Shown: piece by piece, positions 1-64,000 of the stretch | Position numbering within the stretch: position 1 is the stretch's first letter | Layout: each line of letters starts with the position of its first letter | DNA from: Alphaproteobacteria bacterium | GTDB lineage: Bacteria > Pseudomonadota > Alphaproteobacteria > JACZXZ01 | NCBI GenBank assembly: GCA_052143835.1 | Contig: JBKQRV010000142.1 | Coordinates: forward strand, 8,995-72,994 | Direction: 5' to 3' | DNA: 64,000 nucleotides | Notes under the pieces: generated by a model | What the model was told of the DNA's origin: nothing | Seen by the model: only the letters and a program-made list of their open reading frames with translations | The model's database searches: none | Made by a program: the position numbers and the translations under genes

Positions 1-1
1 C

Positions 2-598
2 AAGTCATTGACCGGCAGCCTCGAGCAGGAGATCGCGAGGCGCAAGCACGCCGAGGTCGAGTTGGCGCATCTTGCCCGTCACGACGCCCTTACGGGCCTC
101 TCCAACCGCACCACCTTCTTCGAGCGCCTCAAGCTGGAGATCGGCCGGGCGAAGCGCGGCGAGACGAGGTTCGCGGTGCATTACATCGACCTCGACCATT
201 TCAAGGACGTGAACGACACCTACGGCCACCAGATGGGAGACCGCCTGCTTGCGCTCATCGCCGAGCAGCTCGAGAAGAACGTGCGGCAGATCGACCTCGT
301 GTCGCGCCTCGGCGGGGACGAGTTCGCCATCCTCCAGGACGGCATCCACAATCGCTCCGATGCGGAAACGCTCGCGACCAAGCTGCTCGACCAGCTCTCG
401 GACACCTTCGAGATCGACGGCAACCATATTCACATCGCCCCCAGCATCGGCATCGCGCTCTACCACGCCGACGCCGTCAGCGCGGACATGATCCTGGAGC
501 AGGCCGACCTCGCCATGTACCAAGCGAAGTCCGCGGGCCGCAGGTGCTATCGCTGGTACGACGCAGCGCCCGCCGCCAAGACTACCGGGCGGCCTTGA
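2..598 (+). CDS. GGDEF-domain diguanylate cyclase, C-terminal fragment (5' end lies outside the window)
   Basis: ORF 8..598 is in frame to the window edge. It carries GGDEF hallmarks (YIDLDHFKDVNDTYGH, RLGGDEFAIL) and a coiled-coil segment upstream. Confidence 0.75.
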   Translation, partial: KSLTGSLEQEIARRKHAEVELAHLARHDALTGLSNRTTFFERLKLEIGRAKRGETRFAVHYIDLDHFKDVNDTYGHQMGDRLLALIAEQLEKNVRQIDLVSRLGGDEFAILQDGIHNRSDAETLATKLLDQLSDTFEIDGNHIHIAPSIGIALYHADAVSADMILEQADLAMYQAKSAGRRCYRWYDAAPAAKTTGRP

Positions 599-650
599 TC
601 GGCGCCGGCCGGTACCGGCTTGCGTGAAAGGTCGCTACATCATTCATTGC

Positions 651-2321
651 TCAGCGGGCGCTGCCAGAGCCGGACGGGCGATCCGCCGCCAGCATGGCGG
701 CGAAGCGGGCGGTCTCGTCGCGCCATGGCGGGTCGCGCGCCGGGTCGTACGCGAAGTAGTAGGCGTTGCGCGCCGAGAGCCATTCGCGTGCCATCTCGAG
801 TGACAAGTGCTCCGCGTCGGGCACCTGGAGCTCGTGGATGGTTGCGTCGAGATAGACGAGCCGAAAGAGATTGCCGTCGCCGAAGTCCCAGCCGTCGTGA
901 CCCTTGACGGAATAAAGAATCGTCGCTCCGCGCGGCATCGCCGCGGGTGCCACCGGCGGCCGCTGCATGGCCTCGGCGTTCAGCTTGAAGAGCGGCATGC
1001 GGACGCGCACCTCGCGCGCGAAATTGCCGTGCTCCATGACGACGACGACGGCGAAGCTCACCAAGAGCGCACCGCCGAGCACCGCCCGCTGCTGGCCCGC
1101 AACGCGCCGCGCCAGTACTGCAAACGCGCGTCCGGCCATCACCGCATAGGCGGCGACGCAAATCACGTAGTGCCACGGCCGGCCGCCGCTGATGATGGGC
1201 GGTACCGCGGCCGCCATGAAAAGCGCCAGAAGGACAGCGAAGCTCGCGAGCTCGGGCCTGTCGCGCTTGAGCGCCGCGGTGCCGACGTGCCAGGCTATCG
1301 CCGCGAGCAGGGCCGCGCCGAAGACTGTGTTCCACGGATTGTCCTGAATCCAGGTCATCCCCCAAGTGACCATGGGCCACTTGAAGATGTGGGCCACCCC
1401 GAACGGGCCGCTCACGAGATTGCTGAGGACGATCTGCGGATTGAATGCCACGCGATAGGCTGCGGCGGGGTCGTGCGAGACCGTGAACATAGCGAGGCCG
1501 TAGTGCGGGAAAAAGACGAGCCGGAGGTACGCCACCGAAAGTGCTGCGATCAGGAGGAAGCACGTCACGCGTCGCCGCCGCAGCCGCCGGCGCTCCGCCT
1601 CGGCAAGCCGAGCCTCGGCGGAGATCGGCCCCAGCAGGCGCTCGATGAGCAGCACCAGGAGGAGAAACCCCGGAAGTGCGATCGACTGCTCCTTCGAGGT
1701 CAGCGCAACAAGGTAGAGCACGACCGCGAGCGCCAGCCATGCCTTACCCCATCTGCCGGCGAACGCGCGGCCGCAAAACAGCACGGCGGCCGAGATGACG
1801 CAGAGATGATTGATTAAATAAAACCCGACCGCCTCGTAGATGTGCGTGAACATCAGCGGATGGACGACCGCGAACACCGCGGCAGCCGACGCCGCCAGGC
1901 GGTCTCCCTCCATGAGGGTGATCGCAAGCCCATACACGCCCACGCCGAAGGCGAAGAGGAGGACGAACGCGGCGGCCCTGTACGCCGCGATGTCATGCCA
2001 GCCGGCGAGGCGGCTCATCAGCTGGTAATAGACGTAGAAGTCCGTCGGTCGGTAGAAGAACGCCGTGAAATCGAGATATCTGTCGAGGAGGCCGCGCCAG
2101 GTGAGCCCGTCGTTGACCGCGAAGGATAACGCATGCTCGGGGTTGAAGGTCGGATAGTCGAAGCTCCGAGCATAAACGGCGGCCATCGCGAGTGCCACCG
2201 CAGACAGGCCGGCGATGCCCGACGCAAGGCCTCGGCGCGCGAAAAAGCTACCCGCGGGCATGTGCGGAACTTGTCCCGCGTCGTCGCTGATCGGATTCCG
2301 CAGTCGGGGACTCCACGGCAC
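651..2321 (-). CDS. polytopic membrane protein, GT-C fold glycosyltransferase-like (ArnT/PMT-type) candidate
   Basis: 556-aa ORF with many predicted TM helices and a large C-terminal soluble domain. It lies directly downstream of the GT2 polyprenyl-phosphate glycosyltransferase in the same operon. The N-terminal start is uncertain (alternative Met at 2261). Confidence 0.5.
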   Translation of the reverse strand: MPWSPRLRNPISDDAGQVPHMPAGSFFARRGLASGIAGLSAVALAMAAVYARSFDYPTFNPEHALSFAVNDGLTWRGLLDRYLDFTAFFYRPTDFYVYYQLMSRLAGWHDIAAYRAAAFVLLFAFGVGVYGLAITLMEGDRLAASAAAVFAVVHPLMFTHIYEAVGFYLINHLCVISAAVLFCGRAFAGRWGKAWLALAVVLYLVALTSKEQSIALPGFLLLVLLIERLLGPISAEARLAEAERRRLRRRRVTCFLLIAALSVAYLRLVFFPHYGLAMFTVSHDPAAAYRVAFNPQIVLSNLVSGPFGVAHIFKWPMVTWGMTWIQDNPWNTVFGAALLAAIAWHVGTAALKRDRPELASFAVLLALFMAAAVPPIISGGRPWHYVICVAAYAVMAGRAFAVLARRVAGQQRAVLGGALLVSFAVVVVMEHGNFAREVRVRMPLFKLNAEAMQRPPVAPAAMPRGATILYSVKGHDGWDFGDGNLFRLVYLDATIHELQVPDAEHLSLEMAREWLSARNAYYFAYDPARDPPWRDETARFAAMLAADRPSGSGSAR

Positions 2322-2646
2322 TGTTCGCCATCTTGGCCGACACGCACCGGATGGCTTGAATTCCGAGTCTCAGTATGCGCTCCCGGGCCCCCGCGGGCCA
2401 ATACGAAGCTCCACGCGGCTCGCTGCGGCGCGCGAGCACCGCAACCAGCTCCGCGTCGGGCTCGAGGCAAAGCCACGCCGCCTCTCGTCCGGAACACAGC
2501 ACCCGGGTCGTTCCGCCGATGCCTGGCCCCACCTCCAGCACGCGGCGGCCGATATAGGGTCTCAGCAGGCTGGCAAAATAGCCCTTCCACGTCGTCGCGT
2601 CGCGGAACAGCTCGAGTTCGCCACCTTGATAGCGGCAAACCGACAT
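2248..2646 (-). CDS. short class I SAM-dependent methyltransferase-like protein (possibly truncated or pseudogene)
   Basis: Internal Met of ORF 2248..3123. Motif I is VLEVGPGIGGTT and motif II-like is LCLEPD. The ORF is only about 132 aa and its C-terminus looks non-globular; the start abuts the stop of the GT2 gene. Confidence 0.35.
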   Translation of the reverse strand: MSVCRYQGGELELFRDATTWKGYFASLLRPYIGRRVLEVGPGIGGTTRVLCSGREAAWLCLEPDAELVAVLARRSEPRGASYWPAGARERILRLGIQAIRCVSAKMANSAVESPTAESDQRRRGTSSAHARG

Positions 2647-2648
2647 CG

Positions 2649-3656
2649 TCAGGCAACCGGCAGGAGCCGTCGCCAGCCGCGAACGAACACCGAGCCATGG
2701 ACGGCCGGCACCATCTGCATGGTGCCGCGCTCTCGAAGCGTGACAAGGCTGGCCGTCAACAGGATGAACAGCACCTGCATGACAATAATGAGCAGAAATC
2801 CCAACATCATCGATGTCCAGCCGCGGATCGCCAGGTCGGTGAAGAGCCGCACGTAGAGCACCACCGCGGCAGCCGCCACGCTGATCCCAATCACGAATCC
2901 GGCCAACCTGACGATCGCCGCATCGGAGAATACGGAAATGGCCTGCAGGCCGTGCTGGATCAGAGCGACGAAGTTCATGTGCGAATGACCAACGAACCGC
3001 CTGCCGCGGTGGCAAGGAACCAGGACGTAGGGTACCCGCGAACGCATCGCGGTCGCAGGCAAGCTGTTCCACATATTGGACATGTAGGCGAGGCGGCGCA
3101 CCACGTCCGGCGACGCCACGCAATAGTTTCCGAACGAGATGGCATATCCGGTCAGCAACCGGTAGAGCAGCTTGTAAATCTGGTAAAATACGGTGAAAAC
3201 CAAGCCCTCGGAGCGGCTGATCCGCTGGGCGAGCACGAGCTGCCTATCCCCTGTTTCATAGGCCTTCAACAGGCGAGGAACATCGTTGGGATCGTCCTCG
3301 CCGTCGGCGTCCATGACCACGAGGGCGTCATAGCCCTCCCGCTTGGCCAACTCGGAAAGGCCGACCGCGAGCGCGCGCTGATGGCCCATATTGCAATTGA
3401 GGTCGAGGATCTCCAATGAGCGCAGGTGTCGCAACCCGACCGTGCGGCCGAAATCGGCGGGCATCTCCACGGTCGAGCCGTCATTCACGCCGATCACCGA
3501 CGCCTCGAGCCCGAGCTCGTCAGAAACCCTGTCCAGATGCATCAACAGAATGCCGAACGCATCCCAGTCGTTGAAGACCGGGACCACGAACGAGACGCGC
3601 TTCACGGCAGCAGGCTTGGTTTGGAGGGAACCGTCGGTCATCGTGCCCTGGGTCAC
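2649..3656 (-). CDS. GT2 family glycosyltransferase, polyprenyl-phosphate sugar transferase (ArnC/GtrB/DPM1-like)
   Basis: 335 aa. N-terminal GT-A domain (VSFVVPVFND, VIGVNDGS, VVMDADGEDDP) followed by two C-terminal TM helices, typical of the ArnC/GtrB family. Confidence 0.8.
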   Translation of the reverse strand: MTQGTMTDGSLQTKPAAVKRVSFVVPVFNDWDAFGILLMHLDRVSDELGLEASVIGVNDGSTVEMPADFGRTVGLRHLRSLEILDLNCNMGHQRALAVGLSELAKREGYDALVVMDADGEDDPNDVPRLLKAYETGDRQLVLAQRISRSEGLVFTVFYQIYKLLYRLLTGYAISFGNYCVASPDVVRRLAYMSNMWNSLPATAMRSRVPYVLVPCHRGRRFVGHSHMNFVALIQHGLQAISVFSDAAIVRLAGFVIGISVAAAAVVLYVRLFTDLAIRGWTSMMLGFLLIIVMQVLFILLTASLVTLRERGTMQMVPAVHGSVFVRGWRRLLPVA

Positions 3657-3796
3657 TTCAATCGGCGCCGGCCAGCTCTGCTCTTGCCATCAACGAATAG
3701 CACACCACCCGACCGATGAGCCACAGCGGAGGCGCTCGGCGGACCATGCGAGCTTCGGCGGGGTTGCGCCCTAAACGCGGTTGGGGCCGAGAATGG

Positions 3797-4738
3797 CTAG
3801 CTCGCCAGGCCCCGGAAATAGTCGATCGTGCGCTTAAGTCCCTCCTCGAGCGGCACCTTGGGCGTCCAGCCGAGCGTCTTCTGGGCGAGCGAGATGTCGG
3901 GGCAGCGTTGCACGGGATCGTCGGCGGGAAGCGGATGGTGCTCGATCCTGGATTTCGATCCGGTGAGCGAGATCGTCAGCTCGGCCAGCTCGCGCATGCT
4001 GACTTCCTGGGGATTGCCGAGATTGATGGGCCCGGGGACATCGCCCGAGAGCGCCATGAAGCGCACGAACGCCTCGATCATGTCGTCGACGAAGCAAAAG
4101 GCGCGCGTCTGGCTGCCGTCGCCGAAGAGCGTGATCGGCTCGTTGCGCAAAGACTGCTGCACGAAATTGGATACCACACGGCCGTCGTTCGGGTGCATGC
4201 GCGGGCCATAGGTGTTGAAGACCCGGGCGACGCGGATCGACACGCCGTATTGCCGGTAATAATCGAAGAAAAGGGTCTCCGCGCAGCGCTTGCCCTCGTC
4301 GTAGCAGGCGCGGGGGCCGAGCGGGTTGACGTTGCCGCGGTAGCTCTCGGGCTGGGGATGGACCTCGGGGTCGCCGTATACCTCGCTGGTCGAGGCCTGG
4401 AAAACGCGCGCCTTGATGCGCGTGGCCAAGCTGAGGACGTTGATGGCGCCGAGCACGCTCGTCTTGGTGGTCTGCACTGGGTCGAACTGATAGTGGATGG
4501 GCGAGGCCGGGCAGGCCAGATTGTAGATCTCGTCGACCTCGACTTGGACCGGCACGCTGACGTCGTGGCGAAGCAGCTCGAAGTATGGATGGGAGACGAG
4601 GTGCGCGACGTTGTCCTTGAGTCCGGTGAAGAAGTTGTCCAGGCACAACACGTCGCAGCCCTCGGCGAGCAGCCGGTCGCACAGATGCGAGCCGATAAAT
4701 CCGGCGCCGCCGGTCACGAGCACGCGTCTTCTTACCAT
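3797..4738 (-). CDS. uxs: UDP-glucuronate decarboxylase (UDP-xylose synthase), SDR family
   Basis: 313 aa. Has the [13 protein letters not shown] Rossmann motif and the YDEGKR catalytic motif, with end-to-end similarity to UXS/ArnA-decarboxylase enzymes. Confidence 0.88.
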
Positions 4739-4822
4739 GGCTTCCCCCGCCGCCGTTCATCAGCGTAAGCTTACCGATACTACGGCATGCACGCCAGCCG
4801 AGCCGGTCCGAGCCGACTTCGG

Positions 4823-5785
4823 CTATGCCGCCGCGAGCCGGGGAAAGAGCTCGAGCGCATTGCCCCGCTCGATCGCAAGCAGGTCGGCAGCGGCAAGGCC
4901 GAGCGCTTTGAGGCCGCGCACGCTCGCCGTCATCGTCGCCTCGGGTGCGAAGGGATAGTCGCTGCCGAAGAGAACGTTCGCCGCCGGCACCAGCTCGAGA
5001 AGTGCGCGGAAGGCGAAGCGGTTGGCCGAGAGTGCGGTGTCGTAGCGCAGGCGCTTGAGCTCCGCCACCACGCCGTCGGGCACGCTCTTCTTGAATTCCG
5101 GCCTGGCCTCGAGGCGCGCTATGCGCTCGGCGAGGAAGGGCACCGCCCCGCCCGCGTGCGAGAAGATGAAGCGGATGTTGCGGCAGCGCGTGAAGGTGCC
5201 GCCGATGAGGAGGCTCACGATGGCGCGCGTCGTGTCGAAGGGGAACTCGAGCGTCGCGGCCGGGATGGTGTCGAGCGCGAAGCCGCAAAGCGCCGCGGTC
5301 GGATGGAAGTAGACGACGGCCTTGCGGCGATCGAGCTCGTCGAATACGGGCGCGAAGTCCGCCTCGCCCGGGTAGCGGCCGGCATAGTTCGTCATCAGGC
5401 CAATACCGTCCGCCTTGAGCACGTCGAGCGCATAGCCGATCTCGCTGAGACTCGCGTCCACGTCAGGAAGCGGCAGGCTCGCGAACATGCCGAAGCTCAT
5501 GGGACGGTCCCGCCTGAGCTCCGCCGCGTAGTCGTTGCAATGGCGGGCCAGGGCCTGGGTCGCCTTCGCATCGCCGAACCACAGGCCGGGCGTCGAAATG
5601 GAGGTCACCGCGCCCGCGATGCCGTTCCTCGCCATCGCCTCGAGCGAGCGCTCGGGCGACCACTCCGGCGTACGGCCGGAGACCGTGAGCGGGCCGATGC
5701 GCGCCTCTCCCACCGCCGCCACGTACTGCGGCGGCAGGATGTGGTGGTGCACGTCGATCAGGCCAGGCGTCGTCGCTGCGGCCAT
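4823..5785 (-). CDS. amidohydrolase-2 family metal-dependent hydrolase/decarboxylase (ACMSD-like)
   Basis: IDVHHHILP metal-binding motif near the N-terminus and TIM-barrel amidohydrolase_2 features. Start set at the internal Met (MAAATTPGLIDVHHH). Confidence 0.7.
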   Translation of the reverse strand: MAAATTPGLIDVHHHILPPQYVAAVGEARIGPLTVSGRTPEWSPERSLEAMARNGIAGAVTSISTPGLWFGDAKATQALARHCNDYAAELRRDRPMSFGMFASLPLPDVDASLSEIGYALDVLKADGIGLMTNYAGRYPGEADFAPVFDELDRRKAVVYFHPTAALCGFALDTIPAATLEFPFDTTRAIVSLLIGGTFTRCRNIRFIFSHAGGAVPFLAERIARLEARPEFKKSVPDGVVAELKRLRYDTALSANRFAFRALLELVPAANVLFGSDYPFAPEATMTASVRGLKALGLAAADLLAIERGNALELFPRLAAA

Positions 5786-5973
5786 TTCATTCCCTCCCAC
5801 GCACCCTTCGCGAGCCCCCTCGCCGCCCCGGCCCGCGCGCGGCCCTGCCAATCTAGCAGAGCCGCTCGAACGATGTCGATTTGGCGATCACGTTTCCGCC
5901 GGGGCGCGGGCATCGCAGAAGCCCGGCCGATCGATTAGAATGGGCGGAAACGCGCGCAAACGAGGTTCGCATC

Positions 5974-7464
5974 ATGGCTGAATACGACGTGATCGTGGTC
6001 GGCGCCGGCAACGCCGCGATGTGCGCGGCCCTTGCCGCGCGCGAGCAGGGCTGCCGCGTGTTGGCACTCGAGCGGGCACCGCTTGACGAGCGCGGCGGCA
6101 ACTCGACCTTCACGGCCGGCGCCATCCGCGTCGCCTACAACGGGCTCGAGGACCTGCTCGAGCTCATGCCCGACCTCTCCGAGGAGGAGCGGCGCAACAC
6201 CGATTTCGGGACCTACAGCGAGGACCAGTTCTTCGACGACATGGCGCGGATCACCCAGCATCGGGCCAACCCGGACCTCGTCGAGCTCTTGATCCGCCGC
6301 AGCCACCCGACGCTCAAATGGCTGCGCACCAAGGGCGTGCGCTTCGTGCCCATCTACGGCCGGCAGGCCTTCAAGGTCGACGGCAAGTTCAAGTTCTGGG
6401 GCGGGCTCACCGTCGAGACGTGGGGTGGGGGTCCCGGCCTGGTCGACGCGCTCCACAAGGCCGCCCAGGCGAACGGCATCGAGGTGCGCTACGAGAGCCG
6501 CGCGCTCGGCCTGCTCGCCGACGACTCGGGCGTGCGCGGCGTGCGCGTCAAGGCCAAGGGCGTCACCCAGGAGCTCGGCGCCAAAGCCGTGGTGCTCGCC
6601 TGCGGCGGCTTCGAGGCGAACGCCCATTGGCGCACGCGTTATCTCGGCCCCAATTGGGATCTGGCCAAGGTGCGCGGCACGCGCTTCAACACCGGCGACG
6701 GCATCCGCATGGCGCTCGAGGTCGGCGCGCAGTCATGCGGCAACTGGTCGGGCTGCCACGCCGTGGGCTGGGACCGCAACGCGCCCGAGTTCGGCGACCT
6801 CGCCGTCGGCGACGGCTTCCAGAAGCACAGCTATCCCTTCGGCATCATGGTCAACGCGAGGGGCTTGCGCTTCGTCGACGAGGGTGCGGACTTCCGCAAT
6901 TACACCTACGCCAAGTACGGCCGCGTGATCCTCGAGCAGCCCGGCCAGTTCGCCTGGCAGATCTTCGATCAGAAGGTGGTGCACCTGCTGCGCGATGAAT
7001 ATCGCATCCGGCGCGTGACCAAGGCGCAGGCCGACACGCTCGAGGAGCTCGCCGGCAAGCTCGAGGACGTGGACGCGGAGCGCTTCCTCGCGACGGTCAG
7101 CGAATACAATGCCGCCGTCGATCAGACGGTCCCCTTCAATCCGAACGTCAAGGACGGCCGTGCCGCGAAGGGCCTCGCCGTGCCGAAGAGCAACTGGGCG
7201 AACACGATCGAGCGCCCGCCCTTCCTCGCCTTCGCCGTCACCTGCGGCATCACCTTCACCTTCGGCGGCCTGCGCATTACCAACGGCGGCCAAGTGGTCG
7301 ACACGGAGGGGCAGCCGATTCCGGGCCTCTATGCCGCGGGCGAGCTCGTCGGCGACATCTTCTACTTCAACTACCCCGGCGGCACCGGCCTCATGTCGGG
7401 TGCCGTCTTCGGCAAGATCGCCGGCACCTCGGCGGCCGCCGCCGCGAGCGGGGGAAATGACTAA
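5974..7464 (+). CDS. tcuA: FAD-dependent tricarballylate dehydrogenase TcuA-like flavoprotein
   Basis: Starts MAEYDVIVVGAGNAAMCAALAAREQG (FAD Rossmann) and has a GGNS motif. Length about 496 aa, with a GAGG RBS 9 nt upstream; ORF 5881 is an N-terminal extension artefact. Confidence 0.75.
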   Translation: MAEYDVIVVGAGNAAMCAALAAREQGCRVLALERAPLDERGGNSTFTAGAIRVAYNGLEDLLELMPDLSEEERRNTDFGTYSEDQFFDDMARITQHRANPDLVELLIRRSHPTLKWLRTKGVRFVPIYGRQAFKVDGKFKFWGGLTVETWGGGPGLVDALHKAAQANGIEVRYESRALGLLADDSGVRGVRVKAKGVTQELGAKAVVLACGGFEANAHWRTRYLGPNWDLAKVRGTRFNTGDGIRMALEVGAQSCGNWSGCHAVGWDRNAPEFGDLAVGDGFQKHSYPFGIMVNARGLRFVDEGADFRNYTYAKYGRVILEQPGQFAWQIFDQKVVHLLRDEYRIRRVTKAQADTLEELAGKLEDVDAERFLATVSEYNAAVDQTVPFNPNVKDGRAAKGLAVPKSNWANTIERPPFLAFAVTCGITFTFGGLRITNGGQVVDTEGQPIPGLYAAGELVGDIFYFNYPGGTGLMSGAVFGKIAGTSAAAAASGGND

Positions 7465-7467
7465 GTC

Positions 7468-7635
7468 TCAACACGGAGGACACGGAGGACACGGAGGACA
7501 CGGAGAAGAAAGCGAAAGACCTCCAAGGCGGAATGATACGAAGGGGACGAGTACGCATCGCGCATAAGCCTGCCCTGGCGTCATCTTGTTCCCTTTTCCC
7601 ATTTTCCTCCGTGCCCTCCGTGTCCTCCGTGGTGA
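7468..7635. repeat. self-complementary intergenic repeat element (copy 1), terminal inverted arrays of nonamer CACGGAGGA
   Basis: 7472-7505 carries 3.8 tandem copies of CACGGAGGA. 7606-7632 carries 3 copies of the reverse complement TCCTCCGTG. About 100 bp separates the arms. A second copy is at 31975-32177. Confidence 0.7.
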
Positions 7636-7670
7636 ATACTTACCAGCGACGATGGCGCGGGGAGAAAGGC

Positions 7671-8558
7671 ATGGCGATGGCAGAGAAAGAGCCGATCGGA
7701 TTCATCGGGCTCGGCGTGATGGGCGAGCCGATGTGCGCGAACCTCGCGCGCAAATGCGGTGTACCCGTGATCGCCTACGACATCCGCGCGGAGCCGCTCG
7801 CGCGGCTCGGCGCAGACGGCGTGCGCCCGGCCACCTCGGCGGCCGAGCTCGCGCGCGAGGCTGGCGTCGTGATGCTCTCGCTGCCGAGCGGGAACGAGCT
7901 CAGCACCCTTGCCGAGGGCGAGGAGGGCCTCCTTGCGATTTGCCGTCCGGGACAGCTCGTCGTCGATCTCGGCACCTCGCCCGTCGGGCTCACGCGCGCG
8001 CTCGCCGAGCGCTTCGCCCGCAAGGGCGTGGATTACGCGGACGCCCCCGTGGCCCGCACGCGCGAGGCGGCGAAAGCGGGAACTCTCAGCATCATGGTCG
8101 GCGCCAGCAAGGCCGTATTCCGGCGCCTTGAGCCGCTTCTCGCGTGCTTTGCCAGCGACATCACCCATTGCGGCGAGGTCGGCGCGGGCCAGGTGGTCAA
8201 GCTCGTCAACAACATGGTGCTCTTCGAGATCGGCACAGCGCTCGGGGAAGGCCTGGCACTTGCGCGCCGCGCAGGCGTCGAGGGCGAGCTCCTTTTCGCC
8301 ACCCTCACCAAGGGCTCGGCCGACAGCTTCGCGCTGCGCAATCACGGGATGAAGGCGATGCTTCCGGGCCTCTTCCCGGAGCGCGCCTTCTCGGCCGAAT
8401 ACGCGCTCAAGGACGTGAGCTATGCGCTCGAGCTGGCGAAGACCGTCGGCCTCGATCTGCGGGGTGCTGAGCTCGCGCGCACCATCCTCGGCGAAGCGAT
8501 CGCGGCGGGCCATGGCGCCCTCTACTGGCCGGTGATCGCAAAGCTGATCGACGCCTGA
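7671..8558 (+). CDS. NAD(P)-dependent oxidoreductase, 3-hydroxyisobutyrate dehydrogenase / 2-hydroxy-3-oxopropionate reductase family
   Basis: IGFIGLGVMG dinucleotide-binding motif with a HIBADH-type catalytic and C-terminal helical domain; 295 aa from the internal Met. Confidence 0.8.
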   Translation: MAMAEKEPIGFIGLGVMGEPMCANLARKCGVPVIAYDIRAEPLARLGADGVRPATSAAELAREAGVVMLSLPSGNELSTLAEGEEGLLAICRPGQLVVDLGTSPVGLTRALAERFARKGVDYADAPVARTREAAKAGTLSIMVGASKAVFRRLEPLLACFASDITHCGEVGAGQVVKLVNNMVLFEIGTALGEGLALARRAGVEGELLFATLTKGSADSFALRNHGMKAMLPGLFPERAFSAEYALKDVSYALELAKTVGLDLRGAELARTILGEAIAAGHGALYWPVIAKLIDA

Positions 8559-8600
8559 CGCCCTGCCTCGCCCTGCCGCACCCGGAATGATATCAAACGA

Positions 8601-8628
8601 TTGACATTGTCGATCGATCGATATAAAT
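8601..8628 (+). promoter_or_regulatory. sigma70-like promoter (TTGACA ... TATAAAT) with embedded 12-bp palindrome TCGATCGATCGA (candidate TetR operator)
   Basis: TTGACA at 8601-8606, TATAAAT at 8622-8628, perfect palindrome at 8610-8621. The TetR gene start (8669, AGGAA RBS) lies about 40 bp downstream. Confidence 0.55.
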
Positions 8629-8668
8629 GACCTTCTCGCGCCGACCCCGGCGCACGAGGAAAAGGCGC

Positions 8669-9358
8669 ATGCCCCGAAAGACCTCGCGTCGCCGGCCCGG
8701 CACCTATCCGCGCGGCGAGGATACCCGCCGCCGCCTGGTCGAAACGGCGATCGAGATCTTCGCCATCCACGGCTACGAAGGCACCAGCACGCGCGCGCTC
8801 GCGGAGCGCGCCGGCGTGAACCTTCCCGCGATCCCCTACTATTTCGGCAGCAAGCAGGGCCTCTACCGCGCCGCGGTCGAGCACATCATCCGCCACATCG
8901 AGACGCGCATGGGCGCGATCGGCGAACGAGTGCGGAGCGCGCTCGCGCGAGTGAGGCCTCCGCGAAAGGAACTGCTCTCGCTGCTCTCCGAAATGCTCGA
9001 GACCTTCGTCGCGATGGTGGCGGAGCAGGACAATCCCGAGAGCCGCCGGCTCTTCTTTGCCCGCGCCGAGCTCGAGGACACCGCGGCCCTGGATCCGCTT
9101 CAGGAATGCGCGATGCGCCAGGTCCTCAGGCCCTCAGCCGCGCTCGTCGCTCGCCTCATCGGCCGGCCGGCCCGCGACAAGGAGGTCGTGGCTCGCACCC
9201 TCACGCTCCTCGGCCAAGTCGCGATCTTTTGCAACAAGGGGGCGCGCAAGGCGCTCGCGTGGGACGATTTTAGCAGCGACCGCGTGGCCCTCATCCAGCG
9301 TCTGGTGCGCGAGCAGACCGCCGCCATCTTCAAGGGCAGACGGAGCGCCAAGGCATGA
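8669..9358 (+). CDS. TetR/AcrR family transcriptional repressor (efflux regulator)
   Basis: Has an HTH TetR N-terminal domain (TSTRALAERAGVNLPAIPYYFGSKQGLY) and is first gene of the RND efflux operon. Start chosen at the internal Met downstream of the promoter. Confidence 0.8.
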   Translation: MPRKTSRRRPGTYPRGEDTRRRLVETAIEIFAIHGYEGTSTRALAERAGVNLPAIPYYFGSKQGLYRAAVEHIIRHIETRMGAIGERVRSALARVRPPRKELLSLLSEMLETFVAMVAEQDNPESRRLFFARAELEDTAALDPLQECAMRQVLRPSAALVARLIGRPARDKEVVARTLTLLGQVAIFCNKGARKALAWDDFSSDRVALIQRLVREQTAAIFKGRRSAKA

Positions 9359-10881
9359 CGCGGGCGAGCGAGGCGCTAGCTGCGGCTCTCTTGGCACTCG
9401 GCCTTCTTGCCGGATGCGAGGTGGGACCGGACTTCCTGCGTCCGGCACCACCTCCCGTCACGAGCTACACGCCCGAGCCGCTTGCGGCCAAGACCGCGGC
9501 GGCCGACGTGCCCTCCGGCCAGGCCCAGCGTTTCGTCGACGGCCTCGATATTCCGGGCGAGTGGTGGACGCTCTTCCATTCCGCGCCGCTCGATCAGCTG
9601 ATCGCGGAAGCGCTCAAGGCGAACCCGAGCCTCGCGGCGGCGCAAGCCGCGCTGCGCCAGGCGCGCGAGAACGTCTACGCGCAGGAGGGCGCGCTCTTCC
9701 CGAGCGCCGGCCTCGGCGCCTCGGCGACCGAGGAGGTCTTTCCCGGCGCCTCGACCGGCGTCCCAGGCGTCTCGCCCCCCTTCGGCGTCACCACGGCGGC
9801 CCTCAACGTCGCCTACGCGCCCGACTTCTTCGGCGGCGTGCGGCGGCAGATCGAATCGCTCGAGGCCGAGGAGCAGTTCCAGCGCTTCCAGCTCGAGGCG
9901 ACCTACCTGACGCTCACCTCGAACGTGGTGGTGGCCACGATCAACGAGGCCTCGCTCCGCGCCCAGATCGCGGCGACCGAGGACATCATCGAGATCGAGA
10001 GCCAGGAGCTCGGCGTGCTCGAGAAGCAGCTTGTGCTCGGCGGGGCCTCCAAGGCCGCGGTGCTGGCGCAGCAGGCAACGCTCGCGCAGGCCCAGGCGAC
10101 GCTGCCGCCGCTGCAAAGGCAGCTCGCCCAGACGCGCAATCAACTGGCGGCCCTGGCCGGCCACTATCCGAGCGAGGTCCCGGCCGGCAAGTTCGAGCTC
10201 GCCACCATGCATTTGCCCGACGATCTGCCGCTGAGCCTGCCCTCCAGGCTCGTCGAGCAGCGCCCCGACGTGCGCGCGGCGGAAGCGGAGCTCCACGCGG
10301 CGAGCGCGAATATCGGCGTCGCCACAGCGAACCAGCTGCCCCAGTTCAGCATCACCGCTGAGCTCGGCACCGCCTCGCTCGGCTTCGCCCAACTCTTCTC
10401 GCCGGGCACGGGCATTTGGAGCATCGGCGGCAGCGTTGCGCAAACGGTCTTCGACGCCGGAACGCTCCTTCACAAGAAACGCGCGGCGGTGGCGGCCTAC
10501 GAGCAAGCGGCGGCCCAGTACCGCACCACCGTGCTCGCGGCCTTCCAGAACGTGGCCGACGCGCTGCGCGCGCTCCAATCCGACGCCGATGCGGTGAAGG
10601 CGCAAGCGGAGGCCGTGCACTCCGCCGCCGACAGTCTCGCGATCTCGCGTGATCAGTACCAGGCGGGGGCCATCACCTACACGGCGCTGCTCACCGCCGA
10701 GCAGACCTATCAGCAGGCGCGCATAGCCCTCGTCCAGGCGCAGGCCGCCCGCTTCGCCGACACGGCGGCCCTCTTCCAGGCCCTCGGCGGCGGCTGGTGG
10801 AACCGCTCCGACATGGCCGCGAACAAAGCGGGCGAGCCCGAGCGCTTCTGGCTGCCGCCCCTACCCCCCGCCAAGGATTGA
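9355..10881 (+). CDS. RND efflux outer-membrane factor lipoprotein (NodT/OprM family)
   Basis: Lipoprotein signal (LLAGC), two-repeat OMF architecture; its start overlaps the TetR stop by 4 bp. Confidence 0.85.
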   Translation: MTRASEALAAALLALGLLAGCEVGPDFLRPAPPPVTSYTPEPLAAKTAAADVPSGQAQRFVDGLDIPGEWWTLFHSAPLDQLIAEALKANPSLAAAQAALRQARENVYAQEGALFPSAGLGASATEEVFPGASTGVPGVSPPFGVTTAALNVAYAPDFFGGVRRQIESLEAEEQFQRFQLEATYLTLTSNVVVATINEASLRAQIAATEDIIEIESQELGVLEKQLVLGGASKAAVLAQQATLAQAQATLPPLQRQLAQTRNQLAALAGHYPSEVPAGKFELATMHLPDDLPLSLPSRLVEQRPDVRAAEAELHAASANIGVATANQLPQFSITAELGTASLGFAQLFSPGTGIWSIGGSVAQTVFDAGTLLHKKRAAVAAYEQAAAQYRTTVLAAFQNVADALRALQSDADAVKAQAEAVHSAADSLAISRDQYQAGAITYTALLTAEQTYQQARIALVQAQAARFADTAALFQALGGGWWNRSDMAANKAGEPERFWLPPLPPAKD

Positions 10882-10898
10882 CGAACGAGACGGATGCG

Positions 10899-12029
10899 AT
10901 GGCCAAACGAATGATCCTGATGCTGCTCCTGGCCGTGGTGGTCCTGGGCGGCATTTTCGGCTTCGAGGCCTTCAAGAGCAACGCGATCAAGAAGTTTCTG
11001 GCAGCCTCGGGCAACCCGACGCAGACGGTATCGACCGTGGAGGCGAAGCTCGCTGAATGGCAGCCCCGGCTCGAGGCCGTCGGCAGCCTGCGCGCCGTGA
11101 GCGGCGCGGACTTGAGCGCGCAGGTGGCAGGCATCGTCTCGGCCATCCACTTCCAATCCGGCGCCGACGTGAAGCAGGGCACGCTTCTCCTCGAGCTGAT
11201 GGCGGCCGATGACATCGCCAAGCTGCAGTCGCTCAAGGCGACCGCGGCCTTGGCCAGGATCACCCTCGAGCGCGATCAGAAGCAGCTCGCCGCGCAAGCG
11301 GTGAGCCAGCAGACCGTGGATACCGATACGCAGACGCTCAAGAGCGACGAGGCGCAGGTCGTCCAGCAGCAGGCGCTGGTCGAGTACAAGTCCATCCGCG
11401 CGCCGTTTTCCGGTCGGCTCGGCATCCGCCAGGTGGATCTCGGCCAGTATCTCGCCGCGGGCACCGCAATCGCCACCCTGCAGTCCCTCGACCCGATCTA
11501 CGTCGATTTCTATCTGGCGCAGCAGGCGCTGGCCCAGATCAAGGTCGGCCAACCCGTGTCGGCGACGGTCGACACTTACCCGGGCACGGTGTTTCCCGGC
11601 GAAATCGCCGCCATCAATCCCAAGGTCGACCCGGCCACGCGCAACGTCCAGGTGCGGGCCGTGCTCAAGAACGCCGAGCTCAAGCTGCTGCCCGGCATGT
11701 TCGCAACCGTCAGGGTGGAGGTGGGCACGCCCGAGAGCCACCTCACGCTGCCGCAGACGGCGATCACCTACAATTCCTACGGCAGCACGGTCTACATCGT
11801 CGAGCAGAAGGGCAAGAACGCCAGGGGCGAGCCGATGCTCGCGGCGCGGCAGACATTCGTCACCACGGGTGCCACGCGCGGCGACCAGGTGGCGGTGCTC
11901 TCGGGCCTCAAGGCGGGCGAGACCGTGGTGAGCTCCGGCGGGATCAAGCTGCACAATGGCTCACCCGTGACAGTCAACAATTCGGTGCAGCCGAGCGACA
12001 ACCCCAACCCCGCTCCCCCCGACGAATAG
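10899..12029 (+). CDS. RND efflux membrane fusion protein (periplasmic adaptor subunit)
   Basis: Has an N-terminal TM anchor followed by coiled-coil, lipoyl, beta-barrel and MP domains, typical of AcrA/MdtA-family adaptors. Confidence 0.85.
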   Translation: MAKRMILMLLLAVVVLGGIFGFEAFKSNAIKKFLAASGNPTQTVSTVEAKLAEWQPRLEAVGSLRAVSGADLSAQVAGIVSAIHFQSGADVKQGTLLLELMAADDIAKLQSLKATAALARITLERDQKQLAAQAVSQQTVDTDTQTLKSDEAQVVQQQALVEYKSIRAPFSGRLGIRQVDLGQYLAAGTAIATLQSLDPIYVDFYLAQQALAQIKVGQPVSATVDTYPGTVFPGEIAAINPKVDPATRNVQVRAVLKNAELKLLPGMFATVRVEVGTPESHLTLPQTAITYNSYGSTVYIVEQKGKNARGEPMLAARQTFVTTGATRGDQVAVLSGLKAGETVVSSGGIKLHNGSPVTVNNSVQPSDNPNPAPPDE

Positions 12030-12044
12030 CAGGCAGCCCTCGCG

Positions 12045-15000
12045 ATGAAATTCACCGACATCTTCATCCGCAGGCCGGTGCTGGCGACCGTCGTCAGCCT
12101 GCTCATCCTCGTGCTCGGCCTGCGCGCGGGCGGCGCGCTTCCCATCCTGCAATATCCGCGCACCGAGAACGCGGTGGTGACGGTCTCCACCACCTATTAC
12201 GGCGCCGATCCCGACGTCATCGCGGGCTTCATCACCACGCCGCTCGAGAACGCCATCGCGCAGGCGAACGGCATCGACTACATGACCTCGACCAGCCAGA
12301 GCAGCGTGAGCACGATCACCGTCTACCTGCGTCTCAACTACGACCCGGACAAGGCGCTGACCGAGATCCAGACCAAGGTCACCTCGGTGCTCAACCAGCT
12401 GCCCCCGGGCTCGCAGCAGCCCGTGTTGACGGTCTCGATCGGCCAGACCATCGACGCCATGTACATGGGCTTCAACAGCGACGTGCTGGCCGCGAACCAG
12501 ATCACCGACTACCTCGTCCGCGTGGTGCAGCCGAAGCTGCAGGCGGTCCCGGGCGTGCAGACCGCGGAGATTCTCGGCGGGCAGAATTTCGCGCTGCGCG
12601 CCTGGCTCGACCCGGCGAAGCTTGCGGCCTACGGCCTGACCGCGGCCGACGTGAGCACGGCGCTGGCGCAGAACGACTACATCTCCGGCCTCGGCAACAC
12701 CAAGGGCCAGATGGTGCAGGTCAACCTCTCCGCCTCCACCAGCCTGCATTCGGCCGAGGAGTTCGCCAATCTCGTGCTCAAGCAGGCGAACGGCGCCATC
12801 GTGCGCCTCAAGGACGTGGCCAACGTCACGCTCGGCGCCGACGACTACGAATCGCAGGTCGGCTTCGACGGCGAGAAGGCGGTCTATATCGGCATCCAGG
12901 TGGCGCCCGCCGCCAACCTGCTCGACGTGATCGCGGGCGTGCGCAAGATCTTCCCCGGCATCCAGGCGCAATTGCCCGAGGGGCTCAAGGGCACCATCGT
13001 CTACGATTCGACCGCCTTCGTGAACAGCGCGATCCGCGAGGTCGAGCGCACGCTCGTCGAAGCGCTGGTGATCGTGACCTTGGTGATCTTCGCCTTCCTG
13101 GGCTCGCTGCGCTCCGTCTTCATCCCGACCGTCGCCATCCCGCTCTCCCTCATCGGCACGCTGGCGATGATGCTGGTCTTCGGCTTCTCCATCAACCTCC
13201 TGACCTTGTTGGCATTGGTGCTCGCGATCGGCCTCGTCGTGGACGACGCCATCATCGTGGTCGAGAACGTCAACCGTCACCTCGACGAGGGCATGAAGCC
13301 GATCCCCGCCGCGATCGCCGCCGCGCGCGAGCTCGGCGGGCCGATCGTCGCCATGACGGTGGTGCTGGTCGCGGTCTACGTGCCGATCGGCTTCCAGGGC
13401 GGGCTCACCGGCGCGCTCTTCACCGAGTTCGCCTTCACCCTCGTGGGCGCCGTCACGGTCTCCGCCGTCGTGGCGCTGACGCTCTCGCCGATGATGTGCT
13501 CGCGTCTCCTGAAGCCGCACGGCGCCGACCGCCGCGGCCGGCAGGAGCAGGTGGTCGACTTCATCGACCGCCGCTTCGAGGCGGTGCGCCGCGGCTACGA
13601 GCGCTGGCTCCGCGGCAGCCTGAATTTCCTGCCGGTGACGGGGGTCTTCGCGCTGATCGTGCTCGGGAGCATCTATTTGCTCTACAGCGGCGCCAAGAGC
13701 GAGCTGGCGCCGCAGGAGGACGAGGGGGTCATCATTACGCAGTCGACGCCGGCGCCGAACGCCACCCTCGCGCAGAAGCTGCTCTACTCCCGCCAGGTCT
13801 ACGAGCTCTTCGCCAAGTACCCCGAGACGGCGCACGTCTTCCAGCTTTCCACCCCGAGCCGAAACATCGACGGCATGGTCTTCACGCCGTGGGACAAGCG
13901 CACGCGCACCACGAACCAGCTGCAGCCCATCCTCCAGCAGCAGCTCAACGGCATCGCCGGCGTTAGGGTCGTCGCCTTCCAGCTGCCGCCGCTGCCGGGA
14001 AGCCAGGGCCTGCCGATCCAGTTCGTCATCGACACCACCGACTCTTTCGCCCGCCTCAACGACGTGTCGGAGCGCTTCCTCGCGGAGGCGATCAAGAGCG
14101 GGATGTTCCTCTTCCTCGATACCGACCTCAAGCTCGACGATCCCCAGTCGACGGTCGTCATCGACCGCGACAAGACGGCGCAGCTCGGCTTGCGCATGAG
14201 CGACGTGGGCAGCGCCATGGCCTGGATGCTGGGCGGGGGCTACGTCAACTACTTTAGCCTGGACCAGCGCTCCTACAAGGTCATACCGCAGGTGCAGCAG
14301 CGCTATCGCCTCAACACCGGCCAGCTCCTCGATTACTACGTCGGCAGTGTGGGCGGCATTCCGATTCCGCTCTCGTCGGTCGCGCGCATCACCACCGAGA
14401 CCGTGCCGGAATCGCTCAATCACTTCCAGCAGCTCAACGGCGCCACCATCCAAGGCGTCGCCGCACCGGGCGTCGCCCAGGAGGATGCGCTCAACTATCT
14501 CAAGGGACTCGCGGAGCGCACGCTGCCGCAGGGCTATTCGATCGATTACGGCGGGGTCTCGCGCCAGTACGTGCAGGAATCGAGCGGCTTCGTCGTCACC
14601 TTCGCCTTCGCGCTGATCATCATCTTCCTCTCGCTCGCCGCACTCTTCGAGAGCTTCCGAGATCCGCTCATCATCCTGGTCTCGGTGCCGATGTCGATCG
14701 CAGGTGCCTTGATCTTCATCAGCGTCGGCCTAGGCGGCGCCACGCTCAACATCTACACCCAGGTCGGGCTCGTCACGCTCATGGGGCTCATCAGCAAGCA
14801 CGGCATCCTCATCGTCGAGTTCGCCAACGAGCAGCAGCGCCAAGGCAAGTCCAAGCGCGCGGCGATCGAGTCGGCGGCGGGCATCCGGCTGCGGCCGATC
14901 CTGATGACGACGGCGGCCATGGTGCTGGGCGTGGTGCCGCTCCTCATCGCCGGAGGTGCTGGTGCCGTGTCGCGCTTCGACATGGGGCTCGTCATCTTCG

Positions 15001-15131
15001 CCGGCCTTTCGATCGGGACGATCTTCACCCTCTTCGTGGTTCCCGCCGTCTATATGATGATCGCGGCCGATCACGCGAAGGCGAGAGAAGCCGCAGACGA
15101 GCCCGTGAGCACGGCGCCGCGCGAGGCGTGA
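12045..15131 (+). CDS. RND multidrug efflux transporter permease (AcrB/MdtB/MexB family)
   Basis: 1028 aa, starting MKFTDIFIRRPVLATVVSLLILVLG, with the 12-TM two-large-loop RND architecture. Confidence 0.9.
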   Translation: MKFTDIFIRRPVLATVVSLLILVLGLRAGGALPILQYPRTENAVVTVSTTYYGADPDVIAGFITTPLENAIAQANGIDYMTSTSQSSVSTITVYLRLNYDPDKALTEIQTKVTSVLNQLPPGSQQPVLTVSIGQTIDAMYMGFNSDVLAANQITDYLVRVVQPKLQAVPGVQTAEILGGQNFALRAWLDPAKLAAYGLTAADVSTALAQNDYISGLGNTKGQMVQVNLSASTSLHSAEEFANLVLKQANGAIVRLKDVANVTLGADDYESQVGFDGEKAVYIGIQVAPAANLLDVIAGVRKIFPGIQAQLPEGLKGTIVYDSTAFVNSAIREVERTLVEALVIVTLVIFAFLGSLRSVFIPTVAIPLSLIGTLAMMLVFGFSINLLTLLALVLAIGLVVDDAIIVVENVNRHLDEGMKPIPAAIAAARELGGPIVAMTVVLVAVYVPIGFQGGLTGALFTEFAFTLVGAVTVSAVVALTLSPMMCSRLLKPHGADRRGRQEQVVDFIDRRFEAVRRGYERWLRGSLNFLPVTGVFALIVLGSIYLLYSGAKSELAPQEDEGVIITQSTPAPNATLAQKLLYSRQVYELFAKYPETAHVFQLSTPSRNIDGMVFTPWDKRTRTTNQLQPILQQQLNGIAGVRVVAFQLPPLPGSQGLPIQFVIDTTDSFARLNDVSERFLAEAIKSGMFLFLDTDLKLDDPQSTVVIDRDKTAQLGLRMSDVGSAMAWMLGGGYVNYFSLDQRSYKVIPQVQQRYRLNTGQLLDYYVGSVGGIPIPLSSVARITTETVPESLNHFQQLNGATIQGVAAPGVAQEDALNYLKGLAERTLPQGYSIDYGGVSRQYVQESSGFVVTFAFALIIIFLSLAALFESFRDPLIILVSVPMSIAGALIFISVGLGGATLNIYTQVGLVTLMGLISKHGILIVEFANEQQRQGKSKRAAIESAAGIRLRPILMTTAAMVLGVVPLLIAGGAGAVSRFDMGLVIFAGLSIGTIFTLFVVPAVYMMIAADHAKAREAADEPVSTAPREA

Positions 15132-15239
15132 CAGGCGATCGGGGCCGCCGTCGGATTGACGCACGGCCGCCACAGGCCCTACGCTTAAGCGTAAGCACAA
15201 GAGAATGGGGGCCGTATTTGCGCAGGCGGGAGGGCAATC

Positions 15240-15713
15240 ATGCGGTCAATCGCGGCAATCGCGTTCGGCTGGGCCGTGGCGGCGCTGAGGAGGCCGATGG
15301 CAGCGTTCAAGCTGATCCCGGCGATGGGGGCGGCGCTGGTCCTCGCGAGCTGCGCGCGTGAGGCGCCAAAGCCCGTCGCCCCTCCGCCACAAACGCTCGT
15401 GGGCACGTCCAAGCAGCACCTGCTTGCCTGCGCCGGGCCGCCCACGGTCGACTACGAGCAGGCCGGGCTCGAATACATGACCTACCGCGTGAAGATGACG
15501 GTCGGCGTGGGCTATTTGCAGAGCGCGCCGACGATTCCCGTCCTCGGCTCGGTCGGGATGGGGAGCAAAGGCAACGAGATTCTGTGCGAAGCCAGCGTCG
15601 TGCTCAAAGGCGGCGTGGTGGAGGCGCTGGCCTTCCGCAGCGATCCCCCGCAAGAGACACAGACCACCACCAAGATGTGCACACCGCTCGTGGCACCCTG
15701 CCTACAGCCCTAG
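15240..15713 (+). CDS. hypothetical lipoprotein
   Basis: Signal peptide with a lipobox-like LASC. No recognisable family. Alternative start at 15297. Confidence 0.4.
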   Translation: MRSIAAIAFGWAVAALRRPMAAFKLIPAMGAALVLASCAREAPKPVAPPPQTLVGTSKQHLLACAGPPTVDYEQAGLEYMTYRVKMTVGVGYLQSAPTIPVLGSVGMGSKGNEILCEASVVLKGGVVEALAFRSDPPQETQTTTKMCTPLVAPCLQP

Positions 15714-15757
15714 GAAACCTCGCAAGAGGATGCCGGCAAGCATGCGTCGGCAAGGCC

Positions 15758-15961
15758 TTAGTGCGGCTCCTTTAGCACTCCCCGCTGCGCGGCGAGCAAG
15801 GCCTCGCAAGCGACCATGACCCGCATCCAATGGGTCCGACTTTCCACATCGCCCGCCTCGAGAAGCGCGTGAGCCCAGCGCGACGCGCAATGGGGTGCTG
15901 CCTCACCTGCCTGATCGATAAGAACGCTTGCCGCCTGCCAGATTTCCCTCCCGGTCTCCAT
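15758..15961 (-). CDS. small conserved hypothetical protein
   Basis: About 68 aa from METGREIWQAASVLIDQAGE. It sits in an ORF-poor, lower-GC patch and its family is not recognised. Confidence 0.3.
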   Translation of the reverse strand: METGREIWQAASVLIDQAGEAAPHCASRWAHALLEAGDVESRTHWMRVMVACEALLAAQRGVLKEPH

Positions 15962-16810
15962 CGTCAACCTCCACTTGCTCGACGTGCTCTCAATTACTGT
16001 CTTGCCCCGGGAGCGGGCGGCACCGTTGGCGCACGACCACAATCACCACCAGGACCCGAACGGTCCCCTCTCTACCGCGGACTTAGCGCACCACACCCTC
16101 ATTTCAAGCGCTCCGGTGTTAATCTTTGGGGAATCTTTGGGGCACGTCGCCGCGCATCGCCTGCTCCGGACGAGGCCATGGGCCCGCGCAAGAGCGCCAC
16201 GCGCGATAGCGCGACTCGCTGCGCCGGCCGCATGAGCCCGCAATGAAATCATCATGTTGCGAAGCGAAGATGAAATGCCGCCCAAAGCGCGCGCGTTGAC
16301 GCCACAACAGCTCTTGTGCTCGCACCTTGAGGATCGCAGTCAAACACGTGCTCGCGCAGCCGCGGACAAGCGCAATGCCTTCCAAATACCGCTCGAAAGG
16401 TCGCGCTTCTTAGCTTATATTACTATATCTAGGGCATTGGGCTTCAAGAGGGCATATATCTGATGTCACACCGGGCAGGACGGGACGCCGACGAGGATCC
16501 CCGCGTCGGCCAGCAGTTCAAGCGCGTCGATGGCGCCGCCCTGGTTTTTGAGGTGGTCGGGCCGGTCGCGAGCTTCGGGCAACCGCATGTTCGCGTGCGC
16601 CGCGTGGATGATCCGACGGACATGCGGGTGTTCGCGCGCTCCGCACTGAACGATCGTCATATCTTCCGTGCGGTCGATCATCAGGCAGCCCCGACCCGCG
16701 CCGGCTACGGTCATCTCCGCCTGAAACCGACCTAAGATCGAGCGGCCGAGACGGCCCTGCCGGCCGCAGCCGTCCAGGAGCCGCAGAACGGAAAGACGCT
16801 GGAGGCAGCG

Positions 16811-17452
16811 ATGGCGGGTTTCATGCGCCAGGCTGGCGATGTGCTTCTCGTCGTCGACGTGCAGTACGATTTCTGCCCGGGCGGCAGTCTCGCGGTCACG
16901 GGCGGCGATGAGGTGATCCCCATCGTCAACCGCCTCGCCCAGAGCTTCGCCCACCTGGTGCTGACCCAGGACTGGCATCCCCGCGGTCATCTCTCCTTCG
17001 CCTCCGCGCACCCGGGCTGCAAGCCGTTCGAGACGATGCCCCTGCCCTACGGCATGCAGACGCTGTGGCCCGATCACTGCGTGCAAGGGACGCCCGGTGC
17101 CGAGTTCCACGAGGCGCTCGACGTCCCCCGTGCCGAGCTCGTGCTGCGCAAGGGCTTCAGGCGCGAGATCGACTCCTATTCGGCGTTCTTCGAGAACGAC
17201 CGCACCACACCCACGGGCCTCGCGGGCTATCTTCGCGAGCGCGGCCTCACGCACCTTTTCATCGCCGGGCTGGCGCTCGATTTTTGCGTGCGTTGGTCGG
17301 CCGAGGACGCCCGCAGGCTCGGCTTCGAGGTGGTCGTCATCGAGGACGCCTGCCGCGCCATCGACACGGGCGGCAGCCTCGCCGCCGCGCGCACGGCACT
17401 CGTGGACTGCGGCGCTAAGCTCGTGCCGAGCATCGGCCTCGGCTGCGGGTGA
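16811..17452 (+). CDS. pncA: nicotinamidase/pyrazinamidase, isochorismatase family
   Basis: Starts LLVVDVQYDFCPGGSLAV and has the conserved Cys in FIAGLALDFCV, a PncA-like catalytic triad context. Confidence 0.75.
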   Translation: MAGFMRQAGDVLLVVDVQYDFCPGGSLAVTGGDEVIPIVNRLAQSFAHLVLTQDWHPRGHLSFASAHPGCKPFETMPLPYGMQTLWPDHCVQGTPGAEFHEALDVPRAELVLRKGFRREIDSYSAFFENDRTTPTGLAGYLRERGLTHLFIAGLALDFCVRWSAEDARRLGFEVVVIEDACRAIDTGGSLAAARTALVDCGAKLVPSIGLGCG

Positions 17453-17468
17453 GCGCCCGCCTTAGAAT

Positions 17469-17672
17469 CTAATCCTCGAGCAGGAAGGTGAGCTCCATGG
17501 TGGAGCGATATTCAACGATCTTGCCGCGCTCGACCTTGGCCTTCATCTCGACCACCTCGAGTCCGGTGATGCCCCTGAGCGTCTTGGCGGCGCGCTTGAG
17601 CCCCTGATTGACGGCATCGTCGAAACTCCTCGTCGACGCGGCGGTGACCTTGGTGACGCGTGCAACGGCCAT
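17469..17672 (-). CDS. dodecin family flavin-binding protein
   Basis: About 67 aa with end-to-end similarity to dodecin (FDDAVNQGLKRAAKTLRGITGLEVVEMKAKVERGKIVEYRSTMELTFLLE). Confidence 0.7.
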   Translation of the reverse strand: MAVARVTKVTAASTRSFDDAVNQGLKRAAKTLRGITGLEVVEMKAKVERGKIVEYRSTMELTFLLED

Positions 17673-17796
17673 GGCGACCTCCCCTAAGATTGCCGGCGCG
17701 GCGCTCTCGAACGACATTGGCAGGGGCCGAGCCGGTGTTGCTCAGACAAAGCGGATGATGGGCCGCTTTCCGCCCCGAGTCGAGCCGTAAGCGGGC

Positions 17797-18891
17797 TCAG
17801 CGCCGCTCGGGGAAAAGGCCGAGGAGACCGTCGCGCGAGGCGGCCGCCACCCCACGCTCGGTGATGAGCCCGGAAACCAGCCGCGCGGGCGTCACATCGA
17901 AGGCATAGTTGGCGGCGGGGCTGCCGTCGGGCGTGAGCTGCACGGTGACGATATTTCCTTCCGCGGTCTTGCCCTGGATGCGCACGACCTCCTCGCCCGA
18001 GCGCTCCTCGATGGGGATCTCGCTGAGGCCGTCCTTGACCGTCCAATCGATGGTGGGGGACGGCAGCGCAACATAGAACGGCACCCCGTTGTCCTTGGCG
18101 GCGAGCGCCTTGAGATAGGTGCCGATCTTGTTGCACACGTCGCCCTCGGAAGTGGTGCGGTCCGTGCCGACGATGGCGAGATCGACGAGGCCGCGCTGCA
18201 TGAGATGCCCGCCCGCGTTGTCGACGATGACGGTATGGGCGACGCCGTGGCGGCCGAGCTCCCATGCGGTCAGTGCCGCACCCTGGTTGCGCGGCCGTGT
18301 CTCGTCGACCCAGACGTGGATGGGGATGCCGTTGTCGTAGGCCATGTAGACGGGGGCGAGTGCCGTTCCCCAGTCGACCGTCGCCAGCCAGCCGGCATTG
18401 CAGTGGGTGAGCACATTGACGCGGCCCCAGCCGCCTTTCTCCTGCCAGGCCTTGCGGATGAGCTTCTCGCCGTGGCCGCCGATCGCCCGGTTGATCTCGA
18501 CGTCCTCGTCGCAGATCTCGGCCGCGCGCTTGTAGGCGGCGGCGACGCGCGCCTCGCGCTTGGTGTTGTAGAGGCGCTCGCGCATGTCGTCGAGCGCCCA
18601 GCGCAGGTTGATCGCGGTCGGCCGCGTGGCCAGCAGGAGCTCGTAAGCGCGATCGAGGGCCGCATCGGAAGGATCGGCCCGCGTGGCGAGTGCCACGCCG
18701 TAAGCGGCGGTGGCGCCGATGAGGGGTGCGCCGCGCACCAGCATGGCGCTGATCGCGTGTGCCACCTCCTCGAGCGTGGCAAGACGCACGGTTTCGAAGC
18801 GATGAGGCAGCCTGGTCTGGTCGATGATGGTGACCGACCAGCCGTCGTCGGAGAGCCAGATCGTGCGATAGGGAACGCCGTTCACCTTCAT
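17797..18891 (-). CDS. mtnA: S-methyl-5-thioribose-1-phosphate isomerase
   Basis: 364 aa in the eIF-2B alpha/beta/delta-like MtnA family ([31 protein letters not shown]). Confidence 0.9.
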
Positions 18892-19207
18892 GGCGGCGCG
18901 ACGATAGCCGAGGGCGACGGCCGGCTCAACTGCTCTCGCACTCGAGCGGGCGAGGCGCTCGCTCTCTTGCCTCGAGTGCCATGCTCCAAACGGCCCCCGA
19001 CGGCGGACCCCGCCGCCCGATCGCGCGCACGATCACGCAAATGGCACTGGCCATGGCCTTCGCCACGGTGGCAGACTTTTAGGGAGAGGATCGGCCGCCC
19101 TTGCCGGTGGCGGACGGCCGAGCGTCGCAACCCCCGTGCGCTCCCGACCATGACGGGCGGCGCCGACACTCTCGCCGAAGGCGAGGAGGTGGCAGGAGCA
19201 CCGTCCC

Positions 19208-19657
19208 ATGGTTCATCTCGACATCAACGGCCATGCGCAGGACGTCGAGGTCGATCCCTCGACGCCGCTCCTCTGGGTGCTGCGCGATACGCTCGGCTTG
19301 ACCGGCACCAAGTACGGCTGCGGCATTGCCGAGTGCGGCGCCTGCACCGTCCATATCGACGGCAAGGCAGTGCGCTCCTGCGCGATGCCGGCGAGTGCCG
19401 CCCAAGGCAAGAAGATCGTGACCATCGAGGGCCTGTCGGCCGACGGCAGCCATCCCGTGCAAGTGGCTTGGCGCGAGCTCGACGTGCCGCAGTGCGGCTA
19501 TTGCCAGGTCGGCATGATCATGGCGGCCGCGGCCCTGCTGAGGCTAAAGCCCAAGCCGACGGACGCCGAGATCGACGAAGCCATCACCAACATCTGCCGC
19601 TGCGGCACCTACACGCGCGCCCGCAAGGCGATCCACCTGGCCGCGGCCAAGGTGTAA
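19208..19657 (+). CDS. iorA: (2Fe-2S)-binding small subunit of molybdenum hydroxylase (isoquinoline 1-oxidoreductase alpha / aldehyde dehydrogenase small subunit)
   Basis: Two [2Fe-2S] motifs (CGIAECGAC and CGYCQ ... CRCGTY); 149 aa. Confidence 0.85.
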
Positions 19658-19669
19658 CGGGAGGGTGCG

Positions 19670-21835
19670 GTGAGCATGCGTGAAACGAAGGGCATCGGCC
19701 GGCGCTCCTTCCTGGTGAGCACGGCCGCCGCCGGCGGGCTCATGCTCGGCTTCCGCCTACCCGGCCTCGCACAGGCACTCGCGGCCTCCGAGACGAGAGC
19801 CGCCGGCGAGGTGAATGCTTGGCTCCTCATCGCTCCCGACGACAGCGTCACCATCCGCGTGGCGCGCTCGGAGATGGGACAAGGCAGCTTCACCGCCCTT
19901 CCCATGCTCGTCGCCGAGGAGCTCGAGTGCGATTGGTCGAAGGTCAGGGCCGAATATGCCTCGGCGAGCGAGAATCTCGCGCGCAACCGCGTCTTCGGCT
20001 CGATGACGACCGACGGCAGCCGCGCGATCCGCGACTCCCAGGAATATCTGCGCAAGGCGGGGGCCGCCGCGCGCGCGATGCTGCTCGAGGCCGCGGCCGA
20101 GAAATGGGGCGTGCCGCGCGCCGAGCTCACGGTCGAGAAGGGCGTCATCATGCACGGCGTCTCTGGCCGCCGGATGCGCTACGGCGAGATTGCCGAAGCC
20201 GCCGCCAAGATGGCGCCGCCCCGGGAGGTGAAGCTGAAGGAGCCCGGCGAGTGGACGCTCATCGGCAAGCCGCAGAGGCGCCTCGATGTCGCCGACAAGG
20301 TCTTGGGCAAGCCGGTCTTCGGCATGGACGTCCGCCTTCCCGGAATGCTTTACGCGACGATCGCGCAATGCCCGGTCTTCGGCGGCAAGCTCAAGAGCTA
20401 CGACGACAGCAAGATAAAGAGCATGAGCGGCGTGCGGCAGGTGGTGGCCCTGGCGGGCGCGGTCGCCGTCGTCGCCGACAGCTACTGGCAGGCCAAGCAG
20501 GCGCTCGATGCGCTCCCGATCGCGTGGGACGAGGGCGCCAACGCCAAGGCGAGCGACGCCGGAATCAGGGCATACCTCGAGGACGGCTTGCGTGCTGGCT
20601 ACGCCGTCGCCGCGCGTCGCGAAGGCGATGTCGAGGCAGCGCTCGCCGGCGCCGCCAAGGTGCTCGAAGCCGAGTATTTTGCCCCCTTCCTCAGCCACGC
20701 GACGATGGAGCCGATGAACGCCACGGCGCGCGTCGGCGCCGACAAGGTCGAGGTCTGGGCGCCCTCCCAGAACGCCGAGGCCTCGCTCGCCGCGGCGGCC
20801 GAGGCAGCCGGGGTCGATCCGCGCAAGGTCGAGGTTCACCTCACCATGCTGGGCGGCGGCTTCGGACGGCGGGTCGCCGCCCAGGATTACGTCAAGCAGG
20901 CCGTCGTCATCTCGAAAGCCGCGGGCCGGCCGGTGAAACTGGTGTGGTCGCGCGAGGAGGACACGAGACACGACTTCTATCGCCCGGTGAGCATGGCGAA
21001 GTTCACCGCGGCACTCGACAAGGACGGCATGCCGATCGCGTGGCGGAATCGGGTCACGGGCCAATCGATCCTCGCCTTCATGAAGCCGAGCAGGGTCAGG
21101 CACGCCTACGACGAGGAATTCCTCGAGGGGCTCGTGGACCTCCCTTACGGCATACCCAACATTCTCGTCGACTATGCGATGCGCAACACGCACGTGCCGG
21201 TCGGCTACTGGCGCTCGGTCAACCATTCGCAGAACGCCTTCTACGAGGAAAGCTTCCTCGACGAGGTGGCCCATGCGGGCGGCAAGGACCCCTACGAGCT
21301 GCGGCGCATCCTGCTCAAGGACAAGCCGAAACAGCGCGCCGTGCTCGAGGCCGCGGCCAGGAAGGTCGAGTGGGAGAAGCCGCCGCCAAGCGGCGTCCAC
21401 CGCGGCATCGCCTATCACGACGCCCGCGGCAGCCTCACCTGCCAGATCGCCGAGGTCTCCGTCGGTGCCAAGGGCGAGATCACGGTGCGCCGCATCGTTT
21501 GCGCCATCGATCCCGGCCATGTCGTCAACCCGGACACGGTCGAGGCGCAGATCGAAAGCGGCATCGTCTACGGGCTTTCCGCAGCACTTTACGGCGAGAT
21601 CACGATCAAGGACGGCCGCGTCGAGCAGTCGAATTTCGACAATTACCAGGTGCTGCGCATGAAGGAGATGCCGAAGATAGAGGTCGTGCAGGTGCCGAGC
21701 GGCGGATTCTGGGGCGGGATCGGCGAGGTAGGCGTGCCCGGCGCGGCCCCGGCGCTCTGCAACGCCATCTTTGCCGCGACGGGAAAGCGCATCCGCTCCT
21801 TGCCGCTCAAGAACCACGACCTGCGCTCGGCATGA
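19670..21835 (+). CDS. iorB: molybdopterin-binding large subunit of molybdenum hydroxylase (IorB-like), Tat-exported
   Basis: Tat motif GRRSFLV; aldehyde oxidase/xanthine dehydrogenase MoCo-binding domains; 721 aa. Confidence 0.85.
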   Translation: MSMRETKGIGRRSFLVSTAAAGGLMLGFRLPGLAQALAASETRAAGEVNAWLLIAPDDSVTIRVARSEMGQGSFTALPMLVAEELECDWSKVRAEYASASENLARNRVFGSMTTDGSRAIRDSQEYLRKAGAAARAMLLEAAAEKWGVPRAELTVEKGVIMHGVSGRRMRYGEIAEAAAKMAPPREVKLKEPGEWTLIGKPQRRLDVADKVLGKPVFGMDVRLPGMLYATIAQCPVFGGKLKSYDDSKIKSMSGVRQVVALAGAVAVVADSYWQAKQALDALPIAWDEGANAKASDAGIRAYLEDGLRAGYAVAARREGDVEAALAGAAKVLEAEYFAPFLSHATMEPMNATARVGADKVEVWAPSQNAEASLAAAAEAAGVDPRKVEVHLTMLGGGFGRRVAAQDYVKQAVVISKAAGRPVKLVWSREEDTRHDFYRPVSMAKFTAALDKDGMPIAWRNRVTGQSILAFMKPSRVRHAYDEEFLEGLVDLPYGIPNILVDYAMRNTHVPVGYWRSVNHSQNAFYEESFLDEVAHAGGKDPYELRRILLKDKPKQRAVLEAAARKVEWEKPPPSGVHRGIAYHDARGSLTCQIAEVSVGAKGEITVRRIVCAIDPGHVVNPDTVEAQIESGIVYGLSAALYGEITIKDGRVEQSNFDNYQVLRMKEMPKIEVVQVPSGGFWGGIGEVGVPGAAPALCNAIFAATGKRIRSLPLKNHDLRSA

Positions 21836-21884
21836 TCCGCGAGCGAGGACGGCGTTGCCGCCCTCCCGCCTGACCGAGGTGCCC

Positions 21885-23702
21885 TCAGGGCCTCGCGCTT
21901 GGCTCTTTCGTCGCCCTGCGGATGGCGTAGAGCGAGACGTTGCCGTAGCCCTTGGCGAGCGGCACGCTGCCGACGTAATCGCGCGCGTAGGGCGCGTTCG
22001 TCTCGAGCGCCAGCGCCGCGGCAAAGGGCTCGGTGACGTAGACCGAGCCGACCGGGGTGATCGGCTCGATGCGCGCCGCGCGGGTGACGTGGGCGCCGAA
22101 GAAGGAGGTGCGATCGAGCACCGGGTCGGTCATCTCGTTGACCGGCCCGTAGTGGCAGCCGATGCGCAGCGCCGTGTTCGCCGGCAAAGCGCTCCGCGCC
22201 AAATCGACGCGCGCCACGCGCTCCTGGATGGCAAGCGCGCAGGCGGTCGCCGCCTCGACATCGTCGAAGACGATGAAGAGCCCGTCGCCCCAGGTATTGC
22301 ACCACAGCACGTGCTCGCGAAAGCCGCGGATCGCACCCCCCATCGCACCCAGTATCTCTTGCACGAAGGCCGGGATTTGCCGCTCCGTGAGCTTGCTGAA
22401 GCCGCGCACGTCGCCGAAGAGAAAGGCGCAGAGCCGCCGCCCCTCGCCCGCGAGCGGCCCGCTCGGCCCCTCCGGCACCTCCGTGCAAGGCCGCCCAGTG
22501 CCGTCGGGTGCAATGATCAAGGTGGGATGCCCGGCCATGCGCCAGATGCGCACTTCCGCCCCCGTGCCGGCCAAGCCGTGCGAATGGTCGGGCGGCGTGC
22601 CGTCCCATAAGGCGATCTGCATTGCCTTGCCGTCGAGGAAGTCGGCGCGCTGCAAGGCCAGCCCCATGGCGTAGCGGCCGCCATAGGAGAAGAGCGCGCT
22701 CGAGCCGGCGAAATCGTCGCTCGTCGCCACGACCACGCGGCTCGCGCGCGCGAGGCAGGCCTCGAAACGCTCGAGCCAGCGCTGCCCCGCGGGCGCCACC
22801 GAGACCGCGCGGAACTCGTTGAGCTCGAAAGGGATGACGAGATGAAGCTCGGCCCCGCGCGCGAGCAGCGCCTCGGCGAAGATCACGTCGGCCCCCGCCG
22901 CGAGCGAGCCGTAGCCGTAACCGACGTCTCGTTCCGCGAGCGCCTCGCTGATCGCGCGGGCCGCGGCCGGCTCGTCGCTCTCCTTGAAGTGCCGCCCGAT
23001 GAGATGGCCGACGTAATGGATGACGGGTGCGGGTGCGAGCGGTGCGAGGATGCCCTCGTCGAGACCGAGCTGGCGGCAGGTCCGGCGCAGCTGGCGCCGC
23101 GTCGCCGCGCGCGCCTGCGTATCGACCGGGCGCACATCGGCGGCGCGGCCGATGAGCGCGCGCGCGGCAGCGACATTGCCGAGAATCAATTGCGCTTCGG
23201 CCTGCGTGGCCAGGCCGTAATAGTCGTCGGCCTTGCAGACCGCGAGCACCGCCTCCGCCGTGCGGCGCGCTTCGGCGTCGCGGCCGGCCCAGAGCAGGAG
23301 GGCCGCGGCATTGACGCCGGGATAGGGGTCGCGGGTCAGCGTGAAGACCTGGGCGTAGGCGGCGGCGGCGGCCTCCAACCGCTCGTTGCGCCGGCTCGAG
23401 GAGTCGGCGAGCGCCACATCCTTGAGCAGGCGCGCCTGGAGCGAGGGAAGGTCGACCGCAAGTTTGGCGTCGTCCGTTGCCGCCTCGCCCAGCGCCCACT
23501 TGCCGTAGAGGTCGAGCGCGCGCGCGGTGGCGCCGGCACGCGCCATGGCGAGGAGCGCACGATGCTTGTAGGCGAGAGCATCCGGGAATTCCTCGACGGC
23601 GCGATGGGCGAGATCGCAGGCGACGATCAGGTCGCCCCGCCGCATCGCCGCGTCGATCTCGGCGAGGCGTGCCGCCCCCTCTTCACCCCCTTGCGCCGTC
23701 AT
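21885..23702 (-). CDS. multidomain signalling protein: N-terminal TPR-like helical domain, SLOG (DprA/Smf-like Rossmannoid) domain, C-terminal class III adenylate/guanylate (nucleotidyl) cyclase domain
   Basis: Cyclase motifs: FGDVRGFS and WGDGLFIVF (metal-binding Asp), GCHYGPV and FGAHVTRAARIE. SLOG motif GYGYGSLAAGADVIFAEALLARGAELHLVIP resembles DprA GxARGID...GG.TIAVL. Start at MTAQGG with an AGAGG RBS. Confidence 0.75.
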   Translation of the reverse strand: MTAQGGEEGAARLAEIDAAMRRGDLIVACDLAHRAVEEFPDALAYKHRALLAMARAGATARALDLYGKWALGEAATDDAKLAVDLPSLQARLLKDVALADSSSRRNERLEAAAAAYAQVFTLTRDPYPGVNAAALLLWAGRDAEARRTAEAVLAVCKADDYYGLATQAEAQLILGNVAAARALIGRAADVRPVDTQARAATRRQLRRTCRQLGLDEGILAPLAPAPVIHYVGHLIGRHFKESDEPAAARAISEALAERDVGYGYGSLAAGADVIFAEALLARGAELHLVIPFELNEFRAVSVAPAGQRWLERFEACLARASRVVVATSDDFAGSSALFSYGGRYAMGLALQRADFLDGKAMQIALWDGTPPDHSHGLAGTGAEVRIWRMAGHPTLIIAPDGTGRPCTEVPEGPSGPLAGEGRRLCAFLFGDVRGFSKLTERQIPAFVQEILGAMGGAIRGFREHVLWCNTWGDGLFIVFDDVEAATACALAIQERVARVDLARSALPANTALRIGCHYGPVNEMTDPVLDRTSFFGAHVTRAARIEPITPVGSVYVTEPFAAALALETNAPYARDYVGSVPLAKGYGNVSLYAIRRATKEPSARP

Positions 23703-23976
23703 GCTCCCTCTGACGTTGTCCGCCCTTCCGCAGGAAGGCGGCATTTCCTCGCGGCAGAGCACGCCACCCGCCGCGAGAGAGCATAGCCGACCCCTCGCCC
23801 TCGGCGAAAGCCGCTAATTGGCCCGGGCGGCCTGCCATCGCGATTCAGCGCTTGTCCTTTGCCGTGTTACACTTTCGGCCGTCGCGGAGAGGCGCGTTGC
23901 AGAGGGGTCGGCCGCAGCGCCCCGAGGCTGGATGCTCTCTTGGAAGTCATCCGCCCGGGCAAGAGGAACCAACCGA

Positions 23977-26900
23977 ATGGCAGAACCGCTCAGGATCTTC
24001 ATCTCCTCGCCCGGCGACGTCGAGGAGGAGCGTCGGCGCGCGGCAATCGTCGTGGGCAGGCTCGCCCGCGAATTCGCGCGCTTCTTCGAGATCAAGCCGG
24101 TGCTTTGGGAATACGAGCCCATGCTCGCATCGGGCCACTTCCAGGACATCATCGAGCCGCCTTCGCGCTCCGACATCGAGGTGGTGATTCTGTGGTCGCG
24201 CCTCGGCACGCCGCTGCCGGCCGAGCGTTACCGCGGGATCGATGGACGGGCACCCGTCACCGGCACGGAATGGGAGTTCGAGGACGCGCTCAAGGCCCAC
24301 CGCGAGCGAGGTGCTCCGGACCTCCTGGTCTACCGCAAGAAGACCAAGGGAATCGCCGAGTTCGACAGCACGGAAGAGCTCGAGGCGGCGGCACTTCAGC
24401 GCAAGGCGCTCGAGCAGTTCTGGGAGCGCTACTTCGGCAGCGCTCAGAGCGGCTTCAAGGCGGCGTTCAACCTCTTCACCGACCGCGACGAGTTCGAGCA
24501 AATGCTCGAGTCGCACCTGAGGACGCTCATCCGCGAGCGCCTGCCGCGGCTCGCGGAGTCGCGCCGAGCCTCCGCCGAGATCGCCTGGCACCAAGGCTCG
24601 CCCTATCGCGGGCTCCAGTACTTCGATCTCGAGCACGCGCCGATCTTCTTCGGCCGCGCGCGCGCGCAACGCCAAGTGACCGAGGCGCTGGCGCGCCGCG
24701 CGGCAGAGGGCTCTGCCTTCGTGCTCGTCTTGGGCATGAGCGGCTGCGGCAAGTCCTCGCTCGTGCGCGCCGGCGTGCTGCCCGAGCTGATGACGCCGGG
24801 CGTGGTGAGCGGCGTCGGGATGTGGCGGCACTGCGTGTTCCGGCCGAGCGAAGGCGAGGGCGACCTGATCGGCGGGCTGATCCGGGCGCTGTCGGAGCGG
24901 GAGCAGGCTCTGCCCGAGCTCTTGGAGGGCGGCCTCAGCGTCGAGCAGGTGAGCGCTCTTGTGCGCGACGTGCCGCATCAGGCGACCGTGACGATCGCAC
25001 CGAGCCTCAAGCGCGCGGCCGAGCGCGTCAAGGGTATCGCCGGCGAGGGCCGCCTCATCCTCGTCATCGACCAATTGGAGGAGATGTTCTCGCTCCCCTC
25101 GGTCGACAAGGAGGCGCGCGAGCGCTTCGTGACGCTCATCGCAGCCCTTGCGGAGAGCCGGGTCGTGTGGGTGATCGGCGTGATGCGCAGCGACTTCTAC
25201 CACCGCGCCGCCGAGTTGCCGGTCCTCGTGCGGCTTGCGGCCGGCCGGGGAAGCTACCTGCTCACCGAGCCGACCGCGCCGGAGATCGCGGAGATGATCA
25301 ATCAACCGGCCGCCGCCGCCGGGCTCGCCTTCGAGGTGGACGCGGAAAGCGGCGAGCGGCTTGACCGGGTGCTGCAGGAAGCGGCGGCCCGCGAGCCGGG
25401 CGCCTTGCCGCTTCTCGAGTTCGCGCTCGACCAGCTCTATCGCAAGGACATCGAGGAGAAGCACGGCGAGGTCCTGACCTTCGCGAGCTACCGCGATCTC
25501 GGCGAGCTAAGGGGTGCGGTGGCGCGCCACGCGGACGAGGTGTGCGACGCCTTGCCGGCGGACGCGCGAGCGGCGCTTCCGAGCGTATTGCGCGCGCTGG
25601 TCACCGTGGGGTCGGGGGAGGACCGCGCCACCGCGCGCGCGGTGCGTCGCGACGAGATCGGCGCCAATGCGGCGCGGGCCGCCGTCATCGACCGCTTGAT
25701 CGAGGCGCGCCTGCTCGTGAGCAGCGAAGAGGAGGGTGCCGGACAGGTTCGTCTCGCGCACGACATGCTCATCGCAAGCTGGCCGCGCCTCAGGGATCTC
25801 GTGGCCGAGGATCGCGACTTCCTGCGCACGCGCGAGCGGGTCGACCAGGCGGCGGTGGAATGGGAGCGGCGCGGCCGGGCCGACGATTTCCTTTTGCCGG
25901 GCGGCCGCTCGCTCGCCGAGGCGGAGGACCTGCTCGCGCGGCGCAGCGAGGATATCGAGAGCCGCGACCGCCTCTTCATCGAGACCTCGGTTCGGCGCGA
26001 GCGCGCGCAGCGGGAGCGGCGGCTGAAACAAACGCGCGCGGTCGCCGCCGTGATGGGGCTGCTCGCCGTGGTCGCCGCCGGCTTCGGCTGGTACGCCTAC
26101 GACCGCCGCGCCGCGGCGGAGCGCAATTACGAGATCGCCGTGCGCGCGGCTCAAACGCTCGTTCGCGACGTGGCGGACCGCCTGCGCAACCTCGGCCTGC
26201 CCGCAGCCAGCGTGCGCGACATCCTGACGAGCGCCGAATCGCTTTACAAAGACCTCACTCTCGACGCCGCCTCGCGGCCCGACCTTCTCGGCCGGAAGGC
26301 GGAGACGCTGATGTCGCTCGCCGACACCTACGCGGCACTCGGGGATACCGGTGCCGAGCGCAAGCGGGCCGAAGAGGCGCGCGCGGCCTTCCTCGATCTC
26401 ATCGCAAAGCACCCGAACGATACGACCTGGCAGCGCGACCTTTCCGTCAGCCAAAACAAGGTCGGAGACGCGCTTCGCGCCCAAGGTGATCTGGCCGGCG
26501 CGCTTGAGAGCTATCGCGCCGGCCTGGATACCACGGAGAAGCTCGCGGCGCGCGATGCTTCCAACGCCGTCTGGCAGCGCGATCTCGCCATCAGCCACGA
26601 GCGCATCGGCGACACGCTCACCGCGGAAGGAGACCTCGGCGGCGCGCTCGCCAGCTATCGCAAGGGCCTCGCGATCCACGAGGCGCTGGCGAAACGCAAT
26701 CCCTCCGATAGCGAGGGGCAGCGCGACCTTTCAGTCAGCGACAACAAGATCGGCGACGCGCTCCGCAATGGCGGAGAGCCGGCGGAGGCGCTCAAGAGCT
26801 ACCGCGCCGGCTTGGCGATCATGGAAGCGCTCACGGCGAAGGATCCCTCGAACACGCAGTGGCTGCGCGACCTCGCCATCAGCCACGAGCGGATCGGCAA

Positions 26901-28233
26901 TGTACTCCGCATCCAGGGCGACGAGACGGAGGCGCTTGCGAGCTACCGCAAGAGCCTCGCGATTCACGAGCAACTTGCGGCGCGCGACTTGTCCAACACG
27001 GTGTGGCAGCTCGACGTCTCCATCGGCAACGAGAGGATCGGCGACATGCTCGCCAGCCAGGGCAATCTCGCGGAGGCGCTCAAGAGCTACCGCACGTCCC
27101 TCGGGACGCGAGAGAGGCTGGTGGCGCGCGATCCCTCCAATTCCGACTGGCAGCGCGATCTCTCGGTTGGCGAAAACAAGGTGGGGGACGTGCTCCGCGT
27201 CCAGGGCGATGCGAAGGGCGCGCTTGCCAGCTATCGCACGGGCCTCGACATCATGGAGAAGCTCGTGGCGCGGGATCCCTCGAATGCCGGCTGGCAGCGG
27301 GATGTCTCAATCAGCTACGAGCGGATCGGCGATGCGCTGGCCGCCCAGGGAAACCAAGGAGAGGCGCTGGCGAGCTATCGCAAGAGCCTCGATATTCGCG
27401 AGAAGCTTGCCGCGCGCGACCCATCCAACATCGGCTGGACCTACGACCTGTCCATCAGCAATACCAAGATCGGCGACGCGCTCCGCGCACAAGGGGACCA
27501 GGACGGAGCGCTTGCGAGCTATCGCACGGAGCTCGCGATCGTCGAGAAGCTGGCGGCGCGCGACCCCACGAACGCGGAGTGGCAGCGCGACGTCTCCGTC
27601 GGGCAAAACCGCATCGGCGACGTGCTCCGCGCGAAGAACGACTTGGGGGGAGCGCTCGCGAGCTATCGTACCGGTCTTGCGGTCATGGAGAAGCTCTCGG
27701 CGCGCGATCGTGCGAACGCGCTTTGGCAGCACGATCTCTGCGTCAGCTACGAGCGCATCGGCGACGTGCTGGCGCTTCAACGGGATCCCGCGGGGGCGCT
27801 CGCATACTATCGGCAGGAGCTCGAGCTCATCGGCAAGCTTGCGGCGGCCAATCCCTCGAACCTCTCCTGGCAGCGCGAGCTCTACCTCACGCAAAACCGC
27901 GTCGGCAACGCGCTTGCCGCAACGGGTGATCAGGCGGGAGCGCTCGCGAGCTTTCGCGCCGGCCTTGAGACCATTTCGCCGCTGGCATCGCGCGATCCAT
28001 CCAACACCGGCGAGCAGCACGATCTCGCCGTCAGCCACGAGCGGATCGCGAGCGCGCTGAGCGCGCTCGGGAACCAGGCCGAGGCGCTTGCAAGCTACAA
28101 TAGGAGCCTCGAAATCATCGAGACGCTCCTCGCGAAGCAGCCGTCGAATACACTCTGGCAGCATGATCGCTCCTATTTGCGCGGCGAAATCGGGACTCTC
28201 GCAAAAAATTCGCCAAGCGGTTCCGCCCAATGA
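23977..28233 (+). CDS. STAND-type P-loop NTPase with N-terminal DUF4062/TIR-like domain, single TM helix and C-terminal array of about 13-14 TPR_10/12-type (42-aa) repeats
   Basis: N-terminal IFISSPGDVEEER plus a conserved acidic TEWEFEDAL. Walker A is VLVLGMSGCGKSSLV and Walker B is LILVIDQLEE. TM helix is AVAAVMGLLAVVAAGFGWYAY. The C-terminal repeats have WQRDL anchors. An AGGA RBS precedes the ATG at 23977; the ORF's upstream extension to 23818 is rejected. Confidence 0.75.
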   Translation: MAEPLRIFISSPGDVEEERRRAAIVVGRLAREFARFFEIKPVLWEYEPMLASGHFQDIIEPPSRSDIEVVILWSRLGTPLPAERYRGIDGRAPVTGTEWEFEDALKAHRERGAPDLLVYRKKTKGIAEFDSTEELEAAALQRKALEQFWERYFGSAQSGFKAAFNLFTDRDEFEQMLESHLRTLIRERLPRLAESRRASAEIAWHQGSPYRGLQYFDLEHAPIFFGRARAQRQVTEALARRAAEGSAFVLVLGMSGCGKSSLVRAGVLPELMTPGVVSGVGMWRHCVFRPSEGEGDLIGGLIRALSEREQALPELLEGGLSVEQVSALVRDVPHQATVTIAPSLKRAAERVKGIAGEGRLILVIDQLEEMFSLPSVDKEARERFVTLIAALAESRVVWVIGVMRSDFYHRAAELPVLVRLAAGRGSYLLTEPTAPEIAEMINQPAAAAGLAFEVDAESGERLDRVLQEAAAREPGALPLLEFALDQLYRKDIEEKHGEVLTFASYRDLGELRGAVARHADEVCDALPADARAALPSVLRALVTVGSGEDRATARAVRRDEIGANAARAAVIDRLIEARLLVSSEEEGAGQVRLAHDMLIASWPRLRDLVAEDRDFLRTRERVDQAAVEWERRGRADDFLLPGGRSLAEAEDLLARRSEDIESRDRLFIETSVRRERAQRERRLKQTRAVAAVMGLLAVVAAGFGWYAYDRRAAAERNYEIAVRAAQTLVRDVADRLRNLGLPAASVRDILTSAESLYKDLTLDAASRPDLLGRKAETLMSLADTYAALGDTGAERKRAEEARAAFLDLIAKHPNDTTWQRDLSVSQNKVGDALRAQGDLAGALESYRAGLDTTEKLAARDASNAVWQRDLAISHERIGDTLTAEGDLGGALASYRKGLAIHEALAKRNPSDSEGQRDLSVSDNKIGDALRNGGEPAEALKSYRAGLAIMEALTAKDPSNTQWLRDLAISHERIGNVLRIQGDETEALASYRKSLAIHEQLAARDLSNTVWQLDVSIGNERIGDMLASQGNLAEALKSYRTSLGTRERLVARDPSNSDWQRDLSVGENKVGDVLRVQGDAKGALASYRTGLDIMEKLVARDPSNAGWQRDVSISYERIGDALAAQGNQGEALASYRKSLDIREKLAARDPSNIGWTYDLSISNTKIGDALRAQGDQDGALASYRTELAIVEKLAARDPTNAEWQRDVSVGQNRIGDVLRAKNDLGGALASYRTGLAVMEKLSARDRANALWQHDLCVSYERIGDVLALQRDPAGALAYYRQELELIGKLAAANPSNLSWQRELYLTQNRVGNALAATGDQAGALASFRAGLETISPLASRDPSNTGEQHDLAVSHERIASALSALGNQAEALASYNRSLEIIETLLAKQPSNTLWQHDRSYLRGEIGTLAKNSPSGSAQ

Positions 28234-28264
28234 GAGCCCTCAGCTGCGCCGCCGAGCCGGAACC

Positions 28265-28741
28265 ATGAGCAACGCCTATCTCTTGATCAGGACCATTCAC
28301 ATCCTGAGCGCCACCCTGCTCCTCGGCACCGGCATCGGAACGGCTTTCCACATGTGGTTCGCCCATCGTACGGGCGACCTGCACGCGATCGCGGCGGTGT
28401 CCGCCAACGTCGTGCTGGCGGATTTTCTCTTCACCACGCCCGCAATCATCGCGCAGCCGCTGAGCGGCGTCGCCCTCATCTGGCTCCAGCACGGCGATCC
28501 CTGGGCGCCCTGGCTCATTGCGTCCTACGCCCTCTTTGTCGTCGCAGGCACGTGCTGGCTGGCCATCGTCGGACTGCAGATCAGGGTGCGCGATCTCGCC
28601 CGCGCGGCGCTTGCGGCGGGACGGCCGCTCCCCCCCGAATACCACCACTCGATGCGGCTCTGGTTCAGACTCGGCTGGCCGGCCCTCGCGGCCGTGCTGG
28701 CGATCTTCTGGTTGATGACGGCGCAGCCGCGGCTTTGGTAG
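28265..28741 (+). CDS. DUF2269-family integral membrane protein
   Basis: 158 aa with four TM helices (MSNAYLLIRTIHILSATLLLGTGIG ...). Confidence 0.6.
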   Translation: MSNAYLLIRTIHILSATLLLGTGIGTAFHMWFAHRTGDLHAIAAVSANVVLADFLFTTPAIIAQPLSGVALIWLQHGDPWAPWLIASYALFVVAGTCWLAIVGLQIRVRDLARAALAAGRPLPPEYHHSMRLWFRLGWPALAAVLAIFWLMTAQPRLW

Positions 28742-28916
28742 GTGCCGGCGCCGACGCGCGCTCGAACGCCGCGAAGCCGGCCCGCCCGGGTCCCTATTTG
28801 ATTCAGATCAATGCGCGTTCCAGGCACCTATCGCATCCCCTCACGCTAACCCCAGCAGTCGGCGCGCCTCATAGCGTGGGCGATCCACGAAGGTGTGAGC
28901 CGCAGGACGGAGGCAG

Positions 28917-29597
28917 ATGATGAACTATCCCCCGGTGCCCGAGGCGAGCGAGGTCGCGCGTCACTTCAGCGAGGCCGTGCGCCGCTCGCGGCCCGCCGAC
29001 TGGCCCTACCGCCATTGGAAACTCAGCGACGTTTTGCCGGAGAGCATGTGCACCGGCATCCTTACCCTCCCGATCGTCCCCCCGATGCTCGGGAAAACCG
29101 ATGGCACGCGCAATACCTACAACAGCCGGCGCACCTTCATAACCCCATCGCTGCGCGCCAAATTCCCGACGTGCGCGGTGCTCGCGGACGCGCTGCAACG
29201 GCCGGACGTGGCACGGCTGATGGCCGAGACCTGCCACATCGAGGCCGCCGGCAGCTATCTGAGGATGGAATACATTCAGGATACCGACGGCGCTTGGCTC
29301 GAGCCGCATCGCGACATTCCCGAAAAGCTGTTCTCGATGGTGATCTATCTCTGTACCGGGCCGGAGGCGAAGGACTGGGGTACGGATATCTATGATAGCG
29401 AACGCCGCTGGGTCGGGCGCTCCTCGGCCGAGTTCGACTCCGGTGTGATTTTCGTTCCCGGCCCCGCGACCTGGCACGGCTTCGATCCGCGGCCCATCAT
29501 CGGCGTGCGGCGCCTGATGGAGATCAATTATGTCCGGCCGGACTGGCGTGACCGCGAACAGCTGTCAATCCCGGATCGGCCGATCGTGCTCGCCTAG
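28917..29597 (+). CDS. putative 2OG-Fe(II) oxygenase superfamily protein
   Basis: Has an HxD (LEPHRDIPE) and a distal His (ATWHGF) in a double-stranded beta-helix-like context. The family assignment is tentative. Confidence 0.45.
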   Translation: MMNYPPVPEASEVARHFSEAVRRSRPADWPYRHWKLSDVLPESMCTGILTLPIVPPMLGKTDGTRNTYNSRRTFITPSLRAKFPTCAVLADALQRPDVARLMAETCHIEAAGSYLRMEYIQDTDGAWLEPHRDIPEKLFSMVIYLCTGPEAKDWGTDIYDSERRWVGRSSAEFDSGVIFVPGPATWHGFDPRPIIGVRRLMEINYVRPDWRDREQLSIPDRPIVLA

Positions 29598-29668
29598 CGA
29601 CTTCCGTTAAGGCTGCCTCCTCCGATATCCCCTCGATACTCCCTTGACTCGTTCCTTTCCCTTGGTTA

Positions 29669-29698
29669 GAACAAATAAGGAACGAACAAATCGCGAAC
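29669..29698 (+). promoter_or_regulatory. tandem alphaproteobacterial LexA SOS boxes (GAAC-N7-GAAC x2) upstream of imuA
   Basis: GAACaaataagGAAC at 29669-29683 is immediately followed by GAACaaatcgcGAAC at 29684-29698, about 20 bp upstream of the imuA ATG at 29717. Confidence 0.75.
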
Positions 29699-29716
29699 GA
29701 TTTCTGGGAGAATTCC

Positions 29717-30493
29717 ATGAGCTATCGCCACGATCTCGTCTCGGTCGAGGCGCTCAAGAGCCGCATCCTGGCGCTCGAGGGCGCCTGGCAGGGTGTCGGC
29801 CGGCACGAGGAAGCACGGCCCGCAGCCCCGCTTGGGCTCGAGCCGTTGGACCGTGCCTTGCCCTGGGGCGGTCTGCCCACGGCCTGTCTCCACGAGGTCT
29901 CGGCAGGAGCCGCGGCCGATGGTGCCGTTGCCGGCTTCGCTGCCTATCTCCTCGCCCGCTTGAGCGCCGCGGCGGGAAGGCGGCAGTCCGCCGTGCTTTG
30001 GTGTGCCGCGGGCGAGGGGCTTTACGGGCCGGGTCTTGCCGCCTACGGGCTGGATACGCACCGGCTCATCCTCGTGCGCGGACGGCGCCAGGCCGACCTT
30101 CTGTGGGCGCTCGAAGAAGCCTTGCGCTCGGGTGCCCTCGCCGCCGTGCTGGGCGAGATCGAGGAGGCGGACTTGACTGCCACGCGCCGGCTCCAGCTTG
30201 CCGCCGAGGCCGGGCGCACGACGGCCCTCCTGCTCCGTCCTCTGGGCGGCAAGCCCGCCCCCTCGGCCGCCGTCACCGCTTGGCGCATTGCCGCCGCCCC
30301 CTCGGGAGCGGCCCCCTGGGGCGCCGGACTCGGCCGTGAGCGCTGGCGCCTCGAGCTCGTGCGTTGCCGCGGAGGGTTGCCGCGTCAATGGCTTGTGGAG
30401 TGGAACGATGAGGCGAATCGTCTCGCTGTCGCTGCCGAGTTTCGCGACCGATCGGTTGACGCGCCTACCGGCGCTCGCCGCCTGGCGGGCTAA
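29717..30493 (+). CDS. imuA: translesion DNA synthesis-associated protein ImuA (SulA/RecA-like)
   Basis: 258 aa, first gene of the imuA-imuB-dnaE2 cassette, LexA boxes upstream, with a RecA-fold-like core. Confidence 0.8.
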   Translation: MSYRHDLVSVEALKSRILALEGAWQGVGRHEEARPAAPLGLEPLDRALPWGGLPTACLHEVSAGAAADGAVAGFAAYLLARLSAAAGRRQSAVLWCAAGEGLYGPGLAAYGLDTHRLILVRGRRQADLLWALEEALRSGALAAVLGEIEEADLTATRRLQLAAEAGRTTALLLRPLGGKPAPSAAVTAWRIAAAPSGAAPWGAGLGRERWRLELVRCRGGLPRQWLVEWNDEANRLAVAAEFRDRSVDAPTGARRLAG

Positions 30494-31949
30494 GCCCTTC
30501 GCGACCACCGCGAAAGCGGGCGGCCGGCTCGTCATCGTCGCCGCCAATGCGCCGGCCGAGGCCGCCGGCATTGCTCCCGGCCAAGTGCTGGCGGACGCGC
30601 GCGCGCTTGAGCCGGGCTTGCGTGTCGTCGCCGCCGACCCCTCTGCCGACGGCTCTGCCCTTGCAGCCCTTGCCGACGGGTTGACGCGCTACACCCCTTG
30701 GGTGGCCGTCGACGAGCAGGGGGAAGGTGGCGCGCGCGGCGCGCTTCTCGACATCACCGGCTGCGCCCATCTCTTCGGCGGCGAGGCGGCCCTCTTGGCC
30801 GACCTCATAGGCCGGCTCGAGCGCTGCGGCTTCGCCGCGCGTGCGGCAATCGCAGCGAGTGCGGGGGCCGCCTGGGCGGTCGCCCGCTTCGCTCCTCACG
30901 ATCGCCTCATCATCGCGCCCGGCGCCGAGGGCGAAGCGCTCGCGGCTCTCCCCGTTGCCGCCTTGAGGCTGCCGGCCGAGACGGCGGGCAGGCTCGAGCG
31001 CCTCGGGCTGCGCCGCATCGGCGCCCTCTATACGCTGCCGCGGGCACCCCTCGCACGCCGCTTCGGGAGCCTCGTCGGCCGCCGTCTCGACCAAGCGCTC
31101 GGCCGCGTGCAGGAGCCGATCTCGCCGCGCCGGCCGGTCGAGCCCTGGCGCCTCCAGCTCGCCTTTGCCGAGCCGATCGCGCAACGCGAGGATATCGCGG
31201 CCGCCACTGAGCATCTCACGGCCGCGCTCTGCCGCCGCTTGGCCGAGGAGATGAAGGGCGCGCGCCGGCTCGTCCTCGCACTTTACCGGGTCGACGGCAC
31301 CCTCGCGCGCGTCGAGATCGGCACCAGCCGCCCGGTGCGCGAGACCAAGCATCTCATGCGTCTCTTCGCCGAGAAGCTCGACGGCCTCGACGTCGGGCTC
31401 GGCCTCGACCTCGTGGCGCTTTCCGCCCCCGTGGTCGAGCCGCTCGCGGCGTCCCAGAGCGGCCTGCTCGCTGGCGCGAGCGAGGCAGCGCTGCCCGCGC
31501 TCGCTGCCCTTGTCGACCGCCTCGCCAACCGCCTCGGCGCGAGCGAGGTACGCCGGCTGGTCCCCGTCGCGAGCCACCTTCCCGAGCGCGCCCAGCGCGC
31601 GGCCCCGGCACTGGCCTCGGCGGGTGCCGCGGAAGCTCCTTGGCGTAAGCGCCGGCCGCGTCCCTTGCGCCTCTTCACGCGACCCCAGCCGGTCGATGCG
31701 ATCGCCCCCGTGCCCGATGATCCCCCCCTCCTCTTCCGCTGGCGCGCGCAGCTCCACCGCATCCGCCGCGCCGACGGGCCCGAGCGCATCGCCGGCGAGT
31801 GGTGGCAGGGCAACACCCCCGCCCAAGCCGAGGTGCGCGACTATTATAGGGTCGAGGACGAGGCGGGCAGGCGCTTCTGGCTCTATCGCGAGGGCCTCTA
31901 CCACCCCGAGCGCCGCCCGCGCTGGTTCCTCCACGGGCTGTTCGCGTGA
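30408..31949 (+). CDS. imuB: Y-family DNA polymerase-like protein ImuB
   Basis: 513 aa starting MRRIVSLSLPSFATDRL (UmuC-like N-terminus). It overlaps the imuA 3' end in another frame and lies upstream of dnaE2. Confidence 0.8.
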   Translation: MRRIVSLSLPSFATDRLTRLPALAAWRAKPFATTAKAGGRLVIVAANAPAEAAGIAPGQVLADARALEPGLRVVAADPSADGSALAALADGLTRYTPWVAVDEQGEGGARGALLDITGCAHLFGGEAALLADLIGRLERCGFAARAAIAASAGAAWAVARFAPHDRLIIAPGAEGEALAALPVAALRLPAETAGRLERLGLRRIGALYTLPRAPLARRFGSLVGRRLDQALGRVQEPISPRRPVEPWRLQLAFAEPIAQREDIAAATEHLTAALCRRLAEEMKGARRLVLALYRVDGTLARVEIGTSRPVRETKHLMRLFAEKLDGLDVGLGLDLVALSAPVVEPLAASQSGLLAGASEAALPALAALVDRLANRLGASEVRRLVPVASHLPERAQRAAPALASAGAAEAPWRKRRPRPLRLFTRPQPVDAIAPVPDDPPLLFRWRAQLHRIRRADGPERIAGEWWQGNTPAQAEVRDYYRVEDEAGRRFWLYREGLYHPERRPRWFLHGLFA

Positions 31950-31974
31950 GGTGACCGCGCCGTCAAAGTGTTTT

Positions 31975-32177
31975 CACCACGGAGACACGGAGGACACGGA
32001 GGACACGGAGAAGAAGAAAGCAAGATCTAACGCAGAGGTCGCGAAGGATGCGACGCCAGAGGCGTCGCATCAGTGGACGCAGAGGAATAATTTTTCTCCG
32101 CGTCCTCTGCGCATCCTCCGCGTCCTCTGCGCTGAACAATGCCTTCTCTTCTCCGTGTCTTCCGTGTCTCCGTGGTG
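31975..32177. repeat. self-complementary intergenic repeat element (copy 2) between imuB and dnaE2
   Basis: Near-perfect terminal inverted repeats: CACCACGGAGACACGGAGGACACGGAG (31975-32010) and CTCCGTGTCTTCCGTGTCTCCGTGGTG (32151-32177). Internal features are CGCAGAGG/CCTCTGCG inverted pairs and a 17-mer direct repeat CTCCGCGTCCTCTGCGC x2. Confidence 0.7.
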
Positions 32178-32202
32178 CATCTGTCGTGCACTGGGATTAC
32201 CC

Positions 32203-35487
<3,285 letters not shown>

Positions 35488-35509
35488 GCGGAGACGGACC
35501 CTCTACCTC

Positions 35510-36523
35510 TCAGAATCCCGCGAGCACGACCTTGCCGCGCGCGCGGCCGCTCTCGATGAGCGCATGCGCCTTCCTGAGCGTCGCGGCATCGATCCGGCCC
35601 ATCGTCTCGGTCGCGGTCGTGCGGATCAAGCCGTCGTCGACAAGGGCGGAAACCTCGTTGAGCAGGCGGTGTTGGGCGATCATATCGGGCGTCTCGAACA
35701 TGGAACGCGCGAACATCGCCTCCCAGTGAATGGACACGGCCTTGCGCTTGAAGGGCATCGCATCGAGGGACTTGGGGTCGTCGATCAGGCCGAACTTGCC
35801 CTGGGGTGCCACGATCTCGACGATCTCCGCGAGGTGCCGGTCGGTCGCGGTGACGCCGAAGACGTACTCGACGCTCGGAAAGCCGAGGGCCGCGAGCTGC
35901 GGGGCGAGGGGCTGGCCATGATCCACGACGTGGTGCGCGCCAAGCTCGAGGCACCAGGCCCTGGTCTCGGGCCGCGAGGCCGTGGCGATGACCGCAAGCC
36001 CGGTAAGCCGGCGCGCCAATTGGATGGCGATCGAGCCCACACCACCGGCACCTCCGATGATAAGAAGCGCACCCCCTGCTGCGGGCTTGCCGATGCGGAT
36101 GCCGAAGCGGTCGAACAGCATCTCCCAGGCGGTGATCGCGGTGAGCGGAAGGGCCGCGGCCTCGGCGAAGGAGAGGCGCTTCGGCATGGCGCCCACGATG
36201 CGCTCGTCGACGAGATGGAACTCGGCGTTCGTCCCTTGGCGCAGGATGCTGCCTGCGTACCAGACCTTGTCGCCGGGCTTGAAGAGGCTTGAGCCCGGTC
36301 CCACGGCCTCGACCGTGCCGGCGCCGTCGAAGCCGAGCACCTTGGCCTTGCCCGGCTCGGGCTGGGCGCGCAGCCGCACCTTGGTATCGACCGGGTTGAC
36401 CGACACGGCCTCGATCTTGACGAGAAGGTCGCGCCCGCTCGGCGCCGGCTTCTCGAGCTCGAGGTCGAGGAGCGACTTCGCCTCGCCGATCGGCAAGGAG
36501 CGGTAGTAGCCCACGGCTTTCAT
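35510..36523 (-). CDS. zinc-binding alcohol dehydrogenase / NADPH:quinone oxidoreductase (MDR superfamily)
   Basis: 337 aa with a GroES-like N-terminal domain and a Rossmann domain (LIIGGAGGVGSIAIQLA). Confidence 0.8.
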   Translation of the reverse strand: MKAVGYYRSLPIGEAKSLLDLELEKPAPSGRDLLVKIEAVSVNPVDTKVRLRAQPEPGKAKVLGFDGAGTVEAVGPGSSLFKPGDKVWYAGSILRQGTNAEFHLVDERIVGAMPKRLSFAEAAALPLTAITAWEMLFDRFGIRIGKPAAGGALLIIGGAGGVGSIAIQLARRLTGLAVIATASRPETRAWCLELGAHHVVDHGQPLAPQLAALGFPSVEYVFGVTATDRHLAEIVEIVAPQGKFGLIDDPKSLDAMPFKRKAVSIHWEAMFARSMFETPDMIAQHRLLNEVSALVDDGLIRTTATETMGRIDAATLRKAHALIESGRARGKVVLAGF

Positions 36524-37152
36524 CCAATCCTCCCTTTGCGCATGAGATGACGGCGCAGCAGCGCCAGCCGGTCATTGCCCCAAAAGAGCCGGTCGCCCGC
36601 GATAAAGGTCGGGACCCCGAAGGCCCCGCGTGCGAGCGCTTGGCGCAAGATGCGCTCTTGCTCGGCCCTGCTCGCGCGGCTGTCAAGCTCCGCCTCGAAG
36701 CGGGCGCGCTCGAGGCCGGCCCGCTCGGCCAGCTCCGCGCAAAGTGCGCGGTCGATCCGCGCTCGCTCTTCCACGAAGATCGCCGCGAACAGCGCGCGCG
36801 CGTATCCTTCGACCGCGCCCAGGCGCCGCGCCGTGACGGCGGCGCGCGACAACAGGTCGGGCTCGAGTGCCAGACGCCCGTGGGGCTCGCGGAAGGCAAT
36901 GCCGTAATACTCCGCCCACGCCTCGGCATCGCGCCGCCGATAGCCCCAGTCATATTGCCCCGCGGCTTTTCCCGCCTTGAAGGGATTGTCGCCCCGCGTC
37001 TCGATGAGCTTGGCGCTATCGACCGGGAGCCAGTCGAACGCGGCGCCGGTCTCGGCGGCGAGTGCGGTCAACTGGCTCGCCGCGAGATAGGAATAACGGC
37101 TGCCCAGCCCGAAATAGAACTCGACAACCGAGCCGGGTGCTGAGCTCGTCAC
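36520..37152 (-). CDS. 2-hydroxychromene-2-carboxylate isomerase / DsbA-like thioredoxin-fold protein
   Basis: VEFYFGLGSRYSYL ... FGVPTFIAGDRLFWGNDRL is typical of HCCA isomerase. A GTG start at about 37152 is inferred; the ORF's upstream extension is Arg-rich junk. Confidence 0.65.
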   Translation of the reverse strand: MTSSAPGSVVEFYFGLGSRYSYLAASQLTALAAETGAAFDWLPVDSAKLIETRGDNPFKAGKAAGQYDWGYRRRDAEAWAEYYGIAFREPHGRLALEPDLLSRAAVTARRLGAVEGYARALFAAIFVEERARIDRALCAELAERAGLERARFEAELDSRASRAEQERILRQALARGAFGVPTFIAGDRLFWGNDRLALLRRHLMRKGRIG

Positions 37153-37163
37153 GCCGGCCGCCG

Positions 37164-38411
37164 TCACGCCGTACCGCCGCCGGGGGCGAGCGTCGTCACG
37201 ATGCTGATCTCGGAGGTGAGCGTGCGGTGCACCGGGCACTTGTCGGCGATCTCCATCAGGCGCTGGCGCCCGGCGGCGTCGAGCGGTCCCTCGAGCTCGA
37301 TCAGGCGCTCGATGCGGTCGAGCATGCCCTCCTTGGTCTCGCACTCGGCGCAGTCCTCGGCGTGGATCTTGCGGTGGCTGAGGCGCACGATCGTGCGCGC
37401 AAGCGGCAGGCCCTTGCGCTCGGCATAGAGGCGAAGCGTCATCGCGGTGCAGGCGCCGAGGGCGGCCAGGAGATAATCGTAAGGCCCAGGGCCGCTGTCG
37501 TTGCCGCCTGCGGCCTCGGGCTCGTCTGCAGCGAGGCGGTGGCGGCCGACCGTGATCGCTTCGCTAAAGCGCCCTTCGCGCGTCTCGGCCACCACGACTT
37601 CGCCCGCCCGGGTCGGGGCTATGTCTGGCAGTGCCGCTCCTTGCGCGGCGCCCACATAGCGCTGGGCCCAGGCGGCCAGCACCTCCGCCACGAATTCGGC
37701 ATCCTCGCGCCGGCGCAAGAGATGGTCCGCCTGGTCGAGCGAGACGAAGCTCTTGGGGTGGCGCGCCGCCTCGAAGATGCGCGTCGCATTCTCGATGCCC
37801 ACGATCTCGTCGCGCGGCGCGTGAAAGATGATGAGCGCCTTGCGCAAGTCGCGGATGGCGTCCTCGAGGCGGTGCCGTGTGATGTCCTCGAGGAACTGCC
37901 GCTTGATGCGGAAGGGCCGGCCGCCGATCGAGACCTCCGCCTCCCCCGCGGCCTCGATCTCGGCGGCGCGCTCGCCCAAGAGCTGCCTCACATGGTCCGG
38001 CTCGGCGGGCGCCGCGATGGTCGCGACCGCGGTCGCCTCCGGCACGCGGGCGGCCGCGGCCAGCACGGCGGCACCGCCCAGGCTGTGGCCGATGAGGAGC
38101 TTCGGCGCCGCGTGGTGCTCGCGCAGGAAATCGGCCGCGGCGACGAGATCGCCGAGGTTCGAGGAGAAATTGGTGTTGGCGAACTCGCCCTCGCTTGCGC
38201 CGAGACCGGTGAAATCGAAGCGCAGCACGGCAAAGCCGCGCTCCGCGAGGCCGCCCGCGATGCGCGCCGCGGCGAAGATGTCCTTCGAGCAGGTGAAACA
38301 ATGGGCGAAGAGCGCATAAGCGCGCGGCGTTGCCGCCGGCAGCTCGAGGAGGGCCGCGAGACGCTGGCCGCCGCTGCCCTCAAAATCGACGCGCTCGGCT
38401 CGTCTTGCCAT
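37164..38411 (-). CDS. fusion protein: alpha/beta hydrolase (N-terminal) + OsmC/Ohr-family peroxiredoxin-like domain (C-terminal)
   Basis: Nucleophile elbow GHSLGG. The C-terminal OsmC-like segment is PYDYLLAALGACTAMTLRLYAERKG. Start at the internal Met MARRAERVDFEG. Confidence 0.7.
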   Translation of the reverse strand: MARRAERVDFEGSGGQRLAALLELPAATPRAYALFAHCFTCSKDIFAAARIAGGLAERGFAVLRFDFTGLGASEGEFANTNFSSNLGDLVAAADFLREHHAAPKLLIGHSLGGAAVLAAAARVPEATAVATIAAPAEPDHVRQLLGERAAEIEAAGEAEVSIGGRPFRIKRQFLEDITRHRLEDAIRDLRKALIIFHAPRDEIVGIENATRIFEAARHPKSFVSLDQADHLLRRREDAEFVAEVLAAWAQRYVGAAQGAALPDIAPTRAGEVVVAETREGRFSEAITVGRHRLAADEPEAAGGNDSGPGPYDYLLAALGACTAMTLRLYAERKGLPLARTIVRLSHRKIHAEDCAECETKEGMLDRIERLIELEGPLDAAGRQRLMEIADKCPVHRTLTSEISIVTTLAPGGGTA

Positions 38412-38530
38412 GGTCCCCTCCCCGTGCGCGCTGCCGGTCGATGCAGCTCGGCCTTGCCGAGCGATCACGGCAGGCTGTGCTTTCCGGAGCGCACGGTTAA
38501 TATGGCGCGCCCCAGCCGACGAGGACAAGG

Positions 38531-39133
38531 ATGACCAGGGACGATGTCGAGATTCTTTCGCACGAGAGGCTCTATCAGGGCTTCTTCAGCCTCGAGCGCT
38601 TCACGCTCCGGCACCGGCTCCACGCCGGCGGCTGGAGCGGCGTCATCGAGCGCGAGCTCTTCGTGCGCGGCGCGGCCGCCGGCGTTCTGCTCTACGATCC
38701 GCGGCTCGATGCCGTGGTCCTGATCCGGCAGTTCCGTATGGGCGCCTTCGGCGCCGGGCGCGGCCCATGGATCACCGAGATCGTGGCGGGCATCGTCGAT
38801 CCCGACGAAAGTGCCGAGGCGACGGTGCGCCGGGAGGCGGTCGAGGAGGCGGGGGTCGCCATCACCGACCTCGTTCCCATCACGACCTACTTGACCTCGC
38901 CGGGCGCGTGCTCCGAGACGGTCGCGCTCTTTTGCGGCCGCGTCGACGCCTCGAACGCCGGCGGCATTCACGGCATCGGCCGCGAGCACGAAGACATCCG
39001 CGTCATCGTCCTCCCCGTGGCCGAGGCCTTCGCCCTGCGGCGCAAGAACGACGACATCCAGGACTCGATCACCGTCAACGCGCTGCTCTGGCTCGAGCTC
39101 GAGCATCAAGCATTGCGCCAACGCTGGAGCTGA
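38531..39133 (+). CDS. nudF: ADP-ribose pyrophosphatase, Nudix hydrolase
   Basis: Nudix box GIVDPDESAEATVRREAVEEAGV; 200 aa. Confidence 0.8.
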   Translation: MTRDDVEILSHERLYQGFFSLERFTLRHRLHAGGWSGVIERELFVRGAAAGVLLYDPRLDAVVLIRQFRMGAFGAGRGPWITEIVAGIVDPDESAEATVRREAVEEAGVAITDLVPITTYLTSPGACSETVALFCGRVDASNAGGIHGIGREHEDIRVIVLPVAEAFALRRKNDDIQDSITVNALLWLELEHQALRQRWS

Positions 39134-39149
39134 GACAGCCGCGCGCGCG

Positions 39150-39806
39150 TCAGAAGATGCCGAGCCAGCCACCGCTGCTCGGGGGTGGCGCGGTGATGCT
39201 GCACCATTCTAGCGCCTGCGCGCGGCTGAGCTGCCCGTCTTGGCTCGCATTGAGGGAATCGAAGACCTTGCCGGCGTGCCGCAAGAATTCAGGCTCGGTG
39301 ACCTGCAAGCGCAGGCTCGTATCCGCGGACATCACCGGATCAGGGACGTCGCGCGAGATGTCGACGCCGCCGGTGTCCGTGCGGCCCGAGCCAGGCTTCT
39401 TCATGTGGCCGGGATGTCCCGTCTTGTCGCTGTCGCTCTCGCTGTCGCGCGCGACTTGTTGCGGTGCCACGCCCGCCGAATAGGGCTCGCGGTAGCGCAG
39501 CAGAACCTCCGGCGTGAGGACGCCGTCGCCGTTGAGGTCCATCGCCTTGAACTGGCGGCGCGCATCGGCAAGGAAGGTCGCGCGGTCGATCGCACCCTTG
39601 TGCGCGGTGTCGAGGCGGTCGAACCAACCGCCCATCGCCGTCTCGCATTTGGGAAAGCCGAGCGGCCCGCCGGAAAGCGGCTCGCCGTTCGGGCTGAAGA
39701 TGGCGCGGTGCGGCGGATTATCCGAATGCGAACGTGAGCAGCCGGCCGCCGAGAGAAGCGCCAGCAGCGCCAGGCAAAGCCCAGCTTGCCGCAACACGCG
39801 GGTCAC
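39150..39806 (-). CDS. EF-hand calcium-binding lipoprotein
   Basis: Lipoprotein signal (LLSAAGC), EF-hand loops DLNGDGVLT and NASQDGQLS. Confidence 0.6.
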   Translation of the reverse strand: MTRVLRQAGLCLALLALLSAAGCSRSHSDNPPHRAIFSPNGEPLSGGPLGFPKCETAMGGWFDRLDTAHKGAIDRATFLADARRQFKAMDLNGDGVLTPEVLLRYREPYSAGVAPQQVARDSESDSDKTGHPGHMKKPGSGRTDTGGVDISRDVPDPVMSADTSLRLQVTEPEFLRHAGKVFDSLNASQDGQLSRAQALEWCSITAPPPSSGGWLGIF

Positions 39807-39809
39807 TCC

Positions 39810-40808
39810 TCACGCCGCATGGTGGGTCGGACAGGCATTGACCTCGACGGTCAGGTGCGCGAGCTCGCGCCGGTGCGCGAGCCTGCTCTTGAACTCGGAC
39901 GCGGGGCGCGGGCGATCGCTCACGATCGAGACGATGGCCCCGAAATGGCCGGGGCCCAAGCGCCAGAGATGGAGGTCGGCGACGCGGTCCTCGCTCCCCG
40001 CCTCGACCGCGCGGCGTATCTCGGCGGCGAGCTCAGGGCTCGCCTGGGCATCGAGCAAGACCTTCGCGGAGTCGCGCATGAGCCCGTAGGACCAGCGCGC
40101 GATCACGATGGAGCCGACGATACCCATCATCGGATCCATCCAGACCCAGCCGTAATTGCGCCCGGTCACCAGTGCGATGACCGCAAGGAACGAGGTGAGC
40201 CCGTCGGCGAGCACGTGGAGGTGGGCCGAGCGAATGTTGTAGTCGCGATGCTGGGCGTGATCATGATCCTCGCGATGGCCATGGGAGTGCCCATGCTGGT
40301 GAGCAGCGGTCGCCTCATGCCCGTGGCGGTCGGGGCTGTCTCCGCCCTCCAGGCGCTCATGCAGCAGATAGGCGCTCAGGAGATTGACGCAGAGGCCGAC
40401 TGAGGCCACGAGGATCGCCTCGTCGAAGGAGATGGTGACGGGCGCGAAAAGGCGTGTCACCGATTGATAGGCGATGATCAAAGAGATGACGGCGAGGATC
40501 ATGGCACTCGAGAAGCCGGCGAGATCGCCGAATTTGCCGGTGCCGAAGGAGAAGGCAGGGTCGCTCGCGTGCCGGCGCGCGTAATAGTAGGCGAGGGCCG
40601 TGATGCCGAGTGCCCCCACGTGCGTCGCCATGTGCCAGCCGTCGGCGAGGAGCGCCATCGAGCCGTAAAGCGAGCCCGCCACGAGCTCGACCACCATCAT
40701 GGTCGCGGTGAGGCCGATCACGGCCCAGGCCTTGCGCTCGTTCTTGCGGTGCGAGCGGCCGAGGAAAACGTGCTCGTGCCGCCACCGGCTGAGATCGATC
40801 GTGTGCAT
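39810..40808 (-). CDS. cation diffusion facilitator (CDF) family Co/Zn/Cd efflux transporter
   Basis: Six TM helices, a His-rich cytoplasmic loop (HGHSHGHREDHDH) and a C-terminal CTD. Start at the internal Met MHTIDLS. Confidence 0.85.
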   Translation of the reverse strand: MHTIDLSRWRHEHVFLGRSHRKNERKAWAVIGLTATMMVVELVAGSLYGSMALLADGWHMATHVGALGITALAYYYARRHASDPAFSFGTGKFGDLAGFSSAMILAVISLIIAYQSVTRLFAPVTISFDEAILVASVGLCVNLLSAYLLHERLEGGDSPDRHGHEATAAHQHGHSHGHREDHDHAQHRDYNIRSAHLHVLADGLTSFLAVIALVTGRNYGWVWMDPMMGIVGSIVIARWSYGLMRDSAKVLLDAQASPELAAEIRRAVEAGSEDRVADLHLWRLGPGHFGAIVSIVSDRPRPASEFKSRLAHRRELAHLTVEVNACPTHHAA

Positions 40809-40982
40809 AGTGCGCGTCCTTTTGCCCGCAACCCGGCAGTATAGCGCGCCGGGGCCGGGGCCGGAACCCGTCAAGGCGGCACCCGTCAAGCCGATGGCCG
40901 CACTCGTCGAGGCTGTCGCTTGATCGGCCCTGAGGCTCTGGCTACTGTGCCGGGAGAGGAAACGACCCGGTAAAGGTCCCCC

Positions 40983-41984
40983 ATGCAAATCCGAGACGGC
41001 TTCGTCGGGAGCATCGGCAACACCCCGCTCATCAAGCTGCACCACGCGTCCGAGTTGACCGGCTGCACCATCCTCGGCAAGGCCGAGTTCCTCAATCCGG
41101 GCGGCTCGGTCAAGGACCGCGCGGCCCTGGCCATCATCAAGGACGCCGAGGCGCGCGGCACCTTGCGCCCGGGAGGCGTCATCGTCGAGGGTACCGCGGG
41201 CAATACCGGCATCGGCCTGGCGCTCGTCGGCAACGCGCGCGGCTACCGCACCGTGATCGTCATGCCGGAGACGCAGAGCCAGGAGAAGAAGGACATGCTA
41301 CGGCTCTGCGGTGCCGAGCTTCACTTGGTACCCGCCGTCCCCTACAAGGATCCCGGCAATTACGTGCACGTTTCCGAGCGTATGGCGAACGAGCTCGCCA
41401 AGCGCGAGCCGCAGGGCGCCATTTGGGCCAATCAGTTCGACAATATCGCCAACCGGCGCGGCCATTACGAGACGACCGGGCCAGAGATCTGGGAGCAGAC
41501 CGAGGGCAAGGTGGACGGCTTCATCTGCTCGGCCGGCACCGGCGGCACGCTCGCAGGCGTCGCGAATTTCCTCAAGGAGCGCAAGGCGAAGGTCATGATC
41601 GGGCTCGCCGACCCGTTGGGCTCGACCAACTACAATTGGTTCAGGTTCGGCACCATCAAGGTGGAGGGCAGCTCGATCACGGAGGGCATCGGCCAGGGCC
41701 GCATCACCAAGAACATCGAGGGCGCGCCGATCGACTTTCCCTGCCAGGTTCCCGACGAGGAGGCCCTTCCCCTCATCTTCGCGCTGCTCAAGGACGAGGG
41801 GCTGTGCGTGGGCGGCTCCACCGGCATCAATGTCGCGGGCGCCATCAGGCTCGCCCGCGAGCTCGGCCCGGGCCATACCGTCGTGACCATCCTTTGCGAC
41901 TACGGCACGCGCTACCAAAGCAAGCTGTTCAATCCCGAGTTCCTGCGCTCGAAGAAATTGCCGGTGCCGAGCTGGCTCGCCTGA
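40983..41984 (+). CDS. cysK: cysteine synthase (O-acetylserine sulfhydrylase), PLP-dependent
   Basis: PLP-lysine motif SVKDRAA and a GTGGT loop (SAGTGGTLAG); 333 aa. Confidence 0.85.
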   Translation: MQIRDGFVGSIGNTPLIKLHHASELTGCTILGKAEFLNPGGSVKDRAALAIIKDAEARGTLRPGGVIVEGTAGNTGIGLALVGNARGYRTVIVMPETQSQEKKDMLRLCGAELHLVPAVPYKDPGNYVHVSERMANELAKREPQGAIWANQFDNIANRRGHYETTGPEIWEQTEGKVDGFICSAGTGGTLAGVANFLKERKAKVMIGLADPLGSTNYNWFRFGTIKVEGSSITEGIGQGRITKNIEGAPIDFPCQVPDEEALPLIFALLKDEGLCVGGSTGINVAGAIRLARELGPGHTVVTILCDYGTRYQSKLFNPEFLRSKKLPVPSWLA

Positions 41985-42022
41985 CCCGGCCCGGGGAAAT
42001 AAGACAATCGCGAGGAAACGCC

Positions 42023-42898
42023 ATGGAGTACGTCAACAAGGAGGCGCTCGTCACGACCGAGTGGCTCACCCGCCATCTCTCCGCACCCGACGTGCGGGTG
42101 GTCGACGCCTCGTGGTATTTGCCCACGCTCAAGCGCGATGCCAAGGCGGAGTACGCCAAGCAGCACATCCCGGGTGCGGTCTTCTTCGACATCGACGACA
42201 TCGCCGATACCTCGAGCCCGCTGCCCCACATGCTGCCGAGCGCCGAGAAATTCGCCGCGCGCGTGCGCAAGATGGGGCTCGGCGACGGCATCCGCATCAT
42301 CGTCTACGACGGCGGGGTGATGGCGAGTGCAGCGCGCGTGTGGTGGACGTTCCGCGTCTTCGGGCACGACGACGTGGCGGTCCTCGACGGCGGCTTGAGG
42401 AAATGGCTCAAGGAGGGCCGCCCCCTCGAGAGCGACAAACCGATGCCGCGCGAGCGGCATTTCACCGCGCGCTTCAACCACGCCCTCGTGCGCGACCTCG
42501 AGGAGATCAAACGCAACATCGCGAACGCGCGCGAGCAGGTGCTCGACGCCCGCTCGCGCGGCCGCTTTGCCGGCACCGAGCCCGAGCCGCGCGCGGGCCT
42601 GCGCGGCGGCCATATCCCGCGCAGCCTCAACCTGCCCTATGACCTCATCATCGATGCCGCGTCGGGCACCATGCGGCCTGCCGACGAGCTCGCGCGACTC
42701 TTCAAGGAGAGCGGCGTCGACATGCGGCGACCGGTCGTCACCAGCTGCGGCTCCGGCGTCACGGCGTCGCTCTTGGCGCTCGGCCTCTTCCTCCTCGGCC
42801 ACGAGGACGTGGCGGTCTACGACGGCTCGTGGAGCGAATGGGGTGCGCGCAGCGACACGCCGGTCGAGGCGGGTGCTGCGGCGGGTGCGGCGAGCTGA
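42023..42898 (+). CDS. sseA: 3-mercaptopyruvate sulfurtransferase (tandem rhodanese)
   Basis: Two rhodanese domains, active site CGSGVTA, GAGGAA RBS upstream. Confidence 0.85.
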   Translation: MEYVNKEALVTTEWLTRHLSAPDVRVVDASWYLPTLKRDAKAEYAKQHIPGAVFFDIDDIADTSSPLPHMLPSAEKFAARVRKMGLGDGIRIIVYDGGVMASAARVWWTFRVFGHDDVAVLDGGLRKWLKEGRPLESDKPMPRERHFTARFNHALVRDLEEIKRNIANAREQVLDARSRGRFAGTEPEPRAGLRGGHIPRSLNLPYDLIIDAASGTMRPADELARLFKESGVDMRRPVVTSCGSGVTASLLALGLFLLGHEDVAVYDGSWSEWGARSDTPVEAGAAAGAAS

Positions 42899-42904
42899 GC
42901 CGCG

Positions 42905-43333
42905 GTGTTGCGCATCCGCCCATACCGCGCGGGCGACCTCGAGGCAATCGCCGCGCTCTGGCGCGCGTGCGGTCTCGTCGTCCCCTATAACGACCCGGAG
43001 CAAGACATCGCCTTCTGCCGCGAGAGCGCCCACGGCGAGGTCTTCGTCGGCGAGGACGAGCAAGGGCGCGTGATCGCAAGTGCCATGGCCGGCCACGACG
43101 GCCATCGCGGCTGGCTTTACTACGTGGCCGTAACACCCCGGCTGCGCAAGGGCGGGCTCGGCCGCCTGATCGTGCGTCACGCCGAGGAGTGGCTCAAGGG
43201 GCTCGGCGTGCGCAAGGTGCAGCTCCTCGTGCGCCCGGGCAACCTGGCCGCCACGAGCTTCTATGAGCGGCTCGGCTACGAGCGCTCGCCCGTCGCCGTC
43301 TTGCAGCGCTGGCTCACCCCGCCCGAGGCCTGA
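42905..43333 (+). CDS. GNAT family N-acetyltransferase
   Basis: 142 aa. Acetyl-CoA binding motif RLRKGGLGRLIV. Confidence 0.7.
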   Translation: MLRIRPYRAGDLEAIAALWRACGLVVPYNDPEQDIAFCRESAHGEVFVGEDEQGRVIASAMAGHDGHRGWLYYVAVTPRLRKGGLGRLIVRHAEEWLKGLGVRKVQLLVRPGNLAATSFYERLGYERSPVAVLQRWLTPPEA

Positions 43334-43343
43334 GCGAGCGCCT

Positions 43344-43913
43344 ATGCCCGCCATCCCGCCACCCCGATCCGACGGCAAGCTCGAGCTCACCGTCACCTAT
43401 CTCGAGATGCGCGCAGCGCCTACGCGCCCGCCGCACCCGGCACCCAAGCGCAAGCTCGCCCTTTTGCGCGCCGAGGCGATGCCGGTTCATTTCTATCGTT
43501 ATCTTTACAACACGGTCGGCGAGCCGTGGCTCTGGTACGAGCGGCGCCTGATGGACGATGCGGCCCTCGCGGCCGTGATCCACGATGCGCGCGTCGAGAT
43601 CTACGTGCTCTACGCGGGCGGCGTTCCCGCCGGCTACGCCGAGCTCGACCGGCGCACGGACGACGAGATCGAGCTCGCGTATCTCGGCCTCGTGCCCGAT
43701 TTCATCGGCACGGACCTCGGCGGCTATCTCCTCGACTGGACGATCGACACGGCGTGGCGCTACCGCCCGCGCCGGCTCTGGGTCCACACCTGCAACCTCG
43801 ACCATCCGCGCGCGCTGCAGACCTACCAGAAGGCGGGTCTCGTCGCCTACCGGCAGGAGACGAGGACGATCGACGATCCGCGGGCGACGGGCGTGATCCC
43901 CTACAAGGGCTGA
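43344..43913 (+). CDS. GNAT family N-acetyltransferase
   Basis: 189 aa from the internal Met. GNAT fold features (LGLVPDFIGTDLGGYLL). Confidence 0.65.
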   Translation: MPAIPPPRSDGKLELTVTYLEMRAAPTRPPHPAPKRKLALLRAEAMPVHFYRYLYNTVGEPWLWYERRLMDDAALAAVIHDARVEIYVLYAGGVPAGYAELDRRTDDEIELAYLGLVPDFIGTDLGGYLLDWTIDTAWRYRPRRLWVHTCNLDHPRALQTYQKAGLVAYRQETRTIDDPRATGVIPYKG

Positions 43914-43982
43914 GGACCGCTCTGCAGGCGGCGACGCGCGACCCACGTGCGGGCGTGTGGTGCAGCTTGAGTTAACGGCGTC

Positions 43983-44483
43983 TCATAATTGGACAAGTCG
44001 CTTTTCGAGAAAGATGCTGGTTACGATGGTGTGCGGCGGCATGGACGAATAGGGTTCGAACACTTTGCACGGCTGGAACCCGCAGCGTCGATAAAAGCGA
44101 AGGGCCGCGAGCTGGCGCGTTCCGGTCTCCAGCCGCAACACGGTCAGGCCGGCATCCGATGCCTCCGCCGCCAGTCTCGCGATGATGGCATCGGCCACGC
44201 CTTGCCCGCGCGCTTCGCTGCGCACGTACATGCGCTTTATCTCGGCGAAATCGGAAAACAAGGCCACCCCGCCGCAGCCTACGGGTGATCCTCTCATACG
44301 GGCCACGAAAAATCTGACATGCGGCTGAAAGATCGCAGCCAATGCAAGCCCGTGTCGCTGCTCGGCAGCGTAATTCTCTGAAAGCTCTTGATCGAGCTCG
44401 CCGATCAATGCACGAACCTCGTCGGTCGCGGCGAGAGCACGCTCGATCTCGACGGGAATCCGCGCCCGGCTCGTCTCATCCAT
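43983..44483 (-). CDS. GNAT family N-acetyltransferase
   Basis: 166 aa. Motif RSEARGQGVADAI. Confidence 0.7.
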   Translation of the reverse strand: MDETSRARIPVEIERALAATDEVRALIGELDQELSENYAAEQRHGLALAAIFQPHVRFFVARMRGSPVGCGGVALFSDFAEIKRMYVRSEARGQGVADAIIARLAAEASDAGLTVLRLETGTRQLAALRFYRRCGFQPCKVFEPYSSMPPHTIVTSIFLEKRLVQL

Positions 44484-44705
44484 CGTCCCGCCCCCAATCC
44501 TCCAACAGCTTCACCATATCAGAAATTTCCCAAAGCTCGGTAGCGGCACCCGCCGCCAGCGCCGGCGCGATCTTCAAGGTTTGATGGATATGCAAGAGCA
44601 ATGCCTTGCCAGAAGCACGCAACTCTGCACAGAATTGCACACGGAGAGGCGACCAAACGGGACGTCTCGGTCAACCACAGCCGGTTCAGGCGAGCAAGAG
44701 CACAC

Positions 44706-46025
44706 ATGCAGGATTTGGAAGCCCGGACCATCCGGAAGGCGTCGGCGCGGCTGATTCCCTTCCTGATCGTTTGCTATTTCATCGCCTATCTCGACCGCGT
44801 GAACGTCGGCTTCGCCGCGCTCACGATGAACAAGGCGCTCGGTCTGACCGCGACCATGTTCGGCTTCGGGTCCGGCATCTTCTTCCTCGCCTATTTCCTC
44901 TTCGAGGTGCCCTCGAATCTGTGCCTCGACCGCTTCGGGGCCCGCAAGTGGATCGCGCGCATCATGATCAGCTGGGGCATCCTCTCCGGCCTGACGGCGT
45001 TCATCCCCGGCATCGCCCGCGCGACCGGGCTCAGCGACGGGACCACTTTCTACGTGCTCCGCGCGCTGCTCGGCTTCGCCGAGGCCGGCTTCTTCCCCGG
45101 CATCATCTTTTACCTGACGCTGTGGTTCCCCTCGGTCTACCGCGGCCGCATCATCGGCGCCTTCATGGCCGCGGTCCCGGTCTCCTCGGCCATCGGCGCG
45201 CCGATTTCCGGCATGATCCTCGGCATGGACGGCGTCGGCGGCTTCGCGGGCTGGCAGTGGCTCTTTCTCATCGAGGCCGCACCCGCGATGCTGCTCGCCA
45301 TCGTCACCTATTTCTATCTCACCGACCGGCCGGCCGACGCGCACTGGCTGGCGGCGGACGAGCGCGCCTGGCTGAGCGGCCGCCTCGAGGCCGAACGCCG
45401 GCAGCGCGAGGCGGTGCACGACCTCTCGGTCTGGCAGGCCATGCTCAATCCGCGCGTGTGGGCACTGTCGCTCGTCTATTTCGGCGCGGTGGCCTGCCTC
45501 TACGGCGTCGGCTTCTGGCTGCCGCAGATCATCAAGGCCTTCGGACTCTCGAATGCCATGACCGGCTGGGTCACGGCCATCCCCTACGCCGTCGGCGCCG
45601 TGTTCATGGTCTGGTACGGCCGTCGCTCGGACGCCAAGGCCGAGCGCAAGGGCCATGCTGCCTTAGCCCTCCTGATCGCCGCCGCCGGCATCGCCGGCTC
45701 CACGCTGACCAGAGACCCGACGCTGACCGTCGTTGCCTTCACCATCGGCGCCTGCGGCGTGTTCGCGATTCTGCCGGTGTTCTGGACCCTGCCGACCGCT
45801 GTGCTGTCCGGCACCGCCGCCGCCGCCGGCATCGCCGTGATCAACTCGCTCGGCAATCTCTCGGGCTTCTTCGGGCCCTATGCCATGGGCTGGATCAAGG
45901 ACGCGACGGGAAGCTTCGCCGGCGGGCTATTGCTGATTGCAGCCCTTGCGGTCATGGGTGCTGTCATCGTGCTCGTGCTCGGTCACGACCCCGCCCTCGA
46001 AAGGGCACCGGCTGCGGGGAAATGA
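44706..46025 (+). CDS. MFS transporter (anion:cation symporter-like)
   Basis: 12 TM helices and the MFS motif A-like AYLDRVNVGFA. Start at the internal Met MQDLEARTIRK. Confidence 0.8.
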   Translation: MQDLEARTIRKASARLIPFLIVCYFIAYLDRVNVGFAALTMNKALGLTATMFGFGSGIFFLAYFLFEVPSNLCLDRFGARKWIARIMISWGILSGLTAFIPGIARATGLSDGTTFYVLRALLGFAEAGFFPGIIFYLTLWFPSVYRGRIIGAFMAAVPVSSAIGAPISGMILGMDGVGGFAGWQWLFLIEAAPAMLLAIVTYFYLTDRPADAHWLAADERAWLSGRLEAERRQREAVHDLSVWQAMLNPRVWALSLVYFGAVACLYGVGFWLPQIIKAFGLSNAMTGWVTAIPYAVGAVFMVWYGRRSDAKAERKGHAALALLIAAAGIAGSTLTRDPTLTVVAFTIGACGVFAILPVFWTLPTAVLSGTAAAAGIAVINSLGNLSGFFGPYAMGWIKDATGSFAGGLLLIAALAVMGAVIVLVLGHDPALERAPAAGK

Positions 46026-46064
46026 CGGACAGTCCCGCGGTATCGGGTGTTCTGCCTCGTCCGT

Positions 46065-46925
46065 CTACACCGGATACTTGGCGAGGTGTGCGAGCAGCAG
46101 GCCGTTGACCCGGTCCGGAGCCTGGTCGGCGGCAAAATGACCGATGTCCGAGAGGATTTCGAACTGGTAGGGGCCGGATACGAACTCGCCCGTACCCTCC
46201 GCCGCCGCGCGCCCGACGGTGTCGTCGGCGTCCCCCCAGATGTAGAGGACCGGAACGCCGATCACGCCGAGCGGCGCGCGGATGGCACCGCGCGCGCGGT
46301 ACCACGCAAGCGCCGCTTCCATCGCCGCTTCGTTGCCGAGCACAGAGAGGTATTGCTCGATCGCGACAGCCGGAACGCCGGACTTGCCCAGCCGCTCACG
46401 CAAGCGCCGCGCACCGTCGGCCAACAGAAGCGGCCCCGCATCGGGCTCGAGAAAGGCCTTATGATGGCGCGAGCGCCGCGCCTGCTCGCCGTCCGGCATC
46501 CGCAGCGCGCGATTGAACGCGTTGGGATGCGGGCGCGACAAGACGGTAAGGGAGGCGACGCGGTCCGGATAACGGTCCGCTATTCCCCACGCGATGCTGG
46601 CGCCCCAGTCATGGCCGACGAGGTGAAAGCGGGATTTGGCGTGACCGCACGCGGCCACCAAGTCGATCGCATCGGCAACCAGCCGGTCGAAGCGGTAGTT
46701 GGCGGTGTCGGCCGCGTCCGGCCGCGCGCCCGGAGAATAGCCGCGCTGGCTCGGCGCCACCGCGCGGTATCCCGCCGCCGCCAAGGCGGGGAGCTGCGCG
46801 CGCCACATGTGGAATGATTCCGCAAAGCCGTGGAGCAGCAACACGAGGGGCCCATTTGCCGACCCATCGACAAAGGCATCAAAGACGAGACCCGGCCCGG
46901 TCTCGATTTTGAGCAGCTCGGCCAT
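46065..46925 (-). CDS. alpha/beta hydrolase fold protein
   Basis: HGFAESFHMW and nucleophile elbow GHDWGA; 286 aa from the internal Met. Confidence 0.75.
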   Translation of the reverse strand: MAELLKIETGPGLVFDAFVDGSANGPLVLLLHGFAESFHMWRAQLPALAAAGYRAVAPSQRGYSPGARPDAADTANYRFDRLVADAIDLVAACGHAKSRFHLVGHDWGASIAWGIADRYPDRVASLTVLSRPHPNAFNRALRMPDGEQARRSRHHKAFLEPDAGPLLLADGARRLRERLGKSGVPAVAIEQYLSVLGNEAAMEAALAWYRARGAIRAPLGVIGVPVLYIWGDADDTVGRAAAEGTGEFVSGPYQFEILSDIGHFAADQAPDRVNGLLLAHLAKYPV

Positions 46926-47105
46926 AGCGTGCCCCCCAATCTGCCCGTTGTCCGCGGATCGCAGGAAATCGATGGCGTCGGCAGGCAACCGCCGTCGCGC
47001 CAACTCTAGCAGCGTTTCTCCCGCTGTCTTATGCCCCCTGGCGCACGACGCCCCGCAATGCCACACTGCGCCTCATCTGGGGAGCCCCCTGACAGCAGCC
47101 GGTCC

Positions 47106-48275
47106 ATGAAAAAGGAAACCATCGTCACCACCGCGGGCCGTCGGCCGAAGGAGAACTTCGGCATCGTCAATCCGCCCGTCTATCGCGCCTCGACCGTGCT
47201 CTTTTCCTCGATGGCCGCGCACGACGAGGCGCGCAAGCATCTACTCGAGGGAGTCACTTACGGCCGCATGGGCACGCCGACGACGTGGGCCTTCGAGGAA
47301 GCGGTCGCCGCACTCGAGGGCGGCTTTCGCACGGTCTCCCTCGCGTCCGGCTTGAACGCGCTGACCACCGCCGTGCTCGCGTTCGTCAAGAGCGGCGACC
47401 ACATCCTGGTGAGCGACAGCGTCTACGGCCCCTTGCGCAAATTCTGCGACGAGTTTCTCACGCGCTTCGGCGTCGAGACCACCTATTTCGATCCGCTGAT
47501 CGGCGGCGCGATCGCAACGCTCATGCGCAAGAGCACGCGCCTCGTTTGCACCGAATCGCCCGGCTCGCTCACCTTCGAGGTGCAGGACATCCCGGCGATC
47601 GCGCTTGCGGCGCACGCCAAGGGCGCCCTCGTCATGACCGACAACACCTGGAGTGCTGGGCTCTATTTCCAGCCCTTCGCCCACGGCGTCGACATCTCCG
47701 TGCAGGCGGCGACCAAATATATCGTGGGACACTCGGATGCCATGCTGGGCGCGATCACGCTCGCGAGCGAGGAGCATTGGCAGTCGGTCAAGACGACCGC
47801 GGTCAAGCTCGGCCTTTGCGCCGGGCCCGATGACTGTTACCTGGGCCAGCGCGGCATCCGCACGCTCGCGGTGCGCCTCGCACGCCACCAGGAGAATGGG
47901 CTCAAGCTCGCGCGCTGGCTCCAGGGCAGGCCCGAGGTCACGCGCGTCGTGCATCCGGCATTGCCGCAGGACCCCGGCTACCGGCTGTGGAAACGGGATT
48001 TCACTGGCGCCTCGGGGCTCTTCGGCGTGATGTTGCGGCCGTTCCGCAAAGAGGCCGTCGATGCTTTGATCGACGCGCTCGAGCTCTTCGGCCTCGGCTA
48101 CAGCTGGGGCGGCTACGAGAGCCTGATCGTGCCGGCCAAGCCTGAGGGCGCGCGCAGCGCCGTGCCCTGGCAGGCGTCAGGCCCCTACTTGCGGCTGCAC
48201 GCCGGCCTCGAGGATTCCGCCGACCAGATCGCCGATCTCGAGCGCGGCTTCGCGGCCCTGCACAAGGCGGCATAG
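47106..48275 (+). CDS. metC: cystathionine beta-lyase, PLP-dependent
   Basis: Cys/Met metabolism PLP-dependent enzyme family. PLP-lysine context AATKYIVGHSD; 389 aa. Confidence 0.8.
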   Translation: MKKETIVTTAGRRPKENFGIVNPPVYRASTVLFSSMAAHDEARKHLLEGVTYGRMGTPTTWAFEEAVAALEGGFRTVSLASGLNALTTAVLAFVKSGDHILVSDSVYGPLRKFCDEFLTRFGVETTYFDPLIGGAIATLMRKSTRLVCTESPGSLTFEVQDIPAIALAAHAKGALVMTDNTWSAGLYFQPFAHGVDISVQAATKYIVGHSDAMLGAITLASEEHWQSVKTTAVKLGLCAGPDDCYLGQRGIRTLAVRLARHQENGLKLARWLQGRPEVTRVVHPALPQDPGYRLWKRDFTGASGLFGVMLRPFRKEAVDALIDALELFGLGYSWGGYESLIVPAKPEGARSAVPWQASGPYLRLHAGLEDSADQIADLERGFAALHKAA

Positions 48276-48279
48276 GGCG

Positions 48280-48711
48280 ATGGGCAGCGTCATGGCCGAG
48301 GAGCGCAAGGTTGCGGGCAGAAAGGCGATCGACGAGGTGCTTGCAGCACTTGCCTTCGATCAAGACGGCCTGATCGGCGCTATCGCCCAGCAGTTCGACA
48401 CCGGCGAGGTGCTCATGTTCGCTTGGATGGACCGCGCCGCGGTCGCCGAGACCCTCAGCACCGGCCGGGTGTGCTACTGGTCGCGCTCGCGCCGCGCGCC
48501 TTGGCGCAAGGGCGAGCGCTCGGGCCAGGAGCAGCGCCTCGTCGAGCTGCGCTTCGATTGCGATCAGGACGCGCTTCTATTGCAGGTCGACCAGAAGGGG
48601 GTCGCCTGCCATACCGGCCGGCGGAGCTGCTTCTTCACCGCCTTCCGCGGCGGCAGGCTCGAGACCATCGCCGAAGTCATCGTCGACCCCGAGACGCTCT
48701 ACGGCGAGTGA
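48280..48711 (+). CDS. hisI: phosphoribosyl-AMP cyclohydrolase
   Basis: HisI motifs (YWSRSRRAPWRKGERSGQEQRLVELRFDCDQDALL, CHTG). Confidence 0.85.
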   Translation: MGSVMAEERKVAGRKAIDEVLAALAFDQDGLIGAIAQQFDTGEVLMFAWMDRAAVAETLSTGRVCYWSRSRRAPWRKGERSGQEQRLVELRFDCDQDALLLQVDQKGVACHTGRRSCFFTAFRGGRLETIAEVIVDPETLYGE

Positions 48712-48823
48712 GCCTGTTCGCGCTGACGCTGCCCGCCCTTGTCGCAAATCGGCGGAATCGCTACCCTGGCCGGATCATGCCCTGCTCAAGCGCGCCCTCA
48801 AGCGAGGGCGGGAGGAGATTGCG

Positions 48824-49468
48824 ATGCCAGCCGACGCTTGCCATCCCGCAGCACCGCACAAGAAGCTCCGCATCCCGGATTGGTACGTCTCCGGCCTCAT
48901 GCTCGACCGCGCGCTCGACGCCATCCTGCGGCGGGTGAAGAAGCTCGACCGCAGCCACGATGTTCCCTATCTCGCGGGCTACAGCGTCGACGGCAAGACG
49001 ATCTTCATCGATCGCCACCTGCCGAGGACGTTCAAGTTCCGCGGCCGGGAGATCGCCGTCGACCGCTACCTCATTCTGCACGAGGAGGTCGAGAAGACGC
49101 TCATCGACCAGCTCGGCCTGCATTATCTGCACGCGCATCAGATCGCCACGCGCGCGGAGCAGGCCGCGGTGCGCGCGGATCGCATCGAGTGGCGCGATTA
49201 CGACCGCTTCATGCAGAGATACGTGAAACGGATCGGCGACGAGCGGCTCACCAAGGTGCCCGACGACCTCGATCTCAAGCCGTACCGGGACGAGCACGAC
49301 TTCGATCTCATCAAGCGCATGATCACCGCACTCGACGGCAGGCGGCTGCCGCGCGCGCTCGCCGCTCGCAAGCTGCGGCCGCTCCTCGAGGAGGCGGCGA
49401 AGACGCTCGCGACCAAGCGCCGCAAGCGCCCCGAGCACAAGAGGAAGCAGCTAAAAAGTGCCGCGTGA
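48824..49468 (+). CDS. conserved hypothetical protein
   Basis: 214-aa ORF with coding-like composition and a basic C-terminal tail. No family recognised. Confidence 0.4.
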   Translation: MPADACHPAAPHKKLRIPDWYVSGLMLDRALDAILRRVKKLDRSHDVPYLAGYSVDGKTIFIDRHLPRTFKFRGREIAVDRYLILHEEVEKTLIDQLGLHYLHAHQIATRAEQAAVRADRIEWRDYDRFMQRYVKRIGDERLTKVPDDLDLKPYRDEHDFDLIKRMITALDGRRLPRALAARKLRPLLEEAAKTLATKRRKRPEHKRKQLKSAA

Positions 49469-49492
49469 GCGCGGCCCGCGCGACACGGGCGC

Positions 49493-50482
49493 CTAACCGA
49501 GCACCTCCTGGTTGATCACGTTCTCGCGGATCGGCTGACCGTCGATCTCGCTCAAGACGTTGCGCACTGCGGCGAGCGCCATGCGGGCGACCGCCTCGAC
49601 CGTGACGCCGGCCATGTGCGGCGCGGTGACGACGTTCGGAAGCTTGAGCAGCGGGTTGTCGGTCGGCGCCGGCTCGAGCGCGAAGACGTCGAGCCCCGCG
49701 CCGGCGAGCCGGCCCTCGCTGAGGGCGGCATGGAGTGCCGTCTCCTCGATGATGCCGCCGCGCGCGGTATTGACGAGGTAGGCGGTCGGCTTCATGCGTC
49801 GCAGCCTTGCGTCATCGAACATGGCGAGCGTCTCCGGCGTCTTCGGGCAATGGAGGGTGACGAAGTCGGCCTCCGCTACGGCCGCGTCGAGATCCCTTGC
49901 CGGCTCGCATCCCGCCGCGCGCACGCTCTCCGCCGGCACATATGGGTCGTAGACGAGGACCCGCATCTCCATGGCGAGGCAGCGTTTGGCCGTGCGCGTG
50001 CCGATGCGCCCGAAGCCCACGATGAGCGCGGTCTTGCCGAGAAGATCGACGGGCTTGACCTTGAGCCGCTCGGGCCAGCGCCCCTCCTTGACCATCGCGT
50101 CGAAGTGCGCACCCCGCCGCGCCAAGGTCATCATGAAGAAGATCGCCTGCTCCGCCACCGAGGGCGAATTGGCGATGCCGACGACCATCAGCGGAATCCG
50201 CCTTTTGGTCAGCGCCGGCACGTCCACCGAGTCGTAGCCGACGCCGATGCGCGCCACGACCTGGAGCCGCGGCGCCTCGGCAAGCTCCGCCTCGCCGAAA
50301 CGCATCGGCCCGATAATGACGCCGTCGACTCCGCCCTCCGCCCGTATGCGCAGGACGAAGTCCGGAGGCTTGATGAGATGGGAAAAGGATGTGGCCTCGA
50401 TGTCGTCGCGCGCCGCGAGCACGTCCCAGCCGGCCTTGCCCATGCTATCTGCGATCAAGAGCTTCTTCTTGTTGGTCGTCAT
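49493..50482 (-). CDS. D-isomer-specific 2-hydroxyacid dehydrogenase (phosphoglycerate dehydrogenase-like)
   Basis: NAD-binding GFGRIGTRTA; catalytic domain with conserved His (TAPHMAG). Confidence 0.8.
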   Translation of the reverse strand: MTTNKKKLLIADSMGKAGWDVLAARDDIEATSFSHLIKPPDFVLRIRAEGGVDGVIIGPMRFGEAELAEAPRLQVVARIGVGYDSVDVPALTKRRIPLMVVGIANSPSVAEQAIFFMMTLARRGAHFDAMVKEGRWPERLKVKPVDLLGKTALIVGFGRIGTRTAKRCLAMEMRVLVYDPYVPAESVRAAGCEPARDLDAAVAEADFVTLHCPKTPETLAMFDDARLRRMKPTAYLVNTARGGIIEETALHAALSEGRLAGAGLDVFALEPAPTDNPLLKLPNVVTAPHMAGVTVEAVARMALAAVRNVLSEIDGQPIRENVINQEVLG

Positions 50483-50503
50483 GCCTTTTCCCCCTCATAG
50501 CGC

Positions 50504-50622
50504 GCGCCCAGTACCCGCCATCGCCGAAAGCTGAGTCTTGAAAACAGCGATTTGCGCAGCGATGGCGGGTACATAGCTTATGACCGATGTACCGACTTTC
50601 TGCGAAAGTCGGTACTGGGCGA
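50504..50622. promoter_or_regulatory. nested palindromic intergenic element (three concentric/adjacent inverted repeats with GTAC cores)
   Basis: Outer pair CGCCCAGTAC (50505-50514) and GTACTGGGCG (50613-50622). Middle pair GTACCCGCCATCGC (50511-50524) and GCGATGGCGGGTAC (50559-50572). Inner hairpin GTACCGACTTTC-tgcg-GAAAGTCGGTAC (50589-50616). Confidence 0.5.
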
Positions 50623-50700
50623 TTGACCGGACCGCCGCCGCCGAGCAGAATCCCAGCAACACCGGGAACGGGATTGTCGCACAGAGGGAGGACCGACGCG

Positions 50701-51498
50701 ATGCTGCTCATGCACCAGGGACGCCGCCTTTATTACGACCTCATGGGGCCGGAGAAGGGCCCGGTCGTCTGCTTCACGCATTCGCTATCCTCCGACAGCG
50801 GCATGTGGGCGGAGCAGGTGCCCCTCCTGCTCGGCGCCGGATACCGCGTGCTGCGCCTCGACATGCGCGGGCACGGCGGCAGCGACCCCGTGCCGGGCGA
50901 TTACACCATGGCGGCCCTCGCCGCCGACGTGGCGGCAGCCCTCGAGGCGCTCGCGATCAAGCAGGTGCACTTCATCGGCCTCTCGATCGGCGGCATGATC
51001 GGCCAGGCCTTCGCGATCGCCTACGGCGCCAAGCTCAAGTCGCTCATGCTGTGCGACACGCTTCCCGCGACGCTGCCGGACGCCAAGGTGGGGTGGGCGC
51101 CGCGCATCGCCGCGGTCAAGGGAGCGAACTCGCTCGCCCCGACTGCCGCGGCCACCATGGAACGCTGGTTCACGGATGCCTTCAAGGGGCGCAATCCCGC
51201 GCGCTGGAAGGAGGTCCACGACACCGTCGCGGCCAGCACGCCCGTGGGCTACCTCGGCTGTGCCGCCGCCATCCTCAACTTCGATTTCACCTCGAAGCTG
51301 CCCTCGCTCAAGGTGCCGACACTCGTGGTGTGCGGCGCCGGAGACCCGGGCACGCCGCCGGCCGAGAACAAGCGCATTGCCTCGCTCATCCCCGGGGGGC
51401 GCTACGAGGAGATCGCAGACGCGCGTCACTTCTGCAACGTCGAGCAGCCCGAGGTCTTCAACCGCATCATGATGGGCTGGCTCAAGGCGCAACGGTGA
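50701..51498 (+). CDS. alpha/beta hydrolase (3-oxoadipate enol-lactonase-like)
   Basis: Nucleophile elbow GLSIGG and His in ADARHF; 265 aa from the internal Met. Confidence 0.75.
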   Translation: MLLMHQGRRLYYDLMGPEKGPVVCFTHSLSSDSGMWAEQVPLLLGAGYRVLRLDMRGHGGSDPVPGDYTMAALAADVAAALEALAIKQVHFIGLSIGGMIGQAFAIAYGAKLKSLMLCDTLPATLPDAKVGWAPRIAAVKGANSLAPTAAATMERWFTDAFKGRNPARWKEVHDTVAASTPVGYLGCAAAILNFDFTSKLPSLKVPTLVVCGAGDPGTPPAENKRIASLIPGGRYEEIADARHFCNVEQPEVFNRIMMGWLKAQR

Positions 51499-51582
51499 GC
51501 TGCCCGCAACCCGATGCTTCCTCGTGCTACTTGATCGACGAGCCGCCCTACGGCCGATCGGCGGATCGTGGGGCATAAGCGC

Positions 51583-52860
51583 ATGCCAAGCGATGTCGCA
51601 GCCCGGGCCCTGGCGGTCTTTCCCGCGGGGGTCTCGAACGGTGAGTTCGGCCTGCCCGAGGAGGCCATCGTCGCCATCGCGCGCGGGAACGGTGCCCGGC
51701 TGTGGGACCATGAGGGGCGCGAATATCTCGACTTCTCGATGGGCTGGGGCTCGGCGCTCGTCGGCCACGCCTGCCCGGAGGTCGTCGCAGCCGTCGTTCG
51801 CCAGGCGCCGCTCGGCTCGAATTTCGCCTATCTGAACGGCGAGGTCTTAGCACTCGCGGAAGAGATACGGCGCGTGAGCCCGGCGGCCGAGCGCCTGCGC
51901 TTCTGCGCCTCGGGCACCGAGGCAAACATGTATTGCCAGCGCCTGGCCCGCGCTTTCACGGGGAAGCCGAAGATCCTCAAGTTCGAGGGCGCCTATCACG
52001 GCGCCAACGAGGCCGGCGTCACCAGCCTCTTCCCCAAGGAGATGCTCGAGTTTCCGCGGCCCGAGCACACCAGCGCCGGCACGCCGTCCGTCGATCGCGA
52101 GCTCCTGGTTGCCCCCTACAACGATCTCGAGCACACCTCGGCCATCGTCCAAACCCACCGCGAGGAGCTCGCCGGCGTGATCATGGAGCCCTTGCAGCGT
52201 TGCACCCCGCCGGAGCCAGGCTTTCTCGAAGGCGTGAGACGGCTCACGACGGAGAACGGCGTGCTCCTGATCTTCGACGAGGTCGTCACCGGATTCCGCC
52301 TCGCCTATGGCGGCGCCCAGGAGTACTACGGCGTCGTTCCCGATCTCGTCGCCTACGGCAAGGCGCTCGGCGGCGGTTACCCGATCGGCGCCTTCGGCGG
52401 CCGGCGGGACATCATGGAGCTGGTGAACGAGCATCGCATCGGCACGGACAAGTATGTCTGGATGGCGTCCACGCTCGGCGGCAATCCCATTTCCGCCGCG
52501 GCGGCGAATGCGGCGCTCACGGTGCTGCGCCGACCCGGCACCTACGAGCGGCTGCACGCGCTCGGGCGATCGTTCCGCGACGCGCTGCGCACCGTGCTGC
52601 GCGAGCGCCAAGTCATTGCCCAGGTCATCGGCGACGGCCCGCTTGCACAGGTCGTTTTCACGGACGCGCCGGTCAAGGACTACCGCTCGCTCAACCGCGG
52701 CGACAGGGCGCGCGCGCGCCGGCTGATGCTCGGATTGTTCTCCCGCGGAGTGTTCATCAATCCGATGGGGACGAAGCTCTACCTCTCGCTCGCGCACGAC
52801 GAAGGCATATGCCACGCCTTCTGCGAGCGCTTCAACGACGCGCTCGGCGAGATGCGATAG
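51583..52860 (+). CDS. class III aminotransferase (glutamate-1-semialdehyde aminomutase-like), PLP-dependent
   Basis: DEVVTGFR, and PLP-lysine in AYGKALGGG. Confidence 0.8.
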   Translation: MPSDVAARALAVFPAGVSNGEFGLPEEAIVAIARGNGARLWDHEGREYLDFSMGWGSALVGHACPEVVAAVVRQAPLGSNFAYLNGEVLALAEEIRRVSPAAERLRFCASGTEANMYCQRLARAFTGKPKILKFEGAYHGANEAGVTSLFPKEMLEFPRPEHTSAGTPSVDRELLVAPYNDLEHTSAIVQTHREELAGVIMEPLQRCTPPEPGFLEGVRRLTTENGVLLIFDEVVTGFRLAYGGAQEYYGVVPDLVAYGKALGGGYPIGAFGGRRDIMELVNEHRIGTDKYVWMASTLGGNPISAAAANAALTVLRRPGTYERLHALGRSFRDALRTVLRERQVIAQVIGDGPLAQVVFTDAPVKDYRSLNRGDRARARRLMLGLFSRGVFINPMGTKLYLSLAHDEGICHAFCERFNDALGEMR

Positions 52861-53186
52861 CTGGACCGTCTTTGCGCGAGATCGCGCGCTATCGGCTCGA
52901 AATTCTCCACTGCCCGACATTGCCGAGAAAAACAGCCGGAAGTTGAATAGACGGCGCAAAGATTGGCATCGACAGAATCGATTTGAACGACGGCAATCGC
53001 TCCACCGATAATCGACTGAACGAGAGCAAATCGGGAAATCGAGCCGCCTCGACACATGACGCACCGCAGACCCCAGCTTTTATCGCCCCGCGCTTGGACG
53101 AGCGGGAACGGTGCAAGAGCACCATTGCCTGGCCGCAGCCTTCCATTGAGCCATCATTCCCGTTTCCGCCGATTCCGGGGTCTTGC

Positions 53187-54581
53187 GTGACCGCGGCCTT
53201 GAGAGCAGCCCTCCGGCTCGCGGGCGAAAGCCGCGAGCGGAGCATCGAGGCCCTGCGTGCTTTGGTGAGAATCCCCAGTCCGACGGGCGAGGAAGGCGAG
53301 GCGCAAGCCCACATCCGGCACCTCCTCACTGAGGCCGGTGCAGAGACGATCGCGGCCGAGCCCGACATCGAGGCCCTCTTCGCGCGATTTCCCCTGGTTG
53401 CCCAATATCCGACGCACTGGCAGCACGATCTCATCCTGCCCTACGAGAGACTGCCGAGCTATGCAGCACTCCGCGATAGCGGATTGGAGCCCGTGCTCAA
53501 CTATCGGGGGCGGCCGAACGTGGTCGGCTGCTTCCGCGGAAGCGGCGGCGGGCGCTCGCTCATCTTGAACGGCCATATCGACACGGTCACCGTCGAGCCC
53601 CTCAGCGAATGGACGCGCGAGCCCTACGGGGCCCAGCTCGAGCACGGGCGCATCTATGGCCGCGGCACTTCCGACATGAAGGGCGGCCTCATGGCCAGCC
53701 TCATGGCGCTTGCCTATCTCAAGGCCGCGGGTGCCGAGCTCCGCGGCGACGTGATGCTGCAGAGCGTCGTCAACGAGGAGCATGCCGGCAATGGCACGCT
53801 CGACCTTGTGCGCCGGGGCTTCAGAGCGGACGCGGCGATCGTGCTCGAGCCCACCAATAACAAGGTCGCAGTCAGCCACTATGGCGGGCTATATTGGCAA
53901 GTCACGGTGCCGGGCCGACCGCGCGCACCCGGCGCGCGCTGGGAGGCCGGCACGCAGCAGGGCGTGAGTGCCATCGAGAAGCTGCCCCCCGTCATCGAGG
54001 CTCTGATCGCGCTCGAGCGACAGCATAACGCGCGGCCCGAAGCGGCACTCGAGCCCGGCCAGGCGCCCTTCTCGCTCGTGATCGGCAAGGTCGCGGGCGG
54101 CCATTACGAGACGGTGACGGCGAGCGAGGTGGTGCTGCGCGGCGGCGCCTATTTCTCGCCGCAGGTCGGCGACGTGCACGAGGTCATGGCCGGTTTTCGC
54201 AACTGCGTCGCCGCCGCGGGTGCCAGCGACCCGTTCCTCAAGGACCATCCCGCCCGGCTCGAGTTCCTGCACCACGACGACAGCACGCGGCAGAGCCCGC
54301 AAATACCGATCGCTGCGGCGATGGCCGGGCTCCTCGCCGAGCGCGGCGGCGAGCGCGCGATCCGCCCCGGGCCTTTCGCCTGCGACATGCGCCATCTCGT
54401 CAACCAAGGCGGCATTCCCGCGATCGTTTTCGGTCCGGGAAGCGTCGCCGAGATCCACAAGCCGAACGAGTCGATCGCGGTCGAGGAATATCTCGACTGC
54501 ATCGGCCATCTCATCGAGTTCATTTGGACTTGGTGCAACGGAGAGCCGGAGGGAGTTCCCGCCGGGACCTCAGGGAACTAG
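53187..54581 (+). CDS. M20 family metallopeptidase (ArgE/DapE/acetylornithine deacetylase-like)
   Basis: LVRIPSPTGEEGEA N-terminus, metal ligands in GHIDTV and GTSDMKGG. The GTG start is inferred; the upstream part of the ORF is low-GC and probably noncoding. Confidence 0.65.
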   Translation: MTAALRAALRLAGESRERSIEALRALVRIPSPTGEEGEAQAHIRHLLTEAGAETIAAEPDIEALFARFPLVAQYPTHWQHDLILPYERLPSYAALRDSGLEPVLNYRGRPNVVGCFRGSGGGRSLILNGHIDTVTVEPLSEWTREPYGAQLEHGRIYGRGTSDMKGGLMASLMALAYLKAAGAELRGDVMLQSVVNEEHAGNGTLDLVRRGFRADAAIVLEPTNNKVAVSHYGGLYWQVTVPGRPRAPGARWEAGTQQGVSAIEKLPPVIEALIALERQHNARPEAALEPGQAPFSLVIGKVAGGHYETVTASEVVLRGGAYFSPQVGDVHEVMAGFRNCVAAAGASDPFLKDHPARLEFLHHDDSTRQSPQIPIAAAMAGLLAERGGERAIRPGPFACDMRHLVNQGGIPAIVFGPGSVAEIHKPNESIAVEEYLDCIGHLIEFIWTWCNGEPEGVPAGTSGN

Positions 54582-54657
54582 ACCGGAAATCGTCGGGGGC
54601 GTCCAGCCGTTCCACAAGAGAGCCCGCATCCGGTCGCGCGAACAGGGAGATGAACCA

Positions 54658-56262
54658 ATGCTGCGCATTACGCCGAAAGCTTTGCTCGCCTTCGCCCTGG
54701 CTTGGGCGACCCTCACTCCGGGACTGGGCCACGCCGCCGAAGTGGCGAAGGGCGGCACGCTCACGTATTCCTTCACGCCCGAGCCGACCGCGCTCTCCAC
54801 CATTGCGACGACCGCCGTGCCGACTGCGCTCGCGTCGACCAAAATCTTCGAAAGCCTGCTGACCTATGCCGGACCGGCGCTCGACCCCAAGCCGGGCCTC
54901 GCCGAGTCTTGGAGCATCTCGCCCGATCAACTGAGCTACACCTTCAAGCTCCGGCCCGGCGTGAAATGGCACGACGGCCAGCCCTTCACGAGCGCCGACG
55001 TGAAGTTCAGCATAGAGAAGATCGTCAAGCCCATGCATCCGCGGGGCAATATTTATTTCAAGCACCTCGTCGCGGTCGAGGCGCCCGATGCGCTCACGGC
55101 CGTCTTCAAGCTCGACAAGGCGGTGCCGTTCTTCCTGAAGGCTTTCCAGCCGACCGAGGCGCCGATGTTCCCCGAGCATATACTGGGGAAGACGGATCTC
55201 GCCACCTTCCGGCAGTCGGACTTCATGCGCCAGCCGATCGGCACCGGTCCCTTCATGCTCAAGGAATGGAAGAAGGGCAGCTACCTCATCCTCGAGCGCA
55301 ACCCGAACTATTGGAACCCCGGCCATCCCTATCTCGACCGCATCGTCATGCGCGTCATCCCGGACGACAACGCCAAGGTCGCGGCCCTCGAGAGCGGCGA
55401 GATCGACCTGGCCCCGATGAACACCATCGCGGGCGCCACGCTGCAACTGCTCGCCAAGCGCAAGGACCTCGTTATTTCGCACGACGGCAGCGAGGGCCTC
55501 GGGCCCGTTATGGGTCTCCTCGTGAACCTGCGCGAGAAGCCCTTGAGCGAGCTCAAGGTGCGCGAAGCGATCAGCCTCGGCCTCGATCGCAAGAAGATCG
55601 CGTCGATCATCTTCTACGGTCAGGGCGAGCCGGCGAACAATCCCATCGTGCACGCCAATCCCGTCTATTACGACAAGAGCCTCGCGCCCTACGAGTTCGA
55701 CCCGGCGAAAGCGAACAAGCTTCTGGACGAGGCAGGCTATCCGCGCGGCGCCGACAAGATGCGCTTCAAGATCAGATTGGCCGGTCTGCCTTACGGGTCG
55801 GCCTACGACCGGCTCGCCGAATACGTCAAGCTCGCCCTCGGGAACGTCGGCATCGAGGTAACGCTGGTCAACCAGGACATGGCGAGCTGGCTCAAGCAGG
55901 TATACACCGATTGGGACTACGACCTCGCCAACGCCTTTCTGCATGATTACTCCGATCCCTCGATCGTGTTCGAGCAGGAGTTTACCACCGCGGCGATCAA
56001 GAAAGGCGGCACCTTCAACAACAACATGGATTATCGCAATCCGAAGCTCGACGAGATCCTCGAGCAGGCTTCCGGAGAGAGCGACGTGGCCAAGCGCCAG
56101 AAGCTCTACTTCGAGGCCGAGCGGATCCTGCACCACGACATGCCGGAGATCTTTCTCCTCGACCAGTACTACACGAACGTTTGGAACAAGCGGGTGCATG
56201 GGCTGATCACCAACGGCATTTCCATGTATTCCAGTTGGGACTCGGTGTGGGTCGAGAAGTAG
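54658..56262 (+). CDS. ABC transporter substrate-binding protein, family 5 (peptide/nickel, DppA/OppA-like)
   Basis: Signal peptide followed by an SBP_bac_5 domain; first gene of the ABC operon. Confidence 0.85.
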   Translation: MLRITPKALLAFALAWATLTPGLGHAAEVAKGGTLTYSFTPEPTALSTIATTAVPTALASTKIFESLLTYAGPALDPKPGLAESWSISPDQLSYTFKLRPGVKWHDGQPFTSADVKFSIEKIVKPMHPRGNIYFKHLVAVEAPDALTAVFKLDKAVPFFLKAFQPTEAPMFPEHILGKTDLATFRQSDFMRQPIGTGPFMLKEWKKGSYLILERNPNYWNPGHPYLDRIVMRVIPDDNAKVAALESGEIDLAPMNTIAGATLQLLAKRKDLVISHDGSEGLGPVMGLLVNLREKPLSELKVREAISLGLDRKKIASIIFYGQGEPANNPIVHANPVYYDKSLAPYEFDPAKANKLLDEAGYPRGADKMRFKIRLAGLPYGSAYDRLAEYVKLALGNVGIEVTLVNQDMASWLKQVYTDWDYDLANAFLHDYSDPSIVFEQEFTTAAIKKGGTFNNNMDYRNPKLDEILEQASGESDVAKRQKLYFEAERILHHDMPEIFLLDQYYTNVWNKRVHGLITNGISMYSSWDSVWVEK

Positions 56263-56320
56263 CCTCGCTATCGCGCGACGCGGCGCGCGCGCCGAGGGCC
56301 GACCGGCACGCCCTCGGACC

Positions 56321-57304
56321 ATGACGAGCGCTGCGCTCCTGTCGTTCCTCGTGCGGCGGCTGATCCAGCTCCTGCCCGTGGTGCTGGCGATCGCCGTCCT
56401 CAACTTCGTGCTGGTCCATCTGGCGCCCGGCGACGTGGCGCAGCTGCTCGCCGGCCAGTCGGGACAGGCGAGCGCCGAGTTCGTTCAGCAGCTGCGGCAC
56501 GACTTCGGCCTCGACCGGCCGCTCTACGTGCAGTTCCTGCTCTACATCGGGCGGCTTCTCACCTTCGACCTCGGCTATTCGTACGTCCAGCAGGCCCCGG
56601 TGCTCGGTCTCATCCTCGACCGCCTGCCGGCGACCCTTCTGCTCATGGTCAGCTCGATCGCCCTCGCCATCGCGTTCGGCATATTGCTCGGCGTCACCGC
56701 CGCGCGGCGCTACGGCACGCTGGTGGACAATGTCATCTCCGTGGCCGCACTCGTGGCCTACGCGACGCCGGTCTTCTGGCTCGGCCTCGTCCTCATCGTG
56801 CTCTTCTCGGTCGACCTCGGATGGCTCCCGCCCGACGGCATGACGGATACCAGCCGAAGCGCCAGCGGTCTCGCCTACGCGCTCGACGTGCTGCGCCACC
56901 TTATTCTGCCGGCGGTCAGCCTCGCGCTCTTCTATGTTGCCGTCTATACGCGGCTCATGCGCAGCTCGATGCTCGAGATCCTGGGGCGGGAGTTCATCAC
57001 GGCCGCGCGCGCAAAGGGGCTTGCCGAGCGGACCATCGCCTGGCTGCACGCGGCCCCCAACGCCATCCTTCCCGTCATCACCATTGCAGGCGTCATGTTC
57101 GGCAACATGCTTGGAGGCTCGATCCTGGTCGAGACCGTGTTCGGCTGGCCCGGGCTCGGGCGGCTGATCTTCGATGCGCTCCTGCAGCGCGACCTCAACC
57201 TGCTTCTCGGCATCCTCTTCGTCTCGTCCTTTGTCGTCGTCGTCGCCAACCTTCTGGTCGATCTTGCCTATGGCCTGCTCGACCCGCGGATCGTGCACAA
57301 ATGA
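56321..57304 (+). CDS. ABC transporter permease (DppB-like)
   Basis: Six TM helices and the EAA motif region; 327 aa. Confidence 0.85.
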   Translation: MTSAALLSFLVRRLIQLLPVVLAIAVLNFVLVHLAPGDVAQLLAGQSGQASAEFVQQLRHDFGLDRPLYVQFLLYIGRLLTFDLGYSYVQQAPVLGLILDRLPATLLLMVSSIALAIAFGILLGVTAARRYGTLVDNVISVAALVAYATPVFWLGLVLIVLFSVDLGWLPPDGMTDTSRSASGLAYALDVLRHLILPAVSLALFYVAVYTRLMRSSMLEILGREFITAARAKGLAERTIAWLHAAPNAILPVITIAGVMFGNMLGGSILVETVFGWPGLGRLIFDALLQRDLNLLLGILFVSSFVVVVANLLVDLAYGLLDPRIVHK

Positions 57305-58137
57305 ACGGCATGCGCGCGTTCCTTCGCCGCTACGGGAGGAACCGCGCGGCCCTCGGCGCCGCAGTCGTGCTGGCACTCGTCGTCCTCTCAGCGATCGTGG
57401 GCCCGCTCCTCTACGCGATCGATCCCTTCGACATGGTAGGGCTGCCCTACGCGACACCGTTCGGCGAATTTCCGCTCGGCACCGACGTGTCGGGGCGCGA
57501 CATCCTTGCCGGTATCCTGAACGGCGCGCGCATCTCGCTCCTGATCGGCGTCACGGCGGCATTGACCGCAACCACGATCGGCGTGGCGCTCGGCGCGCTC
57601 GCCGGCTATTACGGCGGGCTCATCGACGATCTTCTGATGCGGACGACCGAATTCTTTCTCACCATTCCCTCTTTCGTGTTCGCGCTGGTCCTGGTGGCGA
57701 TCTTCTCGCCCACCGTGCTGAGCGTCACCGCCGCGATCGCGGTGGTGTCCTGGCCCTCGATGGCGCGTCTGGTGCGCGGCGAGTTCATCGCGCAGCGCGG
57801 GCGGACCTATGTCCAGGCCTGCCGGGCGCTCGGCATGCCGGATTGGGAGATCATCCTGCGCCAGATCCTTCCGAACGCGCTGCCGCCCGTCATCGTCGTC
57901 GGATCGCTCACCGTGGCGACCGCGATCCTCACCGAATCGGGCCTCTCCTTCCTCGGCCTGAGCGACCCGAACGTGGTGACGTGGGGCTACATGGTCGGCG
58001 TCGCGCGCACGGCGCTCTTCGCGGCCCCTTGGATGATCTCGATCCCCGGTCTTGCCATCCTCATCACCGTACTCGCGATCAATCTCGTGGGTGAAGGGCT
58101 GAACGACGCCTTCAACCCCTCGCTCAGGGGCCGATGA
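57301..58137 (+). CDS. ABC transporter permease (DppC-like)
   Basis: 278 aa from MNGMRAFL; overlaps the previous stop by 4 bp. Confidence 0.85.
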   Translation: MNGMRAFLRRYGRNRAALGAAVVLALVVLSAIVGPLLYAIDPFDMVGLPYATPFGEFPLGTDVSGRDILAGILNGARISLLIGVTAALTATTIGVALGALAGYYGGLIDDLLMRTTEFFLTIPSFVFALVLVAIFSPTVLSVTAAIAVVSWPSMARLVRGEFIAQRGRTYVQACRALGMPDWEIILRQILPNALPPVIVVGSLTVATAILTESGLSFLGLSDPNVVTWGYMVGVARTALFAAPWMISIPGLAILITVLAINLVGEGLNDAFNPSLRGR

Positions 58138-59111
58138 GCGCGCTCCTCGACATCCGCGGCCTCAGCGTCGAATTTCGCACCTCGGCCGGCGTGCTGCGCG
58201 CGACCGAGGAGCTCTCCTTCACCGTCGGGCGGGGCGAGACGGTAGCGCTCGTCGGCGAGTCCGGCTCGGGCAAGACCACGGCGGCACTCTCGATCCTGCG
58301 CCTCATACCCGACCCGCCCGGCCGGATCACCGGCGGCGAGATTCGCTTCGGCGGACGCGACCTGGCGGCGCTGCCGGAGCGCGAGCTCAGCGAGGTGCGC
58401 GGCCGGGACATCGCCATGGTGTTCCAGGATCCGCTCGCGGCCCTCAATCCGATCCAGACGATCGGGGACCAGATGACCGAGATGCTGCGTCGGCATCGGA
58501 AGGTTGCGCGGGAGGAGGCGAAAGAGCGCGCGATCGAGATGCTGCGCCTCGTCGGCATGCCGAGCCCCGAGCGCCTCTTTGGCCGATATCCGCACAGCCT
58601 CTCGGGCGGCATGCGCCAGCGCGTGGTCATCGGCATCGCGCTGATGTGCCATCCCCAGCTCCTCGTCGCCGACGAGCCTACCAGCGCGCTCGACGTCACG
58701 GTCCAGGCGCAGGTGCTGGCCCTCCTGCTCGAGCTCAAGCGCCGCCTCGGCATGGCGGTGCTGCTCATCACGCACGACCTCGGCGTGGTGGCCGAGGTAG
58801 CCGACCAGGTCGTGGTCATGTATGCCGGGCGCAAGGTCGAGGAAGGCGAGGTCAACGACATCTTCGCCCGGCCGCGCCATCCCTACACCGCAGCCCTCCT
58901 CGACGCAGCACGGCTCGAGCTTTCGCGCGACGGCTATCTCCCCGAAATTCCGGAGTCCGCACCCGCACATCCGGGCCAGGCGGCCGGCTGCAGCTTCGCG
59001 CCGCGCTGCGCCCATGCGATCGAGCGCTGCCGCAGCGAGACGCCGCGGCTCGAGGACGTGGCTCCCGGCCGCCCCGTGGCATGCTTCCGCGCGGCCGAGA
59101 TGCTCAAATGA
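58134..59111 (+). CDS. ABC transporter ATP-binding protein (DppD-like)
   Basis: Walker A GESGSGKT and signature LSGGMRQR, plus a C-terminal oligopeptide-transporter extension. Confidence 0.9.
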   Translation: MSALLDIRGLSVEFRTSAGVLRATEELSFTVGRGETVALVGESGSGKTTAALSILRLIPDPPGRITGGEIRFGGRDLAALPERELSEVRGRDIAMVFQDPLAALNPIQTIGDQMTEMLRRHRKVAREEAKERAIEMLRLVGMPSPERLFGRYPHSLSGGMRQRVVIGIALMCHPQLLVADEPTSALDVTVQAQVLALLLELKRRLGMAVLLITHDLGVVAEVADQVVVMYAGRKVEEGEVNDIFARPRHPYTAALLDAARLELSRDGYLPEIPESAPAHPGQAAGCSFAPRCAHAIERCRSETPRLEDVAPGRPVACFRAAEMLK

Positions 59112-60115
59112 GCGCTCCCCTCCTCGAAGTGCGCGAGCTCGTCAAGCGCTACCCCCTTGGCGGCGGGCTTTTCGGCAGTCCGCAGGTGGTGCATGCGCTC
59201 GAGGGCGTCTCCTTGGCGCTCCGCGCGGGCGAGACGCTCGCGGTGGTCGGCGAATCGGGTTGCGGCAAATCGACCCTTGCGCGCTGCGTGCTCCGTCTCG
59301 AGGCGCCGACGAGCGGGTCCATACTGGTGGCGGGGCGCGATATCGTGCGCGCCAAGGGCCGCGAGCTGCGCCGGCTACGCAAGCGCGTGCAGATCGTCTT
59401 TCAGGATCCGTATTCGAGCCTCAATCCGCGGCGAACGGTGTTCCAAGCGGTCGCGGATGCCCTGCGTCTGCACGACATCTGCAAACGGAAAGAGCGCCGC
59501 GCACGCGTCGAGCGGCTGCTCAACCGGGTCGGCCTCGGCGCCGATCACATGGATCGGCTGCCGCACGAGCTCTCCGGCGGACAGCGCCAGCGCGTGGCCG
59601 TCGCGCGCGCGCTTGCGGTCGAGCCCGAGGTGCTCGTCTGCGACGAGCCCGTCTCGGCACTCGACGTCTCGGTCCAGGCACAGGTAATCAACCTGCTCAA
59701 GCGCCTGCAGCGCGAGCTCGGCATCTCCTATCTCTTCATCTCGCATAACCTCGGCCTGGTGCTGCAGATCGCCGATCGGGTGGCGGTGATGTATCTGGGC
59801 CGCGTCGTCGAGCTTGCGGAGACGCGCGCATTGCGCGCTCGCGCCCTCCACCCCTATAGCGAGGCCCTGCTCTCCGCGGTGCCGGTGGCGGACCCTCAAG
59901 CGACGCGCCGCAAGCGCCACCTCGTTCTCGCAGGCGAGATCCCGAGTGCGACGGAAATGCCTGCCGGCTGCGCCTTCGCCTCGCGCTGTCCGTACCGGCA
60001 GGAGATCTGTACGGCCGAAGCCCCGGCGCTCCGCCTGGTCGAAGAGCGCCTCGTTCGCTGCCACTTCGCCGGCGAATGGCCGGCGCCGGCCGCGGCCGTT
60101 GCTCCGGGCTTGTGA
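59108..60115 (+). CDS. ABC transporter ATP-binding protein (DppF-like)
   Basis: Walker A GESGCGKST and signature LSGGQRQR; overlaps the previous stop by 4 bp. Confidence 0.9.
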   Translation: MSAPLLEVRELVKRYPLGGGLFGSPQVVHALEGVSLALRAGETLAVVGESGCGKSTLARCVLRLEAPTSGSILVAGRDIVRAKGRELRRLRKRVQIVFQDPYSSLNPRRTVFQAVADALRLHDICKRKERRARVERLLNRVGLGADHMDRLPHELSGGQRQRVAVARALAVEPEVLVCDEPVSALDVSVQAQVINLLKRLQRELGISYLFISHNLGLVLQIADRVAVMYLGRVVELAETRALRARALHPYSEALLSAVPVADPQATRRKRHLVLAGEIPSATEMPAGCAFASRCPYRQEICTAEAPALRLVEERLVRCHFAGEWPAPAAAVAPGL

Positions 60116-60154
60116 GCGCCCGCCGGGCCGGCGAGCCGCCGATCCGTCGAAAGT

Positions 60155-60469
60155 TCACCGCGTGATCGTCACCCGTAGTTGACGGCCGGTCTGCCTTTGT
60201 AGGTAGCTGATCACGCTGAAGAGGTTCTTCGCCTGCGGATTGCCGCGGGGGCCGAACATGCGGATCAGGCTCTTGGCTTGCGTTCCTGTGGCTTCACCGA
60301 GCCTTTCGAAACCGACAGTTGCCTTGATGTAGTCGCGAAGGATCGCTTTGCCCGTCTCGACATCTCCGGAAAGTAGCGTCTCCACACCGTCGCGCAGCAG
60401 CGCCTCGGCAAACGCCGGGTCGTCTGCCACATGCTTTTGCACCAGCTCCTTGAAACTCTTCGTTGCCAT
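60155..60469 (-). CDS. HigA-like addiction-module antidote protein (antitoxin)
   Basis: 104 aa from MATKSFKELVQKH, located immediately downstream of the RelE/ParE-like toxin. Confidence 0.7.
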   Translation of the reverse strand: MATKSFKELVQKHVADDPAFAEALLRDGVETLLSGDVETGKAILRDYIKATVGFERLGEATGTQAKSLIRMFGPRGNPQAKNLFSVISYLQRQTGRQLRVTITR

Positions 60470-60482
60470 CACACGCCTCCGC

Positions 60483-60818
60483 TCAACGCTTGCTGCGTTT
60501 GCCTTGCCTGTAAGCCTTCCAGAATTCCGCAGCGGCACGGATGTCCCGCTGTTGCCGCTTCTTGGTTCCGGCGGTGAGCAGGATCACCAGCACGTCACCA
60601 TCGCGGCCCAAATACACCCGGTAGCCTGGCCCGAAGTCGATCCTGTATTCGAGCACGCCCTGACCGAGGGACTTCATGTTGGAAAGATTGCCCTGCCCGA
60701 TGCGGGCAATCGCGGTCGCTACACTGGCTCGGGCCACGGGACCGAGGGAGGCAAACCAGTCGGCAAACGGGCTGTCTCCGGTCTCGGTCACGTAGTAACG
60801 CACTTCGAGCATGAACAT
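60483..60818 (-). CDS. RelE/ParE-superfamily addiction-module killer protein (HigB-like toxin)
   Basis: About 110 aa (FMLEVRYYVTETGDSPFADWFASL ... GYRVYLGRDGDVLVILLTAGTKKRQQRDI). Start is at 60818 or 60812. Confidence 0.7.
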   Translation of the reverse strand: MFMLEVRYYVTETGDSPFADWFASLGPVARASVATAIARIGQGNLSNMKSLGQGVLEYRIDFGPGYRVYLGRDGDVLVILLTAGTKKRQQRDIRAAAEFWKAYRQGKRSKR

Positions 60819-60820
60819 GG

Positions 60821-60836
60821 GTAACACATATGTTAC
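60821..60836. promoter_or_regulatory. near-perfect 16-bp palindrome GTAACAcataTGTTAC abutting the toxin start (candidate TA autoregulatory operator)
   Basis: Inverted hexamers GTAACA/TGTTAC at 60821-60836, immediately 5' of the toxin ATG on the minus strand. Confidence 0.45.
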
Positions 60837-61047
60837 TCTGCTGTCAAAGGCCAAATGGCGTCGCCGCCGCGGGTTTTCAGCCTGGGTGGCACTGGGATTC
60901 TTCCCTGGGGGCCGCTTGACACGATACCCGCGGCGTCACCGTCCTCGGGCGACTGCCATCTGCCGGCTGACCTCTGGGACTATGTCGTTGAGTCCATCTC
61001 TTAGGTACGTTCCGTTACCCATGTCTCCGGGCCGGACAATGAAATAA

Positions 61048-61123
61048 TTGGCGCGCCCTGGAGGATTCGAACCTCCGACCCACAGCTTAGAAGGCTGTTG
61101 CTCTATCCTCTGAGCTAAGGGCG
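61048..61123 (-). tRNA. tRNA-Arg (anticodon TCT)
   Basis: Hand-folded cloverleaf: acceptor GCGCCCT/AGGGCGC, D-stem GCTC/GAGC, anticodon stem ACAGC/GCTGT with loop CTTCTAA, T-arm GGAGG-TTCGAAT-CCTCC, encoded CCA. Confidence 0.85.
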
Positions 61124-61161
61124 CGCTCTCGCGAGGCATCCCGGGCCGCGCGGCGCGGTCC

Positions 61162-61458
61162 TCACGCCGGGCGATTATATCTGAAATTGTCCGCGTAGCT
61201 CTTGGGGCGGATCTGGCGCGCGTGCGGCTCGGAGAGCGTGTAGCTGTAGCCCTGGCGCTCGGCGTAGGCGATGGCCTCGGCCTCGCTGGCAAAGCGCAGC
61301 TGCACTTGCGTCCGCGTGTCGGCCGAGCTGGTCCAGCCCATGAGCGGATCGTGCGTCCGCGGGTGTTGCTGCTCGAACTCCATCACCCACTCGCGCGTGT
61401 TGGCGGTGCCCGACTGCATGGCACTCTTGGCCGGGCGGTATATGCGCACGTTCGCCAT
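61162..61458 (-). CDS. NDUFS4-like ETC complex I subunit family protein
   Basis: 98 aa (MANVRIYRPAKSAMQSG ... EWVMEFE ... PLMGWTSS ... FASEAEAIAYAERQG). Confidence 0.7.
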   Translation of the reverse strand: MANVRIYRPAKSAMQSGTANTREWVMEFEQQHPRTHDPLMGWTSSADTRTQVQLRFASEAEAIAYAERQGYSYTLSEPHARQIRPKSYADNFRYNRPA

Positions 61459-61603
61459 GACGTTCCTCTTCTCCCAGCAGCGCCTCGCGGCCGCGATAGG
61501 GCCCGCGACCAGGCGCAAGCCCGCGGCAAAGCTATAGTGCGGAACGCGCGCTCCGGCAAGAGCCACGCGCGCTAAGCGGGCCCGGCCCGGCCGAGAGGCG
61601 GAG

Positions 61604-62044
61604 CTACTTGAGCTCGACGTGAACGTTGCGGTTATCCTGCGAGGCGGTGCCGCGCGGCGTGGGCACCCGCGGATCGCTCTCGCCCTTGGCAACGGTGGTG
61701 ATGTCGTCCGCAGGCACGCCGTGCTTGACGAGATACTTCTTGACCTCCTCCGCCCGCCATTTGCTGAGCCGCACGTCGCTGGTATGCAGGCCCGTCATGT
61801 CGGTATGGCCGGTGAGCACGACCTTTGGCTGCCCCAATTTCGCGATCGCGGCTGCCGCCTGGTCCAGGATGCCTGCGTCGCCGGGGCGAATTTTGAACTG
61901 GCCGGAATCGAAGAAGATCCAATATTCCCTCGCCGGCGGCGCCTCGTCCTGAGCCGGCGCGGCGCTGCCCGGCCCCGCCGCGTGCGCCAATGCCAACGGC
62001 GCCAGGATGAAAAATAGCGCGGCGATGCGTCCCACGATTCTCAT
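61604..62044 (-). CDS. OmpA-family peptidoglycan-binding protein
   Basis: Signal peptide and an OmpA C-like domain (TGHTDMTG ... SKWRAEEVKKYLVKHGV). Confidence 0.75.
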   Translation of the reverse strand: MRIVGRIAALFFILAPLALAHAAGPGSAAPAQDEAPPAREYWIFFDSGQFKIRPGDAGILDQAAAAIAKLGQPKVVLTGHTDMTGLHTSDVRLSKWRAEEVKKYLVKHGVPADDITTVAKGESDPRVPTPRGTASQDNRNVHVELK

Positions 62045-62065
62045 GGCCCCCCTCTTCCGATTATT

Positions 62066-62142
62066 TGGTCGGGGCGAGAGGATTCGAACCTCCGGCCTCC
62101 TGCTCCCAAAGCAGGCGCTCTACCAGGCTGAGCTACGCCCCG
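62066..62142 (-). tRNA. tRNA-Pro (anticodon TGG)
   Basis: Hand-folded: acceptor CGGGGCG/CGCCCCG, D-arm GCTC-AGCCTGGTA-GAGC, anticodon stem CCTGC/GCAGG with loop TTTGGGA, T-arm GGAGG-TTCGAAT-CCTCT, discriminator A, encoded CCA. Confidence 0.85.
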
Positions 62143-62403
62143 ACCGCATGCGCCTAGGCTTGCAAGCATTAGGCTTGTAGAGAGTCTGCCGCGCGCGGGC
62201 AAGCCTCAACTGGCGCCCTCCGAGCATCGGCTTGCCGAGCCTGCCGGGCGCGTCCGCCTAACGCCCCCGCTCCCTGGTACCCCGCACGAAGAAATAAGCG
62301 CGCGTCACTGCGCACATGAGGACGCGCGCCCGGGCGGCCTCTTTCCGTTGCCGCCGAGCTCGGGCACAATCGCACCACGCCAAGCCCAGAGAGAGGTATC
62401 CCC

Positions 62404-63069
62404 TTGTCCGTGCGATCAACCCATCTGACAGACAAGCTTTACGACTATCTGCTCGCCGTCTCCTTGCGCGACGACAGGCTCTTGCGCCGCCTGCGCCGCG
62501 AGACGGAGCGCATGCCGATGGGCGGCATGCAGATCTCGCGCGAGCAGGGCCAATTCATGGGCCTCCTCGTCGAGCTGATGGGTGCGAGGAAGGCGCTCGA
62601 GGTCGGCACCTTCACCGGTTACAGCTCCCTTTGCGTCGCCCGCGCGCTGCCCGCGGACGGCCGGCTCGTCTGCTGCGACGTGAGCGAGGCGTTCACCAGG
62701 ATCGCGCGCAACTATTGGCGGCAGGCCGGCGTCGCCCGCAAGGTGACGCTTGAGCTCGGCCCGGCGCTTCGCACCCTCGACCGGCTCATCGCCGGCGGTG
62801 CGGCTGGAAGTTTCGATTTCGCCTTCATCGATGCCGACAAGCCGAACTACCGGAATTACTACGAGCGCTGTCTCGAGCTCGTGAGGCCCGGCGGCCTGAT
62901 CGCCGTCGACAACGTGTTGTGGGGCGGCAGGGTCGTGGATGCGCGCAAAAAGGATGCCGACACCAAGGCGATCCGCGCCTTCAACAGGCGCCTCAAGGAG
63001 GACCGGCGCATCCTTCTCAGCATGCTCCCGCTCGGCGACGGCCTGAGCTTGGCGCTCAAGCGCCGCTGA
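62404..63069 (+). CDS. class I SAM-dependent O-methyltransferase (caffeoyl-CoA OMT-like)
   Basis: ALEVGTFTGYSSL motif I and a LVRPGGLIAVDNVLW region; TTG start as given by the ORF track. Confidence 0.8.
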   Translation: MSVRSTHLTDKLYDYLLAVSLRDDRLLRRLRRETERMPMGGMQISREQGQFMGLLVELMGARKALEVGTFTGYSSLCVARALPADGRLVCCDVSEAFTRIARNYWRQAGVARKVTLELGPALRTLDRLIAGGAAGSFDFAFIDADKPNYRNYYERCLELVRPGGLIAVDNVLWGGRVVDARKKDADTKAIRAFNRRLKEDRRILLSMLPLGDGLSLALKRR

Positions 63070-63105
63070 GCGCCGCGCCCGCGGGTGCGGGCGGAACAAT
63101 TCGCC

Positions 63106-63702
63106 TCAGTTGCCGAAGATCGGGTGGATGACGCGGTCGCCCGGCTTGATCTTGAGCCGCGACGCCGTGCCGCTGTTGAGCTCGAGCACCGCAAATACCG
63201 GCTCGCCCGAGGAGATGGTCGCGAGCGAGAACGGCACGGTGCGCTCGGCGATATGGACGATGCGGCCGTCCCGCGCGATGAAAAGCATGTCGAGCGGCAG
63301 GACGGTGTCCTTCATCCACATGGCGACCGGCTCGACCTCCTTGAAGTCGAACAGCATGCCCGCGTCGGGCGCCATCGCGGTGCGGAACATGAGGCCTTGC
63401 TCGCGCTCTGTGTCCGTGGTCGCGACCTCGACGGTGAAGCGATGCTCGACCCCGTCGGACGTCTTGATCACGAGCGGGCTCGTCGGCAGCTCCGCCGCGC
63501 GCGCCGAATCCGGCATCGCAAGCAAGAGCGCGCCGAGTGCCATGAGCGGAAGCAACAGCTTGAGCGCGCGCAGGATCGGCCAGCCTCGCGGCGCGAGCGG
63601 AGGCCTGGTTCCGCAGCTCGAGCGACGACGAATCTCGTCGCCGCTGAAGTGTCGAGGGCCCGACATGGCGCCCAAGTCTAGCGAAGTTGGCGACGAAGAC
63701 AA
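63106..63702 (-). CDS. DUF192-domain secreted protein
   Basis: Signal peptide (LLLPLMALGALLLAMPDSARA) followed by a DUF192-like core (GLMFR ... MWMKDTVLPLDMLFI). The true start is probably the internal Met at about 63666. Confidence 0.6.
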   Translation of the reverse strand: MSSSPTSLDLGAMSGPRHFSGDEIRRRSSCGTRPPLAPRGWPILRALKLLLPLMALGALLLAMPDSARAAELPTSPLVIKTSDGVEHRFTVEVATTDTEREQGLMFRTAMAPDAGMLFDFKEVEPVAMWMKDTVLPLDMLFIARDGRIVHIAERTVPFSLATISSGEPVFAVLELNSGTASRLKIKPGDRVIHPIFGN

Positions 63703-63780
63703 CGCCCGAGCGAGCCGCTCCCGGACGTGCGCTGATTGTCCCCGAGCTCGGAGGGAGGCCCGCGCCTTTTCCGGCTCGTC

Positions 63781-64000
63781 TCAGCGAGCGCCCTTTGGCG
63801 GCTTCAGGAGGGCAAGAATCCGCGACGGAATCGGCTCGCCTGCGAATGCCTGATAAAGCGAGCGCAGCTCGGATAGGCGGGCATCGTCGTCGGGATTGCG
63901 CTTGCTCCGGCCGAGGCGTCCATTGCCCCGTGTGGCGCTCGACCTCGCCTCCGGCCCTCGCCGGGCGCTTGCCTCCCGCCCGCGCGGTTTTCCCTCGGAA
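63781..64000 (-). CDS. C-terminal fragment of unidentified protein (5' end beyond window)
   Basis: The open minus-strand frame runs from the window edge to a TGA at 63781-63783 (... RLSELRSLYQAFAGEPIPSRILALLKPPKGAR*). No family recognised. Confidence 0.3.
   Translation of the reverse strand, partial: SEGKPRGREASARRGPEARSSATRGNGRLGRSKRNPDDDARLSELRSLYQAFAGEPIPSRILALLKPPKGAR

Follow-up and report, generated by a model that had tools for sequence, protein, structure and literature searches.

A predicted membrane-spanning STAND NTPase with a TIR-fold head, encoded beside a SLOG-cyclase gene

Does a hydrophobic helix lying between the NTPase and the repeat array of a STAND protein place the two halves of that protein on opposite faces of the membrane, and if so, to what would such a protein signal? 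The question was raised by an open reading frame of 1418 codons in a 64,000-nucleotide stretch of alphaproteobacterial DNA (the window; GC content 68%), for which an initial annotation had proposed a head, an NTPase, a helix and a repeat tail.

Gene and domain order

The 1418-residue reading frame described in that annotation is real. It runs as a single frame from an ATG at 23977 to a stop codon ending at 28233, a Shine-Dalgarno-like AAGAGGA lies upstream of it, and its GC3 of 0.85 is typical of real genes. The N-termini of homologues begin at the same M-x-x-P-L-R-I-F-I-S-S-P that the ATG opens; thus, the ATG is the true start, and an upstream TTG at 23818 was rejected. All four proposed modules were found in the proposed order. 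In full, the DUF4062-like head of TIR fold comes first, the nSTAND1 P-loop NTPase and a poly-basic linker follow, and the conserved hydrophobic helix then leads toward the variable repeat tail (Table 1). The family is very large and widespread, and its distribution across phyla is patchy.

Table 1. Features of the STAND gene and of its divergent neighbor (window coordinates)
Feature	Residues	Nucleotides	Strand	Basis
STAND gene	1-1418	23977..28233	+	ORF and translation; GC3; Pfam; >2043 homologues covering the first 760 aa
Head, divergent DUF4062 (NIR)-like, TIR/NDT-superfamily fold	1-205	23977..24591	+	
nSTAND1 NTPase module	209-636	24601..25884	+	PF20703 E 8.7e-96; AAA_16 7.8e-10; motif positions
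Juxtamembrane helical linker with poly-basic end RRERAQRERRLKQTR	637-687	25885..26037	+	charge counts; conserved motif
Single TM helix AVAAVMGLLAVVAAGFGWYAY, N-in/C-out (predicted)	688-708	26038..26100	+	hydropathy; conservation; positive-inside bias
Post-membrane helical stalk, Ala-, Arg- and Glu-rich	709-769	26101..26283	+	sequence; L005 comparison
Repeat sensor tail (predicted periplasmic)	770-1418	26284..28230	+	periodicity; TRF; Pfam TPR matches; divergence
Intergenic region, 274 bp, between the divergent STAND and partner genes		23703..23976	.	
Partner gene, TPR-S + SLOG + cyclase	605 aa from Met at 23702	21885..23702	-	divergent neighbor
Partner TPR-S domain		about 23295-23621	-	
Partner YpsA-like SLOG domain (middle)		about 22500-23039	-	
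Partner class III nucleotide cyclase domain		about 21921-22430	-	

In the head, residues F8, S10, S11, P12, D14, E18, R19, W44, E45, E47, W73, R75, G96, T97, E98, W99, E100 and E102 are invariant. The run G96-T97-E98-W99-E100-x-E102 falls where DUF4062 NADases place their catalytic Glu and, right after it, an aromatic side chain (KpSwz E97, Vulcan E98, VstA E103, PsAvs2 E108, Eva01 E87-Y88; 10.64898/2026.05.01.722283, 10.64898/2026.09.04.749371, 10.64898/2026.06.25.731849). The earlier suggestion of a DUF4062/TIR-like head with a conserved acidic motif is supported, with E98, E100 and E102 all invariant, and the head is predicted to be an NAD+-cleaving effector or signal generator. Against the DUF4062 assignment, the head scores below the Pfam threshold for DUF4062. 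In PADLOC the head gave only a weak match to PDC-S60, and no Avs or Thoeris model matched the protein.

The match to PF20703 (nSTAND1) is full-length (HMM positions 1-378 of 379) and is accompanied by a match to AAA_16. The Walker A (GMSGCGKS, residues 253-260, nt 24733-24756, including K259) and Walker B (LILVIDQLEE, residues 360-369, nt 25054-25083) motifs read from the translation both lie inside it. The linker that follows carries a motif kept in homologues, LLPGG..LAEAE, and its poly-basic stretch is predicted to mark the cytoplasmic face.

Membrane topology and the repeat tail

The helix is the most hydrophobic 19-residue window of the protein (Kyte-Doolittle [KD] 1.92; Wimley-White -3.07) and has 8 K/R in the 15 residues before it and 4 in the 15 after, in line with the strongly hydrophobic, N-terminally basic helix first described. 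In three sets of homologues it is kept in 112/116, 56/58 and 100/103 proteins; in the last set, of diverse representatives, its distance from Walker A is fixed (median 437 aa downstream), and the remaining three proteins retain in this position an uncharged segment that is weaker. Its sequence varies freely among homologues while hydrophobicity is maintained. The segment free of charged residues is on average 22.7 residues long (range 19-30), which is too short for a hairpin and favors a single span; the re-entrant anchor offered as an alternative in the initial annotation was rejected on this basis. On average, 6.2 K+R precede the helix and 2.6 follow it, and the N-terminal count is the higher one in 108/112 homologues; this bias argues that the head and NTPase face the cytoplasm and the repeats lie outside.

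Sampling of four nSTAND1 proteins that carry other heads (wHTH, HTH, trypsin and canonical TIR) showed the same helix in each. The wHTH- and HTH-headed proteins support the topology, since DNA-binding heads must be cytoplasmic. The helix had been considered atypical; instead, it is standard in this head family and common in the nSTAND1 clade, not an oddity of this protein. That it separates the two halves across the membrane is supported by its fixed position, the charge bias, the span length and the envelope-type tails described below. We predict that the head and NTPase are in the cytoplasm and the TPR array is in the periplasm. Against a membrane span, the helix of this protein is only moderately hydrophobic.

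The tail was said to hold about 13-14 TPR_10/12-type repeats of 42 residues. The repeat type stood (Pfam TPR_12 1.7e-27, TPR_10 8.6e-22); the length did not. The period is exactly 48 aa (144 bp), with 12 units in perfect register (residues 818-1393, nt 26428-28155), preceded by one degenerate unit (770-817) and followed by a partial one (1394-1418). Self-identity at a shift of 48 residues is 0.51, and at 96 it is 0.55; TRF finds the 144-bp periodicity too, at 10.3 copies. The unit consensus is WQRDLSVSxERIGDALRAQGDxAGALASYRxGLxIxEKLAARDPSNxx. Homologues carry TPR, WD40, BamB/PQQ-like propeller or RHS+PDZ modules at this place. The tail is also the fastest-diverging part of the protein (65% identity to L005, a close relative, compared with 85% for the head and 75% for residues 709-817, the stalk and degenerate first repeat). 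Both the swapping of tail modules and the rapid divergence of the tail point to a sensor role, and the envelope-type RHS+PDZ and BamB/PQQ-like modules support an outside location. Canonical G-beta-type WD40 domains are usually cytosolic and are unusual in periplasmic proteins, so the WD40 tails argue against a periplasmic tail.

The partner gene and a possible relay

The intergenic region shared with the divergent partner gene presumably contains the promoters of both; it lacks a sigma-70 consensus, and none is expected in such GC-rich DNA. In Thoeris types I and VIII, SLOG domains and TPR-S-type TPRs are known, or have been proposed, to receive the ADPR-derived signals that TIR enzymes make (10.64898/2025.12.03.692087). 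The partner's cyclase domain is without the canonical substrate-specifying Lys/Asp and the transition-state Asn, which makes its product, and even its activity, uncertain. Of 72 homologue loci, 19 have a SLOG-containing partner no more than 6 kb away, directly adjacent in 14, a count inflated by the wider general synteny that the closest relatives (L002-L005) share. Adjacent SLOG partners are divergent, co-directional or convergent, with the cyclase present or absent, and adjacency holds at 43-49% partner identity. Elsewhere, each of six sampled members of the same cyclase family lies within 6 kb of a TIR gene, directly adjacent in five, with spacing from a 4-bp overlap to 10 bp. The six TIR proteins share the layout TIR-polybasic-TM-outside domain and contain no NTPase. 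This tight pairing is hard to explain unless the TIR-type enzyme is linked to the partner.

From these sequence features we propose, at about an even chance, that the protein is a single-pass inner-membrane NLR/STAND-type receptor whose TIR-like head signals to the SLOG-cyclase in a Thoeris-like manner. The cue bound by the periplasmic array would be extracytoplasmic, for example a component of a phage or another invader, or a ligand derived from the envelope. With the membrane between them, the sensor could not dock back onto the NTPase, so activation would proceed through ligand-driven clustering or a conformational change passed along the TM helix and stalk, leading to NTP-dependent oligomerization of nSTAND1. 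Once gathered by oligomerization, the heads would begin to cleave NAD+, in the manner of DUF4062/NIR NADases and TIR domains. In this lineage, ADP-ribose or a derivative may then be read by the partner's SLOG and/or TPR-S, and its cyclase domain would make a cyclic nucleotide output. The whole would be a Thoeris-like producer-receiver relay with its trigger outside the cell; in the majority of homologues, which have no adjacent partner, the head is probably a direct NAD+-depleting effector. If true, this would be an undescribed outside-to-inside alarm pathway with a receptor often paired with a signal-sensing cyclase gene.

Several observations count against parts of this proposal. Roughly a fifth to a quarter of homologue loci, and no more, have the partner nearby, which weighs against a relay, and reports describe the characterized DUF4062 enzymes as simple NADases that yield ADPR rather than dedicated messengers, which weighs against a messenger role. 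Also, the locus is not a defense island: PADLOC found nothing in the partner or in seven other neighboring ORFs, and the flanks are housekeeping genes (mtnA and an imuB/dnaE2 cassette), which speaks against a defense role.

Three other explanations were considered. The protein could be a stand-alone, membrane-tethered Avs-like abortive-infection sensor whose head simply depletes NAD+ upon oligomerization of the NTPase, with an independent partner that is nearby through synteny or island clustering. This is possible but unlikely. It fits the about 53 of 72 loci without a SLOG partner within 6 kb (for example, L001), the synteny among the four closest loci, and the NAD+ depletion by characterized DUF4062 proteins, including the single-gene PsAvs2 (DUF4062-STAND-TPR). 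However, adjacency survives partner divergence and three gene orientations, SLOG is kept while the cyclase comes and goes, and the same cyclase family is found reproducibly beside TIR-TM proteins. We consider it quite unlikely that the protein is instead a non-immune receptor that picks up a cue from the envelope or the environment with its periplasmic TPR array and, through the NTPase switch, turns it into a cyclic-nucleotide and/or NAD-derived messenger regulating physiology: although the gene is kept in relatives at 85-98% identity in a stable, housekeeping-like chromosomal setting, the PADLOC defense-island signal is absent, sister nSTAND1-TM proteins with wHTH/HTH heads resemble ToxR/CadC-style membrane-bound regulators, and cNMP-binding regulators lie near partner homologues in two loci (L092 and L093), the characterized relatives of every module (DUF4062/NIR, TIR, nSTAND1, SLOG/TPR-S receivers) are all linked to immunity or conflict, and tail swapping, rapid sensor divergence and patchy phylum distribution are typical of conflict systems.

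The third explanation, that the hydrophobic segment is a buried or oligomerization helix or a peripheral anchor in a cytosolic, classical STAND protein auto-inhibited by its repeats, appears very improbable. The segment here is Ala/Gly-rich and near the bottom of the family's hydrophobicity range, KD falls under 1.6 in a few homologues, the WD40 tails noted above would suit the cytosol, and two Chlorohelix proteins that combine the same head and nSTAND1 with an FGE tail lack the helix, so the core can function in its absence. But the family medians are about KD 2.2-2.9, and free sequence variation with kept hydrophobicity indicates a lipid-facing span rather than a packed helix. The uncharged length, the invariably poly-basic N-flank and the aromatic/basic C-flank are the signature of a span, and the same element occurs in the TIR-TM-sensor proteins that lack an NTPase.

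Comparison with known systems

The receptor proposed here resembles the nSTAND1 clade (PF20703; Kaur, Iyer, Burroughs & Aravind 2021, eLife, PMC8195603) in its full-length family match, intact Walker A/B motifs and layout of an N-terminal effector with C-terminal superstructure-forming repeats. The accessible part of that description does not mention a TM helix between NTPase and repeats, which is near-universal for the head family here. PsAvs2, a DUF4062-STAND-TPR protein shown experimentally to sense phage and deplete NAD+, and other DUF4062 (NIR)-STAND-TPR antiviral sensors share the head-NTPase-TPR logic and an acidic residue at the equivalent place (10.64898/2026.09.04.749371). However, PsAvs2 is described as sensing a phage terminase co-expressed inside the cell, whereas the tail here is predicted to be outside, and the word transmembrane is never used in the PsAvs2 paper, whereas this protein has a predicted span (10.64898/2026.09.04.749371). 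The protein here further differs in its nSTAND1 NTPase, its lack of a match to PADLOC Avs models, its sub-threshold head and its recurrent SLOG-cyclase partner.

Thoeris pairs a TIR producer with a ligand-activated effector (type I ThsA, SIR2-SLOG; type VIII ThsI, with TPR-S-type TPR), and the present locus is alike in that a TIR-superfamily enzyme gene adjoins a gene with SLOG and TPR-S; the Thoeris survey deliberately left out TIR-bearing Avs proteins (10.64898/2025.12.03.692087). In place of the small cytosolic TIR protein of Thoeris, the producer at this locus would be a STAND protein of 1418 aa with a predicted membrane span and a DUF4062-like head, and the receiver output is a class III-type cyclase rather than SIR2, a pore or a hydrolase. 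PADLOC Thoeris models were also unmatched.

KAP family P-loop NTPases are reportedly membrane-embedded and related to the STAND/conflict-system world. They offer a precedent for membrane-embedded NTPases; their TM helices are inserted inside the P-loop domain, whereas here one helix follows an intact NTPase and precedes the sensor. Animal Toll-like receptors, bacterial one-component membrane receptors such as PknB or ToxR/CadC combine an outside repeat or sensor part, a single TM helix and an inside signaling domain, which in Toll-like receptors is of TIR type. The N-terminus of Toll-like receptors is outside, whereas the N-terminus here is predicted to be inside, so that the orientation is reversed, and an NLR-type NTPase switch sits between the TIR-like domain and the membrane. 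Without implying homology of the sensors, one polypeptide here joins features that animals keep in separate receptor classes.

Architecture of the STAND protein and its predicted membrane helix

The product of the STAND gene carries the tripartite plan of NLR-like STAND proteins in one polypeptide: a head (residues 1-205), an nSTAND1 NTPase (209-636) and a repeat tail (770-1418). ATG 23977 is taken as the true start of the 1418-codon ORF, rather than an upstream TTG, because homologues begin at the same M-x-x-P-L-R-I-F-I-S-S-P. An AAGAGGA motif lies upstream of this ATG, and the GC3 of the ORF (0.85) is in line with other real genes of the window, in which GC is ~65-74%. The NTPase matches PF20703 (nSTAND1) over positions 1-378 of the 379 in the Pfam model, with 322.3 bits (E 8.7e-96) against a curated cut-off of 27.1 bits. 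Walker A (GMSGCGKS, 253-260; GxxGxGKS/T) and the acidic motif of Walker B (LILVIDQLEE, 360-369) are intact. The protein is a bona fide nSTAND1 member, in agreement with the initial annotation, which had recognized a STAND-type NTPase from these two motifs. None of the Avs models in PADLOC matched it; PADLOC returned a weak match of the head to PDC-S60 (E 5e-6) and marginal mad8, AbiEii and mad3 matches. NCBIfam had no informative model for this protein or for the product of the divergent neighbouring gene (the partner), and an exact-sequence look-up of the STAND protein found no record. More than 2,043 proteins were recovered as homologues of residues 1-760; among the matches listed, the majority are ~1,200 aa long and cover 95-100% of this query. 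Homologues range from 869 to 1,834 aa.

The head is the best-conserved part, with 50-68% identity in homologues that share ~45-54% over residues 1-760. The AlphaFold2 model of the head is a Rossmann-like α/β domain (pLDDT 85.5, pTM 0.82) with a TIR/NDT-like Rossmannoid fold. DUF4062 (PF13271) was the top match in 26 of 27 aligned family heads (best E 1.5e-5), always below threshold. The STAND protein scores 14.3 bits as a whole and 18.3 bits as the head alone against a gathering threshold of 24.7 bits, and no aligned family head (n = 27) qualifies for formal Pfam membership. A head profile compared with PDB sequences gave chance-level matches only. Thus, of the DUF4062/TIR-like head proposed initially, the TIR-like fold and the recurrent DUF4062 match stand, but the curated DUF4062 threshold is missed. 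Within the conserved acidic TEWEFEDAL motif that had been picked out in the same domain, T97-E98-W99-E100-x-E102 is invariant across the family alignment, as is F8; the T97-E102 stretch opens the helix after the third strand of the model. Three 2026 preprints (10.64898/2026.05.01.722283, 10.64898/2026.09.04.749371, 10.64898/2026.06.25.731849) describe DUF4062 domains as TIR-like NADases with a catalytic Glu at 87-108, which in Evangelion is followed by Tyr, and also report an N-terminal aromatic motif. Compared by sequence position with the published residues (E87-Y88/F11, E97, E98, E103 and E108), F8 and the T97-E102 stretch lie about where a catalytic Glu and the aromatic motif would be expected, and are candidates for these roles. 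We treat the head as a divergent DUF4062/NIR-type domain of TIR fold, below the Pfam threshold, that is predicted from sequence and model to cleave nucleotides.

Between the NTPase and the tail lies AVAAVMGLLAVVAAGFGWYAY (688-708), which scores highest for hydrophobicity among all 19-residue windows in the protein (Kyte-Doolittle hydropathy, KD, 1.92; Wimley-White -3.07). Its 15-residue flanks contain 8 K/R on the N-terminal side and 4 on the C-terminal side. The hydrophobic helix with a basic N-flank described in the initial annotation is therefore real as a sequence feature, and its position is conserved: 112 of 116 homologues (matches of at least 800 aa) have a window of KD ≥1.6 at ~680-720, and three of the remaining four keep an uncharged segment of ~20 residues at the same site. 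While the helix sequence varies among homologues, a poly-basic run (e.g. RRxLxRSRR) always precedes it, and K+R averages 6.2 in the N-flank vs 2.6 in the C-flank (N>C in 108 of 112), a positive-inside asymmetry. The helix is present in 56 of 58 complete ORFs from species-representative genomes. Among the listed best matches of the head profile, 103 representatives had head and P-loop and were long enough to judge, and in 100 of these the distance from Walker A to the helix is fixed, with a median of 437 aa. This pattern predicts a true membrane segment that crosses once and leaves the N-terminus in the cytoplasm. Because of the conserved TM helix and the positive-inside bias, the sensor repeats and the NTPase are predicted to lie on opposite sides of the membrane and not to share a compartment. 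The family with such a predicted sensor is large, since the head profile matched 7,848 representatives of 50%-identity clusters, at least 1,789 of them at E ≤1e-30; its phyla include Proteobacteria, Abditibacteriota, Armatimonadota, Eremiobacterota and Acidobacteriota. Two other topologies were rejected: (i) a re-entrant hairpin, which is unlikely because the uncharged stretch (mean 22.7 residues, range 19-30 in homologues) is too short, and (ii) an N-out/C-in arrangement, which conflicts with the charge bias and would cut off the NTPase and the NADase from the cytoplasmic ATP and NAD+ that they need.

The helix had been regarded as an oddity among STAND proteins. This view has to be given up, as the helix is common in the nSTAND1 clade. 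A plasmid tblastn search gave nSTAND1 proteins with other heads, and in all four inspected (see table) a poly-basic stretch and then a TM helix follow directly after the NTPase. The DNA-binding wHTH and HTH heads among them must be cytoplasmic, which provides independent support for the N-in orientation. The membrane span may thus be a general, under-appreciated trait of the clade. It is also optional, since tandem paralogues on a Candidatus Chlorohelix allophototropha plasmid, with a DUF4062-like head, nSTAND1 and an FGE/SUMF1 (C-type-lectin-like) tail, both lack it. Their plan resembles the nSTAND1-FGE targets of diversity-generating retroelements (PMC10907252), and the retroelement paper predicted differing localisations for some NACHT targets. 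The accessible parts of the nSTAND1-defining paper (PMC8195603), of an earlier conflict-systems paper (PMC7159879), and of the 2026 Nature STAND survey and the DUF4062 papers describe no STAND with its sensor across the membrane.

The tail had been read as 42-residue repeats of TPR_10/12 type. The family assignment stands (TPR_12 95.8 bits, TPR_10 76.9 bits, other TPR families above their cut-offs), but the repeat length is 48 aa exactly (144 bp), which is neither the 34 aa of classical TPRs nor the 42 aa of TPR_10/12. Twelve units run in perfect register, preceded by one degenerate unit and followed by a partial one; TRF gave a 144-bp period with 10.3 copies. Shifted against itself, the tail has an identity of 0.51 for an offset of 48 and of 0.55 for one of 96. 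This two-unit (96-aa) super-period, with alternating 'SxNK/SxER' variants, suggests that the array grew by duplicating pairs of units. After the helix, homologues carry TPR arrays, canonical WD40 propellers (with a Sel1-like end, read from the sequences alone), a BamB/PQQ-like propeller (locus L042) or RHS plus PDZ. The last was seen in a Candidatus Brocadia MAG, in which RHS/YD repeats and a C-terminal PDZ follow the TM helix and neither TPR nor WD40 is present. BamB/PQQ-like propellers and RHS plus PDZ are typical envelope modules, and such tails therefore fit a C-out topology. Identity to the orthologue at L005 drops from 0.85 in the head through 0.79 in the NTPase and 0.75 in the post-TM region to 0.65 in the repeats, as expected of a ligand-binding end, and the tail is a swappable, fast-evolving module.

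The partner gene and its linkage to STAND and TIR genes

The start of the partner gene was set by homologues, and its 605-aa product consists of TPR-S (PF20308), a middle domain and a class III cyclase domain. The sole Pfam matches of the middle domain are weak and all to SLOG families (YAcAr in 7 of 15 members, DprA in 4, YpsA in 1); it also matches ShosA/DprA (~12), LOG (10.7), TRPM2 (9.9) and the 3'cADPR-bound ThsA SLOG (7.7). A profile of the SLOG alignment gave chance-level matches only against PDB sequences. The cyclase domain keeps both metal-binding Asp and the catalytic Arg, which are family-invariant (D431, D473 and R544, numbered on the first sequence of alignment A3). NTWGD replaces the K/E-x-x-GD specificity motif and HVTRAAR replaces VNxAAR, so that neither the Lys/Asp that canonically sets specificity nor the Asn of the transition state is retained. 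With these replacements, the product may be a non-canonical cyclic nucleotide, or the activity may be altered. A promoter scan of the intergenic region common to the two genes found nothing.

An HMM search found a SLOG-containing partner within 6 kb in 19 of 72 homologue loci, immediately adjacent in 14; these counts are minima, as short contigs are frequent. A cyclase-type partner lies directly upstream and divergent at L002, L004, L005, L031 and L054, directly upstream and co-directional at L021, L041 and L061, and adjacent but cut by the contig end at L003. In the WD40-tailed subfamily, a TPR-S-SLOG gene without cyclase is immediately downstream and convergent (L023, L025, L027, L028, L029). 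L046 has a SLOG-only ORF directly upstream, and five more loci have further SLOG ORFs within 6 kb. No partner was seen at L001, and the pairing is thus facultative; it occurs in a minority of loci, and the closest relatives share the synteny.

The cyclase family is also linked to canonical TIR genes. Among six members from unrelated genomes, a TIR gene is immediately adjacent in five (4-bp overlap to 10-bp gap) and 4.6 kb off in the sixth. All six TIR proteins are built alike: the TIR domain is N-terminal and is followed by a poly-basic stretch, then by a TM helix (KD 2.3-2.9) and a predicted outside domain of one of three kinds (small and Cys-containing, WD40, or PQQ propeller). From this single plan and the reciprocal linkage we infer a recurring unit of two proteins: one combines a TIR-type enzyme inside the cell, one TM helix and an outside sensor, and the other is a TPR-S-SLOG(-cyclase) protein of the cytosol. 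The window probably holds a variant of this unit with a DUF4062-like head and a STAND NTPase, and the TIR_2-TM proteins appear to be its simpler, Toll-like-receptor-style sister. The adjacency is Thoeris-like, a TIR-superfamily gene beside a SLOG/TPR-S gene fused to an output domain; no Thoeris gene model in PADLOC matched the STAND gene or the partner. Close to two partner-family genes (at L092 and L093) lie a Crp-like regulator and an ABC ATPase with a cNMP-binding domain, which are possible candidates for downstream readers of the cyclase output.

Features of the window and of loci from other genomes and plasmids
Sequence	Feature	Position	Strand	Remark
Window	AcrB-type RND efflux pump gene	12045-15131	+	upstream; ACR_tran E 1.6e-256
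Window	Fer2 and molybdopterin-oxidoreductase pair	19208-21835		between mtnA and partner gene
Window	Partner gene	21885-23702	-	divergent from STAND gene
Window	Cyclase domain of partner	21921-22430	-	
Window	STAND gene	23977-28233	+	stop codon included
Window	Twelve-unit repeat array	26428-28155	+	residues 818-1393
Window	Mutagenesis cassette	28917-35487	+	directly downstream of STAND gene
Window	226-aa ORF without family match		+	first in cassette, where imuA would be expected
Window	ImuB-like Y-family polymerase homologue	30198-31949	+	with DUF6504
Window	DnaE2, error-prone polymerase		+	in cassette; NF004225, 1480 bits
Window	tRNA-Arg(TCT)	61049-61124	-	near right end
Window	tRNA-Pro(TGG)	62066-62142	-	near right end
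L050	STAND homologue with RHS/YD and PDZ tail	10619-13222		Candidatus Brocadia MAG
L081	TIR_2 TM protein	5915-6991		beside TPR-S-SLOG-cyclase gene
L083	TIR_2 TM protein	5898-6995		beside TPR-S-SLOG-cyclase gene
L084	TIR_2 TM protein	5900-6991		beside TPR-S-SLOG-cyclase gene
L091	TIR_2 TM protein	7791-8909		beside TPR-S-SLOG-cyclase gene
L092	TIR_2 TM protein	7826-10606	-	beside TPR-S-SLOG-cyclase gene
L092	Crp-like regulator	4793-5473		
L093	TIR_2 TM protein	324-1364		near TPR-S-SLOG-cyclase gene
L093	ABC ATPase with cNMP-binding domain	1-334		
L086	nSTAND1, wHTH head	3655-7620		Mesorhizobium plasmid; helix KD 2.51
L088	nSTAND1, canonical TIR head	4030-8430		Caballeronia plasmid; helix KD 2.09
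L089	nSTAND1, trypsin head	4276-8616		Streptomyces plasmid; helix KD 2.14
L090	nSTAND1, HTH head	4279-8112		Streptomyces plasmid; helix KD 2.52
L087	nSTAND1-FGE tandem paralogues	1328-4222 and 4471-7314		Candidatus Chlorohelix allophototropha plasmid

Setting of the locus

The locus is flanked by mtnA, the molybdo-oxidoreductase pair and an imuB/dnaE2 mutagenesis cassette. The DnaE2 match begins at residue 232 of a long ORF, which places the real start near 32203. In L004 and L005, which are close relatives, the corresponding interval lacks the Fer2/molybdopterin pair; in the more distant L031 and L054 it is found near the cyclase-STAND pair, and the upstream stretch therefore looks variable. 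PADLOC found nothing in the partner or in seven other neighbour ORFs tested. A defence-island setting was dropped, as nothing nearby except the weak PDC-S60 match of the head was detected and the flanks are of housekeeping type. No integrase or other mobile-element signature was seen near the STAND gene in the window. A mobile-element origin is likewise unsupported, since phage genomes gave three weak nSTAND1 matches only and plasmids no match above 60% identity.

A possible relay and its relation to known systems

In Thoeris of type I, TIR makes a cADPR isomer that is bound by the ThsA SLOG domain; in type VIII, cADPR activates ThsI, whose TPR was predicted by Aravind's group to act in TIR signalling (10.64898/2025.12.03.692087). 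YpsA-like SLOG domains are the clade implicated in sensing such ligands (PMC9503650). By analogy, the periplasmic repeat array would bind a ligand, and the signal would pass the membrane either by clustering or because helix and stalk change their conformation. The nSTAND1 modules would then oligomerise and switch on the heads, which would cleave NAD+; the head product would act on the SLOG/TPR-S domains of the partner, and its cyclase domain would yield the output. Since the sensor is predicted to lie across the membrane, a model of auto-inhibition by fold-back could not apply, and clustering or transmembrane activation would be needed instead. Where a locus lacks a partner, the head itself would be the effector and simply deplete NAD+, like PsAvs2 (10.64898/2026.09.04.749371). 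This scheme builds on the observed architecture, conservation, charge bias, folds and gene linkage, from which topology, enzyme activity, relay and biological trigger are inferred.

We tentatively propose that these proteins are innate-immune receptors of bacteria that signal 'outside-in' through a two-tier cascade, a class that would be widespread and has not been described before. A periplasmic repeat sensor would act through one TM helix on an NLR-type NTPase and a TIR-like enzyme, and the NAD-derived product would be read by the SLOG/TPR-S-cyclase, giving an ADPR-type signal and then a cyclic nucleotide. The TIR-TM-sensor proteins with the same cyclase partner would be the TLR-like sister form, a bacterial counterpart of Toll-like receptor logic. 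The loci without a partner would suit a stand-alone, membrane-tethered Avs-like NADase. That account is rather doubtful beside the recurrent SLOG/TPR-S-cyclase partner, which is common to TIR-TM-sensor proteins and points to a relay from TIR product to cyclic nucleotide. A non-immune receptor that signals from the envelope to cNMP is considered unlikely. Finally, the helix of the STAND protein lies at the weak end of the hydrophobicity range of the family, as might be the case if the protein were cytosolic and the helix not a membrane span, a very improbable reading next to the family-wide conservation of helix position and charge bias.

If the 'outside-in' reading is true, invaders would be detectable at the envelope before cytoplasmic entry, and NLR-type switches may serve in envelope or periplasm surveillance. 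The relay, if true, would join two messenger systems that are normally studied apart. The modules of the STAND protein are known already. The accessible literature describes neither the predicted membrane-spanning arrangement nor the pairing with a SLOG-cyclase, and it presents the bacterial defences built on STAND/NLR-like or TIR proteins as cytosolic and as sensing phage components. The TPR-S-defining paper (Burroughs & Aravind 2020 J Bacteriol) may already cover some of the partner association.

Among known systems, the DUF4062-STAND-TPR sensors of Avs type would work in a similar way, but the STAND protein falls below the thresholds of the Avs and DUF4062 models. The STAND gene and its partner resemble Thoeris in logic, not in membership. 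In classical STANDs the sensor resides in the compartment of the NTPase, a rule that this protein is predicted to break.

Follow-up and report, generated by a model that had tools for sequence, protein, structure and literature searches.

A nested palindromic element between imuB and dnaE2 of an alphaproteobacterium and its relation to a cross-phylum family of heptamer-array hairpins associated with GxxExxY genes

Among the described systems that come closest to the element reported here, the hairpins of Correia elements bind RNase III and are either cleaved or protected by it, which alters the fate of the mRNA (PMC2649163). A second case is the intervening sequence (IVS) in the 23S rRNA of Coxiella burnetii, which is excised by RNase III and is seen as selfish, its mobility being unexplained; directly upstream of the start of its decaying open reading frame there are tandem heptamers that vary between strains (PMC4990558).

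The element that concerns us here lies between imuB and dnaE2 in the window, i.e. the whole stretch of 64,000 nt of alphaproteobacterial DNA that was analysed. The host operon matches the imuA-imuB-dnaE2 SOS mutagenesis cassette in its protein families, the order of its genes and its LexA boxes, the difference being that its imuB-dnaE2 junction is interrupted by the element. An earlier note on this DNA had proposed that an element of a repeat family splits the junction, and this is borne out. The element is a cargo-less, two-layer member of the family described below, and we consider it likely that it is selfish, co-transcribed DNA rather than an evolved regulator.

The genes of the operon were recognised from NCBIfam matches and from their collinearity in relatives. 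The imuA gene (29717-30493, + strand; NF033429 ImuA, E = 5e-26) has the same length and position as in the relative L121, the start of imuB (30408-31949, + strand; Y-family polymerase-like) was set by collinearity with P0001 (513 aa, 95% identical), and dnaE2 (32203-35487, + strand; error-prone DNA polymerase) matches NCBIfam NF004225 with 1481 bits, aligned from residue 2. Two tandem GTTC-N7-GTTC motifs (29669-29698, strand -), the sole two in the 64-kb window, precede the ATG of imuA by 19 nt. GTTC-N7-GTTC is the SOS (LexA) box of Alphaproteobacteria, and SOS regulation of the operon, as previously suggested, is plausible with two such boxes just upstream of imuA. A scan of the imuB-dnaE2 spacer found no U-tract and no promoter-like or terminator-like site. 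The element therefore probably forms part of the LexA-controlled imuA-imuB-dnaE2 transcript, and for the same reason dnaE2 probably relies on read-through from the imuA promoter. Elsewhere in the window there are two tRNA genes on the minus strand (61052-61124 and 62069-62142; Rfam 72 and 70 bits, respectively).

A palindrome of a different sort was detected inside dnaE2 (34614-34713). It is G/C-rich, about 100 nt long and of the CCCTCCCCCCTCAAGGGGGAGGG... type, its arms of 38-41 nt are 78-84% complementary, and its in-frame reading is ...PPPQPSPLKGEGEVSEHADAPPPPLRGRVREGG.... A diverged form is present in DnaE2 of the relative L122, and the palindrome is absent from DnaE2 of L123. With it the operon has palindromic repeats of two kinds, this one being inserted in frame in a coding region.

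The gene limits reported earlier (imuB end at 31949, dnaE2 start at 32203) are correct; they enclose 253 nt and not 254 bp, and the gap is not taken up entirely by the element. The composite palindromic element (31973-32179; like its parts, not assigned to a strand) occupies 207 of the 253 nt and is separated from the stop codon of imuB and from the ATG of dnaE2 by 23 nt of native spacer each. It consists of an outer CACGGAG-type module and an inner module in the loop of the former. The left arm of the outer module (31978-32010) contains four CACGGAG heptamers with spacers of 1-2 nt, the right arm (32151-32174) contains CTCCGTG-type units, and between the arms there is a purine-rich/pyrimidine-rich inner stem. 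The termini of the outer module are TTCAC (31973-31977) and GTGCA (32175-32179); the former fits the terminal consensus of the family while the latter agrees with GT[GT]AA at 4 of 5 positions. The interior is a nested hairpin of 111 nt (32026-32136) with termini of its own, TCTAA ... CTGAA, and with arrays of CGCAGAG/CGCGAAG units on the left and CTCCGCG/CTCTGCG units on the right. Over 53 nt the inner right arm shows 83% identity to that of an unrelated GxxExxY cassette, L149. Neither a GxxExxY gene nor a coding remnant of one was found between the arms of the window element, and no direct repeat flanks it.

Several details described from the sequence before are confirmed, i.e. the 27-nt terminal inverted repeats (31975-32001 and 32151-32177, 26/27 complementary), the internal CGCAGAGG/CCTCTGCG inverted pairs, and the duplicated 17-mer CTCCGCGTCCTCTGCGC at 32096-32112 and 32116-32132. 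The 11-bp perfect hairpin exists as well (arms 32047-32057 and 32061-32071), its loop being AGA, 3 nt, instead of "agag". Both the nested build from two modules and the membership in a gene-carrying, cross-phylum family had been missed. A small hairpin, GTGCA-TCTGTCG-TGCAC (32175-32191), is found directly 3' of the element, with 11 nt left to the ATG of dnaE2; it overlaps the right terminus of the element and is kept in L121.

The palindrome is highly structured. The 253-nt spacer has a predicted folding energy of -146.5 kcal/mol, as compared to -86.6 +/- 5.4 kcal/mol for shuffled sequences (z = -11.2), and folded singly the outer and inner modules reach -66.3 and -67.3 kcal/mol, respectively; the long stem-loop is thus predicted to be very stable. 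In Rfam, at gathering and permissive thresholds, nothing was obtained beyond sub-threshold hits to generic models of long hairpins (microRNA precursors). One might consider a chance palindrome, a simple expansion of tandem repeats or an assembly artefact, given that the arms consist of short units in tandem that differ in number from one relative to the next, and that many of the matches reported below come from metagenome-assembled genomes (MAGs). The 24-mer of the outer arm, however, has no match when the window is shuffled 100 times, independent assemblies have the same sites occupied, the element type is present in finished isolate genomes (on a plasmid of Gemmatirosa and on the chromosome of Methanocella), and the termini are sharp and conserved. 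On these grounds we consider such an origin ruled out for practical purposes. The variation in heptamer number between relatives does show that slippage occurs.

A very stable hairpin inside an operon would also be expected of a selected cis-regulatory RNA that attenuates the transcript, or controls its processing or translation, and so sets the amount of DnaE2 relative to ImuA and ImuB. The precedent of Correia elements, which change mRNA fate through RNase III (PMC2649163), points in the same direction. Two properties of the spacer argue against it. Firstly, as mentioned above, there is no U-tract or terminator-like site, and the sequence directly after the stem is GCATCTGTCG, which does not have the form of an intrinsic terminator or attenuator. 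Secondly, the antisense strand of the element folds better than the sense strand (-141.3 vs -133.9 kcal/mol).

The comparison of relatives shows how variable this junction is. In L121 (ImuB 95% identical) the flanks are identical and the same arms are present, and the interior is replaced by another type of palindrome, giving a spacer of 195 nt. In L124 and L125 (ImuB 81%) only the left arm is found, together with a palindrome of the L121 type in the opposite orientation, and the ATG of dnaE2 follows 9 nt past the palindrome. Two further relatives, L122 (ImuB 77%; 5505-6154) and L123 (72%; 5577-6274), carry a gene pair encoding a FitA-like RHH protein and a PIN-domain protein (vapBC-like) between imuB and dnaE2, and the end of this toxin-antitoxin pair overlaps the dnaE2 start. 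In P0011 (ImuB 71%) imuB and dnaE2 overlap by 4 nt, and in a relative at 62% dnaE2 is not adjacent to imuB. The two genes are therefore contiguous in some relatives, as had been assumed to be the rule. The number of heptamer units at the junction differs between relatives (2 vs 4). Among the relatives compared there is no clean pair of an occupied and an empty site with identical flanks. From these alignments the imuB-dnaE2 junction turns out to be an apparent recurrent landing site, either for a palindromic element or for a toxin-antitoxin pair. An ancestor evidently gained the outer CACGGAG module in the spacer, and its loop has since then been taken by different palindromic modules in different lineages. 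With respect to a regulatory role, the fact that an element of the family is kept at the junction down to 81% ImuB identity speaks for it, but the interior is already replaced at 95%, the right arm and hence the long stem are lost at 81%, and other relatives have a gene overlap or a toxin-antitoxin pair at this position.

The palindrome that fills the loop in the relatives, tcgtcattgcgag...gaagcaatcc and its complement, is located at 5585-5690 in L121, 3165-3250 in L124 and 2451-2536 in L125. As a loop filler of the imuB-dnaE2 element the tcgtcattgcgag-type palindrome has opposite orientations in the lineages at 95% and 81% ImuB identity. It may represent a widespread repeat family in its own right; a full-text literature search for the "cattgcgag" palindrome returned only unrelated primers.

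The element had been described as a second copy of a repeat, the other one being at 7467-7636 (strand not assigned) between a tcuA-like and a HIBADH-like gene. This is correct for the terminal arrays, since the two share arms and termini, but their interiors are unrelated; no further copies were found in the 64-kb window. The site of this other copy is occupied in all relatives compared (L099 and L219-L222), so that an empty site is not seen, and an ortholog exists on a contig of a close relative, MAG SMAG_U11370. The relatives differ in having 3 or 4 heptamer units. The most distant one, L222 (HIBADH 71%; 2309-2500), has kept the CACGGAG arms and the TTCAC/GTGAA termini, and its loop contains a different nested hairpin with a CACAAAG-type array. 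The arms at this site are about 90-94% identical, as opposed to 64% for the adjoining 3' spacer; in the same genomes the flanking genes are 79-87% identical at the DNA level. Judged from these identities, the conservation of the arms could reflect selection at the level of the host instead of selfish persistence, and conservation beyond that of the adjoining spacer is a further point in favour of a cis-regulatory RNA.

The distribution of the arms extends far beyond these relatives. An exact 25-mer of the arm occurs at 120 or more loci in a collection with one genome per species, and about 81 elements with an inverted partner within 800 nt were recognised among the matches listed. The unpaired 25-mer matches include coding repeats of actinomycetes, which are chance matches. 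Paired elements are present in Burkholderiales (at least 11 contigs of one MAG), Planctomycetota, Acidobacteriota, Gemmatimonadota, Verrucomicrobiota, Bacteroidota, a cyanobacterium, Rhodospirillales, Treponema primitia and the archaeon Methanocella sp. MCL-LM. In one MAG at least 11 loci share a 130-nt interior with 70-89% identity, an example of the dispersed subfamilies that the short elements form. The ends are well defined: across 144 elements the pentamer TT[AC]AC is found at both ends, with A at position -2 in 135 and C at position -1 in 124, and the conservation stops at position -6. Target-site duplications were not detected in the family as a whole, the rates being those of shuffled controls (offsets 0-8, lengths 2-5).

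One match was found in a collection of plasmids. In plasmid 1 of Gemmatirosa kalamazoonensis KBS708 (about 381.5 kb; L218, 650-835) a hairpin with four CACGGAGGA units lies inside CGCAGAGG-type arms, so that nesting exists in both orders, CGCAGAG inside CACGGAG in the window and CACGGAG inside CGCAGAG in Gemmatirosa kalamazoonensis. Nesting in both orders, taken with the swapped interiors, suggests that the loops are hot spots for modules or, alternatively, that gene conversion takes place via common arms. Viral contigs gave 11 matches, none with an inverted partner nearby and several in tandem repeats of coding type. On the viral contigs L127 (177-226), L132 and L134, arrays of a different 10-mer (GGGACTAAAC / GGGCACTAAC) stand before single CACGGAG arms; a small reverse-strand open reading frame with no family assigned follows the arm, and no partner arm is nearby.

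The placement of the elements is mostly intergenic, and the gaps to the flanking genes are mostly below 80 nt. For the classified elements among the matches listed, the flanking genes are co-directional in 34 cases, convergent in 12 and divergent in 8, proportions that we judge to be close to the ordinary intergenic expectation. The same element type is thus found between unrelated genes of every orientation class, which does not favour a cis-regulatory RNA. Selection on RNA should also leave a trace in the mismatches. Mismatches compatible with G.U pairing are not more frequent on the sense strand (66 sense vs 75 antisense, p = 0.5), and folding energy shows no strand bias either (11 vs 10), in a sample of 21 elements only; the lack of strand bias in the mismatches means that selection at the RNA level is not indicated. 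Weighing these points against the conserved arms and the stable stem, we regard a selected cis-regulatory RNA as quite improbable. The narrower proposal of the earlier note, a dedicated attenuator or modulator of dnaE2, is unsupported given the missing U-tract, the strand symmetry, the replaced interior and the loss of an arm in relatives.

The lengths of the interiors in the family are bimodal, either below 250 nt or 350-600 nt, and the longer class contains the gene of a GxxExxY protein (TIGR04256, E = 1e-32; Pfam PDDEXK_3, PF13366, E = 3e-43), a PD-(D/E)XK protein of 125 aa. Full-length members are about 450 nt long with one GxxExxY gene, while short members of 60-250 nt contain a loop or a nested hairpin. 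Several of the cargo genes are pseudogenes with stops or frameshifts; coding remnants of GxxExxY were not detected in the short elements (E >= 1.6), and there is no GxxExxY gene in the 64-kb window.

The association also holds when one starts from the protein. From an unbiased sample of 80 GxxExxY loci in metagenomes, picked by protein similarity alone, 71 had enough flanking sequence, and 57 of these were bracketed by heptamer arrays (inverted repeats scoring 30 or more), as opposed to none of 177 control intervals shifted by 700 or 1100 nt. The arms have the form (T)TCAC-CRCRGAG x3 ... x3-GTGA(A), i.e. the architecture and termini of the window element. The bracketing of 57/71 genes vs 0/177 controls leads us to regard the window element as a cargo-less derivative with a role like that of a MITE. 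In all loci analysed there were 30 bracketed open reading frames of 80-220 aa, 25 of which were GxxExxY and 5 spurious, so none of the 30 was a cargo gene of another kind. The type of arm tracks the similarity of the cargo, the nearest neighbour being of the same arm type 29 times out of 59, with 11 expected. An identical GxxExxY protein on 24 contigs was considered as a possible set of multi-locus copies and rejected, since all are the same locus in different samples. This locus (L223, 1459-1945) is an intact GxxExxY cassette with CAGTGAG-type arms, 3 nt after a thiolase stop codon and just before a FadB-like gene, an in-operon placement like that of the window element.

The GxxExxY family itself is very large, as nearly all of 8000 scored database clusters match. 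According to a published survey it is horizontally mixed between Bacteria and Archaea (PMC3424549). A full-text search for the names GxxExxY and PDDEXK_3 returned incidental mentions only, and a search by sequence gave no solved structures. The AlphaFold model (pLDDT 88) confirms the predicted PD-(D/E)XK fold, apparently one with no close structural relative, the Foldseek matches in the PDB being weak (E >= 0.014, TM about 0.5) and limited to Cas4 SSO0001 and lambda-type exonucleases.

A third possibility is that the element acts as a site at the DNA level, where the arrays bind a protein of the host or of the element, or where a cruciform serves recombination, replication pausing or nucleoid organisation. 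The symmetry of the structure with respect to the strands would fit, as would the strong conservation of heptamers and termini across phyla next to variable interiors, the persistence of the arms at an orthologous site over deep divergence, and the correlation between arm type and the similarity of the cargo protein (29/59 vs 11 expected). There is, however, no known binding protein, the conservation of the arms is equally expected for ends recognised by a mobility enzyme, and the copy number and positions resemble those of dispersed selfish repeats. We therefore rate a DNA-level site as improbable.

We return to the reading that we prefer, in which the element is mobile or formerly mobile selfish DNA that would be carried passively on the SOS transcript. 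Within the transcript it should fold as an imperfect hairpin about 78 bp long, and such an insertion would remove the translational coupling between imuB and dnaE2 that is seen in a relative. The stem is a likely substrate of RNase III, and cleavage would split the fate of the dnaE2 mRNA from that of imuAB. That RNase III probably attacks the stem is suggested by the precedents in Correia elements and in the Coxiella IVS (PMC2649163, PMC4990558). As to how the element moves, our best guess, which we hold weakly, is a structure-dependent process at hairpin or cruciform ends that makes no target duplication and in which GxxExxY acts in trans.

It is tempting to go one step further. As a tentative proposal, possible though in our view somewhat short of probable, the array hairpins and GxxExxY may together represent an undescribed class of mobile elements that crosses phyla and domains. 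Here a minimal PD-(D/E)XK nuclease would mobilise structured ends, making no target duplication, with a preference for operon spacers and hairpin loops that leads to "Russian-doll" palindromes. Such a class would correspond, in mRNA spacers, to the 23S IVS, and the imuB-dnaE2 element would be a non-autonomous copy. For the operon the consequence is modest, i.e. selfish DNA would have broken the imuB-dnaE2 coupling of the SOS mutagenesis cassette. In a wider context, the very abundant "hypothetical" GxxExxY proteins have their genes consistently enclosed by conserved heptamer-array hairpins, and many phyla of soil and water bacteria have gene-less copies of these hairpins scattered through their operons. 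This provides a testable hypothesis for the role of GxxExxY, for the origin of many long intergenic hairpins, and possibly for the rise of 23S intervening sequences. Cultured hosts with finished genomes are available, among them Gemmatirosa kalamazoonensis and Methanocella sp. MCL-LM.

It remains to compare the family with the known classes of small palindromic elements. We found no paper with the arm sequences in a full-text search that covered the open literature, subscription-only papers being outside its scope; the family is apparently undescribed, no published name was found, and a prior description is possible in the subscription-only literature. Inverted arrays of at least 2-3 C[AG]C[AG]GAG heptamers, set 1-2 nt apart, define the array hairpins, and by this definition the window element belongs to them. 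It has the terminal inverted repeats, the small size and the multiple copies of a classical MITE, but it lacks a target-site duplication and a transposase-encoding parent with the same ends.

The Correia elements (CREE) of Neisseria, the ERIC sequences of enterobacteria and the BOX and RUP elements of pneumococci, all MITE-like palindromes that are co-transcribed, are similar in being small, in having terminal inverted repeats, in occurring as dispersed intergenic copies, often inside operons, and in forming long RNA hairpins. The differences are as follows. Firstly, the present family has no target-site duplication, and its arms are built of 7-mers that lie 1-2 nt apart. Secondly, it spans many phyla and an archaeon, not one genus. 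Thirdly, its gene-bearing partner encodes a 125-aa PD-(D/E)XK protein and no known transposase. Finally, there is no sequence similarity between these elements and the family.

REP, BIME and REPIN sequences with their IS200/IS605-like RAYT are likewise intergenic palindromes with no target duplication and presumed movement via hairpins, and there, too, non-autonomous copies far outnumber the gene. REP units, however, are 20-40 nt long, headed by GTAG and lineage-specific, whereas the family has heptamer arrays and TT[AC]AC termini, as does the window element, which does not begin with GTAG. The enzymes differ as well, RAYT being an HUH enzyme and the gene of the family encoding a PD-(D/E)XK protein.

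The 23S rRNA IVS with its S23p (four-helix-bundle) open reading frame resembles the full-length members in its size of about 430-450 nt, in the long stem formed by inverted ends, in the heptamers and in the decaying reading frame. The host site is different, since the window element lies in an mRNA spacer between two protein-coding genes and not in helix 9, 25 or 45 of 23S rRNA, and the cargo of the family is GxxExxY as opposed to S23p. The heptamers are also distinct, CACGGAG in the element and GACAGAT in the Coxiella IVS.
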